Shown here in pieces: positions 1 through 64,000 of a stretch of DNA of 64,000 nucleotides (the first letter of the stretch is position 1; each line of letters begins with the position of its first letter). The stretch covers positions 6,716-70,715 of the forward strand of contig CAYMKI010000002.1 in NCBI GenBank assembly GCA_964390695.1, read 5' to 3'. Below the pieces are notes generated by a model that was not told the origin of the DNA, made no database searches, and was given only the letters and a program-made list of their open reading frames with translations. The DNA is from an uncultured bacterium. GTDB taxonomy: Bacteria; Chlamydiota; Chlamydiia; Chlamydiales; Parachlamydiaceae. The translations under genes and the position numbers were made by a program.

Positions 1-3000
1 ATCGTCCCTATCTAATGAGTGCGCAAGCATTCTTAAAAGAATTGACGGGAGAACAGCGTACATGATAAACCTAACTGTAAATCCTCCAGGATCATCTTTT
101 ACGCTATTAATCGTCTTCCTTAACCCTTGCACGGCAGCATTTGAAAATGGTAGCAATTGGTTAATCCACTTCATCTGCTCACCGGCTACAGCAAAGTCTA
201 GTAAGTCGCGAGATTTGAATGAGGCGTAAAGCATAGCGTTATAATCGTCTAAATCTTTAGACTTAGCTTCTTTGAAAGAACTTCTGTACTGCTCTAATCG
301 AGTAGCTATTTCTCCGCTTGCTATTAAACTCCCGTACCAGTCGCTAACATTGCTCAACATTTTTCCGGGAGTTGTAATGATGTTGTTTTTGTCCTTCGCT
401 AATTCTCGAACTGCTTTATCTAACTCCTTGTAGTAAAAATCCTCACTCATTAAATAATACCCTGCTTGCCCTCCCCCTAGACTATTGTAAGCCTCTAATG
501 TTTGTTGTTTAAGATTTCGATTAATGTTTATGTCGTGCCCCGTAAACGCATTTGGTGACATTACAAATCTCGCTTGAATATCTCTAATTCTATTTTTAAT
601 CGCGAATACAGGGAAATTAATAATACCCCATCTAAGTAGGCTAGGTAGCGCTGTCAAGTATGGAGAAAGTTTTACGTTATCGGTTATATTTTTTACCGAT
701 TTGTAAACATCCGAATTTAACTTCCAATATTGTTTTTTTCCTTTATCAAATATGGTAATGGTGTTGTCTCCTGTTGATCCAACTTGAGTTCCTATTGAAC
801 CTAAAAATTTAGGATCACCTTCGTGCATTCCCCTAGCATGTACTAATAATTCTTTGAACGCTAAAAGAACATTATTCCTGTCTGACTCTCTTATTACATT
901 GGCCGTATTTCCTATTAATGACTCGTAAGGATTCTTTATTGTTTTGCTACTTCCTTTCTGTTTGTAGATTATCTCTTTAACAGAAGCTAAAGCTCCACCA
1001 GTGCTTTTTGTAAAACTAACTACCTCTTCATCTGGGGAAGATTCTGATATTCTTTGCAATGCAACATATTCTAAGTTTGTAGATTTTATTTGATTATATG
1101 ACTCTTCGCTTAATCGTCCGCTTGCAACAGCTATTTTGAGTCCAGCATCTGCGTACTCTTTATAACGTCTGGCTGACTCTTCAATTCGTTTTTTTGCATC
1201 TGGATTTTCTTGTGTGTGCTCATCTAATCTTTTATTGGCAATTGTTAAGTCTTGAAATACACCTGCTCCTGTACCAGTTAAAAAGTCTTGTCTATTTAAC
1301 TTAGAAGACATCTCAACGGTTCTTTTTGCTACCATGTAGCTAATCACTTTTTCTTGTTCATCCTTTATGGATTTTTCAGTAGAGTTGTCAAGGGATGAAA
1401 TGAGCCACTCAAAATTCATTGCCTCGCCAGTCTGCCTATCTATCAACCTATTTAATTTAGGCGCATTAGGGTCTGATGAATCAATGGGGTTATCCGGATT
1501 GATAAAACCGTTCTCAAGTATGTCTTGTATCTTACTGTTTTCCCCGGCTAATAATCTAGCAAGCATAACAGGGTCTTTCGAAGGCATTAACTTATCAATA
1601 CCTTTTTGATCTAACAAAAATTTTACGCCCTTCTGAAATGGCAATAAAGTATTCAGCCATTGTTGAGATAATCTATCAAAAATAGTCAGTTCAAAATTTT
1701 CTTTGGTAGGATTTCTCAATAGATTAGTAAAAAATCCTTTTGCTTTTTCTGGTTCAAACTGAACGTTAGACATTATTTGATGATGTCCCGACAACCCAAC
1801 GAATTTCCGAATGTCGTCACCAAATTTCCTAAGTGCTTCCTTTGTCTCACTCGGCACTGTACCCTCGAAAAGTTTTGATGTCTCAGGGTATTGTATAGAC
1901 ACCTCTGATGGGTTCACCATCCATGCCCTTATGTATTCAGCAAGACCTTCACTTAATTTATAGGCTTTCTTGTCAGACACGCCTTTACGTGGCTTAGAGC
2001 CAAATTTGCCTAGTTTATTAAGCTCTTTTTCTATGGCTGGATTTATCTTTCCTAATAAGTCAAATAAATCATCTATACTGTGCCCGACTTCGTGAGCGGT
2101 AGTGTCAAGATCACCTTGGAACTTTATTGCTATGGCTGCATTTGTAGACCGATATACCCCTAAAGCATTTCTGCGCGTGGTATTTTTTACGTAGTAGATT
2201 TTTGACTTTATGGTTTTGGAGAGGTCAATTACTATCTGCTTTAGCTTTTTTGGTTCCGCACCGTAAATAGGACTAACCGCAATACGCTCGGTTTTGTTTT
2301 TCCTTTTTGGAGATCCTATTGGGGGCTGATAAATTTTTTGAGTGCTGGCCTGCTCACCCTCATATGGATTAATATCCTTTTCTTCAATCTTCCAAACCGT
2401 CCCAGTAGTCGATTTGATTTTATATTTGCTATTCTCAAAAGTTTGTACTGTTCCTTTCGCATAGCTTCCGCTAGGAGTTATAAACTCTACAACATCTCCA
2501 CTTTTATAAGTTGTTTCCGCATCTTTTGAAATGTCTAAGTTTTCAATTTCATTTCTTTTATTCACTACCTCTTTTATCGTTTCATTAGGTATTTCTTGAA
2601 CATTTTTAAAATTAGTTTCTTCCAACTTATTAACAGAATTTATCAGGTGTGTGGAGTTTTTAAATCCATTTTCTTGAGCAATTATATTTGCTAATTTTTT
2701 CCCTTCTTTTTGTAATGTTTCATTTTTGATTTCTTCGCTTGAATATTTAATCTTTTGCTCATTGAAATATTTCTGACTTTCCTCATCCACAAATGGATTT
2801 TCTCGGTCTAGCATTGGGTCAATATAGCGGATGTTCCCTTCTGTATCTTTTATTACATTTTCTCCATGAACATCCGTAAGCCTTATCCCTAAATCAGGAT
2901 TATAAAATTGATTTTGACCGAGTGAACCTTCTGGGTGTATTTGAAAAAACCCACGTTTTGATAAGTCTTCAATTAATTCTGATCTTGGTACTGGATTTCC

Positions 3001-5649
3001 ATCAATATATGGCTGCTCGGAAACCGCTGATAGCCTACCTCCTTCTTTAGTAAATCCGATTAAATCATAAGATGTTTCAGGGAATAATGTTTTTTGAAGG
3101 TTGAGCCTATCCCAAAATTCAGACCATGAACCATGATTTGATAATCCATTTACTTTTATAACTTTATCCCCTTCTTTGTTTAGATAAACATCTTGCTCAG
3201 TCCCTCCATCTATTTTTTCACCAAGGTCTTTTTTTATGTCCTCAATGAATACCCCTGATTTTCTGGCATAAGACTCAAGTTCTTTATCTTGTTCTTTCTT
3301 TAATTGCCTTGTGCTTCTCTGTGCTCCTTTAATCTTTGGGATTGCTTCTTGAACTGATCTGGTGATGTTTTCCGCATCTTCTTGTTTGATTCTGCCTCCC
3401 TTCGGTTCTGTTCCTCGTGATAAGGGGTTAACTTCATTTCTGGTTTCATTGCTTTCTGGATTAGTTTGATTTAATGTTGGTTTTGTCTCAATTGCACCAC
3501 CTCCACTTTCAATAGGCTTAACTGGTTCTTCAACCGCTGGTTTTGCGGGTTCTTCTTTAACTGGTTGAACAGGTTGACGAACTTCTTCCTTAACTGCTTC
3601 TCCTGTGGGCTCATTTGGTTTTTCGCCTTCTTGGTAACGAACGTTTATCTTTACTTTTTGATTGCCATCTAAAATGTCCTTAGCAATTCTATGGTGCCCG
3701 TCAGTGATTACATACTTATCACCTTTTTTGATAACGGTTGGAATTCTACTGCCGGGCGAAGGGACGTAGTATTTGGAGACAAATGGTTGAGAGGGGGCTA
3801 TTTTATTAATGTCAATCTCTTCTTGAGAAGTCACATTTGACATTTCCCCTATATCTTCATAAGGATTTTCAATAGGCAATTTGAAGATATCTTTGGTAGA
3901 TATCCTTTGATCTTTTCGAATTGATTGTATTTCCCTCTCTAATTTAGCAACCTGTTTTGTTTTGTATTCTGCGGTATTGTCGTAGATACTTGTTAACTTA
4001 TCTTCTTTCGCTTTCAGTTCGCTAAACTCTTTTGGAGGATTATTTAAATCAACCTCTTCTATTTTGAGTGCTTTTTCTTTTTTCGGTTCGGCTTGTACTT
4101 GAACACTCTCTTTTTGAATATCTTTTGGAAGTGGCTGACTATCTCCTTTTCCAGTTGGCTCAACTTTAATTTCATTGGCTTGGCTTTTTAAGTACTCATC
4201 CAATATTTTCTTTGTCTCATACCGATCCTCAGTGCTCATGTTTTGCATGGCGCCCATAACTCCGGGCATCACAAATCCAACTACGAAGCCTGCGCCTGCA
4301 CCTTCAAGCATTCCTGATTTTAAGTCTCTCTCCGGATCGTATGAACCTTGCGCAATCTTGTTGGTCAAGTATTGCTGAACTGCTTCTTGGCTTGCCTCTT
4401 CTAATCCCTGAGCCGTTCCTTGTGCTGCGGCTTGTTTAATGGTTCCGATAAGTCCATTGCCAGTAACCTTGTTCAATCGAGTGAACATATTGGCTACCGG
4501 TATGACTTCCGTTAACCCTCCTGGAATGTTCTTTAGGAATACCGAGAACGCTTCATCATCTGATTTGCCTGCTGCCTTAGCAGCTTCATACTCTGGCACC
4601 GAAGCCTGCAAAGCTCCACTCACGGCCATGGGAGAAGTTAATGTGCCTACTAATTCTCTGCCTATGGATTGCTTCACAAGTCCCGTTTCTGCTGCGGCTG
4701 GGCCACCAGTCATAATCATTCCGATCATTGAGCCAAAGGCGCTGGGAACGGCTGAATTAAGAAATCCGGCTCGCTTCTCATCAATGGCCGTAATTCCTAT
4801 CTCTAAGGCTTTTTTGTCAATCCATTGCCCTAGTTGATAGGTGCTATAATTTTCAACTGGCCCATTATCAACGCCTGTTAAATCGTCAAGTTTTTTTGCG
4901 AGGATACCTACTGCCTTTGGGATAGATGTAACCGCTCCAATAAATGCTTTGTTGAATGAAGGGGCAATTTGCGAAGCATCCGCAACTATCTCACCGACAA
5001 AACCTTGATTCTCTCTCTTTCCAGTAATTTCTTCCTGAAATTCACCTACAACTCTTCTGGCATTCTTTTCAGCATCTTGAGCCCTCATAACTTGAGGGAT
5101 TTTCAAGTCTTTTATAAATGGATTCTTGAGCCCATAGTTGCCCTTGGCATCATCCTCCATGAATTGCTTGTACTGATCCTCTTGAATTGATTTAGGAAGA
5201 ACAAACTGATCTTTGTTAAGATTATCAAGAGTTTTTTGCTTGTCCTGTTCTTCTGTAAGTCCGTTATCCATTAACGGAATCTGTATGGGCTTACTTAAAT
5301 CAATCTGTCCGGGCAATCCTAATGGTTGAGGATCAGGAATATTTGTCACTAATGGCTCTGAAAAACCTTGCTGCGTACTCAAGCCATTCAGCAATTCTTG
5401 AGGAGATGAAATACTTTGCTTTTCTGGACCAACCACGCCAATAGGTAGCGCTGAGTCTTTTTTTTTTACTTTATTCTCAAATTCTTCAAATGATCCCAAT
5501 TCATATTCCTGCCCTACGCCATCGTAGAAGGCTTTCCTTTTAGATGGGTCTTGTAGTTTGGCTGCAAATTCTTCCAATGTGCCTACATCATACTTTTTAG
5601 ATACGGCTTCATGGAGAATTTTGATTTTATCTTGTTTTGGGTCGAACAT
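1..5649 (-). CDS. giant multidomain polyvalent-type virion/injected protein, partial (>=1883 aa; C-terminus lies beyond the window edge)
   Basis: Hand translation of the reverse strand from the ATG at 5649 (TAATG overlap with the upstream stop) finds no stop down to base 1 (5649 nt = 1883 codons). The ORF track omits it because it is open-ended. No other minus ORF >=60 aa exists in 5.6 kb. Gly/Ala-rich hydrophobic N-region, then ParB-like, kinase-like and HExxH modules. Confidence 0.8.
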   Translation of the reverse strand, partial: MFDPKQDKIKILHEAVSKKYDVGTLEEFAAKLQDPSKRKAFYDGVGQEYELGSFEEFENKVKKKDSALPIGVVGPEKQSISSPQELLNGLSTQQGFSEPLVTNIPDPQPLGLPGQIDLSKPIQIPLMDNGLTEEQDKQKTLDNLNKDQFVLPKSIQEDQYKQFMEDDAKGNYGLKNPFIKDLKIPQVMRAQDAEKNARRVVGEFQEEITGKRENQGFVGEIVADASQIAPSFNKAFIGAVTSIPKAVGILAKKLDDLTGVDNGPVENYSTYQLGQWIDKKALEIGITAIDEKRAGFLNSAVPSAFGSMIGMIMTGGPAAAETGLVKQSIGRELVGTLTSPMAVSGALQASVPEYEAAKAAGKSDDEAFSVFLKNIPGGLTEVIPVANMFTRLNKVTGNGLIGTIKQAAAQGTAQGLEEASQEAVQQYLTNKIAQGSYDPERDLKSGMLEGAGAGFVVGFVMPGVMGAMQNMSTEDRYETKKILDEYLKSQANEIKVEPTGKGDSQPLPKDIQKESVQVQAEPKKEKALKIEEVDLNNPPKEFSELKAKEDKLTSIYDNTAEYKTKQVAKLEREIQSIRKDQRISTKDIFKLPIENPYEDIGEMSNVTSQEEIDINKIAPSQPFVSKYYVPSPGSRIPTVIKKGDKYVITDGHHRIAKDILDGNQKVKINVRYQEGEKPNEPTGEAVKEEVRQPVQPVKEEPAKPAVEEPVKPIESGGGAIETKPTLNQTNPESNETRNEVNPLSRGTEPKGGRIKQEDAENITRSVQEAIPKIKGAQRSTRQLKKEQDKELESYARKSGVFIEDIKKDLGEKIDGGTEQDVYLNKEGDKVIKVNGLSNHGSWSEFWDRLNLQKTLFPETSYDLIGFTKEGGRLSAVSEQPYIDGNPVPRSELIEDLSKRGFFQIHPEGSLGQNQFYNPDLGIRLTDVHGENVIKDTEGNIRYIDPMLDRENPFVDEESQKYFNEQKIKYSSEEIKNETLQKEGKKLANIIAQENGFKNSTHLINSVNKLEETNFKNVQEIPNETIKEVVNKRNEIENLDISKDAETTYKSGDVVEFITPSGSYAKGTVQTFENSKYKIKSTTGTVWKIEEKDINPYEGEQASTQKIYQPPIGSPKRKNKTERIAVSPIYGAEPKKLKQIVIDLSKTIKSKIYYVKNTTRRNALGVYRSTNAAIAIKFQGDLDTTAHEVGHSIDDLFDLLGKINPAIEKELNKLGKFGSKPRKGVSDKKAYKLSEGLAEYIRAWMVNPSEVSIQYPETSKLFEGTVPSETKEALRKFGDDIRKFVGLSGHHQIMSNVQFEPEKAKGFFTNLLRNPTKENFELTIFDRLSQQWLNTLLPFQKGVKFLLDQKGIDKLMPSKDPVMLARLLAGENSKIQDILENGFINPDNPIDSSDPNAPKLNRLIDRQTGEAMNFEWLISSLDNSTEKSIKDEQEKVISYMVAKRTVEMSSKLNRQDFLTGTGAGVFQDLTIANKRLDEHTQENPDAKKRIEESARRYKEYADAGLKIAVASGRLSEESYNQIKSTNLEYVALQRISESSPDEEVVSFTKSTGGALASVKEIIYKQKGSSKTIKNPYESLIGNTANVIRESDRNNVLLAFKELLVHARGMHEGDPKFLGSIGTQVGSTGDNTITIFDKGKKQYWKLNSDVYKSVKNITDNVKLSPYLTALPSLLRWGIINFPVFAIKNRIRDIQARFVMSPNAFTGHDININRNLKQQTLEAYNSLGGGQAGYYLMSEDFYYKELDKAVRELAKDKNNIITTPGKMLSNVSDWYGSLIASGEIATRLEQYRSSFKEAKSKDLDDYNAMLYASFKSRDLLDFAVAGEQMKWINQLLPFSNAAVQGLRKTINSVKDDPGGFTVRFIMYAVLPSILLRMLAHSLDRDD
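2040..2200 (-). other. HExxH zincin-like metallopeptidase module inside the giant ORF
   Basis: FQGDLDTTAHEVGHSIDDLFD. The HEVGH codons lie at 2080-2094. Confidence 0.5.
2806..3270 (-). other. protein-kinase-like module inside the giant ORF
   Basis: GGTEQDVYLNKEGDKVIKVNG (nucleotide-loop/Lys-like) ... LTDVHGENVIKDTEGNIRYIDPM (HxxN catalytic-loop-like plus a DP metal site). Resembles polyvalent-protein kinase domains (from memory). Confidence 0.5.
3631..3800 (-). other. ParB/sulfiredoxin-like nuclease module inside the giant ORF
   Basis: Translated segment ...IPTVIKKGDKYVITDGHHRIAKDILDGNQKVKINV. The DGHHR codons lie at 3688-3702. Confidence 0.65.
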
Positions 5650-7034
5650 TAGAATCCTGCTATTTTAGTTTTGCCCGTTTTATTATTCTTATCGTATGCC
5701 TCTAAATACCTATCAAATCTATCTGCGCCAATGGAGGTCTTAGGATTTTGAGAATCCAATATTTCGCTCAAATAATACTGCGCTCTTTTTCTTGCTTCTG
5801 GTGTACTTATGTCTATATCAGATGTTACTTCTTGTTTGCCTTTATTGTAAGTGTTTTTTATGTAAGCATCCTTTAGCTGCTCAAGATTATTAGGATCAAA
5901 CTTAGGATCGGCTAAGTTTGCTTTAAATGTTAGAATGATCTTTTTTCCGTCAGCGCTATACTCTGCTTTCGATCCTTTTATTAGATTTCCTAACGCCCCA
6001 ATAGACTGTAGATTTTTTCTGTTTACAATCTTGTCAGTTATGTCTCTTCTGGCTTCTAGGTCTTCTATTTTATGTCCAAAGTCTATGCCCCATTTGCTGT
6101 TGGTTATTTTTTCTTTAAGATCATTAGTATTAGGCTTATTACGAAGATCAAACTTTTGCTCTGTCTTATCAAAAACAGGAAGTACTTGTTTTAAGAATTC
6201 TTTTTGCGAATTTTCATCATCTGGTTTTCCTGTTTTTTCTATTGAATGCATCTCCATCAACTGCCGCATATCTGGATTTGCATTTGCTAACCTGTATACA
6301 TCAGGACTAATATCGTTTAGTATTTTATTGCCATTTTTATCCAATTCAAACTCTACAACCCCATTTGGATTTAATTTTGTTCGGTAGTTTAACTTTGATG
6401 TTAGCGTAGAGGTAACATCATAATCACCTGCTATCTGTTTTTTGAATTGCTCAGTAGCTTGCTCGTCTAATGTGTTCATAAAAGAACGAGCCACAAAAGA
6501 CGGATTCAGATTTTTAGGATGATCAACGATTGACTCAATCTGCGCGATCCCTGCGCGAATATCATTGTCTGGTTTTAATCTACCCTCATTGTCAAACAAA
6601 GTGTCTCTGATCACACTTCTGGCCGAAGGATCAAACCGTCCTGACTTTATGTTGTCTTCAACTATCTTGCTGGCTTCATCATAAGTCTGCTTCCATGCAT
6701 CGTATTCTCTTCTGCGAGAATCAAGATTGGCTTGCAGTCTTTTACCAAGCATATCTGCCTTGCGAACGTCTCCGGTTTCCAATACCTGACGAACAGGCGC
6801 ACGAAGTTCGGCTTCAACGGAATCCCCTAAACGTTGATTTAATTGAGTGAACTTGGTTTCTGGGTTATACTTGTCGGCATAGTCCATCACCGAATCTCTG
6901 TCCTTTCTTTTTTGAGCTTGCACCGCAGCATCATTTTTTGATTGCTGGGCCTGCTGCATCATAAATACTTGAAGAGGATTTATGCTTCCCCCAAGAATGG
7001 TTGCGTTTCCGAGTGCTTCTTTGCCTACTGCCAT
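5649..7034 (-). CDS. hypothetical protein (probable internal virion/ejection protein by position)
   Basis: 461-aa ORF, translationally coupled on both sides within the structural operon. Confidence 0.6.
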   Translation of the reverse strand: MAVGKEALGNATILGGSINPLQVFMMQQAQQSKNDAAVQAQKRKDRDSVMDYADKYNPETKFTQLNQRLGDSVEAELRAPVRQVLETGDVRKADMLGKRLQANLDSRRREYDAWKQTYDEASKIVEDNIKSGRFDPSARSVIRDTLFDNEGRLKPDNDIRAGIAQIESIVDHPKNLNPSFVARSFMNTLDEQATEQFKKQIAGDYDVTSTLTSKLNYRTKLNPNGVVEFELDKNGNKILNDISPDVYRLANANPDMRQLMEMHSIEKTGKPDDENSQKEFLKQVLPVFDKTEQKFDLRNKPNTNDLKEKITNSKWGIDFGHKIEDLEARRDITDKIVNRKNLQSIGALGNLIKGSKAEYSADGKKIILTFKANLADPKFDPNNLEQLKDAYIKNTYNKGKQEVTSDIDISTPEARKRAQYYLSEILDSQNPKTSIGADRFDRYLEAYDKNNKTGKTKIAGF

Positions 7035-7035
7035 T

Positions 7036-7815
7036 TTATTTGCGGATTCTGATTCTTGGTACCGAACCTTTGAAAGATGGACCTAAATCCGTTTTAATCC
7101 TTCTGTTAAAACCAGATTGGTAGCCATTTAAAATAGGAAATTTTGGCTCTGAATCTGTTGTAACTGGATCTTCTTGCGCCTGATCTTGTGTGCCAGTCAA
7201 AAACTTAGCGGTCGTATTTCCTCCTGCTGCTTTTGACAATAGTCCAGCCGTAGCCAAATTGTTTATTCCGCTAAAGAGATTTGTATTGCCGGCATTATCC
7301 AAAGCATTTTTTGTCTGCAAGTACTCAGCCTGATTTTGTCTGTCATTCTGAGCGATCGCATTGTTAGCGTTGCTTAGTCGGCCAAAGGCATTCTCGCTGA
7401 ATTGATCACCTTGTGCTTGCACTTGGGCACTGGCATCATTGGCCTGAGCGGTGGAGCCTGCTGCTACTGCTGCTATTTTATTGGCGTCACCTCCAAACAT
7501 CCGCTGGGCACCCGCAATTTGATTAGCCTGATTCCTTCTGATACGTTCTTCCGATTGGGCTGCGCCAGGCGCTCTTCTGGAATACGCTTGTTGTTTCGCC
7601 AAATCACGATTCATAAGCAACTCCGGAGGAATGTAATTGCTCTTTTTTAGATTGTTAGCCTCGTTTTTCTGAAAAAATCCTCCTATTGTTTGTGCGAGTG
7701 CCGGTATAGCAGCTATGGCCAATGGTCCTAAAAGCAGATATCCATTAGTTCTTTTGGATAAAAGAGACGCTACAATACTCCAGAACAAAAATTGAAATAT
7801 GACTATCTCTTCCAT
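7036..7815 (-). CDS. membrane-anchored Gln/Ala/Asn-rich hypothetical protein (probable internal virion protein)
   Basis: 259-aa ORF with hydrophobic N-terminal segments followed by a low-complexity Q/A/N-rich region. Confidence 0.55.
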   Translation of the reverse strand: MEEIVIFQFLFWSIVASLLSKRTNGYLLLGPLAIAAIPALAQTIGGFFQKNEANNLKKSNYIPPELLMNRDLAKQQAYSRRAPGAAQSEERIRRNQANQIAGAQRMFGGDANKIAAVAAGSTAQANDASAQVQAQGDQFSENAFGRLSNANNAIAQNDRQNQAEYLQTKNALDNAGNTNLFSGINNLATAGLLSKAAGGNTTAKFLTGTQDQAQEDPVTTDSEPKFPILNGYQSGFNRRIKTDLGPSFKGSVPRIRIRK

Positions 7816-7838
7816 AGCGGGTGAATTTAGGCGTTAAT

Positions 7839-10800
7839 TTACTGAAAACTTTGCATACTTGGAGTATAAAATACGGTTATCGACTTCATGCTGTTGTAAC
7901 CAGTGACATTGCTGACAATGGTTATGTAGGCGCTTTGCCCACGGATAGAATCAGGACTCTTGTATTTTGACTCCGTGGTGGATCCAAATGAAGCATCGTT
8001 TATGTTCCGGAAAAATGCCGATCGGTAGGCGCTTGCCCTCTTCTGGAAATCCAAATAGTTGATTCTTGTCTGCAACTGACCGCCTCGGACATGGTACAGA
8101 AGAACGATATCCTCATTTGTGCCTGCAGTTGTGAACAATGTTTCCACATCGACCTCGATCGCGTTCCAGATGCATTCCAAAGATTGTCCCGGTGCTATCT
8201 CAAACTCTAAAGTTCGGCTATACTGAGTGCCAAACCAGTTATTCCAGTTCGCCTCTGGGGTCTGAATCCAGAATTGGCCACCAAGAAAGGCTATTTGCTT
8301 TTGTTCTAATATCCCCCAAAGAGTAGGTTTTATGTCGGCTTGGCAAACCCATGCATTGCTGGGCTCATGGAAGTATAGCGTGTAACCGGTGTTGTCCGAT
8401 ATTTTAACGAAACTGATCACATAGCAATCGTACTGAGGATCCCATCCTGCCACTATTCGGCTGTCGGAGCCCAAAGCTAAATGTGTTTCACAAAGGTTGC
8501 TCACCAATCCTTTGACTCCGTACTGTGAGATAACCGTCAATCCATCTTGTGACCTGCGGACTATAACCCCCTTGCGAGCATCGAGGAAATAAACTCTGGA
8601 GTCTCGGGAAACAATACTTCTCGGGTGGATGGAACCGTGGCCCCCTTGGTACTTTTGATCATCCCCGATAACGCTGTCAGTCTTTGTCAGAAATGAGCTT
8701 GATCCAGTATTAACAAATCCTTCGCCAACATAAACGCTCGAAGTCTCAGCTTCTGATATTGCAACCATGACTTGTCCTGCTTCTACTATTGAAACGCCTG
8801 GGCCGTTTTCTATCGGAAGAGCATATTCATTCAAAGCGTAGAAGGTATTCAATCCAAGTTGCTCCGAATTCTGAATGTACTGCTCACCAAATCTTAGGTA
8901 TGTGGTTTTGGCTATTTGCCGAGAATCTGATTTTATGACTGATCTTGCCCCAGGAGTAACCCAATTAGGAAAGTTCTTTGATAAAGTCATTTGCAGGGTT
9001 GCTATATTATAAAAATCTGTGTAGCCTCCGTAATTGTTTGCAAATGGATCTGTTGCTGAGTACGCACCAACTACTTTAGTTACGGTGAAATTGCCATACT
9101 CTACATCACCTTGAATTAAAGAACTTGCGGCATAATCTACATATTCAAAAAATGGCTCTTGTTCTACTTTCTTGGGAGTGTATATTTCAAATCGAATAGA
9201 AGTTCTATCGCTTGTTAACATTGTATACTTTGTGTCAAAATTAACAACGTCTATAAAAACAAATCTTCCTTCTTGAGATTTAATAGCGTAATCCTGTGCA
9301 ACTGACTCTCCAGAAGCATCATTTTTATTTAAGAACAGTCTAATCTTGTCACCTGCTGAAAAAGTATATCCTAAATTATTGGTTGTTAATAATCCAATGT
9401 CAATAGCTGTTCCTTCCGCTCCAAATGAAGCAAGTGTTTTGCTATATGATAGAACTCCGGAGGCATTTTTCTTGTAGTAGTAAACATCTTGAGTATATCC
9501 GCCCACAAAAAAAGTGGCGGTCAAATCTTTAGTGACAACAATTTTTGCCGTAGCCCATGCCGGAAGTGTTGGCAATGAACTTACTCTAATTCTGTATAAG
9601 ACAAGTGGATCGGATGGTATCGTTACAGTTTGCTCTTCAATGACAGAATAAACTCTTCCAAAAGAATCAGCTAGTAATACTCCAACAGTATACTTTCCTC
9701 CTGGCCTTGCCACGCGAAACACTTTTTCGTCTCTGCTTACGGTCTGAGCTTCTATGGTCAATGACAATGATCCTGTATAAGTAATATCTCTACCCTCAAC
9801 ATTATTCAATAGAAATATTCTATTCTTAAAAACGTTTAAACTTCTGCATGACAACGGAACTGAGTCGTTCCACTTGAATGAATCCGCATCAGGAATGGTA
9901 AACAAATAGTTATCATTGTAGAATAAATGGCTTGTTGTAAACGAACCTGTTTTTTCAACCCTGTAAATAATAACTTCATTAGATCCATTAATCCGAACTG
10001 CATACTCAATTTTTTTAACCGTAGATGGCGGAGTCCCTGACCTAGATACAGTTATCTTATTTGGACCATCTAAAATTGTAACCACAACGGGCTGACCAAC
10101 GCCAGCAACCACCAAAGAGTATAATCGAAGCACTTTACCTACATAAAAAAATCCATCCTTAACATAAACATTGGTTGTTGCTGTTGCTGCTGCTGCAAAA
10201 TCTGCTGCTCTAGCCCATGCGCCTGCGGCAATAACCCATACTCCATTTTCTTCCATCGTAGTTTGGCCTAGCAACACAATGCGCTGACCAGCAAACACAG
10301 TTCTTCCGTCAACAGAGCCCGGCACACCTGTTAATGCCAAATTTGTATATGTAACGCATTCCACATTCAGAGCATAAGGGCTCCCTGCTGTTGCTTGAGG
10401 ATGCACCCAGTCATTTGCTAAAGTGCTCCAAGGTCCAAAGACACTATAATCGTTGAGTTCATAAACATATCTGTGGGTAAACTGAAAATAGTTTCCGTAT
10501 ATGTTATTGTTGGTAACCGCATAGTCGTATTCAAGAACCCATGTAATCGGATTGACGGGCGGATTTTTAATTAATGCTAACTCTATTGCCGTAGGGGTAT
10601 ACGTTGCCCCAGCGATTGCCTTAACTACATCTATCCTTTGAATATCCGTCCGGCCATTAGTCCATATTAAAATATCCCCTACTATGTCCGCCTCAACTAC
10701 ATCGGTAGCCAGAAAGTCTAAAACAGCATTTCTTAAAACTACTGTGATAGCGCCATTTTTGTATTGGTAGATAGTATTATTTGAGGCCGTGGAATTAGCG

Positions 10801-11048
10801 ACAAAAAAAAAGGCTCTGTTGCCGGTTCTGTCTTGTTTGAATCCGATCGCTGTATTGGTGCCGCTTGGAAGAGAGTTTGTCACCAAGGCATTCCCGTACA
10901 TATTTGAGATCACGTCCATTAAAGACTTTGACCCTGCCCCCGGCTGAACAGTTATTCCGTTTTTAAGCAGGCGATAGTCTCCTGGCTTCAGTGTGCGAAC
11001 ATCTGAATCCAAATTTATCCTCCGGAATAGCTGCTTGAAAAAATTCAT
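7839..11048 (-). CDS. large virion structural protein (tail/nozzle-type, 1069 aa)
   Basis: Long beta-rich ORF in the structural operon. No specific motif recognised. Confidence 0.6.
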   Translation of the reverse strand: MNFFKQLFRRINLDSDVRTLKPGDYRLLKNGITVQPGAGSKSLMDVISNMYGNALVTNSLPSGTNTAIGFKQDRTGNRAFFFVANSTASNNTIYQYKNGAITVVLRNAVLDFLATDVVEADIVGDILIWTNGRTDIQRIDVVKAIAGATYTPTAIELALIKNPPVNPITWVLEYDYAVTNNNIYGNYFQFTHRYVYELNDYSVFGPWSTLANDWVHPQATAGSPYALNVECVTYTNLALTGVPGSVDGRTVFAGQRIVLLGQTTMEENGVWVIAAGAWARAADFAAAATATTNVYVKDGFFYVGKVLRLYSLVVAGVGQPVVVTILDGPNKITVSRSGTPPSTVKKIEYAVRINGSNEVIIYRVEKTGSFTTSHLFYNDNYLFTIPDADSFKWNDSVPLSCRSLNVFKNRIFLLNNVEGRDITYTGSLSLTIEAQTVSRDEKVFRVARPGGKYTVGVLLADSFGRVYSVIEEQTVTIPSDPLVLYRIRVSSLPTLPAWATAKIVVTKDLTATFFVGGYTQDVYYYKKNASGVLSYSKTLASFGAEGTAIDIGLLTTNNLGYTFSAGDKIRLFLNKNDASGESVAQDYAIKSQEGRFVFIDVVNFDTKYTMLTSDRTSIRFEIYTPKKVEQEPFFEYVDYAASSLIQGDVEYGNFTVTKVVGAYSATDPFANNYGGYTDFYNIATLQMTLSKNFPNWVTPGARSVIKSDSRQIAKTTYLRFGEQYIQNSEQLGLNTFYALNEYALPIENGPGVSIVEAGQVMVAISEAETSSVYVGEGFVNTGSSSFLTKTDSVIGDDQKYQGGHGSIHPRSIVSRDSRVYFLDARKGVIVRRSQDGLTVISQYGVKGLVSNLCETHLALGSDSRIVAGWDPQYDCYVISFVKISDNTGYTLYFHEPSNAWVCQADIKPTLWGILEQKQIAFLGGQFWIQTPEANWNNWFGTQYSRTLEFEIAPGQSLECIWNAIEVDVETLFTTAGTNEDIVLLYHVRGGQLQTRINYLDFQKRASAYRSAFFRNINDASFGSTTESKYKSPDSIRGQSAYITIVSNVTGYNSMKSITVFYTPSMQSFQ

Positions 11049-11051
11049 TCC

Positions 11052-11840
11052 TTAAATGCTTTGAACCAATCTATAAGAATCTCTCATCACCTCAAGAACG
11101 TCTGCGGCTGAAACCTTCTGTATTCTGTTTTGAACTTTGTAGTACTCGTTCCAATAATCATCTTTTGCTTCTTTCTTTTCAGCCTGATTTGAACTCTTGG
11201 AATATTTATGGCGCTGCCAGTGGGCATACAACTTCAATAGCTTGGCCGCATAGATGTTTACGACTGTCTTCTCAGATGGATTGATACCGTCACTGATATA
11301 CTCCAAATAGATTGAAGTATCTCCTTTAACTCTGGGGCTGAACTGAATCTCTCTGCGCTCAGGATTCATCTTAAAGTAGCCAACGCCATTTCCTTTCACT
11401 GTCAATCCGTACAATTGTCCCGGATCTTCACCGCGAGAATTCCAATTGTAGAAATAGTATTTGTTAGGGTTGCTTGGATCAGGAACGATTTCTTCTTCGG
11501 TAGGCTCTGGAGGATCAGACTCTAATAAATTTTGATCCGGCAAAGCAATACGCTCGTCATTTGTGAAGACTCGTATTTCGCCATTGACAACAACGCCTAT
11601 TTGAACAAAGTCAACGTAGTCAAGCGGAAGCTCAATAGATTTCCAAGCGGTTAGAGGCAAATATGCTGTTTTTACTTCTTGTGCTAAGTCCAGATGAAAA
11701 TCAAGATAACCATCAATCACCCAATGACGAAATTGCTCGTACCTCTCCATGGAAGCACCAATATCCATTAGCGCACTTTTGACTACTTGGTCAAGCGTTA
11801 CAAATCCTCTTTGGATATGACCTTGTTTTGTAGTACTCAT
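11052..11840 (-). CDS. hypothetical structural protein
   Basis: 262-aa ORF, tightly packed in the operon. Confidence 0.55.
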   Translation of the reverse strand: MSTTKQGHIQRGFVTLDQVVKSALMDIGASMERYEQFRHWVIDGYLDFHLDLAQEVKTAYLPLTAWKSIELPLDYVDFVQIGVVVNGEIRVFTNDERIALPDQNLLESDPPEPTEEEIVPDPSNPNKYYFYNWNSRGEDPGQLYGLTVKGNGVGYFKMNPERREIQFSPRVKGDTSIYLEYISDGINPSEKTVVNIYAAKLLKLYAHWQRHKYSKSSNQAEKKEAKDDYWNEYYKVQNRIQKVSAADVLEVMRDSYRLVQSI

Positions 11841-12379
11841 ACAAAGGCGTATTTATTTTCAATTTTATTTTCAATTAAAGCAGATTTATAAGCTGAATAA
11901 GCCTCTTCTTCTGAATGAAAAGTTCCTAAACTCTTATTCTTTTTATCCACATAAATACTAGCGTACCATTTTCTATCTCTTTTAATATAAGACACGCCTG
12001 GATATTTACTGCTCTTACCTCTTCTCAAGTGCCCATGTAAAGCATTTTCATTATTATTAATCCATTCTAGATTTGAAGGCACATTATTTTTCCTGTCTCC
12101 ATCAATATGATTAACCTGTTTTGATAATTTTATATTTTCAACGAAAGCAAGAGCAACAAGTCTATGGACTTTAATCCCTTTAGTTCTCCCGTGTTTTGAT
12201 AAAAAGCATTGATTATAACCGTCATTATCACTGAATTTTACTATGGATTCTTTTCTTGAGATAAACCCAGAATAATTTCCACTATTTTCGTAGGTTCTTG
12301 CCAATGACTTAACTCTCCCCAAATTGCTCACTTGGTAAAGCCCTTCGTAACCTTCAATATCTTTCCAGATTTCTTCCAT
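11837..12379 (-). CDS. HNH homing endonuclease (NUMOD4 + HNH + AP2-like DNA-binding domain)
   Basis: WKDIEGYEGLYQVSNLGRVKS (NUMOD4); HRLVALAFV...VNHIDGDRKNNVPSNLEW (HNH); YPGVSYIKRDRKWYASI...GTFHSEEEA (AP2). Confidence 0.85.
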   Translation of the reverse strand: MEEIWKDIEGYEGLYQVSNLGRVKSLARTYENSGNYSGFISRKESIVKFSDNDGYNQCFLSKHGRTKGIKVHRLVALAFVENIKLSKQVNHIDGDRKNNVPSNLEWINNNENALHGHLRRGKSSKYPGVSYIKRDRKWYASIYVDKKNKSLGTFHSEEEAYSAYKSALIENKIENKYAFV

Positions 12380-13005
12380 TATCTTTGAACTTTGATCCCA
12401 ATATCAGCATTCCCGTCTAACCTTTTGTCTTGTATCGGCATTCCCTTAATCATCTGTCTCACTTTTTCAATAATCTCAATCTGGTGCTCAGGGTATATCG
12501 GCAAGAAATCGTCTATCCCTACTGAGTCAGGGCTAGCCACAACCAAATCAACCAGAACCTTAGCTAGCTCGATGTCATTATCGAAGTAAACCTTTCGGCC
12601 CTTCGTCCAATAACTCTGTTGATCAGGATCCAGATCAGCGCATGGAAGATTGCGACTGACTGCCGGATTATGTCTCGGAATGAAAACGTTCGTAGGGTCA
12701 GTTACAGGTGCCACCGCAGCAAGTCCTTTGTTAAAAGGGAGGCTAATGTAGAAATCTGGGAGATCAATGTACTTATTAGTTCCAGTGCCTTGAACATCCA
12801 CTGTGTACGTGACTACCATCAAATTCAGCACACTTCTATCGTCTTGCGCCAATTTCTCGTAAATCCGTGGCATCAAAACCGTGTTGGACATCTGCCGTAC
12901 GTACTGGATAACGTATGCTTCCGACAAATTAGAGTCCGTGGACTGTCCTCCTCCGCTCTCGAGTTCGATTATTTCTCTTGCCAGTTTTCGAAGTGTTACG
13001 CTCAT
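12379..13005 (-). CDS. hypothetical structural protein
   Basis: 208-aa ORF; its start overlaps the neighbouring stop. Confidence 0.55.
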   Translation of the reverse strand: MSVTLRKLAREIIELESGGGQSTDSNLSEAYVIQYVRQMSNTVLMPRIYEKLAQDDRSVLNLMVVTYTVDVQGTGTNKYIDLPDFYISLPFNKGLAAVAPVTDPTNVFIPRHNPAVSRNLPCADLDPDQQSYWTKGRKVYFDNDIELAKVLVDLVVASPDSVGIDDFLPIYPEHQIEIIEKVRQMIKGMPIQDKRLDGNADIGIKVQR

Positions 13006-13652
13006 TTTACAGTGGCTTCAATTGGAACAGGACTTTGACCTACTCTTTGCAATTGGCCGTCACGCATGGAAAGCCCGAGCATGAGCAATGATTTTTCGAC
13101 CAATATTGGATGAACAAGTGGGCTCCATTCTACATCTACGCTATTGGCATCATCATAAATATATTGCGAACTAACCAATGTAGTCGCAAAGACTGGCTTA
13201 ACCGGACGTTTGAAATAATTGAAAACAAGTGGGGTGATCTGCGCTGACAACTCAATCTTTTTTGAGGTATCAAAGTAGATGTTCCCGATCAGGTTTGTGG
13301 TAGACGGGGCATCAATAGGATCTCTTAACCGGTTCCTGAATGTGCCGGCTTCAAATATTCGAACTGGATAATCGACTGAGTTCACTGTAACCCAGCAATC
13401 CATTTCGTGCTCAAAATCACTTGGCAAATCTCCAATCTTGGCCGTAATCGGAATACTGGCTCTCTTTTGAAATGGTAAAAGTTCATTTCTGACCTGTTTT
13501 GTTTTGGCAAATTCTTGGATCAGCGGACGGAACAGGTTCATTTGAGTCTGGTCAATAACGTCCATTATCTGACTGTCGGAGTGATAGCCAGTAATTCCCT
13601 TGTCTGTGGCAAGAGCTACGAGGTCATAAATTTGCTTGATCAGTTTTGCCAT
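13002..13652 (-). CDS. hypothetical structural protein
   Basis: 216-aa ORF with a 4-nt overlap to the neighbour. Confidence 0.55.
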   Translation of the reverse strand: MAKLIKQIYDLVALATDKGITGYHSDSQIMDVIDQTQMNLFRPLIQEFAKTKQVRNELLPFQKRASIPITAKIGDLPSDFEHEMDCWVTVNSVDYPVRIFEAGTFRNRLRDPIDAPSTTNLIGNIYFDTSKKIELSAQITPLVFNYFKRPVKPVFATTLVSSQYIYDDANSVDVEWSPLVHPILVEKSLLMLGLSMRDGQLQRVGQSPVPIEATVK

Positions 13653-14206
13653 TATGAAGCGGCTTTACCAAAAGGTCTTAATGTAGCTGCGCGGATCAAT
13701 TTGACGTTTCCTGCAGTTGCTATCTGTATGGTTTTGATAACGCCTGGAAACGTATAAACTACATCCTTGGCAAAGTCCGTAAGGGATACGCCTGCAGAAG
13801 TAAATCCGCCACCTTGAAGGTTTGGATCCCAGAATGTAATGGTCACATTTGCCGCACTCAAGTCGGCTCCAACTGGGGTAAATGCATCCCAAGCGCCTTC
13901 CCCACCCGTTTGCGACCATGTTCCGAAGATACCTTCCGCAACAAATGGCTTGTTTATGACCACGCGATTTGCGTCAATTACATACAAAACCCGAGTTGTG
14001 CCATTGTAATTGGTGGTTCCTGCAATGACAATTGGTGAGCCTTTTTTAAGGCCATGATCAGTATCCGTCATAACGGCTTTTCCTGCCCATCTGCCGCCTG
14101 CCACCGACCATGCTGCTGTCACGGTTCCTGTAAGGCCAGCCAGCCCAATATCGTCAGTTCCTTTATCGGCTGAAAAGATTGAAGATGCTTTGTAAATTGA
14201 TCCCAT
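13652..14206 (-). CDS. hypothetical structural protein
   Basis: 184-aa Gly/Thr/Ala-rich ORF. Confidence 0.55.
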   Translation of the reverse strand: MGSIYKASSIFSADKGTDDIGLAGLTGTVTAAWSVAGGRWAGKAVMTDTDHGLKKGSPIVIAGTTNYNGTTRVLYVIDANRVVINKPFVAEGIFGTWSQTGGEGAWDAFTPVGADLSAANVTITFWDPNLQGGGFTSAGVSLTDFAKDVVYTFPGVIKTIQIATAGNVKLIRAATLRPFGKAAS

Positions 14207-14252
14207 GGCTTTTTTTAATAAAATTAGACAATCTTTGAATATAGTGCAAAAG

Positions 14253-14894
14253 TCACCTTTTACGGGCGACTTGCATCTTTAGAACTGAATTAATCTCTAT
14301 CAACTTATTCTCATGCGTTAGTTGATAGGTACTTGTTTCTTTCCACTTGCGAAAAGTTATCATTTTCCAAAACCACTTGTCCGGCCTGCTCCTAATGTCT
14401 ATACCGGTGATAACGTCAGTTTGTTTAAATCGACTAGAATCATTCACATAGAAGCGAAGATCGTTATGCTTGTCTTTGTATTCAAATAATCTAAGGGTAG
14501 TGTCTTTCGGGTGAACAGTTGAGTGAACAGGATCATCCATCACGCTATCTACTTTCGATGTGGTGTTAAATGTAGTGAGAGACTCTACTTTTTTCAACTT
14601 CACGTTAAATGCCTTCTCAAGATTGAATCTTTCAAGTTTAGCAATTTTATCAAAGTTCTTACGGTCCAACTCCTGATTTTGAATGACTATAACTGCGTCA
14701 CCTAATTTGTTTTTGTACTCGGTGACCTCCGCTTCTTTTTTGTCGACAAGTGACAAGGCCGCATCCATACCCTTAGCATTTTCTTCTTTTTGTATCCGCT
14801 GGGAATCGCCCCATTGATACATAACCCATAACAAAACTAAAAGAATGCCTATTGCGGCAAACTTCCAATGCTTTAGTAAAAATGCTTGTACCAT
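14253..14894 (-). CDS. N-terminally membrane-anchored protein downstream of the endolysin (spanin-like/lysis accessory candidate)
   Basis: WKFAAIGILLVLLWVMY TM segment followed by a charged, coil-like region. The call rests on its position directly after the endolysin. Confidence 0.45.
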   Translation of the reverse strand: MVQAFLLKHWKFAAIGILLVLLWVMYQWGDSQRIQKEENAKGMDAALSLVDKKEAEVTEYKNKLGDAVIVIQNQELDRKNFDKIAKLERFNLEKAFNVKLKKVESLTTFNTTSKVDSVMDDPVHSTVHPKDTTLRLFEYKDKHNDLRFYVNDSSRFKQTDVITGIDIRSRPDKWFWKMITFRKWKETSTYQLTHENKLIEINSVLKMQVARKR

Positions 14895-14897
14895 TGA

Positions 14898-15440
14898 TTA
14901 TTTATTTGTGTCAATGTCAACCAATAAAACTTTCTTCGTATTTTCTAAATACTTTAAGCGATCTGCGTAGCCATTCAAGCCCCCATTGATTCGCTTGGTA
15001 ATCTTCTCGAAGTCCATAACGTCAGCCAATACGTTTAACTTCTTAGTATTCCAAAACCACCCAGCCGAAAAGGCAGCATATAAGGGTTGCTCTAAAAGTT
15101 CTGGTTTAGCGATAAGATCAACACCTATATACTTGCCCAACGCTTGATAGTTTGCGCGGCCTGTGATTTGAATTAAACCCCTACCTTTGAACTTTACGCC
15201 ATCACCTACATAAATATTACCAAGATCTTTGCGGCCTTCGTAGGCTTCTCCGGTGGCTAATTCCTTCACCCATTTTAATGATCCTGATTCGTGTGCTAAT
15301 TGAGCCAGAAAGCAAGCTATTCTTTTAGATGTATTGATTGAATAATGTTCAAGTGTCCTATTAATTGGATCAATGAATCGATCAATATTTGCCTGTGTTG
15401 CTGCTGGCATGATAGCCTTTAATTGCTCCTTAGTAATCAT
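14898..15440 (-). CDS. endolysin, glycoside hydrolase family 19 (chitinase-like)
   Basis: CFLAQLAHESGSL...YEGRKDLGN...FKGRGLIQITGRANY...AGWFWN...INGGLNG: a typical GH19 phage lysin signature. Confidence 0.85.
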   Translation of the reverse strand: MITKEQLKAIMPAATQANIDRFIDPINRTLEHYSINTSKRIACFLAQLAHESGSLKWVKELATGEAYEGRKDLGNIYVGDGVKFKGRGLIQITGRANYQALGKYIGVDLIAKPELLEQPLYAAFSAGWFWNTKKLNVLADVMDFEKITKRINGGLNGYADRLKYLENTKKVLLVDIDTNK

Positions 15441-15658
15441 TTCTTTTCAGCTATTTCTTTGAGTGCGTCCAATTCGTTTTTGATGAAGATGTCCAACCTG
15501 TTGTTTATACCCTTTACATCATCTTCAATTCGCGTCATGCCGTTTTTAATCGACATCAGTCCGCTAATCTTAGCATTGTTCTGAATGGTTGTTAGGCTTA
15601 TCCAAGCCACCCATCCAGTAAAAAGAACTCCTATAACTGCGTAGATTTCTGCTCCCAT
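15437..15658 (-). CDS. holin candidate (single TM plus coiled C-terminus)
   Basis: 73 aa; TM IYAVIGVLFTGWVAWISL; overlaps the endolysin start. Confidence 0.5.
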   Translation of the reverse strand: MGAEIYAVIGVLFTGWVAWISLTTIQNNAKISGLMSIKNGMTRIEDDVKGINNRLDIFIKNELDALKEIAEKK

Positions 15659-15780
15659 TGATCGCGTATTTTTTTTTCAATTTCTCTTATTTTATCTCTC
15701 TGCCTTTTTGCGAACCATGTCAGCAAACCCATTACCAAGAACAGAATTATAATGACAAAGCAAGCAGCAAATTCACTCAT
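15631..15780 (-). CDS. small TM protein (holin/antiholin candidate)
   Basis: Start refined to MSEFAACFVIIILFLVMGLLTW (ATG at 15780, overlapping the upstream stop as ATGAGTGA). Confidence 0.45.
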   Translation of the reverse strand: MSEFAACFVIIILFLVMGLLTWFAKRQRDKIREIEKKIRDQWEQKSTQL

Positions 15781-16147
15781 CTTTAGCGTCCCAAACAATC
15801 CAGCACACAAATAACACTTGAATAACATTAAATGAAAACGGTATATCTAAAACCCTAAACCATGTCGAATTGTATGTTAGCAAGTAGTCAAAGAAATCAA
15901 ACACCGACAACGAAAAGAAAAACGATAGCTGCCGTCTGATTAATTTGATTTCCATGAACATGAGATAGTACAAATACACGAAAGCCAAGTGTTCACACAA
16001 GTAGTAAACGTATTCCTGAACAGTACATTTAGCGTCTGAGAACAAAAAAAAGTCCATGGACTTTCCGTATGGTATCGCTTTTAAGAACACCAACTGCATC
16101 ACCGTAATGAATGCCAGAAACGCTATTTTCTTTTGTCTGTCGTTCAT
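15773..16147 (-). CDS. multi-pass small membrane protein
   Basis: Start refined to MNDRQKK (ATGA overlap with the upstream stop at 16144-16147). Several hydrophobic helices. Confidence 0.5.
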   Translation of the reverse strand: MNDRQKKIAFLAFITVMQLVFLKAIPYGKSMDFFLFSDAKCTVQEYVYYLCEHLAFVYLYYLMFMEIKLIRRQLSFFFSLSVFDFFDYLLTYNSTWFRVLDIPFSFNVIQVLFVCWIVWDAKDE

Positions 16148-16353
16148 CCGCATCCGCCAGGAGGACAACCACCACCGCCCGGCTTTCCTATTTGTAAGTT
16201 TGTGTAAACCCTGATATTGTCTTTGTTCATTTCCTTGGTGAACAAAGCTATTAATTTTAAAAGTCTATCGCTAGGCTCATCTTCTGAACCACTCTGAAAA
16301 TTTAAAAAAGTAACCCCCTTTGGGTATTTTTCTTTGTGTTTCTTCTTTGCCAT
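16144..16353 (-). CDS. small basic protein with a Gly/Cys/Pro C-terminal tail
   Basis: Start refined to MAKKKHKEKYPKG (TAATG overlap at 16351-16355). Ends ...GKPGGGGCPPGGCG. Confidence 0.45.
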   Translation of the reverse strand: MAKKKHKEKYPKGVTFLNFQSGSEDEPSDRLLKLIALFTKEMNKDNIRVYTNLQIGKPGGGGCPPGGCG

Positions 16354-16763
16354 TATTTCACTTCGGTTGTAGTGGTAGTTGTGACCTTTGTTTCTGGTTC
16401 CTCCTCTTTCTCTTTTTTCACTGGTGCCCGACCAAAAAAAGCAAGTGCATAATCTAGTACGCTCCTGCCAAGCAAGGCAAATCCTATTAAAAAGCAAACA
16501 ACATACCATACCTCAATAGGCACATTCGATATGAAAGCAGCCTTAAAAATGATCGGCCAAATTCCCATTAAAGCCCAATAGATAGTTTGCTCATGCCCTT
16601 CCCAAAAGAAGTTGCTGCCCTCCATTCCCCTCACTGCGCGTTCACGGAGTTTTATCTGCCAGAACCAAATGAAGAAAGTACATACTGTCCACATTATAAG
16701 TCCGTCAAATCGCTCCGCATTCGAGAAGTGATTTAAAATAAATGAGTCTATAATTTTTCCCAT
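16353..16763 (-). CDS. membrane protein
   Basis: 136 aa, about four hydrophobic helices, Thr-rich tail. Confidence 0.55.
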   Translation of the reverse strand: MGKIIDSFILNHFSNAERFDGLIMWTVCTFFIWFWQIKLRERAVRGMEGSNFFWEGHEQTIYWALMGIWPIIFKAAFISNVPIEVWYVVCFLIGFALLGRSVLDYALAFFGRAPVKKEKEEEPETKVTTTTTTEVK

Positions 16764-16805
16764 TTGAGTTTAGATTTTATGCTATTGTTGTAAAAGTCTA
16801 TTGCT

Positions 16806-18323
16806 TTACCAATTTGTAAGTACATTTTCCATCGCAGCACGAACAATCTCACGTGCCGAAGGCTTACCTACCAGAACCGCTTCAAAATCTCCATCCATGT
16901 AACTACCAATCACTCCGTTTACATCATTTGCCCCCACGGTTAATCTTCCCGTGCCGGAGTTGGTTACTTGTGTGACTGAATAAGTTCCGTCAGCAGCGGC
17001 ATCTTTATAATTATTCTTTGCCGTGCTTGATGTGCGTTCGGCTAAGTACCATTTATTTCCCAATGCCGCATCGGAAAAGGCTGAAACTGCCACATCGTTA
17101 ACCCGACTAAAGGCAGTTGTTCCATTTTGTCCAATTTGCAATTGACTGGTTCCTGATCCAACACCAATCGCAGCGCAAGTTGTAGCCGTTCTATTGGCCT
17201 TGATTTTGACAGCAATAAATTGATTTTGTTGTGACGAAACGATATTGTAAGTCGGGAAAAATGAAATGCGCCAAGTGGATGAAGTTCCATTTGTTGATAC
17301 ATGACTATTAGCTACAAATGTTGCTCCTGAATTACTGCCGTTGTAAATAAAAGCCCAATCAAATAATGCATCTTCTTCGGTAGCGGCTTTTAATTTTGAA
17401 ACCACATCCATATCAAACAAATTCGTACCAACAGCATTGATAAATGTTTGAACCAAATCCTTCCTGGTCGTTGACAAATCTGAAGGGTGACACGCAATTA
17501 TAGACCTTGCCCACTTGCTATATGAACTGTTTAACAGCCATTTACTACCCATCATGTCAGCCAATAAATTATTGCCTGTTTGATTAAGGTGAAGCCCATC
17601 AACTAAGTAATAAGGATTTCCAGCAACACTTGGGAAACTCGAAACGCTTCCGGCAATACTTACTTGCGGGAATAAATTAGCTGCGTTCACAAGATACTTA
17701 CGAATAGAGGCAATCTTGGATGTAATGGAACCCGCTGGAAGCCTTCCGATAATAACGATCTTGATTTGAGTTTTTGGATACTTGGTAGTTATTCTAGTGA
17801 ATAAACTATTCATGTCGCTTTCAATATTTGCCAGCGTTGCGCTATACGCAGCATCGTTAATTCCAAGATGCATTACAACGTATTTTGGATAAGCAACACC
17901 AACAGCCGCACAAGCCTCATCGCAGAAAGCTTCTGAATTTGCGTACAAAGATGACGCGGTTGACCATGTATCGGTAGCGCCAGCATCAAAACTAAATGTA
18001 GTTCCGCCAACACCAGACAATGCAAACACGGGTTTCTTGCCTGTATTATTATAGTAGTTGATGCCATATTTCGGCCAGATGCTTCCCCAATTTACATTGG
18101 TAACATCTTGTTGGATATCCGTAGCTCCGATTTGTTGTACGCTACCCGCATAATATTGGAAAACAGTACCCGCGACAGGAGTAGGACCATAAGCCCCTGA
18201 CGGACGCGACCGAGTGAATGAGTCGCCAACTACCCATATAACCTCCTTACCGTCTGAGGAAGTGGCTGTTTTTTGTGATCTCACTGGCCTTCTATAAAAA
18301 AATGCTTTTTTTGCCGCTATCAT
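16806..18323 (-). CDS. SGNH/GDSL-family esterase fused to a beta-rich C-terminal domain (tail-associated polysaccharide deacylase candidate)
   Basis: VIWVVGDSFTRS (block I GDS), VVMHLGINDA (block III), DGLHLNQTGN (block V DxxH). Lies next to the fibre genes. Confidence 0.7.
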   Translation of the reverse strand: MIAAKKAFFYRRPVRSQKTATSSDGKEVIWVVGDSFTRSRPSGAYGPTPVAGTVFQYYAGSVQQIGATDIQQDVTNVNWGSIWPKYGINYYNNTGKKPVFALSGVGGTTFSFDAGATDTWSTASSLYANSEAFCDEACAAVGVAYPKYVVMHLGINDAAYSATLANIESDMNSLFTRITTKYPKTQIKIVIIGRLPAGSITSKIASIRKYLVNAANLFPQVSIAGSVSSFPSVAGNPYYLVDGLHLNQTGNNLLADMMGSKWLLNSSYSKWARSIIACHPSDLSTTRKDLVQTFINAVGTNLFDMDVVSKLKAATEEDALFDWAFIYNGSNSGATFVANSHVSTNGTSSTWRISFFPTYNIVSSQQNQFIAVKIKANRTATTCAAIGVGSGTSQLQIGQNGTTAFSRVNDVAVSAFSDAALGNKWYLAERTSSTAKNNYKDAAADGTYSVTQVTNSGTGRLTVGANDVNGVIGSYMDGDFEAVLVGKPSAREIVRAAMENVLTNW

Positions 18324-18327
18324 TTTG

Positions 18328-19857
18328 TTATCTAAAGGTTGTTGTAACCTGAACGTTAGCTACTGTTGCATCATAGCCCACAAAAATAGCTGTTGTTGCA
18401 GCTACATTCAAATTTACAGAAAATGGAGTGAAGGTAGTAACCGGCAAAGAGCAGCTAAATATAACCGTCCCCGTTTCTGTCGCTGAATCGTAAATGGTTA
18501 TTACTCCAGCCGTAACGGTTCCAGTTGGTGAAAAGGTAATCGTTTGTATGTGGCCCGCTGTTGCTTTCACTTGACCATCTGCAACTAACCTTGAATATGT
18601 TAAAGGCCTGTTTCTAACCCATAAAACGCCAGCATCATCAGTAGCGATCTCCGAATAATCACCTGCTGCGCTTGTTTGACTTGTCAATGTTGGGCCATCT
18701 CTACGAACACCAAATACTGTTGGACCTGTGTCGCCAGATGCGGCTGCAGCGTCCTCAGCTTTACCAATAGATGTTGCGCCAGTTCCACCAGTTCCTAGGT
18801 TTAATGCTACCCCCCTTAATACCTCAACAGGCAAGGCTGACCCTACACCCATAGGTCTAATATCTTGAATTGATACGTCTGTGTTTGCATAATGTGAAAC
18901 GCTTACAAATCCTATTGTCCATGTGGTTGTAGATGCAGGGGCGGTGGACCCATTGGCAATTCTGATTTGAAGTCTTAGGCTCTTATCGTCAGGAATATTT
19001 TCAACCCTTGTGGCTCTTACCGTTTGCTGAATAGTAGCCGCACTTGCAACCAACTGATCTGCATAAGTAGCTACTAAGTCATTACCTGTAACTATCGCCA
19101 TATGCCCGGGCGATGCGCTTGTTAATGTTGTGGGTGAAGATACCCCGGTCGCAAACCCGTTTCTTTGGGTGTCAAAACTTGTAACAGTTGCGGTTGTTCC
19201 GGTGTATTGAAGTTGGTAGTAATTCCAGCCAAATAAAGAGCATGTGCCAGTTCCTGCCGCGAAACCAGATACGGTAAAAGTGACATCGTTACCAGATACC
19301 GAAGCAATCGGATAGCGGCCTGATAGGAATGTACCAGTGCCTGAAAATAATCCTATATACATCGACTGACCGACATTTTCAGCGGTAAATGGATTGCTAG
19401 GAATTGTTACGGTTATGGCTGTGGCTGATCCGATTGAATAGGATAGCCCGTCACCGATAACGTCAACCAATTCAACAAAAAAATTATTGTTTGCTATACG
19501 TTGTGATAACGTTGACCTTGCCCGTAATCGAATGCCGCCCTGCCAGCTATCAATAGATCGTATAATTGTTTCACTTCTTGCTGTTGTGCCTGATGTTATA
19601 ACTAAATTGCCGCCTGTCTGGTCTACGTCCATACCTGTTCCTATGCCACCAACAATAGCGCCCCATTCAGAATCTACCGAGTTTGAAAGCGCCTTAGTAA
19701 AACCTATGCGGTCGATGTCCTGCGGAATAGTGCGCGCAAGGATAGCTAATTCATCCCCCTGCGGTGTGGTTGCTAGTTTTGGAGAAGACCCGTTGTATGG
19801 GCCGCTCTGCGAAAATACAGCCGAAGAAATCAGTAAAAAGAAAAGTATTTTTTTCAT
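18328..19857 (-). CDS. tail-fibre-like beta-rich protein with a Sec-type signal peptide
   Basis: Start refined to MKKILFFLLISSAVFSQS (ATG at 19857). Gly/Thr/Ala/Val-rich. Confidence 0.6.
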   Translation of the reverse strand: MKKILFFLLISSAVFSQSGPYNGSSPKLATTPQGDELAILARTIPQDIDRIGFTKALSNSVDSEWGAIVGGIGTGMDVDQTGGNLVITSGTTARSETIIRSIDSWQGGIRLRARSTLSQRIANNNFFVELVDVIGDGLSYSIGSATAITVTIPSNPFTAENVGQSMYIGLFSGTGTFLSGRYPIASVSGNDVTFTVSGFAAGTGTCSLFGWNYYQLQYTGTTATVTSFDTQRNGFATGVSSPTTLTSASPGHMAIVTGNDLVATYADQLVASAATIQQTVRATRVENIPDDKSLRLQIRIANGSTAPASTTTWTIGFVSVSHYANTDVSIQDIRPMGVGSALPVEVLRGVALNLGTGGTGATSIGKAEDAAAASGDTGPTVFGVRRDGPTLTSQTSAAGDYSEIATDDAGVLWVRNRPLTYSRLVADGQVKATAGHIQTITFSPTGTVTAGVITIYDSATETGTVIFSCSLPVTTFTPFSVNLNVAATTAIFVGYDATVANVQVTTTFR

Positions 19858-19859
19858 AA

Positions 19860-20801
19860 TTAGTTTGTTATAATCCATCTGCCATCTATTTTTTCCATGA
19901 AGCACGGGACGTTATAAAGCAACTCGGTAACCACAGTCACGCGATCTGCCAAATAAACAGTTGCTCCAGTAAAACTCCAAACGTACGTATCTTCCGTGTT
20001 GTAGAATTTCATTACATCCCCATTGGAGCCAGTTGGAATTGTTATCACTCGGTTGGCCGTTGCAACTCCATCTAAGATGTTATGCACTCCGTTTGCCGTT
20101 GCAGTAAAATTTGCATCCGTAGCGTTGGCAACAAGTGTAAGTGGTGATTGCTTCCCGTTAAACGTATTCCAATCAGTAGAACTCAAATATCCGTCTGCGC
20201 CAGTAGTAGCCTGATTAATTGCAATCGTCCTATTAGAAGATAAGTCACCGCCTCCTGTTAATGGGGAAGTGGTTGAAATCGTTCTTGATGTCGATACCTT
20301 GTTATTAAATGTATTCCAGTCGGTAGAAGTTAATTGCCCCGATTGCCCAGTTGTTGCATTCTGTAAAGTGAGTGTAATCGCTGGAGTAGTAGTTGCATTT
20401 ACTACTGATCCGCTAAACCCGTTGGCTGTTGCCACCGAAACCGAAGTAACCGTACCCGAACCGCCACCACCTGCACTACCTATAATTTGATAATACGTTC
20501 CATTATAAGAAAGTATCTTTCGGCAGGCGCAAATAGATCCTATCGCTGGGTTAGTGCCATCTTCATTCTTAATGAACTTAGCTCCCAATCCATTTCTATT
20601 AATTGTAGGGGTTGTTGTTGTGTTTGCAGACGGGAATACAACAATAAATTTTTCTTTTGCATCGTAAGATGCTGGTAATGCTTCTGTTAAAACATAGTTA
20701 TCAGTTGTCGGCATTGTGGCCGTGAGTGTCTTGAATGTTCCATCGACACTTTGCCCGTATGCTGTTTGAATTAGAAGCAGTAAAAAAAGTATCCGTTTCA
20801 T
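19860..20801 (-). CDS. tail-fibre-like protein with a Sec-type signal peptide and duplicated LxSTDWNTFN motif
   Basis: MKRILFLLLLIQTAYGQS; GQLTSTDWNTFNNK and GYLSSTDWNTFNGK repeats. Confidence 0.65.
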   Translation of the reverse strand: MKRILFLLLLIQTAYGQSVDGTFKTLTATMPTTDNYVLTEALPASYDAKEKFIVVFPSANTTTTPTINRNGLGAKFIKNEDGTNPAIGSICACRKILSYNGTYYQIIGSAGGGGSGTVTSVSVATANGFSGSVVNATTTPAITLTLQNATTGQSGQLTSTDWNTFNNKVSTSRTISTTSPLTGGGDLSSNRTIAINQATTGADGYLSSTDWNTFNGKQSPLTLVANATDANFTATANGVHNILDGVATANRVITIPTGSNGDVMKFYNTEDTYVWSFTGATVYLADRVTVVTELLYNVPCFMEKIDGRWIITN

Positions 20802-20810
20802 GATTTAAAA

Positions 20811-21305
20811 TTAATAAGTTATTGCCCAATTAGAAAGTATCTGGCCAGGATTGTTAACCAAGGCACGTATGACCGCACCGGGATCAACTGAGACTCCTGC
20901 TAATACCCCCGATACGCCTATATTCCAAGTGTATCCCTTTCTCACATTCACCGAAGGAAACAGGTTGGTTGACGCATCATAGCTGCCTTGATCCCTCCAA
21001 TATCCATCAGTAGAAATTGCCTCAACATACACAATTGGCAACCCCACAACCGGAGATATAGTAGGGAAAACATCTTTTTCCGATAAATCTTTTAAGCAGA
21101 ATAGAATTGCCTCCAATTCCTTATCCTCTAAATCTGTTTTTCTTTTATATACAGTCAGAAGAGTAAGAATTTTGTTGGCATTCTCATCCTCAATATATGC
21201 TTCTTCGCCATTCATAATTAATTGAGCGGCTGCAAACCCTTCCGAAACCATCTTTTGAGTGGCCGCGAGGATTATTGAGTTTTCTTCTGTTAAAATCTCT
21301 GCCAT
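20811..21305 (-). CDS. hypothetical structural protein
   Basis: 164-aa ORF. Confidence 0.5.
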   Translation of the reverse strand: MAEILTEENSIILAATQKMVSEGFAAAQLIMNGEEAYIEDENANKILTLLTVYKRKTDLEDKELEAILFCLKDLSEKDVFPTISPVVGLPIVYVEAISTDGYWRDQGSYDASTNLFPSVNVRKGYTWNIGVSGVLAGVSVDPGAVIRALVNNPGQILSNWAITY

Positions 21306-21712
21306 TACGAGTCTTGTAAAAGTCCGTTAGCCGCGCTGAAATCTATCAACAAAGACTCACCATTTACCATGGAAATTGATGAGCCGTAATCAAAGTAACC
21401 GATTAATTCATCATTTGTTGCGGTATCATTATACACAACCACATATCTAAATGTAGCCACCGCTCCGGTGGCCGAAAGCGTCAAGTCGTTTACAATCAAT
21501 TTATACACTCCGGCTGTCTGTGAGCTTGAAGTAGTTGTAATATTTCTTGATGAAAGATTTGTGTACGCGATTTCGGTAATGTCTGCGAGAACTGCATTGG
21601 CAGCATTGGGAAGCGTATTAGTTAGCGCAACCTTCAACTGATCGGTAGCCAGGTTATGCTTTTTCTCATAAACTGCTTCGATGAATGAATTGAACTTGTT
21701 GAACGTTGCCAT
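21305..21712 (-). CDS. hypothetical structural protein
   Basis: 135-aa ORF with a 1-nt overlap. Confidence 0.5.
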   Translation of the reverse strand: MATFNKFNSFIEAVYEKKHNLATDQLKVALTNTLPNAANAVLADITEIAYTNLSSRNITTTSSSQTAGVYKLIVNDLTLSATGAVATFRYVVVYNDTATNDELIGYFDYGSSISMVNGESLLIDFSAANGLLQDS

Positions 21713-21714
21713 AA

Positions 21715-22569
21715 TTATCCTTCAGTTATAATTGCCTCAAGTAAATCATTTGGTGAAACTCCAGTGAAAACGTATTGTTTGTAGTTTGCTCCACTGCCAT
21801 CTAAATTATCTCCAAAACTAAAAGTTTGAACGCTTTCTGAAGATCCATTTCTTAAAAACTCCACGTTCCCAGCATCTTCTGTAACCCCTGAATTGGTTGT
21901 CTTGTAAACAGTACACGTAACATCATTGCTTGTCTTCAATGAGTTGTTTCCTACCGCACCGCTATTGGTGAGGTTTATTGTTCTGGTTGTGACCCCATCG
22001 CTGAAATCGCATCTCCAAGAGCATGGAGGCCCCACAGCTTCAAACAATGATCCCTTGTAAAGTACTGGGTCTACCTGTGTATAGGTAAGTGTCGCAGCCT
22101 GTCCGCTCATTGAAAAAAGTCCTCTATCGGCAGACAATGCCCGGTTATAGAACATGCTTATTGCTTGTCCAGAAAGCGAGAATACGCCAGCATCAGCCGC
22201 GAGTATAAATCCTGATTTTGACAACATAACATCTTGGCCTCGCATTGAATAGATACCGGCCCATGCCTGCATGGTTCTGTGTACCAATTCCGGTGTTGCT
22301 GAAACGCTCACTACCTTTTCAATGGTAGGAACAAATGTGCTTTCATTAAGTTTTAACAAACAGTATTCAAGTAACTCAGTTTCTTTCGAAGATAAGTCGC
22401 TACAATCCAGCGACTCAAGCACTGTGAATATCTTGCTTAACTCAACGTCTTGTTCTTCCGAAGATAATCCGTTTGCCTTATTTTGAGCCCCGAGTACGCC
22501 AAGGCGTATCAACTCATTAAAAGCAGATGGGTATTGATTTATAAACACTATGTTAAAAGCGCTTATCAT
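21715..22569 (-). CDS. hypothetical structural protein
   Basis: Start refined to MISAFNIV (ATGA overlap with the upstream stop at 22566-22569). Confidence 0.5.
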   Translation of the reverse strand: MISAFNIVFINQYPSAFNELIRLGVLGAQNKANGLSSEEQDVELSKIFTVLESLDCSDLSSKETELLEYCLLKLNESTFVPTIEKVVSVSATPELVHRTMQAWAGIYSMRGQDVMLSKSGFILAADAGVFSLSGQAISMFYNRALSADRGLFSMSGQAATLTYTQVDPVLYKGSLFEAVGPPCSWRCDFSDGVTTRTINLTNSGAVGNNSLKTSNDVTCTVYKTTNSGVTEDAGNVEFLRNGSSESVQTFSFGDNLDGSGANYKQYVFTGVSPNDLLEAIITEG

Positions 22570-23234
22570 ACGGCTCCAAGTAAAATAAGTCTCAATACAA
22601 CCCACTCGCCAGAGGTATTCAGCCCTAGGCTATCAGCGACAATAGCGATTTGAATATTCCGGTAGATGTTGTCAAGCCTTGCCTTCATCTTATCGTCCTC
22701 ACAAACGCCACAACTGCCGGCCTGCGCGAGTCCGGCTATTTTTTTGGACCAGTATACATCGGCATTATAGGCTGTAACTCTGCCGTCATAGGTAGTTATA
22801 ATTGAAGAGTTACCTTCAATCGTTGTGAGATCCGTAACAACATCCCAATCCGCATGCGGAGGGGCATTTGATGTTGAGGTATTTGCTTTGTAGATAACTC
22901 CATTGTAGAACTTAACTACTCCAGATGCGTAAGTGCCTGCGGTCCAAATGAGAATGGTTAGTTTAGCTGCTTCATACCATCCATCAACTGATCTTGTGGC
23001 TTGAAAAACTGTATCGGTTATCGGATCTGATGAATCTAATGCCATTAGAGCATCTGCCACCGAGTTGACATTCTTTTTGCGGAGGATTACAAAATGAGCG
23101 TAGTCGCTGAATGGGTTGTTTGGAGTTCCATAGCCACCTGGATTAGTAGCTACATCGTAGTCTCCGGTTGTATCGGTTACGATCACCTTTGTCTTTGAGA
23201 AGGTTACCGCTATCTTAATCGTTGGTGTGGCCAT
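22566..23234 (-). CDS. hypothetical structural protein
   Basis: 222-aa ORF. Confidence 0.5.
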   Translation of the reverse strand: MATPTIKIAVTFSKTKVIVTDTTGDYDVATNPGGYGTPNNPFSDYAHFVILRKKNVNSVADALMALDSSDPITDTVFQATRSVDGWYEAAKLTILIWTAGTYASGVVKFYNGVIYKANTSTSNAPPHADWDVVTDLTTIEGNSSIITTYDGRVTAYNADVYWSKKIAGLAQAGSCGVCEDDKMKARLDNIYRNIQIAIVADSLGLNTSGEWVVLRLILLGAV

Positions 23235-23352
23235 ACTCTATATTTTTTAACTTCAATCATTAAAAGGGAAAGGGCCACGCTATACTCGATAGCCACGCCC
23301 GTCCACCTAACCCCCAGAGACTTTCGTCCCTCCTAAGCGGTTCTTTTTCAGG

Positions 23353-24267
23353 TTAATCAACCCGAATTGCTTTTTTGAGTGCCGTGGCAAACTCAACATA
23401 TTTTATCCTTCCTGGGCTTCCTTCTTCACTCATGAAGAACTTACACAGACTCTCTATTTTGTCAGTGTCCTCTTCAGGTTTGAACAATTCTTCCACGTTG
23501 GAATCATTTGACAGGTAGTATGTATCTTTTTCGTACATCAAAACTCCATATACCAACCCATCGTAAATCTGAACTTTCAGCTTTGCTTTTGAGTCAGGGC
23601 TTGCCGCAATCAATTGTTTCGGGAATTGTTGCGCCAACTGAATCATCTCGTACTTCATGCTTTCCGGATCATTAGTGGCCCCCTCGATGAAAGTCTTGAC
23701 TTTGTATCGAGGATCTGGATTGTTGTTTAGAACTAACGCTATCTCTCTCAAATCCTTGAATGTAGCTTCGCGGATTAGTTTCTCCGCATAATACTTCATG
23801 TCTGAAATTTTCATCAATGAAGTCACTTCTTTTGTGCCCACTTGGAAGAATGAATTAACTTCATCTGCGGGTGTAGCACCCATAGCTTTTCTAAACCGGT
23901 TTGAAGTATTCTTTCGGGACCGCATCAAAAATTGATAGAGAGCATGGTTTGTATTAGAAACTCTAAGTTCTCCTTTTATGAATTTTGGTTTTTCGTAGAT
24001 AGGTTTTACTTGACCAGAAGTGCCAATTTGCTTGTAATCAATTATGGTCGTAGCCATCTTCTTTGATCGGGCCGCACCGTCTTCGCCAATATCAATGATT
24101 TTTTCAATCCCGTTGAGTTGAACAACTTCCGGGCACAGTGGTAATTCTTTAGCCTCAGACTTAATAAATGCTTTCGTTAGTCTGAATACTGCTACTTGTC
24201 CATCTTTCAGTGGATCAACTTGCAATCTTTTGCTTAGTGGCTTTACATCGTCATATATCTCTGCCAT
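23353..24267 (-). CDS. hypothetical protein downstream of the capsid gene
   Basis: 304-aa ORF preceded by a terminator and a TTAACCCCC leader. Confidence 0.5.
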   Translation of the reverse strand: MAEIYDDVKPLSKRLQVDPLKDGQVAVFRLTKAFIKSEAKELPLCPEVVQLNGIEKIIDIGEDGAARSKKMATTIIDYKQIGTSGQVKPIYEKPKFIKGELRVSNTNHALYQFLMRSRKNTSNRFRKAMGATPADEVNSFFQVGTKEVTSLMKISDMKYYAEKLIREATFKDLREIALVLNNNPDPRYKVKTFIEGATNDPESMKYEMIQLAQQFPKQLIAASPDSKAKLKVQIYDGLVYGVLMYEKDTYYLSNDSNVEELFKPEEDTDKIESLCKFFMSEEGSPGRIKYVEFATALKKAIRVD

Positions 24268-24295
24268 AATAAAGGGGGTTAATTGAGTGATTTAA

Positions 24296-24328
24296 TTTAA
24301 AAAGTAAAGGGGAGAATTACTCCCCTTT
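24296..24328 (-). terminator. intrinsic terminator after the capsid gene
   Basis: Reverse strand AAAGGGGAG-TAATT-CTCCCCTTT followed by ACTTTTT. Confidence 0.75.
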
Positions 24329-24336
24329 AAATGATA

Positions 24337-25725
24337 CTACGCTGATTTTCTCAAGATCAAGAACTTGTTGAGGTTACGAACCTCTAAGCTCTTGTACGAC
24401 ACCGCATTGATTCTCCAATACATACCATCGTTGGTTGCGCCACCGGGAGCCAAGGCACCGTCACTGAATACAGTGTAGTCACCTTTGTTCTGGTTAGCCG
24501 CGCCACCTGGATCGCTGTACACAAGTTGCAAGAATGGCTCTGCTGAGTTTCCGCTTTCAGAATCAGGGGAAGAAGTACTTCCCATAGGGATAAATACCCC
24601 CATATTTCTGTAAGGCATGTTGCCAGCACCCAGTGTATCTGCGTGAGAGAACACATCCCATGTCTTCATGTAGAAGCAATAAGGCTCGATGCAGATAGAG
24701 TTGAAATTGAAATTCAACGCTTGCTGTTTCCCACCGTCAAAAGGAGAGAATGACACATTGTTATCACCTGCTTTTGCAAAATCAATAAGCCAGTTTTTCC
24801 AGCCTAAGTTCAAATCAAGTCCTTGGCCAACCATGTACTCGGCAACGCCATAAGAACGATTCAAAATCAAAATTGCATCGTCAATTGTGGTCATGTCAGG
24901 AGTTCCGTAATACTCCAGCGTGTTACCGCTATCAGTAATTTGAGGAATCAATCCCTTTGCCAAACGAATTGCTTTTGAGCCTGCATTCACCAAGCTAGAT
25001 GAAGATGGGTTAATAAGCAAACCAAGTTCTTCTTGGAGCTCAAAACGATCCATCATATCATCAATACCTTTTGGGTGAAGTACTTTTTTGCCTTTGTATT
25101 CAAACTCCGTTTCATTCTGCATTGCATGGTCGGTCACCTTGTATGCTTCACGGAAAGTTTGAATATAGTTAGTGACTTTAGAAGTCTTTGGCACACGAAC
25201 CTCAGTTGCGGTAGACTCTTCAGACTGCGCATTTGAGTAGAATACCATTGTCGTTCCAACAATTGCCGAGGCAAGAATGTTGTTCACACTGGTATCCACA
25301 GGATAAACACGAACGCTGTGTGCGTTTGCAGTGGTTCTGTTCACTGAATACACATAACCGGCGGCTTCGTTTTCAAACACCACTGTGTTTCCAACGACTG
25401 GAAAAGATTGGGCACCCGAGTTTTCGTGGTTTGCCGCAGCTAAGGTGATATCCACATAAGTGGTTCCGTCCACAACACTGGCAATGACAGCCGAGGCATC
25501 CATCCACTGACCTTCTTCATGGTAGTAGTAGGTATGGCGAATGGCTTTCCGCTTGCCCATGTAACCTTTGACTTTGCGCATCCACTTCAATGCCGAGGCG
25601 CGAGGCACTTTTTTGATCAATTTTTTGTAAAAATCTCTGTCGTAGATATCATAGCTACTAATCAGAGTTACATTTTCTCCACCGGACTGGAAACCGGCTC
25701 CGGGTATACCTGCAACTTGTGACAT
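24337..25725 (-). CDS. major capsid protein (positional call)
   Basis: 462 aa, directly after the scaffold-like gene and followed by a strong terminator. No sequence motif verified. Confidence 0.55.
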   Translation of the reverse strand: MSQVAGIPGAGFQSGGENVTLISSYDIYDRDFYKKLIKKVPRASALKWMRKVKGYMGKRKAIRHTYYYHEEGQWMDASAVIASVVDGTTYVDITLAAANHENSGAQSFPVVGNTVVFENEAAGYVYSVNRTTANAHSVRVYPVDTSVNNILASAIVGTTMVFYSNAQSEESTATEVRVPKTSKVTNYIQTFREAYKVTDHAMQNETEFEYKGKKVLHPKGIDDMMDRFELQEELGLLINPSSSSLVNAGSKAIRLAKGLIPQITDSGNTLEYYGTPDMTTIDDAILILNRSYGVAEYMVGQGLDLNLGWKNWLIDFAKAGDNNVSFSPFDGGKQQALNFNFNSICIEPYCFYMKTWDVFSHADTLGAGNMPYRNMGVFIPMGSTSSPDSESGNSAEPFLQLVYSDPGGAANQNKGDYTVFSDGALAPGGATNDGMYWRINAVSYKSLEVRNLNKFLILRKSA

Positions 25726-25777
25726 ATTTTAAATTTGGTTTAAATGGGTTTAAATTTCGTCCCGCTTAGGAGTCTAT

Positions 25778-26920
25778 TTATCCCTTTTTTGCAGCCTCCC
25801 AAGCATCAAATATGGTTCCTTCTCCTTTTGAAGCAGCCTGGGTAGTGTTGGCTATTTCTTTAGGATTAGAAGCATTTCTGGCCTCATTGACTTTCGCCAA
25901 CTGACCCAATTTGTACCCATGCTGATACGCTAGTTCTGCTTTTTTCTGGTGGTTTTTCATCTCGAAAAATTCACGAGCAAGCTCTTTGTATGAGTTATCA
26001 TCAAATTGCCCTTGCGAGTTCGTAAACTGCCCTACGAATTCATTCCACCAGTTTCCGGGTTGTACTAAATCTTGTTTCAGGGTTTCAATCTCATTTGGAT
26101 CAAGAGCCATCGTCAAGTAATCGCTTTCTTGGGGGTTTTCTGAGAAAGCGAGTTTTACACCTCCGAAATCTTCTACTGCATTAAAAATGCTAGTTTGCAC
26201 TTGTTCTGAAATTTTAGCCGGTGCAGCCTCAACTGTTTTGAACGATTTGGCGATTTCAGAAATAGTTTTTGATGCCTCTTTCACCTCATTGGAAAGCATC
26301 CGTTCTTTGACAAGATTCCCATCCAAATCGCCATATTTATGCTCGAATTCGGCTTCAAAATACTCTTGGTGCCTACCTGCTGGTATATCCGAATTTTTCG
26401 GATCAACTAAGTAAGCCTCGAAAAGTATCTCTTTCGGGGTTTTGCCTTCCGGGTTGAAAGAAATAGCACGCAAAGTTCGCATTGCCGCTTCTGGCTCGCT
26501 GCCAGCGCTTTGAGATAAAATTTGATAAGCCAGTTTTGCACGCTCATTTTCAAATTTCGGCTCAAATCCTTTTTCGGCTTGGTCCAAAAGCTCATTGTAA
26601 TGAGTTATTAACCCGGCAAACTCCTCTTCGGATTTAATACTTCCGCCTGTCATTTTGCTCAAGCGTCCGTAAAATTTCTCTTCGGGGACATCCAAATCAT
26701 CATTTGGAATAACCGGTTCAACAACTGTACTTTGACCTTTCGAATTATCTTTTAGCGGTTCGTCCGCTGTTTTTGCTGGTTCTTGTGGGTCAGGATTTGC
26801 AGGTTCGTCTGCATTGTCTGCTGGTTTATCCAGTTCTGCTGCAGGTTTTTCGCCTGGTCTTGTTAGTTCTGCCGTTCCTGAACCAAGTTCTTGCGCGAGG
26901 GTTTCAAATACATTCTCCAT
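25778..26920 (-). CDS. scaffolding-like acidic protein
   Basis: Start refined to MENVFETLAQ (26920), because the listed N-terminal extension covers its own promoter. Acidic, Pro/Glu-rich, helical; sits between the portal and capsid genes. Confidence 0.55.
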   Translation of the reverse strand: MENVFETLAQELGSGTAELTRPGEKPAAELDKPADNADEPANPDPQEPAKTADEPLKDNSKGQSTVVEPVIPNDDLDVPEEKFYGRLSKMTGGSIKSEEEFAGLITHYNELLDQAEKGFEPKFENERAKLAYQILSQSAGSEPEAAMRTLRAISFNPEGKTPKEILFEAYLVDPKNSDIPAGRHQEYFEAEFEHKYGDLDGNLVKERMLSNEVKEASKTISEIAKSFKTVEAAPAKISEQVQTSIFNAVEDFGGVKLAFSENPQESDYLTMALDPNEIETLKQDLVQPGNWWNEFVGQFTNSQGQFDDNSYKELAREFFEMKNHQKKAELAYQHGYKLGQLAKVNEARNASNPKEIANTTQAASKGEGTIFDAWEAAKKG

Positions 26921-26944
26921 TCTGGGGTATGGGTTAATTTGAAC

Positions 26945-26986
26945 CAAATGTATAATCGTTTGTTCAAATTTGCAACTGCGTTGCAA
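26945..26986 (-). promoter_or_regulatory. late promoter with the palindromic operator TTGCAAC-N3-GTTGCAA
   Basis: Reverse strand TTGCAACGCAGTTGCAA (26970-26986) ... TACATTTG (26945-26952), upstream of the scaffold and capsid genes. Confidence 0.7.
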
Positions 26987-27029
26987 GTACACTAATATTT
27001 GTTTAGGCGATTATACTAATTATAGGCAC

Positions 27030-27054
27030 AAAAAAAGCCGGGCTTTAACCGGCT
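27030..27054 (-). terminator. intrinsic terminator downstream of the GT-MTase cassette
   Basis: Reverse strand GCCGG-TTAAAGC-CCGGC followed by TTTTTTT. Confidence 0.7.
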
Positions 27055-27076
27055 TTCTTGTTTCTAATTTATTCAG

Positions 27077-28693
27077 TTATGGTCGATAACAACTCTTGAA
27101 CAATAATGCCCACGGTGCCGGGAAATCAAGTTTCTGTATGAGTAGAAACCCGTTCTTTTCAAAGAATTTAATCCAGTGCTCGGTAGGCTTCACATTGATA
27201 TGGCCCCATTGCTTGTCAAACTCGGGTGTATCAGTATATGGCGTTGAGGTGAACAGAAAGTAATCGCAACGCTCTTTCCACAAGTTCAATATCTGTTCGT
27301 TGTATTCATCCGGAATGTGCTCAAAAACCTCAATGCAGGTAACCACGTCCACTTTCTGATCAATCACTGAATTCTGGGCATAGTCCATGATGAACCGGTA
27401 GGACTGTTCTGGATTTCTCGCATCAAAGTATGCTTTGTTGACGGTGTTTGAATCAATGCCATAAGCTACCACTCCTTTGCGGAGGAAGGCTTCAAGCAAT
27501 GCACCAGATCCGCATCCGATGTCTACTGCCGACTTGGCTTTCAGGATCTCTACACAATACTGTACGGTTTTATCCATGCCCTGATTCCAAAGCGGATTAT
27601 CTTGAGTCCATCCGTGCTCTTTATTGTAGTTGAAAAATTCCTGATCGGTGAAGGGCTGTACTAAGTCTAAATCTTTGACGTCTTCAAATTTGCTGGCTGA
27701 TTCAATCTCATTGATTATTTTAAATCTATCCTTGTTGACATGGAATAAGTTAAGGATATTATTTAAGTGACTTTTTGCATTTGTCACAATGCTATTGTTA
27801 TCGTTAAGTGCCCGTTTAAAAGAAGCCTTAAATCCTTCATTGTCGGAATAGTGATATCCAGGCAAATCTATCCATTCATACCAAAATGGCATAACAACCT
27901 TTGCGCCTGCCAGCGTAGCCTCTTGCCATGCAATGTTTGATTTTGATTGGTTGAAAGGGATATTTTCGAGAGGAACGTAAACAATCTCTGGCGCTAGCTT
28001 GATCATTTTTTTGATGAACTCGATCACTCCATCATTGGCCCACAACTTAATTCGATTGCTCGGAAGATGTTCAATGGCCCACGGTGGACAATAGCCAAAA
28101 AATCCCCATGTATACTCTGGCGTTTCATCCATCAGTTCAAGTATCTCTTGTTTGTAGGCATCAAAATCGGCATTGTGAGTATCCGATCCGCGCCACAAGA
28201 TTAATTTGTCTCGCTTGTAGTTATCCGAATCGTGGATATCTAATAATCTTAAATCAGTAGCATTTGGTATCACCGAAATGGACTTTGGATTTTCCTTTGA
28301 AAACTCCTCTAACAGATGTTGAGTCGATACCGTAACATGATCCGCATTTCGAATCATCCACTTAATTGTCTCAACAATGGATGGGTTATACAATTCTTTT
28401 CGATTGTTGGTTTCAGGAATATCAAGATAGTGATCATCCCAGTCAACCCATACAGGAACGCCATACTCCTTCGCCATTTTGATGAAGTCCATTTGCCATT
28501 TCGTGGCCGGACGCTGCATGAAGATCAAATCTACTTGAGTAATCTTAACCCAATTGATGTCGGTGTCATTGCCATTGATAATCTCAATTTGATCCGGAAA
28601 TTGCTTTTGCAATAAATTGAACGGGCCATAGGCTCGATAAAAGGAGGTACCATCCGATTCATTAGGATGATGGACAAGAATTTTTTTTCTCAT
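27077..28693 (-). CDS. bifunctional glycosyltransferase-like / class I SAM-dependent methyltransferase
   Basis: Start refined to MRKKILVHH (28693). The C-terminus has AVDIGCGSGALLEAFL (SAM motif I) and VDVVTCIEVFEHIPDE. The ~380-aa N-terminal part looks like a GT-B fold (weak). Confidence 0.7.
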   Translation of the reverse strand: MRKKILVHHPNESDGTSFYRAYGPFNLLQKQFPDQIEIINGNDTDINWVKITQVDLIFMQRPATKWQMDFIKMAKEYGVPVWVDWDDHYLDIPETNNRKELYNPSIVETIKWMIRNADHVTVSTQHLLEEFSKENPKSISVIPNATDLRLLDIHDSDNYKRDKLILWRGSDTHNADFDAYKQEILELMDETPEYTWGFFGYCPPWAIEHLPSNRIKLWANDGVIEFIKKMIKLAPEIVYVPLENIPFNQSKSNIAWQEATLAGAKVVMPFWYEWIDLPGYHYSDNEGFKASFKRALNDNNSIVTNAKSHLNNILNLFHVNKDRFKIINEIESASKFEDVKDLDLVQPFTDQEFFNYNKEHGWTQDNPLWNQGMDKTVQYCVEILKAKSAVDIGCGSGALLEAFLRKGVVAYGIDSNTVNKAYFDARNPEQSYRFIMDYAQNSVIDQKVDVVTCIEVFEHIPDEYNEQILNLWKERCDYFLFTSTPYTDTPEFDKQWGHINVKPTEHWIKFFEKNGFLLIQKLDFPAPWALLFKSCYRP

Positions 28694-28709
28694 AATTAGG
28701 GGTTTGGTT

Positions 28710-28738
28710 AAAAAAAGAGAGCCCAATATTGGGCTCTC
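28710..28738 (-). terminator. intrinsic terminator upstream of the GT-MTase cassette
   Basis: Reverse strand GAGAGCCCAATATTGGGCTCTC followed by TTTTTTT. Confidence 0.8.
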
Positions 28739-28761
28739 AAAAATAATAAAATTACTGCTGA

Positions 28762-29361
28762 CTATTGCGCATTCATCAAGCGATCTGTTGCTGTTTTCCA
28801 AACCGCAGACGCACCGTTTCCGGTTGTTGGGGTGGTAACAAAGTGCAAGCGCTTAAATGCCGGCAAGGTTTTCGATGCGCCAGATGCTCCGTTGTCAATG
28901 TATGCGGAGGCTCCATTCGGGAACACGCTCACAGGTGTTGACAAAGTGTTGACAATAACCACACAGTTGCGATCTGATGGAGGAGGCAACTTCACGTTGG
29001 CCGATGCTCCGGTAGCTGATGTGTAGATGTGCAAGTACTTATTCAATACCGAAGTGGTTGTTACGCCACCAGAAACACCGGTAACTGCTGTATTCACCAA
29101 GTGACCCACCAAAGGATCAGCCGATACCGCAGCTACGGTTGCTTGCGACATTGCGCGAACATCGTCAGGAGACTCATAGACTTCAAGTTTTCTTTCTTTC
29201 GTGTTTTTCAGAAAGATAACCGCACCTCCACTTCTGCGGTTCATTTCGATTCTTTTGATGTCCTCTGATGTCAGATAGAACACTCTGGGTGTAGTCAAAT
29301 CACCCTTTGACGGCCCAATACGTCTTGCCGTCACTGGAAAACTTACTGCTTCGTTTGCCAT
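28762..29361 (-). CDS. hypothetical virion-module protein
   Basis: 199-aa ORF with its own palindrome-bearing promoter. Confidence 0.5.
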   Translation of the reverse strand: MANEAVSFPVTARRIGPSKGDLTTPRVFYLTSEDIKRIEMNRRSGGAVIFLKNTKERKLEVYESPDDVRAMSQATVAAVSADPLVGHLVNTAVTGVSGGVTTTSVLNKYLHIYTSATGASANVKLPPPSDRNCVVIVNTLSTPVSVFPNGASAYIDNGASGASKTLPAFKRLHFVTTPTTGNGASAVWKTATDRLMNAQ

Positions 29362-29403
29362 TTCTTTAAATTATTTAAGTTTTTTATGGGAATATCCCCA
29401 CGT

Positions 29404-29445
29404 CAAAAGTATAATACTTTATTCGTAGTTGCAACTGTGTTGCAA
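29404..29445 (-). promoter_or_regulatory. late promoter with the palindromic operator TTGCAAC-N3-GTTGCAA
   Basis: Reverse strand TTGCAACACAGTTGCAA (29429-29445) ... TACTTTTG (29404-29411). Same 25-bp offset as the 26.9-kb copy. Confidence 0.7.
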
Positions 29446-29452
29446 GTAGCGC

Positions 29453-31858
29453 CTATTTTGAGGTTGCTGCTGGTCTTGCTTTAGCTGCAGCAATTTGGAA
29501 CTGGCCCATCTTCTCAACTTTCATAAGCTCAGTCATTCGGTTTTGTTCTTCAACAGATAAGGCAATATCCTTTTCTAGCTTGTACTTGACCTGCAATAAG
29601 AAGGCATCATCGCTTGCTTTCTGTTTTTGAAGATACATTTTGCCTTGTAATTCCTGATCTAAAAGTGAACTCTTGGTTTGCATTTCAAGTTGCAAGGTTT
29701 GTTGCTGGGCCTGCGCAGCCGCATTAGCAGAATTGATATTTTTGCTTTCCTCGGCCTTGTACTGGGCTTGCATCTGCTGATTTTTGAGGTCGTTCTTTTG
29801 CTTCCGGTACATCTTCAGCAAGCGGATGGCTCGGTAGATGTTTGGCTCGGTTTGAATTTCGAATGCCTCTTCTTCGTATAAAGTGCCGGCCAAAATACCT
29901 GACTTGCAGTATTCATTGATCCAAGCCTTAATTTCTTGTGTAGGCTGTTTCATAGAGTAGCAACCTAGTTCATGCCCTGAGACATCTGACAACAACTTCA
30001 ATACTGCCATGGCTTGCAGCCCTAGAGCCTCGGTGTATTGCGGTGCCAAGCCGGTTGCCGCCATCCCGGATATTGTCATTATCGTTCTTTGATGAGTCCC
30101 GAGGTTAATGGAATCAAATGCAAAGTGCAATCCTCGTAGCGCATCGTCAGTAGCGCCTGATGCCATGGTGGCCACTGCTTTGCCCATTTCTGAGTTCGGA
30201 GTGCTGGCATCCGTCAATTCGTTCAATCCAATCTGATCACGAAGCAAGTTTATATCTTGGATCATGTACTGGAAGTGCTTCTCCATGGCGTTTGAGATAC
30301 CACCTGACATCTCTTGTATTGGCTTGAAGTTGGATAAATTGCCAGAAGCGTCCCTTCTTCTCCAAAGAAGCACGCCAGTTTCAAAATATATTTGAAGAGC
30401 CTCTTTAGGGGTAATAGTTTTTCCGCTTTTCCCCTCAATTGAGATATCTTGAAGTGCTGTGAATTCTATCGCTGGGCCGGCAGGAACAGATTTAGCCGCA
30501 TGGTGTTGGAATTGCAGCCATTGGATCTGAATATTATCCAGTGTCGGGATAATGGTTTCGATTATACACTTCTTTGTTTTGTAGATAGTGTATGGGGAAA
30601 CTGTTTTCCCTAGGTTAGACTCATTCTTGAGCATGTCCTTGCTTTTGCCGTATTTGAAGACGTACTTGGTGCCCTTAACCCATAAGCATTGATACTGATT
30701 GTCTATTGAGTACCTAATAACTTTGGATTCATTCGACTCATTGAATTTTTGCTCGGTGACTCCTTTTTGCTCTAACTTTTTCCACCAAGAATATTCTTTA
30801 CGATTCACAAATACATCTCCAAACTTGTTCTTTCCTTGGAGGTATGTTTCTACATCTGGAGAGAACCACACAAAGTCACCAACGGTAATTTTTGTGTTAT
30901 CCCATGGATAGCACATATTTTCTTTGTAGTAATCTTCAACTCCAAAATTATCAAATGAACGACCTTGCGCCTGCTCCGCTAATTTCTTCCACTCTTCTTC
31001 ATTGCTCAGTTCATCTCCTACAATTTCTTTTAATTGGCCAATGGTCAAATCCCAATACTCGCCAATATACTTTGCATCGTCAATCAAACTTTTGTTTGAA
31101 GTCGAGCATACCATTCTTTCAGGCACACATCTACGTCTTAATACTTTGTCGCGGACGCGATATGTTTTTGTAACACCTACTCCGACCTCTACCAAATCTC
31201 TTGCTACTTCTGCTAGGATGTCTGTGTAGTTGTCCTGCTCGTTCATGACTTTGATCAAGTCCTGCATGATCATGCAGTAGTCCTCTTTGTAAAACATCTG
31301 CATAAAGATGTTCAACTCGGCCATGTTCTGAGGAAGAGGCATCACATCATCCTCAACCGGAGATTCAAAAGGTATGCCAGTAGCTTTAGAAACATTATCC
31401 AAAAAGTCTTTGTTGATAATGTACTCCTGCAACTCCATTCTTTTCTTGCGCTTCTCATCCTGGGCTCGCTTGTCCACGGAGTAAACGCCAATGTCATTGT
31501 TTTGCTTTAACAACTTTCCGATAAGAACGTTGACGTATTTTGATGCGATGTCTAATATCTCCCAGTTGAGAGCACGATAACTTGTCGCTGTCGGGTCCTT
31601 CTTGCTCTTTTCGTTGATTCCGAGTTTGGGTTTGTACTTGTCGATGCGTTGATTGCCCCGAGCATAAGAGCGCCACAAGTCATATTTATTGATCGAATTC
31701 GCACCTATGGACATACCTTGAAAAAGGCCATTGCTTTCTCCGCTTATGCCAACAGCATCTATCGCTTCGGCCCATTTAAGAGCATATTCTTTAGATTGTT
31801 TCTGCTCTGGGCTTACAAAGTCCGAAGGAAAGTTGGGGTTTTTCTTGTCAAATTCCAT
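29453..31858 (-). CDS. portal protein (size/position call)
   Basis: 801 aa, immediately downstream of the large terminase. Gln-rich coiled C-terminus. Confidence 0.65.
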   Translation of the reverse strand: MEFDKKNPNFPSDFVSPEQKQSKEYALKWAEAIDAVGISGESNGLFQGMSIGANSINKYDLWRSYARGNQRIDKYKPKLGINEKSKKDPTATSYRALNWEILDIASKYVNVLIGKLLKQNNDIGVYSVDKRAQDEKRKKRMELQEYIINKDFLDNVSKATGIPFESPVEDDVMPLPQNMAELNIFMQMFYKEDYCMIMQDLIKVMNEQDNYTDILAEVARDLVEVGVGVTKTYRVRDKVLRRRCVPERMVCSTSNKSLIDDAKYIGEYWDLTIGQLKEIVGDELSNEEEWKKLAEQAQGRSFDNFGVEDYYKENMCYPWDNTKITVGDFVWFSPDVETYLQGKNKFGDVFVNRKEYSWWKKLEQKGVTEQKFNESNESKVIRYSIDNQYQCLWVKGTKYVFKYGKSKDMLKNESNLGKTVSPYTIYKTKKCIIETIIPTLDNIQIQWLQFQHHAAKSVPAGPAIEFTALQDISIEGKSGKTITPKEALQIYFETGVLLWRRRDASGNLSNFKPIQEMSGGISNAMEKHFQYMIQDINLLRDQIGLNELTDASTPNSEMGKAVATMASGATDDALRGLHFAFDSINLGTHQRTIMTISGMAATGLAPQYTEALGLQAMAVLKLLSDVSGHELGCYSMKQPTQEIKAWINEYCKSGILAGTLYEEEAFEIQTEPNIYRAIRLLKMYRKQKNDLKNQQMQAQYKAEESKNINSANAAAQAQQQTLQLEMQTKSSLLDQELQGKMYLQKQKASDDAFLLQVKYKLEKDIALSVEEQNRMTELMKVEKMGQFQIAAAKARPAATSK

Positions 31859-31872
31859 GGATTCGTGATTTG

Positions 31873-34089
31873 TTATTCTGTAAAGTTACCATTTGGGCCA
31901 TTATTGTCAAATGTATCAAACCAGTCCGAGATATTGCCGCTTGGCTTTTCATCTATTTCTGATACTTTTTCAGCGTGAACCAATGTGAATCCTGATGATA
32001 CCGTTGCATCCGATTTTGTGGGGTTAGAACTATCAAAATTCAACCAGTCTTCAATCGTATTATCGAATGGCATCCGGTGAATGTGGTTGTTTATAAAAGC
32101 TATCAACCTTCGCGTGTAGTAGTCAATCACCTCTGACGTGGAGGCATAACCAGCATCATCCGAGTTGACTTGCAGGTCTACCTCTGACTGAACAAAGTCC
32201 TTTGGATACGCTAAGAACTTCTCCAGTCCATTTGTTTCGAAATAGGTATTTAGCGAGGGTACGTTTCGCTCGGGTAGAAGTTTGCAGCCCAAAAAGATAC
32301 ACGCCATAGCCGTGTCTTCAAAAGTAGTTTCAGGATCTTCCGGTCGGTTTATGTACTCAAAAATAAAGTTGTGCGATGTCCAGTCCTTTTTTTCTTTTCC
32401 GTAATCGGCTATGCCGTCATACAACCTGAATCCGTGAATTGCAGCCTTAGAAGCTCTAGGATCCTTTGTCTTTGAGTATTTGATAGGGTCACTGCCTATT
32501 CGGAATAGGTGATCATTCTTTGGATACTTCAGTTTCCGGGAGAACCCCTTAGAATCATAACCCCACTCTTCTCCAAAGTTGTTCAATATCTTTGCTTGAT
32601 CGGGGTTTTTAATCATGCTGTACTCATCTGGAAACCATGCCCAGTTAAACCTGCCTGCATGATCATCGCGCTCCCACCATACCGGACCAAATTTGTCTTT
32701 AACCCAGTATAGGTTTCCGCGAACGTATGGAGGTTTGGCCATTCTATTTCGAATGTGCTCAAGCCTGTCCGACAAAAGCATGACGTTAAAAATAGACTTG
32801 CTTTGATCTTTAATGAAAGCCTCTGTTTCATTTCGAGGGCTTTTGCGCATACGACTGCCCAACTTCTTTAGGTCAGATTTTAAAGCGTCAAAGTCATTTT
32901 GAATTTTAATGTTTGCTATCTCTCTATTTACATTCCCAAACTTATTGCATGGAGGACCGTAATTCTTTCCGGTAACATCAATGTATGGCTCAAGGGATGT
33001 GTCAGTGTCTAATGATGAAATCAGATGTCTATGAATTTTTGATGTTGTAAATCCGTTGCCATCCAACTGCTTCATGTCGCTATCCTTCCATAATTTGTGG
33101 CATTCGTCTCCACCTTCGTTCATCTCTTCAACCGTAGTTGTTTTTCTTAGGACTCCGATTTTGCGATGGTTACGAAAAACGGTTTTAAGATTAGTTTCAT
33201 GCCGAACATAAACGTCAGCTACTATCTTTGGATTACACTTGCCCACCTCATCTTCTAACACGTCCCCCAGCGTCTCCTTATCCAATACTTTTTCACCTGG
33301 AGCCACGGCAAAGATTGTGCTTATGAGTTCTAGGTCTGGACCAAATTCTAAGTTGGTGCTCTCTTTCCCTCGAATTGATCTACGCCTGAATACAAGTTCT
33401 GACTGAGTATTCGTTCCGTGGGCATACTCTGGTTTGAAAAATTTAGGAAGAGCGTTAAATAATGGGACTGTTTTTGCCTGAATTAATACTCCTTTTGCAC
33501 CTACTTCAAAATCATTGCTTTGAAGTGCTGCTCGGTGATTATGAAACATTGTTGCCCTATTTGTTATGCAGGCCAACTCTTCCGAGGTTTTGCCTGTTCC
33601 CCGGCTCGCAATGAACAAGTAACCCATGCTCTTAGGATTCTGTTCGCACCACTTCCTTATATAAAAATTGTCTCTTGAAAATCTGTAATAAAATGGATAG
33701 CCATCATTTTCTTTGTGATCAAACTTGCAATAAGTCAAATACCAATAATGATGTTCGGTTAAATACGTCAACTCGCCATCTATCATTATGTGTACTCCAA
33801 ACATTCTACGCTTCCACTCTCTCCTTCGGTAGCGCTCGCACATAGGATCGACAAACATGGTTTTCTTTTTGCCCCGTAAAATCAATTCCTGATCTTGACC
33901 TTGCTTGTATTCTTCTTCAAGTGATCTTTCGAGATACCATTTCGGAATGGGCTCGCGCTTCCAGTATTGTTCTTCTCGGTGAAGTCCGTAGTTGATTATC
34001 TCTGACTTGTCGGCTGGCGGTGGAGGAATGTGGCATTTAAAACCTTCGCCTACAATTATTGATGTGCCACCTTTATACGGATAATACAT
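31873..34089 (-). CDS. terL: terminase large subunit
   Basis: 738 aa; Walker A-like FIASRGTGKTSEE; position upstream of the portal. Confidence 0.8.
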   Translation of the reverse strand: MYYPYKGGTSIIVGEGFKCHIPPPPADKSEIINYGLHREEQYWKREPIPKWYLERSLEEEYKQGQDQELILRGKKKTMFVDPMCERYRRREWKRRMFGVHIMIDGELTYLTEHHYWYLTYCKFDHKENDGYPFYYRFSRDNFYIRKWCEQNPKSMGYLFIASRGTGKTSEELACITNRATMFHNHRAALQSNDFEVGAKGVLIQAKTVPLFNALPKFFKPEYAHGTNTQSELVFRRRSIRGKESTNLEFGPDLELISTIFAVAPGEKVLDKETLGDVLEDEVGKCNPKIVADVYVRHETNLKTVFRNHRKIGVLRKTTTVEEMNEGGDECHKLWKDSDMKQLDGNGFTTSKIHRHLISSLDTDTSLEPYIDVTGKNYGPPCNKFGNVNREIANIKIQNDFDALKSDLKKLGSRMRKSPRNETEAFIKDQSKSIFNVMLLSDRLEHIRNRMAKPPYVRGNLYWVKDKFGPVWWERDDHAGRFNWAWFPDEYSMIKNPDQAKILNNFGEEWGYDSKGFSRKLKYPKNDHLFRIGSDPIKYSKTKDPRASKAAIHGFRLYDGIADYGKEKKDWTSHNFIFEYINRPEDPETTFEDTAMACIFLGCKLLPERNVPSLNTYFETNGLEKFLAYPKDFVQSEVDLQVNSDDAGYASTSEVIDYYTRRLIAFINNHIHRMPFDNTIEDWLNFDSSNPTKSDATVSSGFTLVHAEKVSEIDEKPSGNISDWFDTFDNNGPNGNFTE

Positions 34090-34741
34090 CTTTTATTTCC
34101 TCGTAAGGTTTCTCGGTAAGTATCCTTTCGGCTGTCTCGGGTCTGATTGCCTCTGAGAATTCAGCCTCTTGTAAATCTTTGTTGTCTCCAAAAAACTGCT
34201 CGTACAATCTTTCCAACTCTCGCATACGAAGATTGCAGGACTCCATTAACTTGTCCTTCTTAACGGTAGAGTCAATTACGTCCTTATCGTCCAAAGCTCC
34301 TTCGCCTTTTCCCTTGCCTACCGGATTAAATCGGAGCACGCGATAGTCAAACAATTCCTGTTCGCAGATGATGATCTCAGTCCACACATGGCTTTTCTGA
34401 ATCTTCAAGAATCGCATGATGGCTGCGGTTACGTCTTCATCTTTGATGTCCATGACATCTTGGATCTTGACTCCCCACTTGCCGTCCTTTCTTTCAAAGC
34501 CAGCATCTTTAGCGGCCTCGCTTTTACGTTCGGCTAAGTCGTGCTGAAATTCTTGAACTAGCTGAGTGTTCTTATCATAAACGAATACAATGTATTTTAT
34601 TAACTTATCAAAGTCAGCGCGAGATTTTAACTTGGTAAACTCTTTATGACTAAATATCTCTGGAAATGTGTTTTTGTCAATTACGTCAGCCTTATGGACT
34701 TTCCACTTGACCAATGAGTATCTATCATATCTTGATTCCAT
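34073..34741 (-). CDS. terminase small subunit candidate (position only)
   Basis: Start provisionally MESRYDRYS (34741). Overlaps the terL start by 17 nt. Confidence 0.4.
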   Translation of the reverse strand: MESRYDRYSLVKWKVHKADVIDKNTFPEIFSHKEFTKLKSRADFDKLIKYIVFVYDKNTQLVQEFQHDLAERKSEAAKDAGFERKDGKWGVKIQDVMDIKDEDVTAAIMRFLKIQKSHVWTEIIICEQELFDYRVLRFNPVGKGKGEGALDDKDVIDSTVKKDKLMESCNLRMRELERLYEQFFGDNKDLQEAEFSEAIRPETAERILTEKPYEEIKDVLSV

Positions 34742-35243
34742 TTGACACGTAGATAAGATCATGTTTAAAATTACCTCTTGCAATAGTGGCCCTTACGGTT
34801 CCGGGATTTATATCCCTTGCTTTTGCCGCATCTTTCATGTTTTGATAATAGATTCCAGTTCTTAAATCTAATACCCATTTTGATTTACTAAGATACTCCT
34901 TTCCTTTTGTTGAGAACTCTATCATCCTTCCTGATTTTTTAGCATGAAGCATGTTTTCAAAATGTGTGCACCATTCAAGATTTTCAATACTGTAATCAAG
35001 CCGATTGCTATTTATGTGATTAATCTCTGGCTTGTTTTCTGGATTTGGAATCCATGCCTTTGCAACAAGTCTATGCATAGTAACTAATTTTTTGTATTGG
35101 TTAACACACAGAGTTACTACCATGTATCCTTGACTATTCGGATATGGTTTTAAAAACTCACCAGTTTTAAGATTTTTTACCTTTAAATCTTTGGTTATTG
35201 AGTAATAACTTTCCCAGCCAAGTATTGGTTTTTCGTCAATCAT
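34725..35243 (-). CDS. HNH homing endonuclease (NUMOD4 + HNH)
   Basis: ILGWESYYSITKDLKVKN; HRLVAKAWIPNPENKPEINHINSNRLDYSIENLEWCT. Confidence 0.8.
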   Translation of the reverse strand: MIDEKPILGWESYYSITKDLKVKNLKTGEFLKPYPNSQGYMVVTLCVNQYKKLVTMHRLVAKAWIPNPENKPEINHINSNRLDYSIENLEWCTHFENMLHAKKSGRMIEFSTKGKEYLSKSKWVLDLRTGIYYQNMKDAAKARDINPGTVRATIARGNFKHDLIYVSNGIKI

Positions 35244-35506
35244 TTCTTGTAGTCGTAAAGGTCAATGCTTCCGTGCCGGATAACTCGCAACTCTTGGCCG
35301 TCCTCTTCAAAGTCATAGCCTGCCTCTGAGGGGATAACCACTATCATGCCCGGCTCAATCTTCACTTTCTGTTCGCTCGGGCCAACGGCAACAACTTCCC
35401 ACATCTTGATTTTTTGACCTTCGACTGGGATAATAAGGCCCGATTTTGTTTTTGTCTCGGGTGGGATGGGCTTAAGAATCACCCTATCTTCTGTTGGGAA
35501 TAGCAT
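35240..35506 (-). CDS. GroES/Cpn10-like co-chaperonin
   Basis: 88 aa; DRVILKP...KSGLIIP...WEVVAVGP...PGMIVVI pattern. Confidence 0.65.
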   Translation of the reverse strand: MLFPTEDRVILKPIPPETKTKSGLIIPVEGQKIKMWEVVAVGPSEQKVKIEPGMIVVIPSEAGYDFEEDGQELRVIRHGSIDLYDYKK

Positions 35507-35534
35507 AATTAAAGGGGGTTAGAATGTCGAAAAA

Positions 35535-35801
35535 TTACTCTGCTGGCGCTACCGGAGCCTCAACAACTGGTGCTGCCTCTGCGTTTTCGGCAATTGTGGC
35601 AACTGGTGTTGTTTCTGCTGCTGGCGGTAATGGATTTTCATTAGTTGTGCTTGAGCCTTGTTCTCCTTCTGGTGCCGGAATGATTTCAGCCGCTTCAAGC
35701 GCTTCTTGTTCTTTTTTCTCGCGCTCAAACTTCTCCTTCTGGAGTCTGATCTCAGTGAGCAATTTGTCGTTTTCGAGTTTGTCAATGTCAGACTGTTGCA
35801 T
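35535..35801 (-). CDS. acidic coiled/low-complexity hypothetical protein
   Basis: 88-aa ORF. The other frames listed over this stretch are low-complexity artefacts. Confidence 0.45.
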   Translation of the reverse strand: MQQSDIDKLENDKLLTEIRLQKEKFEREKKEQEALEAAEIIPAPEGEQGSSTTNENPLPPAAETTPVATIAENAEAAPVVEAPVAPAE

Positions 35802-35870
35802 AGTTGTAATGTTTACGGGTTTGTGAAATTAAAATCAAATTTGCGATATTTGACTCAAATAAACAATGCC

Positions 35871-36569
35871 ATGCCAAAGAAACCATCATTCGTAAAAAGC
35901 CTGTTCATGTCTCGCAAAGCAAAAGATCGGGCAGGTTTGGAGTCGATTAAAACCGGTGGCGAGTACACGATTAAGAGCCGGAACAAGGTTTCTAACCCCG
36001 TCAACCCTTCACAAACACTTCCCCGTGGAGCCAAAGTGAGCACTACAATGCAATCAACGGATGTGGTGAAGACTCAAAAAACTCCTGACACCTCCCGAGA
36101 GGTGACGATTGATGTTCCAAAAACTGAGTATAAGCCTGGCGATATGCAAACTGGTGGCGTGCGCGATCGCAAAACAACCATTCCTTTGGGGGCTTTGCTG
36201 AAGGAGAAACCTGCAAAAACTCAAATGCGCATTGATGCCCAGAAAGAAGGCAAGACTTCATACAACTACAAAGGAAAAGAAGAGTATTCAGGAAGAAACG
36301 AGACCACCTACACGCCAAAGAAAATCAGCGTTCCGGTGCCGGGCAAAGAAACCACCTCGAAAGAGACGGTTACGAAACCAGTGACAAAGGTTGATTATCC
36401 TACAACCAAAAAGACTGGCTCAAATAAAGGTGTCAGCATGGCTATTCGTAGAGTCTCCGGATCTGATTCAAGAGGCCGAGGACAAAACTACAAAAGACTC
36501 GATGTAAAGGTTGGCAAAAAGGTTATTCCTATCATTAAGGTAAAAACCAACACTCGCAGATCAAATTAG
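35871..36569 (+). CDS. highly basic Lys/Thr-rich, probably disordered protein; the only plus-strand gene in the leftward block
   Basis: Start refined to MPKKPSFVKS (35871). 232 aa, K/T/R-rich, no hydrophobic core evident. Confidence 0.5.
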   Translation: MPKKPSFVKSLFMSRKAKDRAGLESIKTGGEYTIKSRNKVSNPVNPSQTLPRGAKVSTTMQSTDVVKTQKTPDTSREVTIDVPKTEYKPGDMQTGGVRDRKTTIPLGALLKEKPAKTQMRIDAQKEGKTSYNYKGKEEYSGRNETTYTPKKISVPVPGKETTSKETVTKPVTKVDYPTTKKTGSNKGVSMAIRRVSGSDSRGRGQNYKRLDVKVGKKVIPIIKVKTNTRRSN

Positions 36570-36952
36570 TAGTACACTCTAACGCAGGTGTAGTACGTTG
36601 TCCCTACTTTAAAAATCCCTACGCATATTTTTTGCGCTCGGCTCATAAGTATCTTCTTGTGACCTTTTGAATGCATGAAAGCATCCAGCGCTAGCGGTAA
36701 TGTCCAGTTTTTTGATAGCGTCTCTCCGCAGTTTTTTTCCGTTAACTTATGGGTAAACCATATTGAGGCTACTTGAGCCGACTTATCTACTTTTGCCTGA
36801 CTGCTTTCTTGGTACTCCAATTTCTTTTTGAATCGCTTTGCCCTTTCGTGGTTGACCAAATCTGCAAAATACTTGCAGCTATCCATGCTGAGAGATTGAG
36901 AAGTGGCCTCAATACAGGTTATAAAAGTTAAAAATATTGTTAGTCTTAACAT
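36566..36952 (-). CDS. secreted CAP/SCP-like domain protein
   Basis: Signal-like MLRLTIFLTFITCIEATSQS; ADLVNHERAK ... FMHSKGHKKILMS ... ICVGIF ... YYTCV resembles the CAP (PR-1/SCP) pattern. Confidence 0.5.
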   Translation of the reverse strand: MLRLTIFLTFITCIEATSQSLSMDSCKYFADLVNHERAKRFKKKLEYQESSQAKVDKSAQVASIWFTHKLTEKNCGETLSKNWTLPLALDAFMHSKGHKKILMSRAQKICVGIFKVGTTYYTCVRVYY

Positions 36953-37962
36953 AAAATTTTACCCCAAAGTGTTATCCATGCTTTTTCTGCCGCCTGCTCC
37001 ACAACTCCGTTTCCTGCCATGCGAAGAAGGTCTTCTCGATAGTTGTACCCATGAGCTGTAAGACCCATGCCGGGTTCAACACGAGGTTCTTCCCACTCAT
37101 ATTGTGATTGCCCGGGTCGCGCTGGCCATCTTGTTTGTAAACTATTGTTGTCAATGATTCCTGAGTTCCCTTTTTCCCGTTGCTTCTGTCCTGAAATCCC
37201 AATCTCACTTCGTGGGCTACCGGGGTTGGCCAGTTCATTACTTGGCTGTTCAAATCTATCGTATATCCCTCCTTCAATTTCCTCTGATAATTTCCGCTTT
37301 CCTCCAAATCCGGATTCTTGAAATCCCGCGCTTGTGGAGTTGCCCAATTCAGTTCTTGCTTTACTTGCATTGATAGCGGAGTTCCACCTTGTTTGTATTT
37401 CGTATTCCTGTTTGAATCGTTCGCGGTGTGCGTTGTCCACAGCAAGGATGAATAGTCTTTTTCTCTGGTGCGGAGCGCCAACTTCTTCCGCACTGAATAT
37501 TCCTTCTTCAACCGTGTAACCAAGTTGTTCCAAATCTGATCTGATTTTTCGGTATCCGATAGAGATGAGACCGGGGACGTTTTCGAAGAAGCACCAAAGA
37601 GGTCTAATTGTACCGACAATTGAGTTTTCGCCTGTGACTGTGTACCCCCAAAGCCATCGCTCGTCTTGATCACCCTTTCGCGCTCCGGCAACTGAGGCAG
37701 GCTGGCAAGGTATTCCTCCAGTGATTCCGTGTATTTTATTGCGAAAAAGTCTTGAAGGGAACTTGATAAGGTCCGAGAAAATAGGTGCTTCACCCAGTAT
37801 ACCCTGTTCCATCTGCTGCACCAGGTTTTCGATGACGAAACCTTCCCTTTCCACGTAACATTTGACTGAAACATTGACGCCTGCTCGTTCAAGTCCTCGT
37901 TCAATTCCCCGCATCCCTGAGCAGAGAGAAATGACACTTTGAGATTGTTTGTTAAAATCCAC
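36946..37962 (-). CDS. DNA (cytosine-5)-methyltransferase
   Basis: Motif I SLCSGMRG, IV GGIPCQPAS, VI FFENVPGL, VIII QRKRLFILA, C-terminal WPARPGQSQYEWEEPRV...REDLLRMAGNGVV (motif X). Confidence 0.85.
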   Translation of the reverse strand: MDFNKQSQSVISLCSGMRGIERGLERAGVNVSVKCYVEREGFVIENLVQQMEQGILGEAPIFSDLIKFPSRLFRNKIHGITGGIPCQPASVAGARKGDQDERWLWGYTVTGENSIVGTIRPLWCFFENVPGLISIGYRKIRSDLEQLGYTVEEGIFSAEEVGAPHQRKRLFILAVDNAHRERFKQEYEIQTRWNSAINASKARTELGNSTSAGFQESGFGGKRKLSEEIEGGIYDRFEQPSNELANPGSPRSEIGISGQKQREKGNSGIIDNNSLQTRWPARPGQSQYEWEEPRVEPGMGLTAHGYNYREDLLRMAGNGVVEQAAEKAWITLWGKILC

Positions 37963-37964
37963 AT
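36972..37964 (-). CDS. alternative-frame (+1) 330-codon ORF fully overlapping the C5-MTase gene; coding status unresolved
   Basis: Stop-free across the whole MTase gene. Contains LLWTTHTANDS, NWATPQARDFKN, NWPTPVAHEVR and LNPAWVLQLMG. Confidence 0.35.
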   Translation of the reverse strand: MWILTNNLKVSFLSAQGCGELNEDLNEQASMFQSNVTWKGKVSSSKTWCSRWNRVYWVKHLFSRTLSSSLQDFFAIKYTESLEEYLASLPQLPERERVIKTSDGFGGTQSQAKTQLSVQLDLFGASSKTSPVSSLSDTEKSDQIWNNLVTRLKKEYSVRKKLALRTREKDYSSLLWTTHTANDSNRNTKYKQGGTPLSMQVKQELNWATPQARDFKNPDLEESGNYQRKLKEGYTIDLNSQVMNWPTPVAHEVRLGFQDRSNGKKGTQESLTTIVYKQDGQRDPGNHNMSGKNLVLNPAWVLQLMGTTIEKTFFAWQETELWSRRQKKHG

Positions 37965-37988
37965 TTTAGTTATTAAAAAATTAAGTTA

Positions 37989-39479
37989 TCAAAATGGCGT
38001 TTCAAAATCATCTTTGGGCAATTCCGAAGTAGGATCTTTGTAGCGGCTCGTTCCAAACTCTTGTCTTTTGGTTGTGGTCATTGGTGTTGAGTCGCTGATC
38101 CATTCGGTGAACTTGGTGTACTTGCCGATGAACTTCTGTTTTGCGGTGCCGGTTGAGCCTGCTCGGTGTTTTTCTATGATTGCTTCGCAGAGTCCATGTG
38201 TGGAATATCCATCTTCATCCTGAGTGATTTTATAGTACTCGGGCCGGTATAGGAACATAACCACGTCAGCTTCTTGCTCAATAGATCCTGACTCACGTAA
38301 ATCACTTAGCTGCGGTCTTTTTACTCCACCCCTTGTCTCCACTGATCTGCTAAGTTGTGAAAGTGCGATAACTGGAATGTCTAATTCCTTAGCAATTCCT
38401 TTCAATGTTCGAGTGATTGATCCTATCTCTTGATCCCGAGTTATCTGCCTGCCAGTTTCATTCACCCCTTTTATTAATTGTAAATAGTCAATGATAAGAA
38501 GTTTGATTCCATACTTAGTCTTCATTCTCATGGCGCGAGCACGAAGCTCAATGATAGTCAGGAATGGACTATCGTCAATATGCAAAGGAAGACTGGCAAT
38601 TTTTCCAATAAATTCATTCAATCTATCTTGTTCGTATCTGTCTAAAATACCCTTCTTTATTTTTTCTGAATCAATCTCTGCCTCGGATGCAGAAATTCTT
38701 TCAACAAGTTCCAAATCTCCCATCTCAAGACTAAATACACCAACCGGATTTCCTGCCTTTGCAACATTAACCCCTGCTTGCATGGCAAAAGAAGTCTTTC
38801 CCATGCCCGGGCGTGCCGCAATTATTATCAGGTGAGTTCGAACAAATCCATTTAGAATCCTGTCTACCTCAAGAAAACCACTTGGAACACCCATGGTAAC
38901 CCCAGACTGCCTTGATTTTATCTCGTTCGATAAGGCATAGCATATATCCACAATCGACTTATCTCCTTTCGCGCTGATCGCATGGTCCTGAATCTCTTGC
39001 AGGCGGAGGTTTGTTTTGGCTACAATTTCAAAAACATCTGAGGTATCTTCGTAGGAATCTTGGTGCACCTCGGATGCCATTTGGATCATCTCGCGTTTCA
39101 TGGCCATCTCGACTAGGATTGCCGAGTGATAAGCGATGTTTGCGGCTGAACTAACCTTTGAAACAAGTTCAGCTATGTAATAAGCCCCTCCAACAAGTTC
39201 TAACTTACCATTCTTCTTGAGACGAGCCACAACTGTTCGCATGTCAATAGGATTGGCCTCTGAAAATAACTGCTGAATTGCCTCGTAAATTGTCGCATGT
39301 TGTTCCTTGTAGAACATTTCCTTGCGAAGAACTGAAGCTACGTCAATGATTGCGTTCTTCTCGCACATTATTGCCCCAAGAACTGCTTCTTCCACGTCTG
39401 TTGCCTGCGGTGGAACCTTGCCCAGCGTTGATGCCAAGTCAGTGACGTACTTAACCGGATAGTTTTTTCGTTCGCTCAT
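37989..39479 (-). CDS. dnaB: replicative DNA helicase (DnaB family)
   Basis: 496 aa; LIIIAARPGMGKTSFAM Walker A; LLIIDYLQL; SQLSRSVE; typical DnaB N-terminal domain. Confidence 0.9.
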   Translation of the reverse strand: MSERKNYPVKYVTDLASTLGKVPPQATDVEEAVLGAIMCEKNAIIDVASVLRKEMFYKEQHATIYEAIQQLFSEANPIDMRTVVARLKKNGKLELVGGAYYIAELVSKVSSAANIAYHSAILVEMAMKREMIQMASEVHQDSYEDTSDVFEIVAKTNLRLQEIQDHAISAKGDKSIVDICYALSNEIKSRQSGVTMGVPSGFLEVDRILNGFVRTHLIIIAARPGMGKTSFAMQAGVNVAKAGNPVGVFSLEMGDLELVERISASEAEIDSEKIKKGILDRYEQDRLNEFIGKIASLPLHIDDSPFLTIIELRARAMRMKTKYGIKLLIIDYLQLIKGVNETGRQITRDQEIGSITRTLKGIAKELDIPVIALSQLSRSVETRGGVKRPQLSDLRESGSIEQEADVVMFLYRPEYYKITQDEDGYSTHGLCEAIIEKHRAGSTGTAKQKFIGKYTKFTEWISDSTPMTTTKRQEFGTSRYKDPTSELPKDDFETPF

Positions 39480-40363
39480 CTGTCCTTCGGAATAAAGTAC
39501 TTGGTTTCTTCTGTTTTGTTGAATTTGCTCTCACTCCACGATTTTAGCCTGGCCGCAAGGTCCCAGTGCTCTTCATCCTCCCATCGGAGTTTGGTTGGAA
39601 CCGGTTTGTTCTCCGGTTGCGACCAGTGGCGATAGAACGAGTTGAGAATATCTCTTGGGTATTTGTCCACGTAGGCAGCCAGAAGTGTCGTTAACTCGCC
39701 TTTCTTATCCGATATTGACTTCAATTCGGTCAGGTAGCATGGTATCTTGTCAAAGTTGTTGTTTGCCCACTTTTTGAGACGAAGGTTCAAGTCCCATGCC
39801 TTGGAGTCTCTTTCCTTCTCAAACAGCATATTCAATGCCTTTTTGCCTGATGGCTGCGACCAGTAGGCCACAAAGTTTTCAAGCATCTGACCAGTGTACG
39901 TATCTTTTCCGAATTCAAAAACTTCTTTTTGAAACGACTCTTTTCTAATCAATAATTCATTAACACTTTCATTTTCATCTTCATTTCCCATAAGGTTACC
40001 CTTATGGTTATCCGATAGGTTATTTTTAGGTTTTACTTTAGGTTTACCACTAGCTTTCTCATCTTTTGGCCTACCCCCTAAATTTCCGTTTAATCGCCTA
40101 CTTTCAGTAAATCTGTTCCTTTTTTCGGTTTCCTGCTCTAATCTATCATTGTACCAAAGCCCATCTTGATCTATGCTAAATTTGGATTTTAGGCTATCCG
40201 AAACAGAACCTAAAATAAACCTAATGGTTTCCTCGCTCATCCTACCTTGTTGGTGCATGAGGCATAGTATTGTAATGTACTTTCCACGGTCCTCCCAGTT
40301 AAGCGTAGCCACGCCAGTGTAGAAGTCTTGAGAGTAGAACAGAAATGCCGGATCTTTTGCCAT
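39476..40363 (-). CDS. DUF1376 (YdaU-like) replication-associated protein
   Basis: AFLFYSQDFYTGVATLNWEDRGKYITILCLMHQQG at the N-terminus. Coupled to dnaB. Confidence 0.65.
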   Translation of the reverse strand: MAKDPAFLFYSQDFYTGVATLNWEDRGKYITILCLMHQQGRMSEETIRFILGSVSDSLKSKFSIDQDGLWYNDRLEQETEKRNRFTESRRLNGNLGGRPKDEKASGKPKVKPKNNLSDNHKGNLMGNEDENESVNELLIRKESFQKEVFEFGKDTYTGQMLENFVAYWSQPSGKKALNMLFEKERDSKAWDLNLRLKKWANNNFDKIPCYLTELKSISDKKGELTTLLAAYVDKYPRDILNSFYRHWSQPENKPVPTKLRWEDEEHWDLAARLKSWSESKFNKTEETKYFIPKDR

Positions 40364-40365
40364 AA

Positions 40366-40824
40366 TTAAAATCCTTCGTTAGATAATTTGTAACCAGAAA
40401 TCCTGTTAAACTTCAACCCATCAAAAGAATAGTTATATGTATAAAGGCTTAAATTAAAATCTTCGGAAGAAACTACGTCAGGCACAAAAACAAAATGATT
40501 AGTACGATCAACCTCATATCCTACTAATGCCAAATTAATAATAACTGAACCTCTATTATTAAAGTATCTTTTTATGCCCTTGCAGTACTTTATCCCCTGT
40601 AAAAAAGTGCTAATATTTATGACATCCTTCTTCAATTCATAAACGGTTATTTGCAAAGTATCAAACCTTGGAATCCTTTCAACGGTAACTAAATCACATA
40701 TCCCATAATTACCAATTCTAACCTGCCTTCTTTTAATACCGGAAATATCTAACCCACGGTGCTCAAGCAATTCATTGTCAGTTTCGAATATGATGTCCTC
40801 TAAGTTCTTCTCTAAAAAGTTCAT
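40366..40824 (-). CDS. hypothetical protein, possible PD-(D/E)xK-type nuclease
   Basis: GICDLV...ITVYELKKD spacing resembles a D...ExK motif (weak). Confidence 0.35.
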   Translation of the reverse strand: MNFLEKNLEDIIFETDNELLEHRGLDISGIKRRQVRIGNYGICDLVTVERIPRFDTLQITVYELKKDVINISTFLQGIKYCKGIKRYFNNRGSVIINLALVGYEVDRTNHFVFVPDVVSSEDFNLSLYTYNYSFDGLKFNRISGYKLSNEGF

Positions 40825-40897
40825 AAAATAGGGGTCTAGGCATAGGAAAAGTAATCCAGTTCACCGCATTTTATTGCAGCAAACTGGACTGGGGAGT

Positions 40898-41632
40898 TTA
40901 GGAAATACTGATCACCGAACAATCAAAACCGATAGCCTTGAAGGCTTCTACTTCCTTGTCAAACAAGGAGTCTCTATCGGTTCTGGTCAGGTGGAATAAC
41001 TCATCGCTGTAAAGGAAGAAGTCAACTTGTGTGGACTTTGGATCGAGTCCTATGCTCACTGTAAACTCTCGCTTCTGGTAGCCCTTGTAGATGGGTATGG
41101 ATAAGGTAAATTCCTTCACCAGATCAATTTCACCGACTTTGCGCTCCAACTGAGACAAAGAATTGCCGGAGTTGTCGTTGTGCTGTTTAATGACCAATTC
41201 TACGTTTACATTCCACTTCTGCAGGCTGGCGATCAACTTGGAGTGCACAGATGGGTCTTTGAAGAAGTACTTGCGCTCGCGCACGAACTTTAAGAACTCG
41301 GCAACGTTCCATCGCTTTTCGGTATTGATCGACCAAGCGGCAAGGTCTTCGCTTGGCTTTAGCTGGCCAACTATTTGAACCGGTGACTTCTCGGATCTTT
41401 CATTCAAGTTGAGAGTCAATTTGTTGCCATCTCGGTCAATGAGAAGATGGGCAACAGCCTTATCAAATCTCTCTACCTTGCCTTTTAAAAAATCTACCGG
41501 GGCAGAAAGCACACCAACAATATTGATAGGCTTATCGTAAATCACCTTTTCGGCTTCACCAAAAAGGATATTGTGAACTCCTGGTGCCGTTATAGTGAGG
41601 CCCACTTCTTTAATTTCTTCTGGTTTTTTCAT
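40898..41632 (-). CDS. hypothetical protein
   Basis: 244-aa ORF. Confidence 0.5.
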   Translation of the reverse strand: MKKPEEIKEVGLTITAPGVHNILFGEAEKVIYDKPINIVGVLSAPVDFLKGKVERFDKAVAHLLIDRDGNKLTLNLNERSEKSPVQIVGQLKPSEDLAAWSINTEKRWNVAEFLKFVRERKYFFKDPSVHSKLIASLQKWNVNVELVIKQHNDNSGNSLSQLERKVGEIDLVKEFTLSIPIYKGYQKREFTVSIGLDPKSTQVDFFLYSDELFHLTRTDRDSLFDKEVEAFKAIGFDCSVISIS

Positions 41633-41634
41633 GA

Positions 41635-42054
41635 TTATTGTGCTTGTTTAAGTTCGCGCATGATTGTGTACTGCCGCTCCTCTGGAAGCATTGGTCGGCT
41701 GTTTACTACGGTGCCGTCCGGAGCCACAAAGTGCATGGCATGATTCTCGTAATCGGGAATCTTGTGGGTTGGGCCAGTAACCTCAGTAGCCTTCAATTTG
41801 ATGGCTTTAAGGTTTTCGGAGAACGATTTTGTCAAAGGATCAATCTTGTCTTTGTAATCCTTTTTCACCTGAGCTAACTCATCTTCTAATACTGATTTTT
41901 GCATAGCTGCCTGTGCTAAATCTTCTCGTTTGATGTTTAACTCTTCTTCGGTTAGCGGTTTCATGTACGTGAGGTCCTTGACCTCCGTAGAGTAAGAGGC
42001 TATAAAGTCCGCTCTTTCTGGCTCGCTCATTTTTGACAAATCAAAAATATTCAT
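41635..42054 (-). CDS. hypothetical coiled-coil protein
   Basis: Start refined to MNIFDLSKMSEPE (42054). Confidence 0.5.
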   Translation of the reverse strand: MNIFDLSKMSEPERADFIASYSTEVKDLTYMKPLTEEELNIKREDLAQAAMQKSVLEDELAQVKKDYKDKIDPLTKSFSENLKAIKLKATEVTGPTHKIPDYENHAMHFVAPDGTVVNSRPMLPEERQYTIMRELKQAQ

Positions 42055-42086
42055 AAGATTAAAATTGGTTTCAACTAAAAAAGTAT

Positions 42087-42190
42087 CCCGCCACACACGA
42101 ACTAAAGACGCGAATCAAATGTCAAAGCAAAAGCCTTGAAATGTTGGTGTGTGGACGGGAATGTTTTTAATGTCTCTCATTTGATTCGCG
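42087..42190 (-). promoter_or_regulatory. two interleaved inverted repeats (A-B-A'-B') ending in a U-tract: pseudoknot or attenuator-like RNA element
   Basis: A 42178-42190 / A' 42109-42121 give a perfect 13 bp. B 42146-42159 / B' 42087-42099 give 12 bp with one bulge. A T-run follows on the reverse strand (42077-42082). Confidence 0.55.
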
Positions 42191-42228
42191 ATGGCAAACA
42201 TACAAAAAAATCTATCTAAACAAAATTT

Positions 42229-42435
42229 TTAATCATCATCATCTTCTTCGCCTGCTTCATAGTCTGGCTCGTATTCAATTTCATTCTCCGTGCCGCAGTG
42301 AGGGCAAATTTCTGTGTGTATGTCCTCTGCGCAGTTCTCGTTTATGCAGGCTTGGATAACCGGCACCATTGGGTAAGGATTGCTTGGCAGTCCATCTGGG
42401 CTGTCGTAGCTGACTCGGTTTGAATGCTTTGCCAT
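42229..42435 (-). CDS. small zinc-ribbon protein with a poly-acidic tail
   Basis: CINENC...CPHCG and the C-terminal EAGEEDDDD. Confidence 0.5.
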   Translation of the reverse strand: MAKHSNRVSYDSPDGLPSNPYPMVPVIQACINENCAEDIHTEICPHCGTENEIEYEPDYEAGEEDDDD

Positions 42436-42452
42436 AAATATTGGGGGTTAAG

Positions 42453-42478
42453 GCGTGGCGCTCAAAAGAGCACCACGC
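42453..42478 (-). promoter_or_regulatory. stable stem-loop without a U-tract in an intergenic leader
   Basis: Reverse strand GCGTGGTGCTC-TTTT-GAGCGCCACGC, followed by the CTTAACCCCC leader. Confidence 0.5.
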
Positions 42479-42488
42479 TAAAACAAAT

Positions 42489-43004
42489 TTATTCCTTTAC
42501 TTCCCAATCTTCTGCAAAACAATCAGAAGAAGAGGGAACCCATGAATCAGCCCTGCCCTCTGAATTTACAATCAGCATTTGGTTGGCATAGTTGATCGCT
42601 TGGTTTCTTTCCAACATCACATCTTTAGCTGATTGAGGAAGTGATTGCATCTTAGGAATAATATCAGTTCCTATGACGGCAGGTATTTGTTTTACAATAA
42701 ACATTCCCTTTCCGTTCCATCCAGAACGGTGAACTAATTTGCCTTCTTTTAAGGCTTCAATTGCTTGTCCAAAATTCATTGCTTTCTTGTTTGGTTGGTA
42801 CGCCATCCCGCGCTTTAGTTTATTTCTATGGTACTCAATAATCTCATTCAAACAGGTATCGCACTGAGTTTTGCAAAGATGTTTTGGCCAATGCTTTTTT
42901 AGCGTTCCATTGTATTCAGCGTATTGCTTGCATCGAAATGGGGGCCTAGGTAACTCTTCAGGCTCTTCGATTAAGTCAAATGGATTTATAAACCGACTGG
43001 CCAT
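42489..43004 (-). CDS. DUF2829 (Tad2-family) domain protein with a Cys-rich N-terminal extension
   Basis: MNFGQAIEALKEGKLVHRSGWNGKGMFIV ... WVPSSSDCFAEDWEV matches the DUF2829 pattern. The ~75-aa N-terminal part has CxxxC/CxxC. Confidence 0.7.
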   Translation of the reverse strand: MASRFINPFDLIEEPEELPRPPFRCKQYAEYNGTLKKHWPKHLCKTQCDTCLNEIIEYHRNKLKRGMAYQPNKKAMNFGQAIEALKEGKLVHRSGWNGKGMFIVKQIPAVIGTDIIPKMQSLPQSAKDVMLERNQAINYANQMLIVNSEGRADSWVPSSSDCFAEDWEVKE

Positions 43005-43007
43005 GGC

Positions 43008-43316
43008 TCATTTCCTTTTCTTCTTCTTAGGCGTGAAATTAGTCCCTCTCTTTCGCCTGAATGGCAAGTTGTCAACGAGCACGTACTCTGACTTTCCGTT
43101 TGTCTTCCAGGTTTTGTAACCGCGATGCAGCATGATTTTATCATATTCGGAAAGTTTTTCGTAGGCTTTCTGGAGGTTGACATCTATGGTTTTAAGTTCC
43201 TCTTCTTTGGAGAGGGGAGTTGCCGGGATAACCTGAGCATCCATTTGAGCAAGAGCTTTGGCGGCTGCAATACCGGCGCCACCATCTCCAATTACAATTA
43301 CTTTTGATTTTTCCAT
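43008..43316 (-). CDS. small protein with an isolated GxGxxG dinucleotide-binding-like motif and a poly-basic tail
   Basis: KVIVIGDGGAGIAAAKALA at the N-terminus; ends PKKKKRK. Too short (102 aa) for a full Rossmann enzyme. Confidence 0.4.
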   Translation of the reverse strand: MEKSKVIVIGDGGAGIAAAKALAQMDAQVIPATPLSKEEELKTIDVNLQKAYEKLSEYDKIMLHRGYKTWKTNGKSEYVLVDNLPFRRKRGTNFTPKKKKRK

Positions 43317-43318
43317 GG

Positions 43319-43570
43319 CTATATTGTTCTATCTTGGATACCCATCACTACATATCCTTCTTCAATCCCAAAATTGCCACCTTGAAGAATGTAAGTAACG
43401 CGAGCATAAACTTCTTCTCCAGTGTATTCCTTTTTTTCTGGATCGTACTCTTGAAGCAACAAAGTATCGCCAACTTTAAAATCTCTATCGGCTTTTCTGA
43501 CTTCAAAGTTTTTGTTTCCATCAATTATAGCCAAATAGTACTTTGGCCATGTTTTTAATTCGTGTATCAT
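43319..43570 (-). CDS. ASCH-like (DUF3850) domain protein
   Basis: HELKTWPKYYLAIIDGNKNFEVRKADRDFKVGDTLLLQEYD...YTGEE. Confidence 0.65.
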   Translation of the reverse strand: MIHELKTWPKYYLAIIDGNKNFEVRKADRDFKVGDTLLLQEYDPEKKEYTGEEVYARVTYILQGGNFGIEEGYVVMGIQDRTI

Positions 43571-43577
43571 TTGTTAT

Positions 43578-44654
43578 CTACTTAATGTTATCAATACAAA
43601 TTTTACGTACTTCCTTCAAATATATGAGTACCTTATCCGCTGCGGCCTTACCTTTTTTGGATTTGAAGTGAGTCCAGATAAGTACATTGTCAGCGAGCAA
43701 GTGTTCATACAAAGCCTGTTCTACAAATTGAAATTTAGCCTTGTCTGATCCCGCCAGAAGAGCCTCTTCTGCCTCCTCTTTCGCTTTTCGCTCTGCTTCC
43801 AGTTTATCTTCAGCATCTTTCTTGGCTTTTGCCTCGGCTTCAATACGTGCGTTTTCAGCCGCTTCTTTTTTAGCTTGCTCTAAGTTCTCCAATCGAATTT
43901 TCTCTTGGTGCTCGGCTTCCTTGGCATCTTCAATGGCTTTTTTCTCCGCTTCCAGTTTATCTTGTTCGGCTTTCAGTTTGGCGGCAGCCTCAGCATTTGC
44001 CTGTTCAATCTTTTTTTGCTCTGCCCGGAATGCGGCCTGCTCTTCTTCAAACTTTTTGCGTTCGGCTTCTTGGGCTTTTTGTCTTGCAGCCTCTTCTCGC
44101 TGGGCCTGTAATTCGGCCTCTCTTTCAGCCATGCGCTTTTCCAATTCAATTCGGTGAAGTTCTTTGGCTTCTTGCAACGTTGTTGCAAATTGCTCGTCCG
44201 TCAATCCTTTGAGCGTGTGGAAGTCAATTGCGTAATCAACCTCATTCAACTGATCGAGCATGGCTTGGATACGGTCGGACTCCTTTTTTTCGGCTTCCAG
44301 GCGGAGGCGTTCTTTCTCGGCATAGTAATCATCTTCCAGTCCGGAAAGAATGTCTTCCGTGGGCTCAATGAGTGCCACAAGGGTCTTTTCTCTTTCAATC
44401 ACTGCCTTTTGGAACTTAACTGCAGACTCGCGCAGGTTTTCGGAGGCTTTTTTGATCTTCACCCGTTGGCTTTTGAGAGCTTTACGTGCATTCTCGACTG
44501 TTTTCAGTCCGGCTTTGTCTTCTTGCCCGGCAATTTTGAGGTTTTTGTAGGCATCACGAAGAGCGGTTAAGCCAGCCTCGGTGATTTCGAAGTCTGTTTC
44601 GAATCGCTTTAACTCGCTTGAGATAAAATCTTGTTTGATGGGGGTTGTTTCCAT
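43578..44654 (-). CDS. Glu/Ala/Lys-rich coiled-coil protein (DUF1351-like N-terminus?)
   Basis: Start refined to METTPIKQ (44654). The long EAK low-complexity region generates spurious ORFs in other frames. Confidence 0.55.
   Translation of the reverse strand: METTPIKQDFISSELKRFETDFEITEAGLTALRDAYKNLKIAGQEDKAGLKTVENARKALKSQRVKIKKASENLRESAVKFQKAVIEREKTLVALIEPTEDILSGLEDDYYAEKERLRLEAEKKESDRIQAMLDQLNEVDYAIDFHTLKGLTDEQFATTLQEAKELHRIELEKRMAEREAELQAQREEAARQKAQEAERKKFEEEQAAFRAEQKKIEQANAEAAAKLKAEQDKLEAEKKAIEDAKEAEHQEKIRLENLEQAKKEAAENARIEAEAKAKKDAEDKLEAERKAKEEAEEALLAGSDKAKFQFVEQALYEHLLADNVLIWTHFKSKKGKAAADKVLIYLKEVRKICIDNIK
44172..44188. promoter_or_regulatory. intragenic copy of the palindrome TTGCAAC-N3-GTTGCAA
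   Basis: TTGCAACGTTGTTGCAA inside the coiled-coil gene. No -7 box at the expected offset. Confidence 0.5.
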
Positions 44655-44680
44655 GGTTATTTTAAGTTGTTGATTTCGGT

Positions 44681-44717
44681 AAAAAAGTAGGGGTGCCGCT
44701 AACCAAAACAGCACCCC
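44681..44717 (-). terminator. intrinsic terminator
   Basis: Reverse strand GGGGTGCTG-loop-CGGCACCCC followed by TACTTTTTT. Confidence 0.7.
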
Positions 44718-44766
44718 TCAGAAGCATGACAACAACTGTATGAGGCTGTAAAGGTAAGCATTGTTT

Positions 44767-45015
44767 TTAATTTTTCAATCCCTGACGCAGCATGTAACGC
44801 AATTCTTGTTCGCGTTTTCTTTCTAGTTTTAGGTATTCTACATAAACGTCAATTTTAGCCTGATCGGGAGGATCTATCGAATCACCGGTTTCAGCCAGTA
44901 GCAAATCTTGAACGTACCTCAGTTCTGATTTAATTTTCTCTTCATGCTCGCGAACCCTTTGCTCATACTCCCTCACATGGAGGAAGTCATTGAGCATTCG
45001 TAGGAATTTTTTCAT
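44767..45015 (-). CDS. hypothetical small coiled-coil protein
   Basis: 82-aa ORF. Confidence 0.5.
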   Translation of the reverse strand: MKKFLRMLNDFLHVREYEQRVREHEEKIKSELRYVQDLLLAETGDSIDPPDQAKIDVYVEYLKLERKREQELRYMLRQGLKN

Positions 45016-46007
45016 GGCTTTACATTTCTTTCAAGTGTGGCAATAACATCTCCTTTCTTAATCAGCAGGTATTTTTTGCCTGCAAGTTCTATCTCCTGAC
45101 GGTCGGACTGACCAAAGATAACCGTAGTGCCAGGATTAAATTCGCTGTCGCCTTCGTGCACAACTACACCTTTTTTGGTCATTTTCTTTTTCATGAATAT
45201 GCCGGAAACAGTTGAATCCGGTTCATCGAGTGCGGAAACCAGCATGTGCCCTCTGATCGGGGTGAACTCGCCATCTACCTCTTTGGCAACAATATGGCGC
45301 TGGCGGATGGCAAAGTACTCGGTATTCTCAATCTTGTTGATCCAGTCTGCATTCCTGCGGTACCATATCTTTTGACCCACCTCTACCTCAACTTTGTCTC
45401 CAATCAGTGGACTTCCAATGTGCCGGACAAAGCCTACCAAGAACTTGTACTCGGGCTGCACCTTGCGCTGGATCCATTGATCTTTGGGTTTGGGGATTAG
45501 ATTGCCGTCCGCATCCTTTAGGTTGGTCATAACTGGCAACAGGATATCATCCCACGTCTCAAAATCGGGGTCAATTAGAACATACGAACCGATCGGAATG
45601 ATTACGCCATCCCGGACGGCACAGATAATCTGCTCGTAGCTTACCTTAAAATACCATGTTTTGTTGGGGTGCACACCTTCTTCTTTGACAAGGTTGCGCA
45701 TCATCATGGTGTTAAAATGGAAGTATATGCGGCTACCGACCTGCACTTCTTGGACTACATCAGAAGTGTACTTGTAATCAAATGGGCTGCTATCTGCCGG
45801 TGCCGGGCTGCCACGGTGCTCTTGCATGAATGGCTTTCTTGTTAACTGGAGCGGTAGCGAAACTACTTCTCCGTAGGTCCTAACATGCCTCTGAGGGTCA
45901 AATTTAGGGTCGAGGAATATCTCCTTCCCGTCTACACCTTTAAAGCTCGCTTTATCATTGAAGAGCGCATCGGTTTTAAATATGAGATAGTTAGCAAATG
46001 GCTTCAT
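45012..46007 (-). CDS. hypothetical protein with up to three GroES-like beta-barrel repeats
   Basis: YGEVVSLP...VGSRIYF; VGFVRHIGSP...VGQKIWY; KGVVVHEGDSEFNPGTTVIFG...KKYLLIKKGDVIATLE. Confidence 0.45.
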   Translation of the reverse strand: MKPFANYLIFKTDALFNDKASFKGVDGKEIFLDPKFDPQRHVRTYGEVVSLPLQLTRKPFMQEHRGSPAPADSSPFDYKYTSDVVQEVQVGSRIYFHFNTMMMRNLVKEEGVHPNKTWYFKVSYEQIICAVRDGVIIPIGSYVLIDPDFETWDDILLPVMTNLKDADGNLIPKPKDQWIQRKVQPEYKFLVGFVRHIGSPLIGDKVEVEVGQKIWYRRNADWINKIENTEYFAIRQRHIVAKEVDGEFTPIRGHMLVSALDEPDSTVSGIFMKKKMTKKGVVVHEGDSEFNPGTTVIFGQSDRQEIELAGKKYLLIKKGDVIATLERNVKP

Positions 46008-46558
46008 ACATACTTAAATTTAAATCTTTGCTCCGTGGATTGGACTCCATTTCGGTACAAAAAAATTTTGTACACTGTTCTTTTTATATTTCTATGATTT
46101 AAAAAATCAATAATAGAATCAAATGTAATCTCGGAATTTAAATCAAATACCTTTTTTGCCATAGGATGATTTCCTTTTGTAGGATGATATCTACGATTGT
46201 TTATTTCGGCATGATTTATATTTTCTTTTGCTGTACACCATTCTAAATTGTCAACATTGTTATTTAATTTGTTGCAATCCTTATGATTAACAAAAGGTTT
46301 GTTCTCAGGATTAGGTATAAAAGCAATAGCAACTAATCTGTGGGCTAAAAAAGTATATCGAACCGAATTATCTTGTAATCCTATAATTCGATACCCATTC
46401 CATATTAAACTACCAACAATTTGTTTTCCTACCCAAACCTGTTTCCTTCCATTTTTTCTAATAATGGTTCTGTTGATTGATTTTACAACTCCCTTATTTG
46501 ATACTAAATAGCTTTTTTCAAACCCAACAACTGGTCTCCAAATTTCCTGATCTTCCAT
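46004..46558 (-). CDS. HNH homing endonuclease (NUMOD4 + HNH)
   Basis: Start refined to MEDQEIWRPVVGFEKSYLVSNKG (46558); HRLVAIAFIPNPENKPFVNHKDCNKLNNNVDNLEWCT. Confidence 0.8.
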   Translation of the reverse strand: MEDQEIWRPVVGFEKSYLVSNKGVVKSINRTIIRKNGRKQVWVGKQIVGSLIWNGYRIIGLQDNSVRYTFLAHRLVAIAFIPNPENKPFVNHKDCNKLNNNVDNLEWCTAKENINHAEINNRRYHPTKGNHPMAKKVFDLNSEITFDSIIDFLNHRNIKRTVYKIFLYRNGVQSTEQRFKFKYV

Positions 46559-46670
46559 AAAAAAAGTATCCCGATCAAACAAGGCTTGTCCACCGCTGAG
46601 AATCAGCATGAGGCATGTAAGACCGGGAATATTTTTAATGTTTTCATAGTGAACAAGCATCACAAAGATA

Positions 46671-47258
46671 TTATTTTTTAGTTAAACTCCTATAATCAGC
46701 CACTACCTTCTCCGTTTTGGTCAGAAGTAGCTTTTCAATCTCCTTTGTGTAGTGATCAATCATAACATCACACTCGACTTTCCCGAGCTTTGTAACCTTG
46801 CGAGAAGCGGATATCATCAATGCCCAGGTTCCGGCTCCATGTAGCTTGTCCATCTCCCTTTCAAATACTTCGCGCATTCCGCCTTCAAATCCATTGCATT
46901 TTTTGCATTGAAGTCGGTTATTAATCTCGTTGTACTTGGTTCCTTTGTGCTGCCGGCCTGCACCATGGCCGCAATCAGCATGGCGCCAATATTTGAAAAG
47001 AGAGCATGTAAAGCATTTTCCTATCCCTTCCGCATTAGAATCGCGTAGGCGAATATACCGGCTGAACACGGGCCAGAGGTACAATTCATCGTATGCTTTC
47101 TTGGGTTTTAGTTTCTTGGGGGCCTTTCGTTCCGGTTTTGGCTGCTTGCAGAACACACAATTTTCCTCCAATGGGTCGTTAATGCGCTGGCATGAACAGA
47201 TCCACCGTTTGGGTTTAAGGCTTTTTTTGCCCCTGTTAAGAAAATCGTAGTAAGGCAT
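46671..47258 (-). CDS. NinG/Rap-like recombination protein
   Basis: Cys clusters, FSRYIRLRD...CFTC...ADCGH...QCKKCNGFEGG pattern. Confidence 0.55.
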   Translation of the reverse strand: MPYYDFLNRGKKSLKPKRWICSCQRINDPLEENCVFCKQPKPERKAPKKLKPKKAYDELYLWPVFSRYIRLRDSNAEGIGKCFTCSLFKYWRHADCGHGAGRQHKGTKYNEINNRLQCKKCNGFEGGMREVFEREMDKLHGAGTWALMISASRKVTKLGKVECDVMIDHYTKEIEKLLLTKTEKVVADYRSLTKK

Positions 47259-47282
47259 TAGACTTGGTTAGTCAGTTGTTTC

Positions 47283-47308
47283 AAAAAAGGGGCGGCAATT
47301 ACCGCCCC
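47283..47308 (-). terminator. intrinsic terminator
   Basis: Reverse strand GGGGCGG-TAATTG-CCGCCCC followed by TTTTTT. Confidence 0.8.
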
Positions 47309-47470
47309 CGGCTTCATCTTTGGCAGGGCTTTTGCAAGGCCGTACTTAGCGCTTCTAAGGTTTTCGCTTGCCAAGGCTACTTCCCAGATACCGATGGTTT
47401 ACTACGGCTCACCATCTTCAACACTTCATGCAATGTTCTAAGCCCCTATCTTTGGTATAACTGGTTTCTC

Positions 47471-47497
47471 AAAAAATGGCCGGGAATCTACCCGCCC
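47471..47497 (-). terminator. internal terminator-like hairpin within the ncRNA unit
   Basis: Reverse strand GGGCGGG-TAGATT-CCCGGCC (one G-G mismatch) followed by ATTTTTT. Confidence 0.45.
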
Positions 47498-47632
47498 TCA
47501 ATCATCTATCATCGTTGGCCCATCTATCGGCCCTGAAGTTCACCGTAAGCGGCCCTACCTCCGCTTTGAGATTTTTAACCCTATTCCTTGGGGATGTTCT
47601 TCCCTGCTTGCCGAGTTGAATCATCAATGAGA

Positions 47633-47663
47633 CAAATGTAAAAAATATCATCGAATTTACAAA
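47633..47663 (-). promoter_or_regulatory. Bacteroidota sigma-A-type promoter (TTTG-N19-TACATTTG)
   Basis: Reverse strand reads TTTGTAAATTCGATGATATTTTTTACATTTG. It matches the -33 TTTG / -7 TAnnTTTG consensus and spacing. Confidence 0.6.
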
Positions 47664-47719
47664 TATCTATTAAAATAAAAGTTCACATTCTTTAATTAAA
47701 ACAATTCAACATATTCAAT

Positions 47720-47896
47720 TTATGGAATTGCTTTAACTTTCACCTCTCCTTTGCCATCGCATAGCAGGCATTTCCGGTCCTTTTTGGTGTGCTTGTCGCG
47801 AACCTCACCACGGCCAGAGCATACAGGGCAAGTCTCAGCATTGATTTTTCTTTGTTTCTTAACCCTGTTCATTTTAGGATACCATGTTGTGCCCAT
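47720..47896 (-). CDS. 58-aa DnaJ-type zinc-finger mini-protein (below the ORF-track cutoff)
   Basis: Hand-translated MGTTWYPKMNRVKKQRKINAETCPVCSGRGEVRDKHTKKDRKCLLCDGKGEVKVKAIP. It has two CxxCxGxG motifs and is preceded by a terminator and the ACAACTGTATG start context. Confidence 0.5.
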   Translation of the reverse strand: MGTTWYPKMNRVKKQRKINAETCPVCSGRGEVRDKHTKKDRKCLLCDGKGEVKVKAIP

Positions 47897-47910
47897 ACAG
47901 TTGTTGTTTT

Positions 47911-47936
47911 AAAAAACCCAGACCGCCAACTGGGTA
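47911..47936 (-). terminator. intrinsic terminator
   Basis: Reverse strand ACCCAG-TTGGCGGT-CTGGGT followed by TTTTTT. Confidence 0.65.
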
Positions 47937-47955
47937 CCATTTTTTAATCTAGCTT

Positions 47956-48213
47956 TCAAACCCTTGGTTCAGAATTAGTTTTAGGACCATTGGTTGAATC
48001 CGCACGTTTGACGGTTTTAGCGGGCTCTGCGTTAGAGATACGTCTTTCGTATGCCTCTAACTTATATCTTACCTCTCGGAGTATCTGAGCGCAGCCTAGC
48101 GAGTCTTTGGCCTTCAGAAGTCTCTGAGCCTCCTGAATCCGTTCTTTGGAGATGGGCACCTTGGCTCTGGGCCTCATGTCGTGTAATCCGAATAGTTCCC
48201 CCTGCTCAGGCAT
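47956..48213 (-). CDS. hypothetical protein
   Basis: 85-aa ORF. Confidence 0.45.
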   Translation of the reverse strand: MPEQGELFGLHDMRPRAKVPISKERIQEAQRLLKAKDSLGCAQILREVRYKLEAYERRISNAEPAKTVKRADSTNGPKTNSEPRV

Positions 48214-48481
48214 TTTCCACCTCGTTTAGCTGTTCTTCCAGTTCTTCATCGCTGATCAGCGCCTCAAAAAAGCAGTCCATATACACCTTGTTGGGGTGTT
48301 TTTCTTCCAACTGAATCATGTTCCAGAATTGAGGAGGGAAGTCGGTGTTTCCATGGAGAGGATATCCGGCCACGGTGTAAATCTTTCCGAACTCTGGCAA
48401 GTCTCCAGCATCCATCTGTCCGAAGATAACGTTCCAATCTTTTTTTACGGGAGTGACATGCTGGCCGATTTTGAATTTCAT
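48206..48481 (-). CDS. hypothetical protein
   Basis: Start refined to MKFKIGQHV (48481). Confidence 0.45.
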   Translation of the reverse strand: MKFKIGQHVTPVKKDWNVIFGQMDAGDLPEFGKIYTVAGYPLHGNTDFPPQFWNMIQLEEKHPNKVYMDCFFEALISDEELEEQLNEVENA

Positions 48482-48606
48482 ACGACAAGACAAATTAGGT
48501 AAACAATCAAAGCCATAGTCAATACTATCACAATTGCCTGAAAATAGCAACTTGAGCCGATAGACATTTGATACTCTTCTTCTAAATCCTCGTGATTCCC
48601 CATAAA

Positions 48607-49008
48607 TCAGAAAGGTAAATCATCAACTGCACCATCCGAACCTGAAGGAGCGCTTGAACTAGGCTCCTGATACTTCCCAGCATCCGGATCCACCGGTGGA
48701 GTGCCTGCGGATTGCCATTTTCTTTGACTTTGCGCCTCCCAAGTTATCTTCCATGCTTTCACATCCGTGAACCATCTTCCGCTGTACTCGCGTGATTCTA
48801 TATTGATATGGGCTGTCACGGTGAGCCCAACGGTTAAGTCGTACTTGTTGATCAGATCCTCGCCCCAGACTGAAATACAGACAGGTTTTGGGAATTGTCC
48901 TGGCTGCTCGAGAATAAAATCCTGCTTGTGCCAGGTGCCTTTTTTGCCATTGCCGGTGATCACCTGCATGACATTGATTATTTTTCCGGTTATCTCCATA
49001 GAATTCAT
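48607..49008 (-). CDS. single-stranded DNA-binding protein (DUF3127/OB-fold type with an SSB acidic tip)
   Basis: ITGKIINVMQV...WHKQDFILEQPGQFPKPVCISVWG...RWFTDVKAWKI plus a disordered tail ending DDLPF. Confidence 0.7.
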   Translation of the reverse strand: MNSMEITGKIINVMQVITGNGKKGTWHKQDFILEQPGQFPKPVCISVWGEDLINKYDLTVGLTVTAHINIESREYSGRWFTDVKAWKITWEAQSQRKWQSAGTPPVDPDAGKYQEPSSSAPSGSDGAVDDLPF

Positions 49009-49010
49009 TT

Positions 49011-49142
49011 TTAAAGCCTTTCAATTAGCTCAATCAATTTTTTTATAGCAATCGCAGTTTCTTTCCTTTTGTTTGCGTTAATTAACAATTCAATGCTTTG
49101 ATTTAATTTTGCAATAGCTTCTATCAATTCTAATTTTTCCAT
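49011..49142 (-). CDS. 43-aa helical mini-protein (below the ORF-track cutoff)
   Basis: Hand-translated MEKLELIEAIAKLNQSIELLINANKRKETAIAIKKLIELIERL. It fills a gap in the operon. Confidence 0.35.
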   Translation of the reverse strand: MEKLELIEAIAKLNQSIELLINANKRKETAIAIKKLIELIERL

Positions 49143-49157
49143 TATGTGTTTTTTGTT

Positions 49158-49319
49158 TTAAAGTGTTATAAGTAATTTTATTCTTACTACAAATAATTTT
49201 AACATAACCTTCTTTTCGTATAACCTTAACCACCATTTCGGCATTCCGTGCATTACTTTATTCAAATTTGGTGACCAAATACTACTGGTTGCTTCTAAAT
49301 TTTTTTCTTTTTGAGTCAT
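49158..49319 (-). CDS. small hypothetical protein
   Basis: Start refined to MTQKEKNLE (49319). Confidence 0.3.
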   Translation of the reverse strand: MTQKEKNLEATSSIWSPNLNKVMHGMPKWWLRLYEKKVMLKLFVVRIKLLITL

Positions 49320-49358
49320 AAACTTTCCGCAGAGTTTAACGAGCTGCACCGCTCGGTT

Positions 49359-49688
49359 TTAAAACTCAATTTTATCGCAAGGCATTGGTTTAAAATCATT
49401 TGATGTCACGGTTCCAACCTTAACCGAGTAATCGAAATACGTTGCAATCTTTACCTTCTTTTTTTCGATTGCCTCCCTGTCAATTACGGTTTCAAAAATG
49501 CCCTATTGCTGAAGAACTTCCATAACCGCCACGATGTCATTGAACTCATAAACTATCCTTTGAGCATTCGTTAATTCTTGTTCCGGTTGGATTTCTTCGA
49601 GTGTAAATCGAATAGCCTTTGAAACTCTTTGCGCTGTCTCAACGCATTCCTCAGCTAAAACCGTGAGTAAAAGTTCTGTTCTTGTCAT
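49359..49688 (-). pseudogene. MazG-like all-alpha NTP pyrophosphohydrolase, reading frame interrupted (pseudogene, assembly error or recoding)
   Basis: The intact 61 codons (49503..49688) have EECVE...KAIRF...YEFND. The protein-like continuation GIFETVIDREAIEKKK is in the +1 frame. KYFDYSVKVGTV...KIEF is back in frame 0, ending at 49359. Confidence 0.5.
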
Positions 49689-49700
49689 AACTCATGGTTT

Positions 49701-50102
49701 CTACTTCGGCAATTCGTACTCTCTCCAGAAGGTGACGTTTACACGCTTTAAGTGATTGCCGTTATTCTGCACTTCGTACCATCCCAGCATAGGTAAGTGA
49801 ATACCTGTTTTTGGATGATCTGAGGACTCGTCTGTGAGCACGAGCACCGTTTTCACTTCTTTAGGCTTTTGGTTTTCGCCTTCTGTTGTAGGGTTCCATT
49901 TTGTTGCTTCCATTTTTTTAAAGGGGTTTGAAAAGTTCATATTTGATTGATTTAAATGCATCTCTAATTTTTTGGTCTCGGGATCGTGATTCAGGAATGT
50001 ATAGACTTCGTAGTCCGAAAATCCTGCTCTTTTCATCATCTGACCTTTCAGTCTGCCAATTATTTCTATGGCTTCGCGTAGGGGTTCTTTAGGTGTGCTC
50101 AT
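49701..50102 (-). CDS. hypothetical protein with a DUF551-like C-terminus
   Basis: 133-aa ORF; ...VLVLTDES...GWYEV...VTFWREYELPK. Confidence 0.5.
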   Translation of the reverse strand: MSTPKEPLREAIEIIGRLKGQMMKRAGFSDYEVYTFLNHDPETKKLEMHLNQSNMNFSNPFKKMEATKWNPTTEGENQKPKEVKTVLVLTDESSDHPKTGIHLPMLGWYEVQNNGNHLKRVNVTFWREYELPK

Positions 50103-50105
50103 TTC

Positions 50106-50279
50106 TCAAATCTTTATTTTTGAAGTTCCTTTATTGTACTCTCTTTCAGCCGCCAACATTTTGATGTCGGTAACATATCGTTGTCCTTTGTGAGTGAAGT
50201 GAAGATCCTCACCTCTGGCAATAAGCCTTTCGGTCATGGCATCCAACTCTTTTGCGGTATAGCGTTTTCTTTTGGCCAT
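50106..50279 (-). CDS. 57-aa hypothetical protein (below the ORF-track cutoff)
   Basis: Hand-translated MAKRKRYTAKELDAMTERLIARGEDLHFTHKGQRYVTDIKMLAAEREYNKGTSKIKI. TAATG overlap with the upstream gene. Confidence 0.4.
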   Translation of the reverse strand: MAKRKRYTAKELDAMTERLIARGEDLHFTHKGQRYVTDIKMLAAEREYNKGTSKIKI

Positions 50280-50767
50280 TAAATTGATCTTAACTCGGGC
50301 TTAACATAATCCACTCCAATCCGCTTAAACAAATCTTCCTCCTCGCGGCAGTTGTACTTATCGCGTCCATGCCACAGGTATCCATCTCGGGACACATACC
50401 CGGCTTTTACCCAGCCATTCGCCAAAACTTTGTGGCTGTACTCCGCTGAACCCGTCCGAATAGCAAATATCAATCCCCAGTTTTCCGGCTCCGCGAAGAA
50501 CAAATCCAACTTTATGCCTTCCGGCAATATCCTCTGAGTGTACTTACATGGAAGCTCACCCTTGACCTTTTGCCACCGGTTCACAACCGTAGCTATACCG
50601 GACTCAAACAGACCAACCTCGAAGGGCTTAGGAATAGCCACGATCTCGATGTCTTTCACCTCGGATTTCCGTCTTCGGATGCTTCCGGCTATCTCGCATC
50701 GAACGCAATGCGGTCTTAGTTCTTCCAAGACCTTTTCAGCAATATTTAGAGCATCGTAGAGTATCAT
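50279..50767 (-). CDS. minimal Pol X-family nucleotidyltransferase/DNA polymerase (palm + thumb only)
   Basis: 162 aa. EIAGSIRRRKSEVKDIEIVAIPK, IKLDLFFAEPENWGLIFAIRTGSAEYS and EDLFKRIGVDYVKPELR align by eye with minimal Pol X proteins such as the ~174-aa asfarvirus enzyme. Confidence 0.65.
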   Translation of the reverse strand: MILYDALNIAEKVLEELRPHCVRCEIAGSIRRRKSEVKDIEIVAIPKPFEVGLFESGIATVVNRWQKVKGELPCKYTQRILPEGIKLDLFFAEPENWGLIFAIRTGSAEYSHKVLANGWVKAGYVSRDGYLWHGRDKYNCREEEDLFKRIGVDYVKPELRSI

Positions 50768-51216
50768 GCTATTTTACCCTCCTTCAAAATCCTGAAATAA
50801 GCCTTATGGTACTTTTGCAGTCTTGCATAGTCTGAAAGTTTGATTTCCGTTAATCTGGTAATGTCCATGTTATCCAGAAGATCGGCTTTTTTGACTTCGA
50901 TAGCCCATGCATCCGTCAATATTTGGGAGATGTAATCATCGTAATCCCAATCCCTTTTTCTGGTCAGCACAACAACGCTATCGACAATGTTTTTACCGAA
51001 AAGCGCCCTCAAAGACTTCTCATTCCATTCCGGGCAATCCTCCAATAGATCATGCAGCAACGCGATGATGAACAAATGCTCTCTATCATGGAATGAGTTG
51101 GCAACCCGTTTCAAGTGGTTTATGTATGGCATACCGGCCAAATCTTTCTTTCCTTGAAAAGAATGTTCCGCAATTTTTAAGGCTAATTCTTTATGGTCCA
51201 TATCAAAAAATATCAA
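50764..51216 (-). CDS. HD-domain small alarmone hydrolase-like protein (RelA/SpoT hydrolase family)
   Basis: AGMPYINHLKRVA...IIALLHDLLEDCP...FGKNIVDSVVVLT...VKKADLLDNM. Confidence 0.7.
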   Translation of the reverse strand: MIFFDMDHKELALKIAEHSFQGKKDLAGMPYINHLKRVANSFHDREHLFIIALLHDLLEDCPEWNEKSLRALFGKNIVDSVVVLTRKRDWDYDDYISQILTDAWAIEVKKADLLDNMDITRLTEIKLSDYARLQKYHKAYFRILKEGKIA

Positions 51217-52240
51217 TTTGTCTATTCCTGTTCATTATAGCGTACTCTACCCTTTTCTCTGCAATATCTACTTCCTCCGGAGACTGATCAATGCCCACGC
51301 CATCCATAAACTCATAGGCTCCGGCTTTCAATGTAGACCCGCTGCCCATGTAGGGATCCAAAAACTCGCCTCCTATTGGATTCACAAGTCTCAGATAGTA
51401 CCGCATGAGGTTAGTCGGCTTTACTGTTGGGTGACTATTTACGACTTTACCCTCATTCCGATCAGCACGACTTGCCTTACCGCAATAAAAGAATCTTGCT
51501 GCACTTCCTTCACTAGATTCATGTATCTGTTTTGTAGAGCCAGATGGAGCACCTAAAGAATTTCCAGTATTAGTATACTCATAGGATTTTTTCATTGCTC
51601 CTGACTTCTGGTAAGGAAATAGGGACACTACTTCCTCGCTGCCATCATGCTGAATATTTGCTGGCCATCTTCCATTTTCTCCACCGGTGACATTTACCGC
51701 ATGAGCTGCACCACGAGTGAACATATCAGTACTTCTATGACCGTAGTTTCCGCCTTTGATGTTTGTTTGGCTACCAAATTTCCAAGGTTCTCCGGGTATT
51801 CTGCAGGCTGCAATATTCAAAACCCCTGTTCCCCAGCGATCGTAATTTTCCTGAACGGTACCATCCAAAGGCTTTCTCGCCAACACAATAGGCTCGATCG
51901 CAGGCTTCAAAGCGGTCCCCAGTTCTTCGGTTATGTTATGACTCTTTGGAAATCCGCTACCATAAAGCCAACCAAGCATATCCCTTATCTCAAATCCGGC
52001 ATCTTCCACATTACATACCATGCGATGATAGGTTCTTGTTCCCCCAAAAGCAAGCAAAAACGCACCTGGCCGAAGAACGCGATACACGGATTCCCACTCT
52101 TTTACCGATGGAACCGAATAATCCCACTTCTTACCCATGAATTTTAGCCCATAAGGAGGATCTGTCACGCAGGAATGAAACGTATTATCCCCATACTCCT
52201 TGAGCACATCTTCCTGCTTACCTTGATGCATTATCATCAT
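51203..52240 (-). CDS. DNA N6-adenine/N4-cytosine methyltransferase (beta class)
   Basis: CVTDPPYGLKF (motif IV) ... HPTVKPTNLMRYYLRLVNPIGGEFLDPYMGSGSTLKAG (motif I). Confidence 0.85.
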   Translation of the reverse strand: MMIMHQGKQEDVLKEYGDNTFHSCVTDPPYGLKFMGKKWDYSVPSVKEWESVYRVLRPGAFLLAFGGTRTYHRMVCNVEDAGFEIRDMLGWLYGSGFPKSHNITEELGTALKPAIEPIVLARKPLDGTVQENYDRWGTGVLNIAACRIPGEPWKFGSQTNIKGGNYGHRSTDMFTRGAAHAVNVTGGENGRWPANIQHDGSEEVVSLFPYQKSGAMKKSYEYTNTGNSLGAPSGSTKQIHESSEGSAARFFYCGKASRADRNEGKVVNSHPTVKPTNLMRYYLRLVNPIGGEFLDPYMGSGSTLKAGAYEFMDGVGIDQSPEEVDIAEKRVEYAIMNRNRQIDIF

Positions 52241-52491
52241 TACTCTATCACATTAAACCCACCCTTACCAATCTTCCCATTCCCTCCCCTTCCATGCACC
52301 TTTACCGCCTCAACCCTAACACAGAACCATCCACGCTCCTCCGACCCCTTACCGACCTTTACCACAAAAGGCCCACCATTCTCCCCCTTACGCTTCATAG
52401 TCCCGTAATTACCGCCTATCAAAACACTCAACCCCTTCAACGTGGTTGCGCACTTAACATCAAAACTCAATACCCCTATCCAGACTTTCAT
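52240..52491 (-). CDS. hypothetical Gly/Lys-rich small protein
   Basis: 83-aa ORF with a 1-nt overlap to the MTase start. Confidence 0.4.
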   Translation of the reverse strand: MKVWIGVLSFDVKCATTLKGLSVLIGGNYGTMKRKGENGGPFVVKVGKGSEERGWFCVRVEAVKVHGRGGNGKIGKGGFNVIE

Positions 52492-52733
52492 AACCCATTT
52501 GTATTTACCTCAAAAACTCGCGTTTCTAAAACCTGATCAAAACTATAAAACTCAACAATAGCGCAGTTATAACCAATCTCAATAACCCTCCCAATAGTAC
52601 ACCACTTAGTTACCGGTGACCAAAAATTCTTTTTATAATCAAACACCAACTCCGCCCACCCATTTCCTATTACCTTTATCATAGTTGCGCTCTTATCCCG
52701 CATCAAAAGTAACAAAATGATACTTCTATCCAA
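52488..52733 (-). CDS. hypothetical protein (first gene of the leftward operon)
   Basis: 81-aa ORF. Confidence 0.45.
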   Translation of the reverse strand: MDRSIILLLLMRDKSATMIKVIGNGWAELVFDYKKNFWSPVTKWCTIGRVIEIGYNCAIVEFYSFDQVLETRVFEVNTNGL

Positions 52734-52807
52734 ATAAATAAGTGAAATATTTAAGAAAAAAGCCTGTATAAGTGCACTTTTGAGGAATCTTCCACAAATG
52801 AGGGGGC

Positions 52808-52896
52808 CAAAAATCGCGTCCCCGAACGTTTTTAAAAGAGGGGGTGGGGGTCGATTCCAAAGCGCAATCGCGGATTTTTGAAAATGTGGCCACCTT
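52808..52896 (+). repeat. three spaced copies of AATCGCG
   Basis: AAAAATCGCG at 52808-52817, AATCGCG at 52865-52871, AAATCGCG at 52888-52896. Confidence 0.6.
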
Positions 52897-52927
52897 CTAA
52901 AATCGCGCGAAAACTAACTTTATCAAG

Positions 52928-52954
52928 TTGCATAGTTTTATATAAACTGTGCAA
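52928..52954 (+). promoter_or_regulatory. operator/promoter A: TTGCA-N17-TGCAA
   Basis: TTGCATAGTTTTATATAAACTGTGCAA. It faces the repeat region and no ORF follows. Confidence 0.6.
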
Positions 52955-53023
52955 AATGCTGAAAATAGGCCACTATCGCATGAATGTGTGATTTTTGGTC
53001 TCAAATATCGTTCTCCACCAGTA

Positions 53024-53275
53024 AAAATGAGGGTTTTTGCAACAGTGTTGCATCTTGAGGATTTTGTGCAGATATGCACATGAAAATGATGTTTTCGCAG
53101 TAAAAACGAGGTTTTATTGTGCATATGCTATTATTTTTTAGTGTTTGTTGAGGATTTTTCAATTGTATTCGGGATTTTATTGAGAGTATTTCAATGAAAT
53201 GGTGGATTTGTTGATAGGAATGAGGTTTTGTGATGTGGTGCGCACCAATTTATTTATAGAACGTGGTTTTTGGGC
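53024..53275 (+). repeat. array of at least nine same-orientation GWGGnTTTT(G) repeats, several followed by short palindromes (iteron-like)
   Basis: Copies start at 53029, 53057, 53088, 53108, 53150, 53171, 53202, 53222 and 53263. Spacings are 28, 31, 20, 42, 21, 31, 20 and 41 bp. The plus strand is very C-poor. Confidence 0.7.
53037..53052. promoter_or_regulatory. near-copy of the palindrome (TTGCAAC-AGT-GTTGCA) inside the iteron-like array
   Basis: TTGCAACAGTGTTGCA. Confidence 0.5.
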
Positions 53276-53310
53276 TTTTTTTTAGGATAATGCTTTAAAA
53301 TGGGCTGGAA

Positions 53311-53460
53311 ATGGCGCGCATCGTTTTTTTGTTTTGTCTGGCTGTTTGTTCTTCGCTGGCTTCCGCCTGCCTGCTGCGCTGTCTCTGCCTTTCCTTCGGG
53401 GAACCACTTCTTTTGCCGAGTGACGGATCATCTTTCTTCGGGCCGATAGAGAGTGAGGCT
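53311..53460. other. GC-rich pyrimidine-skewed core of the non-coding region
   Basis: Local GC is clearly above the flanks. Contains a cUUCGg-type hairpin (CTTTCC-TTCG-GGGAA) and CTTCGGGCCGATAGA (53436-53450). Confidence 0.5.
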
Positions 53461-53496
53461 AAAATTACGATGGCTTGGAGAGGCTATAATGAGGGG

Positions 53497-53610
53497 AAAA
53501 TGTGGGGTTGATTTTGCGGGTAGTAAAATGGGTTGAAAAGTGGTGCGATTTCGGTAAGGTCGGTAAAGTTGGGTTTTGGGGCAAAGTGGGAAATTAGCGA
53601 AATAAAGGGG
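53497..53610 (+). repeat. phased A-tract/G-tract repeats AAA(A)(T/G)(T)GGG
   Basis: Copies start at 53497, 53525, 53536, 53565, 53583 and 53604. Confidence 0.55.
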
Positions 53611-53768
53611 GTCGAGAATCGAATATAGCCGTACAAAGGTACAGGATTTGGCGAATATCGCGGTGTGGAGCGTTTGGAACTGGTAATTTGAGTAAAATAG
53701 GTATTTTGGTGGTTTTCAGACATTTAATATAGAGAAATTAAAAAATATCAACATTTGTTTGCATTGAA

Positions 53769-53795
53769 TTGCATAGTTTACTTATAATTGTGCAA
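53769..53795 (+). promoter_or_regulatory. operator/promoter B: TTGCA-N17-TGCAA, upstream of the rightward gene block
   Basis: TTGCATAGTTTACTTATAATTGTGCAA followed by the TTAACCAAAA leader and an ATG at 53819. Confidence 0.65.
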
Positions 53796-53818
53796 GAATT
53801 AACCAAAACAACAATTTT

Positions 53819-53938
53819 ATGAAAACTTTCAGAACATTATTTATCATCGCATCAGTAGCAATAATTGCTGCCTTCATCTACAAATTGGTAGAGAAGGTTA
53901 ACAACCCAATGGAGTTTCACAACATAATCCAAAAGTAA
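53819..53938 (+). CDS. 39-aa single-TM mini-protein (below the ORF-track cutoff)
   Basis: Hand-translated MKTFRTLFIIASVAIIAAFIYKLVEKVNNPMEFHNIIQK. First ORF after promoter B. Confidence 0.4.
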   Translation: MKTFRTLFIIASVAIIAAFIYKLVEKVNNPMEFHNIIQK

Positions 53939-53944
53939 TAAGCC

Positions 53945-54151
53945 ATGTCAGCACAAATCGCCATCGGCCAAACCGCTACTGTCTCCAAGGCGGACTACTC
54001 CGAAGCAACTGGAAAGGTAGTTTCGGTAAATGAACACCCTATTGTTGTCTTTTTAGGGACTTGTGAGTATCCAATTAGAGGTGAGGGAATGGAAACTAAG
54101 GTAACAATCATTGACGAGAACGGAAAAGAGCATTCAGGAAGCATTATTTAA
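53945..54151 (+). CDS. hypothetical protein
   Basis: 68-aa ORF. Confidence 0.5.
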   Translation: MSAQIAIGQTATVSKADYSEATGKVVSVNEHPIVVFLGTCEYPIRGEGMETKVTIIDENGKEHSGSII

Positions 54152-54162
54152 CCAAACAAAGC

Positions 54163-54441
54163 ATGACAGACTATCTAATCACACCCGAAGAGGCCAGAAA
54201 GGCTAAAATCAACTTGCCTGACGGCTACGATGCCTTTACAATCAATTACGGCCAATTGTGCCAACTGATTGAGGAGACCGCGCCCTATACCGACTTCTTG
54301 GTTATAAAGTATCCCATAAAGTGGAAATGGTTGAAAAGACTCAAAAAGAAGGGGTATTTTGTTAACTCAATGAAAGAGAGAATAACCCAGCAGGAATTCA
54401 CCTTTATTAGCTGGAAGAAAATGGTTACTGACGAGGCCTAA
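54163..54441 (+). CDS. hypothetical protein
   Basis: 92-aa ORF preceded by TTAACCAAAC. Confidence 0.5.
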   Translation: MTDYLITPEEARKAKINLPDGYDAFTINYGQLCQLIEETAPYTDFLVIKYPIKWKWLKRLKKKGYFVNSMKERITQQEFTFISWKKMVTDEA

Positions 54442-54454
54442 TGGCCGAAACCTA

Positions 54455-54466
54455 CCCCTTCGGGGG
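54455..54466 (+). promoter_or_regulatory. cUUCGg-type intercistronic hairpin
   Basis: CCCC-TTCG-GGGG, followed by the CTAACCAAAAAAA leader. Confidence 0.55.
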
Positions 54467-54504
54467 GATGGTCTAACCAAAAAAAGTCCCTAACGGGCAA
54501 TATT

Positions 54505-54942
54505 ATGAGCACAAGAGCAAACATTATTGTGAAAGAAGGAAATGAAAACCTTATTTTTTATCGCCACAGTGACGGTTACCCAGAAGGTACGATTCCTTCT
54601 TTAAAAAAGTTTGTCGATTTAATGAAGTCTGGCGTTGTCAGGAACAATATTAGCCAAGGTTGCGGCTGGCTTATTATTTTGGGTGCACTAGAATACGCAT
54701 CTATTCCAAGAATATTGGAAGCAGATGAAGACGGAAGCCCGAAGACATGGGAAGATATTCTTATAACAGATTGGAAGGTTGGAGCCTACGAGCCAACAAC
54801 AGGGATACATGGAGACATTGAGCACCTGTACTTGATTGACATGGATTTATTTAAGATTACAGAAATTCAAATAACCAAAAATTGGAAGACGGCAAAAGTC
54901 TTATACGTCCATTATGACGCAAACTCCACTAAGGGAGTATAA
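54505..54942 (+). CDS. hypothetical protein
   Basis: 145-aa ORF (IFYRHSDGYPEG...). Confidence 0.55.
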   Translation: MSTRANIIVKEGNENLIFYRHSDGYPEGTIPSLKKFVDLMKSGVVRNNISQGCGWLIILGALEYASIPRILEADEDGSPKTWEDILITDWKVGAYEPTTGIHGDIEHLYLIDMDLFKITEIQITKNWKTAKVLYVHYDANSTKGV

Positions 54943-54962
54943 AGTTATTAGGCTTAGTGCGT

Positions 54963-54978
54963 CCTGCCTTCGGGCAGG
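54963..54978 (+). promoter_or_regulatory. perfect cUUCGg tetraloop hairpin
   Basis: CCTGCC-TTCG-GGCAGG, followed by GGTTAACCAAAC. Confidence 0.6.
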
Positions 54979-55010
54979 GGTTAACCAAACAAAGTCCTTC
55001 GGGCAACAGT

Positions 55011-55112
55011 ATGAGAAAATTAAAATCAGTTATCCTTTCACTCACTTGGATAGATGCAGTTCTTTGGGCTGCGCCTGCCACACTAATCCTAGTTTCAACC
55101 CTAAACAAGTAA
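55011..55112 (+). CDS. 33-aa hydrophobic mini-protein (below the ORF-track cutoff)
   Basis: Hand-translated MRKLKSVILSLTWIDAVLWAAPATLILVSTLNK, placed after the hairpin plus leader motif. Confidence 0.35.
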   Translation: MRKLKSVILSLTWIDAVLWAAPATLILVSTLNK

Positions 55113-55118
55113 TTCGCC

Positions 55119-55436
55119 ATGGCAAAGCAAACATTCGACATTGGCATTTATCACTTCCACCGCACCATCAGCGGGCCCCAATGCAAAGATGATGGCAAAA
55201 TGAAGCAAGGAGACGTAATAGGATGCCTTCATCCTCTCTACGATCACCCAGTTTTTGCCTATGGCATTCATCAACAGAGCAAAGACTCGGTACAACTTGT
55301 ACGCCAAAACCTGCGGTTCAAAAAGATCATCACTTTGAACTATACGCCAGACTCCAACGAGTTGGAGATGCACACAAAGCTAAATGTAATGCTTAATTTC
55401 TTGGCCGATCCATCTAAACAACTGCAAATCGTATGA
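55119..55436 (+). CDS. hypothetical protein
   Basis: 105-aa ORF. Confidence 0.5.
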   Translation: MAKQTFDIGIYHFHRTISGPQCKDDGKMKQGDVIGCLHPLYDHPVFAYGIHQQSKDSVQLVRQNLRFKKIITLNYTPDSNELEMHTKLNVMLNFLADPSKQLQIV

Positions 55437-55957
55437 AACCAACACACGAACAAATCGAAACCGCAAAACAAGTTCTTTCCGATGCTGGTTTTATCCAAGT
55501 CTATTGGACTGAAGAGGACATTAGAACCAGACAAGATGAAGACGAACCGCTAACGGATGAGCAAGTGAAAAACATTCGCGAAAACATCGAGCGGAGACAC
55601 GATGCTAACATTGGAATCAATTGGGAGGTAATTGACATTTATATTCATGATGAGTTACACCCAGTTGAATGGAATTTTAAGGAAGTAGCGTCACACACGC
55701 CTATTGACCAAACAAAAACCTATTGGGCTATCGCTACCGAAACAATCAGTAGCCCTGAATTCGCATGGAGCGATGAAAACGAAAATCCTATTCTATTCGC
55801 TACCAAAGAGGAAGCCGAAAAAGAACTGAAGGAAGACGAACACAACGAGGACGAGTTTGTAACAGAAGTAAAAATTGAAGATGGCTTTCTAAAGTCTATT
55901 AACGATCGCTGCGACTGGCGCAAAATTGCAAACTTGGACTTGCTGAAGGTTAACTGA
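55433..55957 (+). CDS. strongly acidic hypothetical protein
   Basis: 174-aa Asp/Glu-rich ORF with an ATGA overlap upstream. Confidence 0.55.
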   Translation: MKPTHEQIETAKQVLSDAGFIQVYWTEEDIRTRQDEDEPLTDEQVKNIRENIERRHDANIGINWEVIDIYIHDELHPVEWNFKEVASHTPIDQTKTYWAIATETISSPEFAWSDENENPILFATKEEAEKELKEDEHNEDEFVTEVKIEDGFLKSINDRCDWRKIANLDLLKVN

Positions 55958-55978
55958 CGAAGGCTTCATTAGCCGAAA

Positions 55979-55995
55979 CGGGACTTTACATCCCG
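55979..55995 (+). promoter_or_regulatory. intercistronic hairpin
   Basis: CGGGA-CTTTACA-TCCCG, followed by TATTAACCAAAAAAACAACTGTATG. Confidence 0.5.
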
Positions 55996-56017
55996 TATTA
56001 ACCAAAAAAACAACTGT

Positions 56018-57160
56018 ATGAAAACAACAATCAAATTTTACGGGACTGAAATCACATTATCCGGACTCAAAAGAGAATGCGAAACTATCAGCGAAGCATT
56101 CGGCAAACTTCAAAAAATCAAGCAGTACCAATTAACCTACTCAGGTGTAAAGAAAGAAGGTATCGAACCCGAAGGAACTTTGCTCTATGTAATGTTCGGA
56201 ACCAACAAATTAAGAGAAGAGGAAGCCTTCGCAGCTAAGATAGAGGACTTCAAAACCCGTATACCTGCTATTGTCACGCTGGAGGACGTTAAAAGACTCC
56301 ACGCTGAGATGAAAGAAATTTTTAATGCTCACGTATGTATCGTAGATGATCGTATCACAGAAGAAGAAAAGGCCGAGCAGGAGGCCGAACGCCAAAACGA
56401 TCAGGAGGAACGCGAACGCCAGGCGTTGGAAGTTCAAAAACTTGTGAACCTGAAAGGAGAAGGAGAAGTTACGCGAGGTGTAAACGATATGTTTTTGACC
56501 ATTCAGGCATATTTTAACGACTCCCATTCAATGGTTGACTACTTCCATCCCCACCATTCAATCGGTGGAGCCTACGCCATTGGAATCGTTTCAAAGGGAG
56601 CACGTAAGGAAAGCCTTGTGAGGGATATAATCGCTGCCGTTCCCGAACTTCAGGCGTATGAGTGGAACTGGAACATTCAAGAGTATAGCAATGGTCATGG
56701 AACGTTTATGGAATCCTCACAAGTTGGCATCGCCCCAATAAAAGCCTATGACGGACGCAAAGAGGTAGGCTATTGGTACGAAATCTCTTTTTCCAATGCT
56801 ATCACCCTGCCCAAGTCTCGGCTATTCGTTGAGCAATTGCCGCAGCCCAAAGGAAAGATAGAAGGCGCTGCCCCTTCCGGGAACAAAATTGCCACCTGCA
56901 AAATCAATCAGGAGAAGAAGGGGATTGAATTGTACTTCAATTCTAAGCCGGCATCCGCAGTTTTAGACGATTTGAAGGCCAACGGATGGCGCTGGTCACG
57001 TTTTAACTCATGCTGGTACAAGTTGGGCAACTCTATCGCTAGGAGAACGGCTTCAAAGTATGCAGAAGTGCCAAATACGCTGAATGCGACTGAAAGATTA
57101 GCCACTGCTGGACTTGTGGAAGATCAAGAAGAAGCAGCCATCGCCAACGGAAAATATTAG
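56018..57160 (+). CDS. hypothetical protein with a C-terminal GIELYF...LKANGWRWSRFNSCWYK module
   Basis: 380-aa ORF. The C-terminal motif resembles modules seen at the ends of plasmid/phage antirestriction-type proteins (from memory, weak). Confidence 0.55.
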   Translation: MKTTIKFYGTEITLSGLKRECETISEAFGKLQKIKQYQLTYSGVKKEGIEPEGTLLYVMFGTNKLREEEAFAAKIEDFKTRIPAIVTLEDVKRLHAEMKEIFNAHVCIVDDRITEEEKAEQEAERQNDQEERERQALEVQKLVNLKGEGEVTRGVNDMFLTIQAYFNDSHSMVDYFHPHHSIGGAYAIGIVSKGARKESLVRDIIAAVPELQAYEWNWNIQEYSNGHGTFMESSQVGIAPIKAYDGRKEVGYWYEISFSNAITLPKSRLFVEQLPQPKGKIEGAAPSGNKIATCKINQEKKGIELYFNSKPASAVLDDLKANGWRWSRFNSCWYKLGNSIARRTASKYAEVPNTLNATERLATAGLVEDQEEAAIANGKY

Positions 57161-57184
57161 AGATACTTTTTTTGGTTAATTAGT

Positions 57185-57217
57185 AGCCTGCCTTAGAAAT
57201 GGGGCAGGCTTTTTTTA
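57185..57217 (+). terminator. intrinsic terminator ending the rightward block
   Basis: AGCCTGCC-TTAGAAATGG-GGCAGGCT followed by TTTTTTT. Confidence 0.8.
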
Positions 57218-57448
57218 TGGGCATAAAAAAACTCAGGAATTGTGTTAGCGGATGTCAGTCCGATTAACATGAAAACGATTAAAAATAAACCTTTCATAAA
57301 TTTGATTTTTATTTTGGCGGAATCACCCGTACCCGTGTTGTTCAGAATTCCAACTGTTCCCTTGGTGATGCTAATTTAAGTGTTTTTTGCTTCTTGGCCA
57401 TCTTTTGCGTCTGTGTCGGGGCTTGTGTTGGATGGGTGGTGAAATCGG

Positions 57449-57718
57449 CTAAATATCCATAGCGCAATCATGCGTGCAATCCTCGCAACAAGTGCAAGTA
57501 AACGTATCATCATTATTAACGTCTGATTGATACGGGCAAGTGTGATCTTCTTGCGCCTTACCCTTTTCGCATTTATGGCATTTCTCAATAGGTTCTTTCT
57601 TCACCTCCTTAATCACCACGTCAATGGCTTCTTTAACTCTAATACCATCAAAAATATCAACCCCCTTGATATATTCCTTGTTGCTCTCCAACACTTCGAT
57701 AGCTGTCTTTAAGTCCAT
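57449..57718 (-). CDS. Cys-rich small protein
   Basis: 89 aa; HKCEKG...HTCPYQ...FTCTCCEDCTHDC. Confidence 0.5.
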   Translation of the reverse strand: MDLKTAIEVLESNKEYIKGVDIFDGIRVKEAIDVVIKEVKKEPIEKCHKCEKGKAQEDHTCPYQSDVNNDDTFTCTCCEDCTHDCAMDI

Positions 57719-57721
57719 AGG

Positions 57722-57913
57722 TCATTTTTTAGGTGGTTCTGGTAGCGGCATCCAATGAGTTATTCTATCTCCAAGAAATGAATCAAATACATCTGGAAAT
57801 CTAGTAGTTGTAAATGACGTTCCTATTTCTTTGTTTCCAGCCCCGTAAGTTGCACAAGTAAGAACCTTTACATTTGGTTCTGGCATTCTATCCTTAACGC
57901 TTATCCATTCCAT
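57722..57913 (-). CDS. DUF551-like protein
   Basis: MEWISVKDRMPEPNVKVL...THWMPLPEPPKK. Confidence 0.7.
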   Translation of the reverse strand: MEWISVKDRMPEPNVKVLTCATYGAGNKEIGTSFTTTRFPDVFDSFLGDRITHWMPLPEPPKK

Positions 57914-57943
57914 AGATTTTATCGTTTAGGGTCTTTTTCAATA

Positions 57944-58165
57944 TCAATATTGTTTTGGGAAAGGTAGCTTGTAAGTCCAAAATGTGTATTGTTCGCCTTC
58001 ATCGCTTTTGACCCATCTGTTCATTCGGCATAATCCTATTTTGTGAAACTCTACCACATTACCGCACGGGTAATGCATATAGCCACAAACATAATATTCT
58101 CCATCGAAAGGAGGCATTTGTTCACGAGATAAAAACCATTCAATTTGAATGTTTATTATTTCCAT
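57944..58165 (-). CDS. hypothetical protein (DUF551-like?)
   Basis: 73-aa ORF. Confidence 0.45.
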   Translation of the reverse strand: MEIINIQIEWFLSREQMPPFDGEYYVCGYMHYPCGNVVEFHKIGLCRMNRWVKSDEGEQYTFWTYKLPFPKQY

Positions 58166-58410
58166 GTCAATTCAAAATTTTTCCATATCAAAATTGGTCT
58201 ATCTACATTACTATTATACCATTGAATTATTTCATCATGATATATTTCAACCACAGCATCATAAAGACGGGGCCAATTCCCTTTTTCAACATCTAAACCA
58301 AATTCTTTAATCGGTGCGTTCTGATTGCACATAATCAGAATTTCAGATTTCTTTTTCTTTTTTAGAGTTTTAAGCCATTGTTTTACGGCACTATATTCAA
58401 CGGTTGACAT
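58156..58410 (-). CDS. hypothetical protein
   Basis: 84-aa ORF. Confidence 0.5.
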   Translation of the reverse strand: MSTVEYSAVKQWLKTLKKKKKSEILIMCNQNAPIKEFGLDVEKGNWPRLYDAVVEIYHDEIIQWYNSNVDRPILIWKNFELTWK

Positions 58411-58433
58411 ATCATTCTTTATTGTTTATTATA

Positions 58434-58709
58434 TTAGTCTTTAAATCCGTTAGCGTATGCGAGGAGGAGGTAGAAGTTGGCGATGTCATCGACCATGTAA
58501 TCTTGCTCATAAAAATAAACCCCAAAATGATTAGCTATATCAACATCTTTTATAATTCTATGTTGAATTCTGCTTGGCACTATTGATATTTGAATGTGTG
58601 ACTTAGCTGTTTCATACGCATCCCTCGCTGAATACCCTTTAGGTAGGTCGAATTCGATTACCTTAGTCCGATAATCTCTTTTTTTTCTTTTCGTGCTTTG
58701 TGGATCGGG
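58434..58709 (-). CDS. start-less protein-like ORF in the +1 frame relative to the upstream gene; possible frameshift/slippage fusion at an A8 tract
   Basis: Hand translation: ...RDYRTKVIEFDLPKGYSARDAYETAKSHIQISIVPSRIQHRIIKDVDIANHFGVYFYEQDYMVDDIANFYLLLAYANGFKD. It fills an otherwise empty 250-nt gap and has no ATG until codon ~68. Confidence 0.4.
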   Translation of the reverse strand, partial: PDPQSTKRKKRDYRTKVIEFDLPKGYSARDAYETAKSHIQISIVPSRIQHRIIKDVDIANHFGVYFYEQDYMVDDIANFYLLLAYANGFKD

Positions 58710-59118
58710 TCAAATTCTTGATCGACCCAAAATTGTCTTTAGCAAACTTCACCTTTGCAAAGGCTTTATTCACTTCTTCGTTGTCTCTTTCGGCTAGTTT
58801 CTTGATTTTATTATCAACCTTTCTCTTTACGGATTCAGGAACTATGCGTAATGCCTGTTCGTAAACCCCTTCGTTGTCTCTTTCTCGTGCGCTGACATTG
58901 TCATCACCGATAGCTAAAATGGATTTTCTGGTAATTTCATCACCTCCAGCGGCAGCCTTTAGCAGAGCTTTTTTTACTTTATCGGAGGCGTATAGTTCTG
59001 CGGCCTCATCCATAAGATCGTACCTATTATGGGTTTGGCTTACCTCTAATTCATGACTAGCCCATTTGGGGTAACCATACTTCTTTGCAATCTTATCTTT
59101 TGCTTGTTTGTAAGTCAT
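58663..59118 (-). CDS. hypothetical protein ending in a Lys run
   Basis: 151-aa ORF. Its 3' end contains an A8 tract (58679-58686, reverse strand). Confidence 0.55.
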   Translation of the reverse strand: MTYKQAKDKIAKKYGYPKWASHELEVSQTHNRYDLMDEAAELYASDKVKKALLKAAAGGDEITRKSILAIGDDNVSARERDNEGVYEQALRIVPESVKRKVDNKIKKLAERDNEEVNKAFAKVKFAKDNFGSIKNLTRSTKHEKKKKRLSD

Positions 59119-59124
59119 ATTATT

Positions 59125-59340
59125 CTATTTACGGTACTCGTGAGTCTTATGTAATAATTCAACAATTTTATTGCTTTGTTTTGATATTTCTATTTGTGAA
59201 AAATCATCTTTCTTCCATTTTAGATAGTCTGAATTTGTGTTACTCAAATGGGTTAATGCGTAACACAATAAATCAAGTTCATCTTTAGAAAAAAAACATT
59301 TGACCTTGTCAGGCTGGCCGATGGCTATTGTGTTTTTCAT
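59125..59340 (-). CDS. hypothetical protein
   Basis: 71-aa ORF. Confidence 0.5.
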   Translation of the reverse strand: MKNTIAIGQPDKVKCFFSKDELDLLCYALTHLSNTNSDYLKWKKDDFSQIEISKQSNKIVELLHKTHEYRK

Positions 59341-59342
59341 GG

Positions 59343-59549
59343 TTAAAAAATTAGGTTCTTTGAAACAAGATCGTGAAGCATTATACTTCCATTATCACAA
59401 TCACATTGCTTTTGAATTGGGAATGTGCTATGCTCAGAAAACCAAGCGTTGAAATCTTCAGGCTTGGTTAGGTTGTTACCAAACCACATTTTTGTGATCT
59501 TGGAACACTTTCTACATTTTATCTCGTACGTGTATTCTTGATCTGTCAT
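59343..59549 (-). CDS. Cys-containing small protein
   Basis: 68 aa; CRKCSK...CDCDNG. Confidence 0.5.
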   Translation of the reverse strand: MTDQEYTYEIKCRKCSKITKMWFGNNLTKPEDFNAWFSEHSTFPIQKQCDCDNGSIMLHDLVSKNLIF

Positions 59550-59552
59550 AAC

Positions 59553-59867
59553 TCAAGGTTTAAATTCTGGTTTTGGTGCTTCTTTAATTGAATCCCTATT
59601 GATTATTCCGGTTGGATGATCGCAATGGCCTTGGCACCCGCAAGTCATAGGGTCTCCACATGATATGTATTTTACCCTTGCAGAAGAAAGGCAAGATTCA
59701 ATCTGAGCCTCACACGCTTCATCCCACTTCGAACGAGCGTACAATATAGCGGCTTGCTCTTGAGCGTACTGCAAATAATCATAGTCACTTTCTGAGTTAT
59801 TGTAATCCTCAAAGTTTTGATACTCGAGAGTTCTAGCTACTTCGTCTAATGCTTCGGGGTAACTCAT
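59553..59867 (-). CDS. Cys-rich small protein
   Basis: 104 aa; ...ISCGDPMTCGCQGHCDHP. Confidence 0.5.
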   Translation of the reverse strand: MSYPEALDEVARTLEYQNFEDYNNSESDYDYLQYAQEQAAILYARSKWDEACEAQIESCLSSARVKYISCGDPMTCGCQGHCDHPTGIINRDSIKEAPKPEFKP

Positions 59868-60235
59868 ATCGTTAATTTTTTAAGTACATCTTCATAAATA
59901 GATAATTGCAATTTAGATTGAACCGAAGCAGTAGAATTTTTTATGCTTGAAATATTCCAATCTAAAAAATCTATAGCTTTTTGATTTTTACTTTTTAGTT
60001 CTGCAATTTGCTCTCTAAGCGCATTACATTCGTTTATACAAGACATTCCATCCTCAACCCTTATCCTATTAGCGTGGAATAATTTTGATTCTAAAGGCTT
60101 TACTTTCTCAATCATGCACCTTGCAAACCCAACCATTTCACCCTCAGACCAGCAGCCAGCGTGAGCGCATTTATTGTCGGCAGGCTTTTTAATCTTTACA
60201 ATTTCTTCCCAATTAGGCTCTCCATTGTTTGTCAT
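59864..60235 (-). CDS. hypothetical protein
   Basis: 123-aa ORF. Confidence 0.5.
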   Translation of the reverse strand: MTNNGEPNWEEIVKIKKPADNKCAHAGCWSEGEMVGFARCMIEKVKPLESKLFHANRIRVEDGMSCINECNALREQIAELKSKNQKAIDFLDWNISSIKNSTASVQSKLQLSIYEDVLKKLTI

Positions 60236-60504
60236 AATGAATCAGGTGTAAATTTTGTTTCTAGCCAACTGTACAAAGAACCATTATGAAGCCAAGGGCA
60301 AAAGCCAGCAGGACTATGTTCATCAAACGAATAGCCACAATGAATACAAGAACATTGAATTTTTATTAGACTATTGAGTTGATCGGTATCAATACCGCTA
60401 CCATCACAAAAAATACAAGTAACTGGAACGTCCGCGCCATCGCGATTGACTTCTTTCTCACCTTGGCCATTGCAGTGTTCACATTTTAAGTCTTCGTATT
60501 TCAT
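60232..60504 (-). CDS. DnaJ-type zinc-finger small protein
   Basis: CEHCNGQG and CIFCDGSG (CxxCxGxG, two copies) plus further Cys pairs. Confidence 0.55.
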   Translation of the reverse strand: MKYEDLKCEHCNGQGEKEVNRDGADVPVTCIFCDGSGIDTDQLNSLIKIQCSCIHCGYSFDEHSPAGFCPWLHNGSLYSWLETKFTPDSL

Positions 60505-60713
60505 AATTTGTTGGCTAATTTTGTTAATTCCTTTTTTCCTTTCTTCTCAAAAATTGATACGCACTTGTCAGAGCATAAATGAAATTCATATTCCCAACCA
60601 GTATAATCATGCCGTCCTAAAAAGACTGTCATGGATGTCCAGTTTGATTTATCCCAGATAGATTCATGCCCGCAATTATCGCATCTGTAAATTGTTCTTC
60701 TTTCAACCCTCAT
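60501..60713 (-). CDS. zinc-ribbon small protein
   Basis: CDNCGH...CSDKC. Confidence 0.5.
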   Translation of the reverse strand: MRVERRTIYRCDNCGHESIWDKSNWTSMTVFLGRHDYTGWEYEFHLCSDKCVSIFEKKGKKELTKLANKL

Positions 60714-61150
60714 AGTTCTATTTGTAATTCTTGCTTCGTTAGAAAATAAAAGAGATTCTGAAGTTCGTGAACGTATTTGATTTTGGGCGTAAAGTGCTCA
60801 CCGTTGTAAGAAAATTTCTTAGTCCCTTGGTCATTCCAAATATGAAAAGTATCGTAAAACTCTCTTTGCTCGCCATTGTTTTTGATTTGCAAATCTAAAC
60901 CATTGTTAAGCCTCTTAAACCCCGCCTTAACAAGTATCTCCTCGGTGAGAGGGATGCCGCACAAATCAGCTATTAAAGCGGTGAATGATCTTTCTTGCTC
61001 TGAAATATTCTTTTCGGTGTGATACAATTCAACTGTATGCACACCAATCGCGCCCACAAGAAACTTGCCACCTACCGGAAGATGAACATAACTTGAACGA
61101 TTGATTAGGTCAACAGCATTCCCGATTCTCAAATCTTCTGGTCGTATCAT
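60710..61150 (-). CDS. hypothetical protein (MIRPEDL N-terminus)
   Basis: 146-aa ORF. Confidence 0.5.
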   Translation of the reverse strand: MIRPEDLRIGNAVDLINRSSYVHLPVGGKFLVGAIGVHTVELYHTEKNISEQERSFTALIADLCGIPLTEEILVKAGFKRLNNGLDLQIKNNGEQREFYDTFHIWNDQGTKKFSYNGEHFTPKIKYVHELQNLFYFLTKQELQIEL

Positions 61151-61152
61151 GA

Positions 61153-61389
61153 TTATTCAGGAATAAAACACCATGAAACAACTCTAATACCATAACTAGG
61201 ATATTCGCTATAATCAGGAGAGCCAGCAAAATTAGTAAACAACTTCCAGCCAAATTCAGGGTTAAAGCAACCCACAAGCGGGAATGATCCTTTTTCAATA
61301 TAAACAAGTACAACCTCATCGTTTGGAGGCAACTGTTTAATAGTTGGTATAAATCTAAAAGCAATTGCTAAATCTTCTGGTCGTATCAT
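61153..61389 (-). CDS. hypothetical protein (MIRPEDL N-terminus, paralogous start)
   Basis: Start refined to MIRPEDLAIAF (61389), removing the overlap with the HTH gene. Confidence 0.45.
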   Translation of the reverse strand: MIRPEDLAIAFRFIPTIKQLPPNDEVVLVYIEKGSFPLVGCFNPEFGWKLFTNFAGSPDYSEYPSYGIRVVSWCFIPE

Positions 61390-61400
61390 GTTAGTTTGGG

Positions 61401-61775
61401 TTATAAAGGTGGCAATCCATCTTCGTAGATATCCATAATCGGAAATGAGGAAGGAGCCGGACTTGGGGAGGATGGCAAGTCCTGGCTCTTCGGGGCTGGG
61501 TTGACGGAACCGGCAGGCGCTTTCACGTTTGAGAATGTCAACGGGATCTTTTTTGTTTTCTGATAAGGATTGGGCCACAGATCATCGAAAGATCTTCCGG
61601 TGTAGGCCATGATTTTGTGGTACTGATCCAAAGTTAATTTCCCGGCTTTGAGCCTGTATCTAAAGGCTTGGTAGGTGGTTCCCAAAATGTCTTTGGCAAA
61701 GTCCATCGGGCTGAAGCCTGCTGATCTAATTGCCTTGGTTAAATCGCTTTTCTTATTCACTTTTTGATCCATCAT
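61401..61775 (-). CDS. HTH transcriptional regulator (Cro/CI-type switch protein)
   Basis: DLTKAIRSAGFSPMDFAKDILGTTYQAFRYRLKAGK helix-turn-helix. Divergent from the integrase operon across an operator-bearing switch. Confidence 0.6.
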   Translation of the reverse strand: MMDQKVNKKSDLTKAIRSAGFSPMDFAKDILGTTYQAFRYRLKAGKLTLDQYHKIMAYTGRSFDDLWPNPYQKTKKIPLTFSNVKAPAGSVNPAPKSQDLPSSPSPAPSSFPIMDIYEDGLPPL

Positions 61776-61779
61776 GGCA

Positions 61780-61787
61780 CAAATGTA
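61780..61787 (-). promoter_or_regulatory. -7 box TACATTTG only 4 nt upstream of the HTH regulator ATG (leaderless-type transcript predicted)
   Basis: Reverse strand reads TACATTTG-TGCC-ATG. Confidence 0.5.
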
Positions 61788-61830
61788 TTAATATTCTTTA
61801 ATTAAAATACTCATATCTTTTATTTTTAGT

Positions 61831-61857
61831 TTGCACATTTCCATTATATTTGTGCAA
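61831..61857 (+). promoter_or_regulatory. operator/promoter C: TTGCAC-N15-GTGCAA in the switch region, upstream of the integrase operon
   Basis: TTGCACATTTCCATTATATTTGTGCAA. It contains TATATTTG (an exact TAnnTTTG) and is followed by the TTAACCAAAA leader and an ATG at 61875. Confidence 0.7.
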
Positions 61858-61874
61858 CAATTAACCAAAACTGT

Positions 61875-62069
61875 ATGAAGTACCACATAGAATTTACTAG
61901 TATAGCCGAAAAAGGACAGCATGGAATTCACCCCTCCACTAAGTCCGGATCAACGTCTGCGGAATCCCAGACTATATTAGGAGCAATCCAAGGGTTTCTC
62001 AACAAGAAGGAAGAGGAAGGAGTCAAAATCATCAAACTTAAAGTCCAAGAAGATGCCCTTAATAGCTGA
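61875..62069 (+). CDS. hypothetical protein
   Basis: 64-aa ORF after promoter C. Confidence 0.5.
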   Translation: MKYHIEFTSIAEKGQHGIHPSTKSGSTSAESQTILGAIQGFLNKKEEEGVKIIKLKVQEDALNS

Positions 62070-62247
62070 GTCCGACTATTTCGCCATCTGGTGCATGAAC
62101 TTTGAAGGGCAGCTAAGAAAGCTCTACAACAATGCCACCGTAATAGATGAAGGTGAGGCTTATCGGTTTACGGTTATGCCGTTCACGGACTTTTGCTTAA
62201 TGGTGTATGAGAACAATCCGGAAGTTATAGACGAATCTCAAAACTAA
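62053..62247 (+). CDS. hypothetical protein
   Basis: 64-aa ORF. Confidence 0.45.
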   Translation: MPLIAESDYFAIWCMNFEGQLRKLYNNATVIDEGEAYRFTVMPFTDFCLMVYENNPEVIDESQN

Positions 62248-62257
62248 ATAAAAAATT

Positions 62258-62422
62258 ATGGCTAAATTAAATGAATTAGTAGGTAAAACTCTTACCGAAA
62301 TCAAAAACAACGATGATGAATTAATATTTATCGCAAATGATGGCTCCTCTTTTAAAATGTATCACTCGCAAGATAAAGTACGAGATTCAAGCTCACTTCA
62401 AAGTGAAGAAACAGTTTCGTAA
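62258..62422 (+). CDS. 54-aa ORF, possibly a truncated gene (below the ORF-track cutoff)
   Basis: Hand-translated MAKLNELVGKTLTEIKNNDDELIFIANDGSSFKMYHSQDKVRDSSSLQSEETVS. Confidence 0.35.
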   Translation: MAKLNELVGKTLTEIKNNDDELIFIANDGSSFKMYHSQDKVRDSSSLQSEETVS

Positions 62423-62476
62423 GAAAGACTTCGTTCAGAAGGCCAATGAGCGCATCAAAACTTTAAAAAGCTGGTT

Positions 62477-62602
62477 ATGAGAATACATTGGATTGACCAG
62501 ATTAATCACATTAAGTGGTTTCTTATTTTTCTGCTGGCCGCGTTGTGTGTTTCTGTGATTCTGTTTGCTGGGATTGTGTATGTTTTTTGTCAATTAGACT
62601 AA
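62477..62602 (+). CDS. 41-aa single-TM mini-protein (below the ORF-track cutoff)
   Basis: Hand-translated MRIHWIDQINHIKWFLIFLLAALCVSVILFAGIVYVFCQLD. Confidence 0.4.
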   Translation: MRIHWIDQINHIKWFLIFLLAALCVSVILFAGIVYVFCQLD

Positions 62603-62609
62603 TAAATTT

Positions 62610-63701
62610 ATGACCCCCAGAGTAACCTTCCGATCCATTAAGGATCATCTGAAAATACGAATCAAGATCCACGGACAGAAGCCCAGTTCCTACGACACTG
62701 GTATTTTCTGCCCTGCCGACAAGTTCGATGCTAAAAAGCAAATATCCGGCTATCCTCAAGTCCAGACCTACATGCAGTCAACAACTGAGGCTATCCGCAA
62801 GATGTTCATGCCAGGCGCTACGGCTGAATCCCTCTGGACTGAGCTTCTAAAACGCCAATCTATTGCCAATGGCTCACACAAAATTTCAGACGCATTCGAA
62901 TACTACCTGCGGACTGCTGACGTAACAGAGTCAACGAAAACAGGTATTCGCACCCTGCAATCCAAACTTGAGTTATCTGGGCTCTACCAACTCCCCATTA
63001 AGGATTTGACCGGAGCCAAAGTGCGCGAGTTCTTAACAGCATTGAACCTGAAAGAATCAACCACTTACAAAAACAATTCAAAGCTCAATACCATTCTGAA
63101 GAGATACTTGTCCGATCAGGGACTTGACATTAAAGTACCCAAGGCCGTGAGCAAGAAGCCCAAAGTATCAGATGAGGCCGAATACCTTATCTGGAATGAA
63201 CTCAAAGACCTACTTGCCAAAGAAGTAGAAGACGAAAGCGATAGCCGAGGTAAGGATCTGTGGTGTCTAATGGCTCTCACTGGACTTTCTGTTTCTGATC
63301 TTCTCAAGTTTGACCCCAAAAAGAACATCTCCGAGGATGGAAAGTGGGTGCACTACAACCGGAAGAAAACAGATAGCAAATGCACCATCCCTCTTCTGCC
63401 CATGGCAAAAGAAATAATCGAGCGCCATGACTGGCCGGCAAAGGTTTCTGTTCGCTGGCTGCAATACAAATCTACTGGCATTGTGAGTGAACTTGTTGGC
63501 CGAAAGATGAAATCCCACTCGGCAAGGAAGACATTTGGAACGGTGGCATTGGAATGGGGATACAGTTTAGATGCTGTCTCTAAGTTCTTAGGACACGCAA
63601 ATCCGATCATAACGGCCAACGTGTACGCCAAGGTCACACAGGCCAAGATTGAGCGCGAGATGAACGCTATCCCGGATAAAATAAAAGCAATGATGATATG
63701 A
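62610..63701 (+). CDS. int: tyrosine recombinase / phage integrase
   Basis: 363 aa; ...MKSHSARKTFGT (HxxR) ... LGHANPIITANVYAKV (catalytic Tyr); Bacteroidota-type N-terminal domain. Confidence 0.9.
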   Translation: MTPRVTFRSIKDHLKIRIKIHGQKPSSYDTGIFCPADKFDAKKQISGYPQVQTYMQSTTEAIRKMFMPGATAESLWTELLKRQSIANGSHKISDAFEYYLRTADVTESTKTGIRTLQSKLELSGLYQLPIKDLTGAKVREFLTALNLKESTTYKNNSKLNTILKRYLSDQGLDIKVPKAVSKKPKVSDEAEYLIWNELKDLLAKEVEDESDSRGKDLWCLMALTGLSVSDLLKFDPKKNISEDGKWVHYNRKKTDSKCTIPLLPMAKEIIERHDWPAKVSVRWLQYKSTGIVSELVGRKMKSHSARKTFGTVALEWGYSLDAVSKFLGHANPIITANVYAKVTQAKIEREMNAIPDKIKAMMI

Positions 63702-63892
63702 AGCAGATAATATTAGACCACATTAGCGACTTATGTTCTAACTTTCTGTACTACGATAGAAAGGAAAGTGAAAACCTAAGCATGGAGCAACTTAACGCAG
63801 CCGTTAAGAATGGCGAAATAACTATTGACGAAATGGTTGCTGAATTTAGAAAGCACCTTGAAAACACTTTTAACGACAATGAAATTAATTAA
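63698..63892 (+). CDS. hypothetical protein
   Basis: 64-aa ORF with an ATGA overlap to the int stop. Confidence 0.5.
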   Translation: MKQIILDHISDLCSNFLYYDRKESENLSMEQLNAAVKNGEITIDEMVAEFRKHLENTFNDNEIN

Positions 63893-63901
63893 CCAAACTG
63901 T

Positions 63902-64000
63902 ATGAAAAACAAAAAACAAATCACAGAATTTTGCACTAAAGCAAACATCAACACTGAACAATTTTTTGGTAGAGAACCAATCACCGGATCCCTCTACTTG
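63902..64000 (+). CDS. hypothetical protein, partial (runs off the right edge)
   Basis: TTAACCAAACTGTATG start context. MKNKKQITEFCTKANINTEQFFGREPITGSLYL..., open to the window end. Confidence 0.45.
   Translation, partial: MKNKKQITEFCTKANINTEQFFGREPITGSLYL

Follow-up and report, generated by a model that had tools for sequence, protein, structure and literature searches.

A repeat-rich non-coding spacer between divergent early promoters of an uncultured temperate Bacteroidota phage: a candidate replication origin or attachment site

Between the early promoters PL and PR of an uncultured temperate Bacteroidota phage lies a spacer of cis-acting DNA, at positions 52683–53818 of the 64-kb window (the whole stretch of DNA analyzed here, part of a 70.8-kb contig), that is neither a gene nor a leader. 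It is most likely either an origin of replication or the site of attachment to the host chromosome, between which the sequence alone does not decide; we favor a lytic replication origin, at a probability of roughly 0.38. Both functions had been proposed in an earlier reading made from the sequence alone (the sequence-only reading), and at the level of DNA they survive as the two best. The uncultured temperate Bacteroidota phages of this group have as yet no defined origin or attachment site. Since at least four related metagenomic phages share the layout, one experiment would annotate the whole set. If the spacer is an origin, it would offer a handle for vector construction and for following replication by coverage in metagenomes, and its unusually strong mirror-image C-depletion would be an origin signature.

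Extent, border promoters and a repeated 27-nt element

The spacer is the sole large non-coding stretch of the window, and elsewhere in the window a greedy ORF call leaves no gap of more than 300 bp. Three-nucleotide periodicity is absent throughout 52734–53770, including a 66-aa ORF at 53311–53511 (z of about −1, with neighboring genes at +3 to +10), and the small ORFs have no relatives among the fetched loci, which bears out the claim that no credible ORF lies between the divergent gene blocks. The limits first given, 52734–53818, enclose non-coding DNA as stated, but the left border shifts, the first leftward gene most likely starting at an ATG at 52682. The 66-aa ORF, which lies in a GC-rich island and might have encoded a signal-peptide-like small protein, was rejected for its lack of periodicity, of a homologue, and of a counterpart ORF in the related phage L081. 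BlastN comparison of the DNA against 50,697 phage records gives no match, the proteins of the window are singletons, and neither its 145-aa protein nor its integrase has relatives in GTDB genomes. There are no tRNAs in the window, which argues against an att core of the tRNA type, and the GGGGGTCGATTCC motif recalls a T-arm only superficially. The TerL, portal and HNH genes lie at 29.4–35.2 kb; the packaging genes are about 20 kb from the spacer, which is therefore not a pac or cos site.

Bacteroidota promoters have an established consensus (TTTG / TAnnTTTG), and consensus promoters that read outward are present at both borders. PL (52704–52734, minus strand), located by pattern scans, consists of TTTG (52734–52731), a 19-nt gap and TACTTTTG (52711–52704), and is the only perfect TTTG-N19-TAnnTTTG match in 52600–53900. 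PR (53758–53795, plus strand) consists of TTTG (53758–53761), a 21-nt gap and TATAATTG (53783–53790), and the first plus-strand gene begins at 53819. Both are directed away from the spacer, which is therefore not a leader; the idea that its mirror-image GC skew reflects two 5′ leaders was discarded, as the genes have consensus promoters directly beside them in the window and in the related phages L081, L088 and L285.

PR overlaps one of three copies of a 27-nt element of the form TTGCAyA...TrTGCAA, found at 52928, 53769 and 61831 where 0.34 copies are expected in the window. Copy 1 (O1, 52928–52954) is a near-perfect palindrome, TTGCATAGTTT-TATAT-AAACTGTGCAA, with two mismatches to its own reverse complement, and copy 2 (53769–53795), the one at PR, has the same orientation. 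Copy 3 (61831–61857, plus strand, three mismatches) contains a perfect TATATTTG box and lies between a helix-turn-helix-like gene (61401–61775, minus strand) and a plus-strand operon that includes the integrase; the leader AATTAACCAAAAC is identical after copies 2 and 3. Copy 1 had been interpreted as an operator-bearing promoter pointing into the spacer. The palindromic, repeated element is indeed there, but pattern scans find no TAnnTTTG (−7) box at copy 1 on either strand, and a promoter is not established; copy 1 is probably a repressor operator, and its role as a promoter is putative. Searches of IMG/VR with the operator pattern and with the pattern TCCCCGAAYGYTTTTA return unrelated coding matches only. 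An SOS or LexA-like operator was also considered and rejected, as TTGCAyA...TrTGCAA differs from the published LexA-like operators of Bacteroidota, which are GGA-N5-TCC or CTAA-N5-TTAG palindromes (PMC8565304).

Repeats, base composition and related spacers

There are fundamentally two repeat-bearing arms, separated by the GC-rich island. The first (array 1; 53024–53275, plus strand) contains 9–11 same-strand (A/T)TG(A/T)GGnTTTT units with 10.2-bp phasing, in DNA that is 27–38% GC and very C-poor. The units are 9–13 bp long, degenerate and irregularly spaced by 20–42 bp, not classical 17–22-bp iterons; the first of them are followed by TGCA-type palindromes, and all four of the short palindromes described earlier are present. 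The loose motif G[AGT]GG?N?TTT occurs 11 times on the plus strand of 53000–53300 and not once on the minus strand, whereas the frequency elsewhere in the window predicts 0.57 (P ~3e-11), and 7 of the 26 window matches to G[AT]GGN?TTT[TG] fall inside the same interval. The strict form GWGGNTTTT, of which at least nine units had been claimed, has only four matches in the region, and its 12 matches window-wide are not above chance; the cluster is real as 9–11 loose units, but a count of nine on the strict motif requires one deviation in each. The proposal that the units share an orientation and one face of the helix holds, as all are on the plus strand and the power of both GGnTTT units and A/T tracts peaks at 10.2 bp, a peak reached by none of 500 dinucleotide shuffles.

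The second arm (53461–53757, plus strand) is C-depleted and rich in G runs, has a GC skew of up to +0.74, and carries units of the AAA(A)KGGG type. These too had been described as phased, a claim that fails over 53450–53720, where 115–348 of 500 shuffles do as well. Tandem Repeats Finder reports no array. The sequence AATCGCG is present three times within 96 bp (52812, 52866 and 52901; 52812–52907, plus strand), as the sequence-only reading had it apart from a slightly different range (52808–52896), and these are three of the nine copies in the 64-kb window.

The base composition is extreme. The plus strand is very C-poor, as had been noted, with 9.6% C in 52990–53300 and 8.0% in 53450–53760, and an absolute GC skew of at least 0.45 over 300 bp is reached in the 64-kb window only at 52051–52775 (negative), 53026–53350 and 53401–53825 (both positive). 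The C-depleted DNA is interrupted by the non-coding island (53311–53460; 55–58% GC), in which T predominates over A; with a GC fraction of 0.55–0.58 and an AT skew of −0.57 to −0.78 over 53300–53450, it conforms to the GC-rich, pyrimidine-skewed core described previously. A further GC-rich element at 52799–52850 contains G5, C4 and G5-T-G5 runs (GAGGGGGCC...GTCCCC...GAGGGGGTGGGGGTCG). Other stretches of the spacer are 27% GC. Its lowest stability is at the PR promoter, third to seventh in rank within the window (80-/150-bp windows). As RNA, the whole spacer folds no better than shuffled sequences (z +0.66 on the plus strand, −1.75 on the minus strand), sub-region folds of the island and of the 52799–52850 element are not significant (z −1.0 to +1.3), and Rfam gives no match over the region at the gathering threshold or at E <= 5; a known structured RNA was rejected on these grounds.

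The same layout, without sequence similarity, is present in the metagenomic phages L081, L088 and L285, and partly in L083. In it, divergent promoters flank 0.65–1.05 kb of non-coding DNA with a mirror-image extreme GC skew and, at its center, a C-run/G-run element (6915–6975 in L081, 7885–7965 in L083 and 6140–6220 in L285) comparable to the one at 52799–52850. Only the PR region aligns significantly with L081 (53731–53809 against 7615–7696; 0 of 100 shuffles); outside PR, no homology between the spacers of the relatives rises above shuffles, and blastn finds nothing. L081 has an island at the same relative place (7340–7390), which has no significant alignment with that of the window, a partial analogue of copy 1 at about 7046, a counterpart of copy 3 at 12414–12441, and similar repeat units with no helical phasing.

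Replication origin or attachment site

Several features point to a lytic replication origin. First, the spacer has a position typical of intergenic phage origins, between divergent gene blocks with consensus promoters at both borders, and it contains the point at which cumulative GC skew is lowest in the window, although gene orientation also switches here and confounds this signal. Second, array 1 is the densest same-strand cluster of short repeats in the window and lies on one helical face. There is no repeat array in or near the DnaB and primosomal genes, and the other short gaps checked hold scattered two-copy matches only, which argues against placing the origin in those gaps or in the initiator/DnaB region instead. 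Third, the layout is conserved among the relatives without conservation of sequence, and in L285 the spacer adjoins a RepL-like gene with 21–22-bp tandem repeats directly upstream. Finally, the layout parallels that of the experimentally defined origin of the Ceduovirus c2 (PMC7150918).

Ceduovirus origins are non-coding and lie between divergent gene blocks, and there are three types with no intergroup similarity, each of which supports plasmid replication (PMC7150918). In the c2 record, the annotated origin is intergenic, 611 bp long and equipped with tandem early promoters. As in the spacer lineage, the c2, bIL67 and 923 types have an ORF-free region of several hundred base pairs between divergent blocks, with promoters at its edges and a layout that is kept while the sequence is unrelated from one type or relative to the next, and the c2 interval has a modest excess of G over C and C5/G7 runs on its transcript strand. 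There are also differences. In c2 two canonical tandem early promoters bracket the non-coding segment, and PE1 gives a defined non-coding transcript, whereas here no −7 box is present at copy 1 and the consensus promoters point outward. Moreover, c2 is strictly lytic and has a Firmicute host, whereas the spacer belongs to a temperate Bacteroidota phage with no sequence similarity to deposited phages, and its role as an origin is putative.

Iteron origins such as lambda ori, P1 oriR and plasmid oriV resemble the spacer in having same-orientation repeats on the same face of the helix, bending, and neighboring AT-rich DNA, but their units are 17–22 bp long and near-identical, whereas those of array 1 are short and degenerate, lie outside the initiator gene, and are accompanied by no DnaA boxes. 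The absence of a DnaA-box cluster in the spacer counts against the preferred reading in general and leads us to reject a DnaA-dependent origin in particular. Other observations also fit an origin poorly: Tandem Repeats Finder recognizes no iterons, the least stable DNA of the spacer is the PR promoter and not the minimum of the window, phasing is absent from L081 and from the second array, and similar GGnTTTT units occur in loci in which no homologue of the primosomal protein was found, which is odd for initiator-specific iterons. An origin also leaves unexplained the 25-nt identity with uvrB described below.

If the spacer is an origin, we infer that an initiator, encoded by the phage or supplied by the host as a conserved factor, would bind the 9–11 same-face G(A/T)GGnTTTT units and wrap the intrinsically bent DNA. 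Release of the repressor from the palindromic 27-nt operators (52928 and 53769) would allow PL and PR to fire in opposite directions, and this divergent transcription would introduce negative supercoils into the spacer, making the neighboring AT-rich stretches easier to open. The phage primosomal protein (39476–40363) and DnaB (37989–39479) could then be loaded. In lambda, repressor-controlled transcription nearby activates the origin. The outward 5′–3′ strand, which is G-rich and C-poor, might indicate in which two directions the leading strands run or, should there be any transcription of the spacer, favor RNA-DNA hybrids.

An attachment site is a real but lesser possibility. The spacer would then be attP, with a crossover core in the island (53357–53381) that is identical to a conserved uvrB codon block of the host, and with arrays and bent DNA that build the intasome of a tyrosine integrase; integration would split uvrB, with PR at one end of the prophage, PL at the other, and each directed toward its interior. 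A search of the 53311–53460 core against host genomes for an attB had been recommended, and it yields one match. A 23-mer chosen from the island, the only one compared, is matched exactly in just one of 185,579 species genomes, that of Parapedobacter indicus, a member of the Bacteroidota and hence of the predicted host phylum. The match extends to a 25-nt identity, TGGCTTCCGCCTGCCTGCTGCGCTG (53357–53381, plus strand), with the sense strand of uvrB in strain RK1 (codons GFRLPAAL), and it has sharp edges, identity in the flanks being at the random level. A zero-order estimate of a chance match is ~0.02–0.1 for any genome and ~1e-3 for one from the Bacteroidota. The 25-mer is not built of over-represented k-mers, and the translated spacer scores 9/15 against a UvrB motif, a score reached by none of 3000 random 1-kb chunks. 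Positions 53357–53381 are thus a candidate attP/attB common core.

The anatomy also fits an attP, in that phased bends and direct repeats lie on either side of a distinct core; those of lambda and HP1, and of NBU1 and CTnDOT in Bacteroides, likewise combine a short core identical to the chromosome, arms with repeats and bends, and a tyrosine integrase. Such an integrase is encoded at 62610–63701 (PF00589, E = 5.6e-11), with ORFs abutting both of its ends and no adjoining non-coding DNA, and the spacer is the sole large non-coding, repeat-rich region in the window. However, attP is almost always adjacent to int, whereas the spacer is about 8.8 kb from the integrase, and ~10.5 kb from it in L081. 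The candidate target is in the middle of a protein gene, at about codon 361–369 of a 677-aa ORF, and not in a tRNA or at a gene end, with no gene reconstitution. By inspection, the 25-mer and its flanks contain direct CGCTG repeats only, with no inverted core-type sites or dyad, and, unlike in the known systems, the repeat DNA extends over ~600 bp with all repeats in one orientation. Pfam finds no arm-binding domain in the window integrase, and in L081, where the repeat units are similar, the homologous integrase is without the N-terminal extension of ~90 aa. No uvrB-like motif rises above chance in the spacers of the relatives, the counterpart 23-mer of L081 has no genome match, and literature searches found no uvrB-targeting prophage. 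A natural alternative site is the convergent junction past the integrase operon, in the 6.7 kb of the contig outside the window.

More doubtful is the specific version of an attachment site in which a 25-bp core at the mid-uvrB GFRLPAAL codons, ~9 kb from the integrase, would have lysogeny switch excision repair off and excision restore it. If true, it would be a new case of a prophage acting as a regulatory switch, in Bacteroidota, and an unusual attP that sits between early promoters, so that the prophage would have an inward-reading early operon at each end. A uvrB match that is a true attB would predict a host lineage within the Sphingobacteriia, such as Parapedobacter, and a loss of excision repair that depends on lysogeny.

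Operator looping and a spacer transcript

It is unlikely that the spacer simply separates the parts of a lysis-lysogeny switch, in which a repressor bound to O1 (52928) and to O2 at PR (53769), 841 bp apart, would loop the curved DNA between them for tighter repression of PR, PL or both, and in which the repeats would be sites for bending or for nucleoid proteins, with no origin or att function. Lambda OL-OR and the flanking sites of 186 (FL/FR) are established cases of looping between distant operators, and they resemble the spacer in having palindromic operator copies hundreds of base pairs apart around divergent early promoters. The 27-nt element is present at three control points, two copies lying directly on promoters with identical leaders, while copy 1 is the best palindrome and has no promoter boxes; the same three-site arrangement is found in L081. 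The spacer of L088 is flanked by a leftward ORF of 229 aa and a small rightward one that is helix-turn-helix-like, putatively CI- and Cro-like by length and position, and phased A/T tracts give static curvature. Nonetheless, looping needs neither 0.6–1 kb of C-depleted DNA nor a GC-rich island or a strand-specific repeat orientation, the phasing is absent in L081, and L285 has a skewed spacer with no second operator copy. The DNA here also differs from that of lambda and 186 in being gene-free, repeat-rich and compositionally extreme. Should the spacer be neither an origin nor an attP, there would still be a clear map of early control, with PL, PR and the operator in three copies.

Very improbable is a GU-rich, C-poor non-coding RNA or long leader of ~0.4–0.8 kb made from the 52928 element, which would be Rho-resistant and might serve as a replication primer or R-loop former, a role proposed for PE1-T of c2, or as a protein sponge. 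The sequence-only reading had envisaged an origin-activating or ~0.8-kb GU-rich transcript, a view that is not supported, given the missing −7 box at copy 1, the outward direction of the promoters, the lack of an Rfam match and the shuffle-level folding. There is, moreover, no terminator-like site found, and the relatives have no alignable conservation outside PR. On the other side, copy 1 is oriented like the two promoter copies, in the window as in L081, and inspection of its counterpart in L081 allows the reading TTG-N19-TGCTTTTG. A C-poor, G-rich RNA is the opposite of a Rho-utilization site, and a transcript of the spacer would be of this kind; the PE1–PE2 interval of c2 likewise has more G than C on its transcript strand (skew +0.23), together with the C5/G7 runs.

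A non-coding spacer between divergent promoters

The window represents most of a 70.8-kb contig from a temperate tailed phage, for which the collections searched yielded no close relative. A long block of - strand genes reaches to about 52.7 kb. It begins with a giant open reading frame (window 1–5640, more than 1888 codons) that continues past the left window end and is missing from the ORF listing, so that the first 5.6 kb seem to be ORF-free. There follow tail and head genes, the portal (29453–31858), TerL (31873–34089), DnaB (37989–39479), a primosomal-like protein (39476–40363), a DUF3127 protein and a DNA methylase (51203–52240). The + strand block begins at 53819, and a tyrosine integrase lies at 62610–63701. 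Because a Shine-Dalgarno-like 4-mer is present in just 6 of 43 genes, leaders are A-rich, and promoters of the TTTG-N19-21-TAnnTTTG type fit in the window, we infer, drawing on established knowledge, that the host is a Bacteroidota.

The two blocks are separated by a spacer (52683–53818) that is gene-free, as the sequence-only reading had claimed: 3-nt periodicity is absent from it and present in every neighbouring gene, no relatives of its small ORFs were found, and a greedy ORF call leaves no gap above 300 bp anywhere else. A small gene is thus ruled out, as are a pac or cos site, a DnaA-box origin and a Bacteroidetes-type SOS box; the spacer is neither a known RNA nor a stably folding one. 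Adjoining it are two small putative leftward ORFs (52240–52733, -) whose sense strand has an extreme excess of G over C (+ strand skew as low as -0.8). Their 3-nt periodicity is weak (z 2.3 and 1.5), and one has a weak relative (E = 0.001) in the related phage locus L083.

The leftward promoter, TTTG-N19-TACTTTTG (52734–52704, -), is a perfect match, and 22 nt beyond it an ATG at 52682 starts a 64-aa form of that strand's first ORF. The rightward promoter, TTTG-N21-TATAATTG (53758–53790, +), precedes the first + strand gene. Both consensus promoters have the spacer on their upstream side, which rules it out as a 5′ leader. A 27-nt element, TTGCAyAGTTT...TGTGCAA, occurs three times (0.34 expected), at 52928, 53769 and 61831. 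The second and third copies overlie promoters and are both followed by the identical leader AATTAACCAAAAC. The first is the best palindrome of the three, and neither of its strands carries a -7 box, so that a promoter read there earlier (52928–52954), aimed into the region, is not established.

The earlier observation of a structured region is mostly real. On either side of a T-rich island of 55–58% GC (53311–53460) the + strand is indeed C-poor (8–10%), and a |GC skew| of at least 0.45 is found nowhere in the 64 kb except in these two arms and in the segment that borders them on the left. Loose G[AGT]GG?N?TTT units number 11 on the + strand of 53000–53300 and none on the - strand (0.57 expected); the same-orientation cluster stands. 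The strict motif, GWGGnTTTT, fits four units only and is not enriched across the window. The positions of the loose units and of A/T tracts have a 10.2-bp period, reached by 0 of 500 dinucleotide shuffles, so that helical phasing holds for the first array (53024–53275) and not for the second (53461–53757), which is unphased. AATCGCG is present in three copies, at 52812, 52866 and 52901 rather than within 52808–52896. Tandem Repeats Finder reports no tandem array in the spacer.

Recurrence of the layout in related phages

Distant relatives were fetched using a conserved 145-aa protein (54505–54942, +) as anchor, at 59–66% amino-acid identity, and the layout recurs in four of them, one only in part. 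The L081 spacer (1.04 kb) passes from a C-rich into a G-rich arm and includes a small GC-rich island; copies resembling the operator lie near 7046, 7653 and 12414. That of L088 (0.69 kb) is flanked by a leftward ORF of 229 aa and, on the other side, by a small rightward one that is helix-turn-helix-like, and that of L285 (0.74–0.87 kb, depending on the ORF chosen as first + gene) adjoins a RepL-like gene. L083, the partial case, has a phased 0.66-kb GT-rich module. Consensus promoters sit directly against the flanking genes in all four, and the GC skew changes sign mid-spacer. The spacer sequences do not align among the window and these relatives, the one exception above shuffles being the rightward promoter region of L081 against the window. 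Because the layout recurs while the sequences fail to align, it is therefore the architecture, rather than the sequence, that is under selection. At the spacer edge in L285, immediately upstream of the RepL-like gene, are two pairs of 21–22-bp tandem direct repeats (5909–5993) that look like classical iterons or operators.

Possible roles of the spacer

The spacer is genuine and structured: a cis-acting region between promoters whose general kind is known and of which it is a new member, lacking sequence relatives. Its functions are putative. Both roles suggested for it previously, origin and attP, still stand. We rank a putative replication origin slightly ahead, at a probability of roughly 0.4. 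First, the spacer sits between divergent promoters and has a repeat array on one helical face. Second, the GC skew flips within it, and the window offers no other candidate. Third, its layout is kept while its sequence differs, as in the origins of Ceduovirus, which share a layout across members despite unlike sequences and support plasmid replication (PMC7150918). The degeneracy of the repeat units speaks against an origin, as does the presence of comparable ones in phages that yielded no homologous initiator.

A somewhat less probable role is that of an attP for integration into uvrB. One 23-mer from the island was searched, as the earlier reading had suggested, against GTDB with one genome per species. 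Its only exact match is in the genome of Parapedobacter indicus (Sphingobacteriia, Bacteroidota); the identity extends to 25 nt (window 53357–53381) and falls on the sense strand of an ORF of 677 aa reading ...DFGFRLPAALDNRPL..., the conserved UvrB motif. The match is sharply bounded (flank identity 17–26% on both sides), and under a 0-order model chance would produce an estimated 0.02–0.1 such matches across all the genomes searched and some 1e-3 among those of Bacteroidota. In 2.3 Mb of phage DNA the k-mers of the 25-mer show no over-representation, and a UvrB motif scan scores 9/15 in the spacer, reached by 0 of 3000 random 1-kb chunks. The identity is probably not due to chance, but it is a single, stand-alone case: in the spacers of the relatives no uvrB-like motif rises above background, the corresponding L081 23-mer has no genome match, and no uvrB-targeting prophage was found in the literature searched. 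The attP-like anatomy of the spacer also favors this role, as does an integrase gene without non-coding DNA beside it; that gene, however, is 9 kb away, a distance conserved in L081, and the L081 integrase has no N-terminal extension, yet similar units are kept there. Moreover, the target is mid-gene, so that integration would split uvrB, dyad symmetry is absent, and the remaining 6.7 kb of the contig could hold a conventional attP.

It is less probable still that the spacer is a regulatory, looping or curved-DNA element, which would account for the operators and the bending but leaves unexplained the composition, the island, and L285, which has no second operator. A non-coding RNA, to which the orientation of the first 27-nt copy and an anti-Rho composition are the sole pointers, is very improbable, and the transcript proposed earlier is not supported. 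The four roles are not mutually exclusive; the spacer is long enough for operators together with an origin or an att site.

The 145-aa family and other genes

The 145-aa protein is a member of a phage family that is both large and well conserved (893 database matches at E ≤ 1e-5), with invariant motifs FYRHSDGYP and WK.GAYEP and no relative in Pfam, NCBIfam or PDB. The 3′ end of its gene is overlapped by a full-length pistol self-cleaving ribozyme (54923–54985, +; 47.2 bits against a gathering score of 34.5). In L081, pistol-like matches lie on both sides of the homologue (9988–10029 and 10510–10566), at sub-threshold scores of 30.7 and 22.5 bits and covering the 3′ two-thirds of the model only. 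This suggests that the family travels with pistol ribozymes. Another relative that carries the 145-aa gene, L284, has two adjacent ECF-type sigma factors (4280–5226).

Within the - strand block, the ORF at 42489–43004 has a Tad2-like (Thoeris anti-defence 2) domain (PF11195, E = 3e-21), and a 331-aa protein (45012–46007) has a Cpn10 (GroES-like) domain at its C-terminal end; a Cpn10-domain protein is present in L083 too (340–1011).
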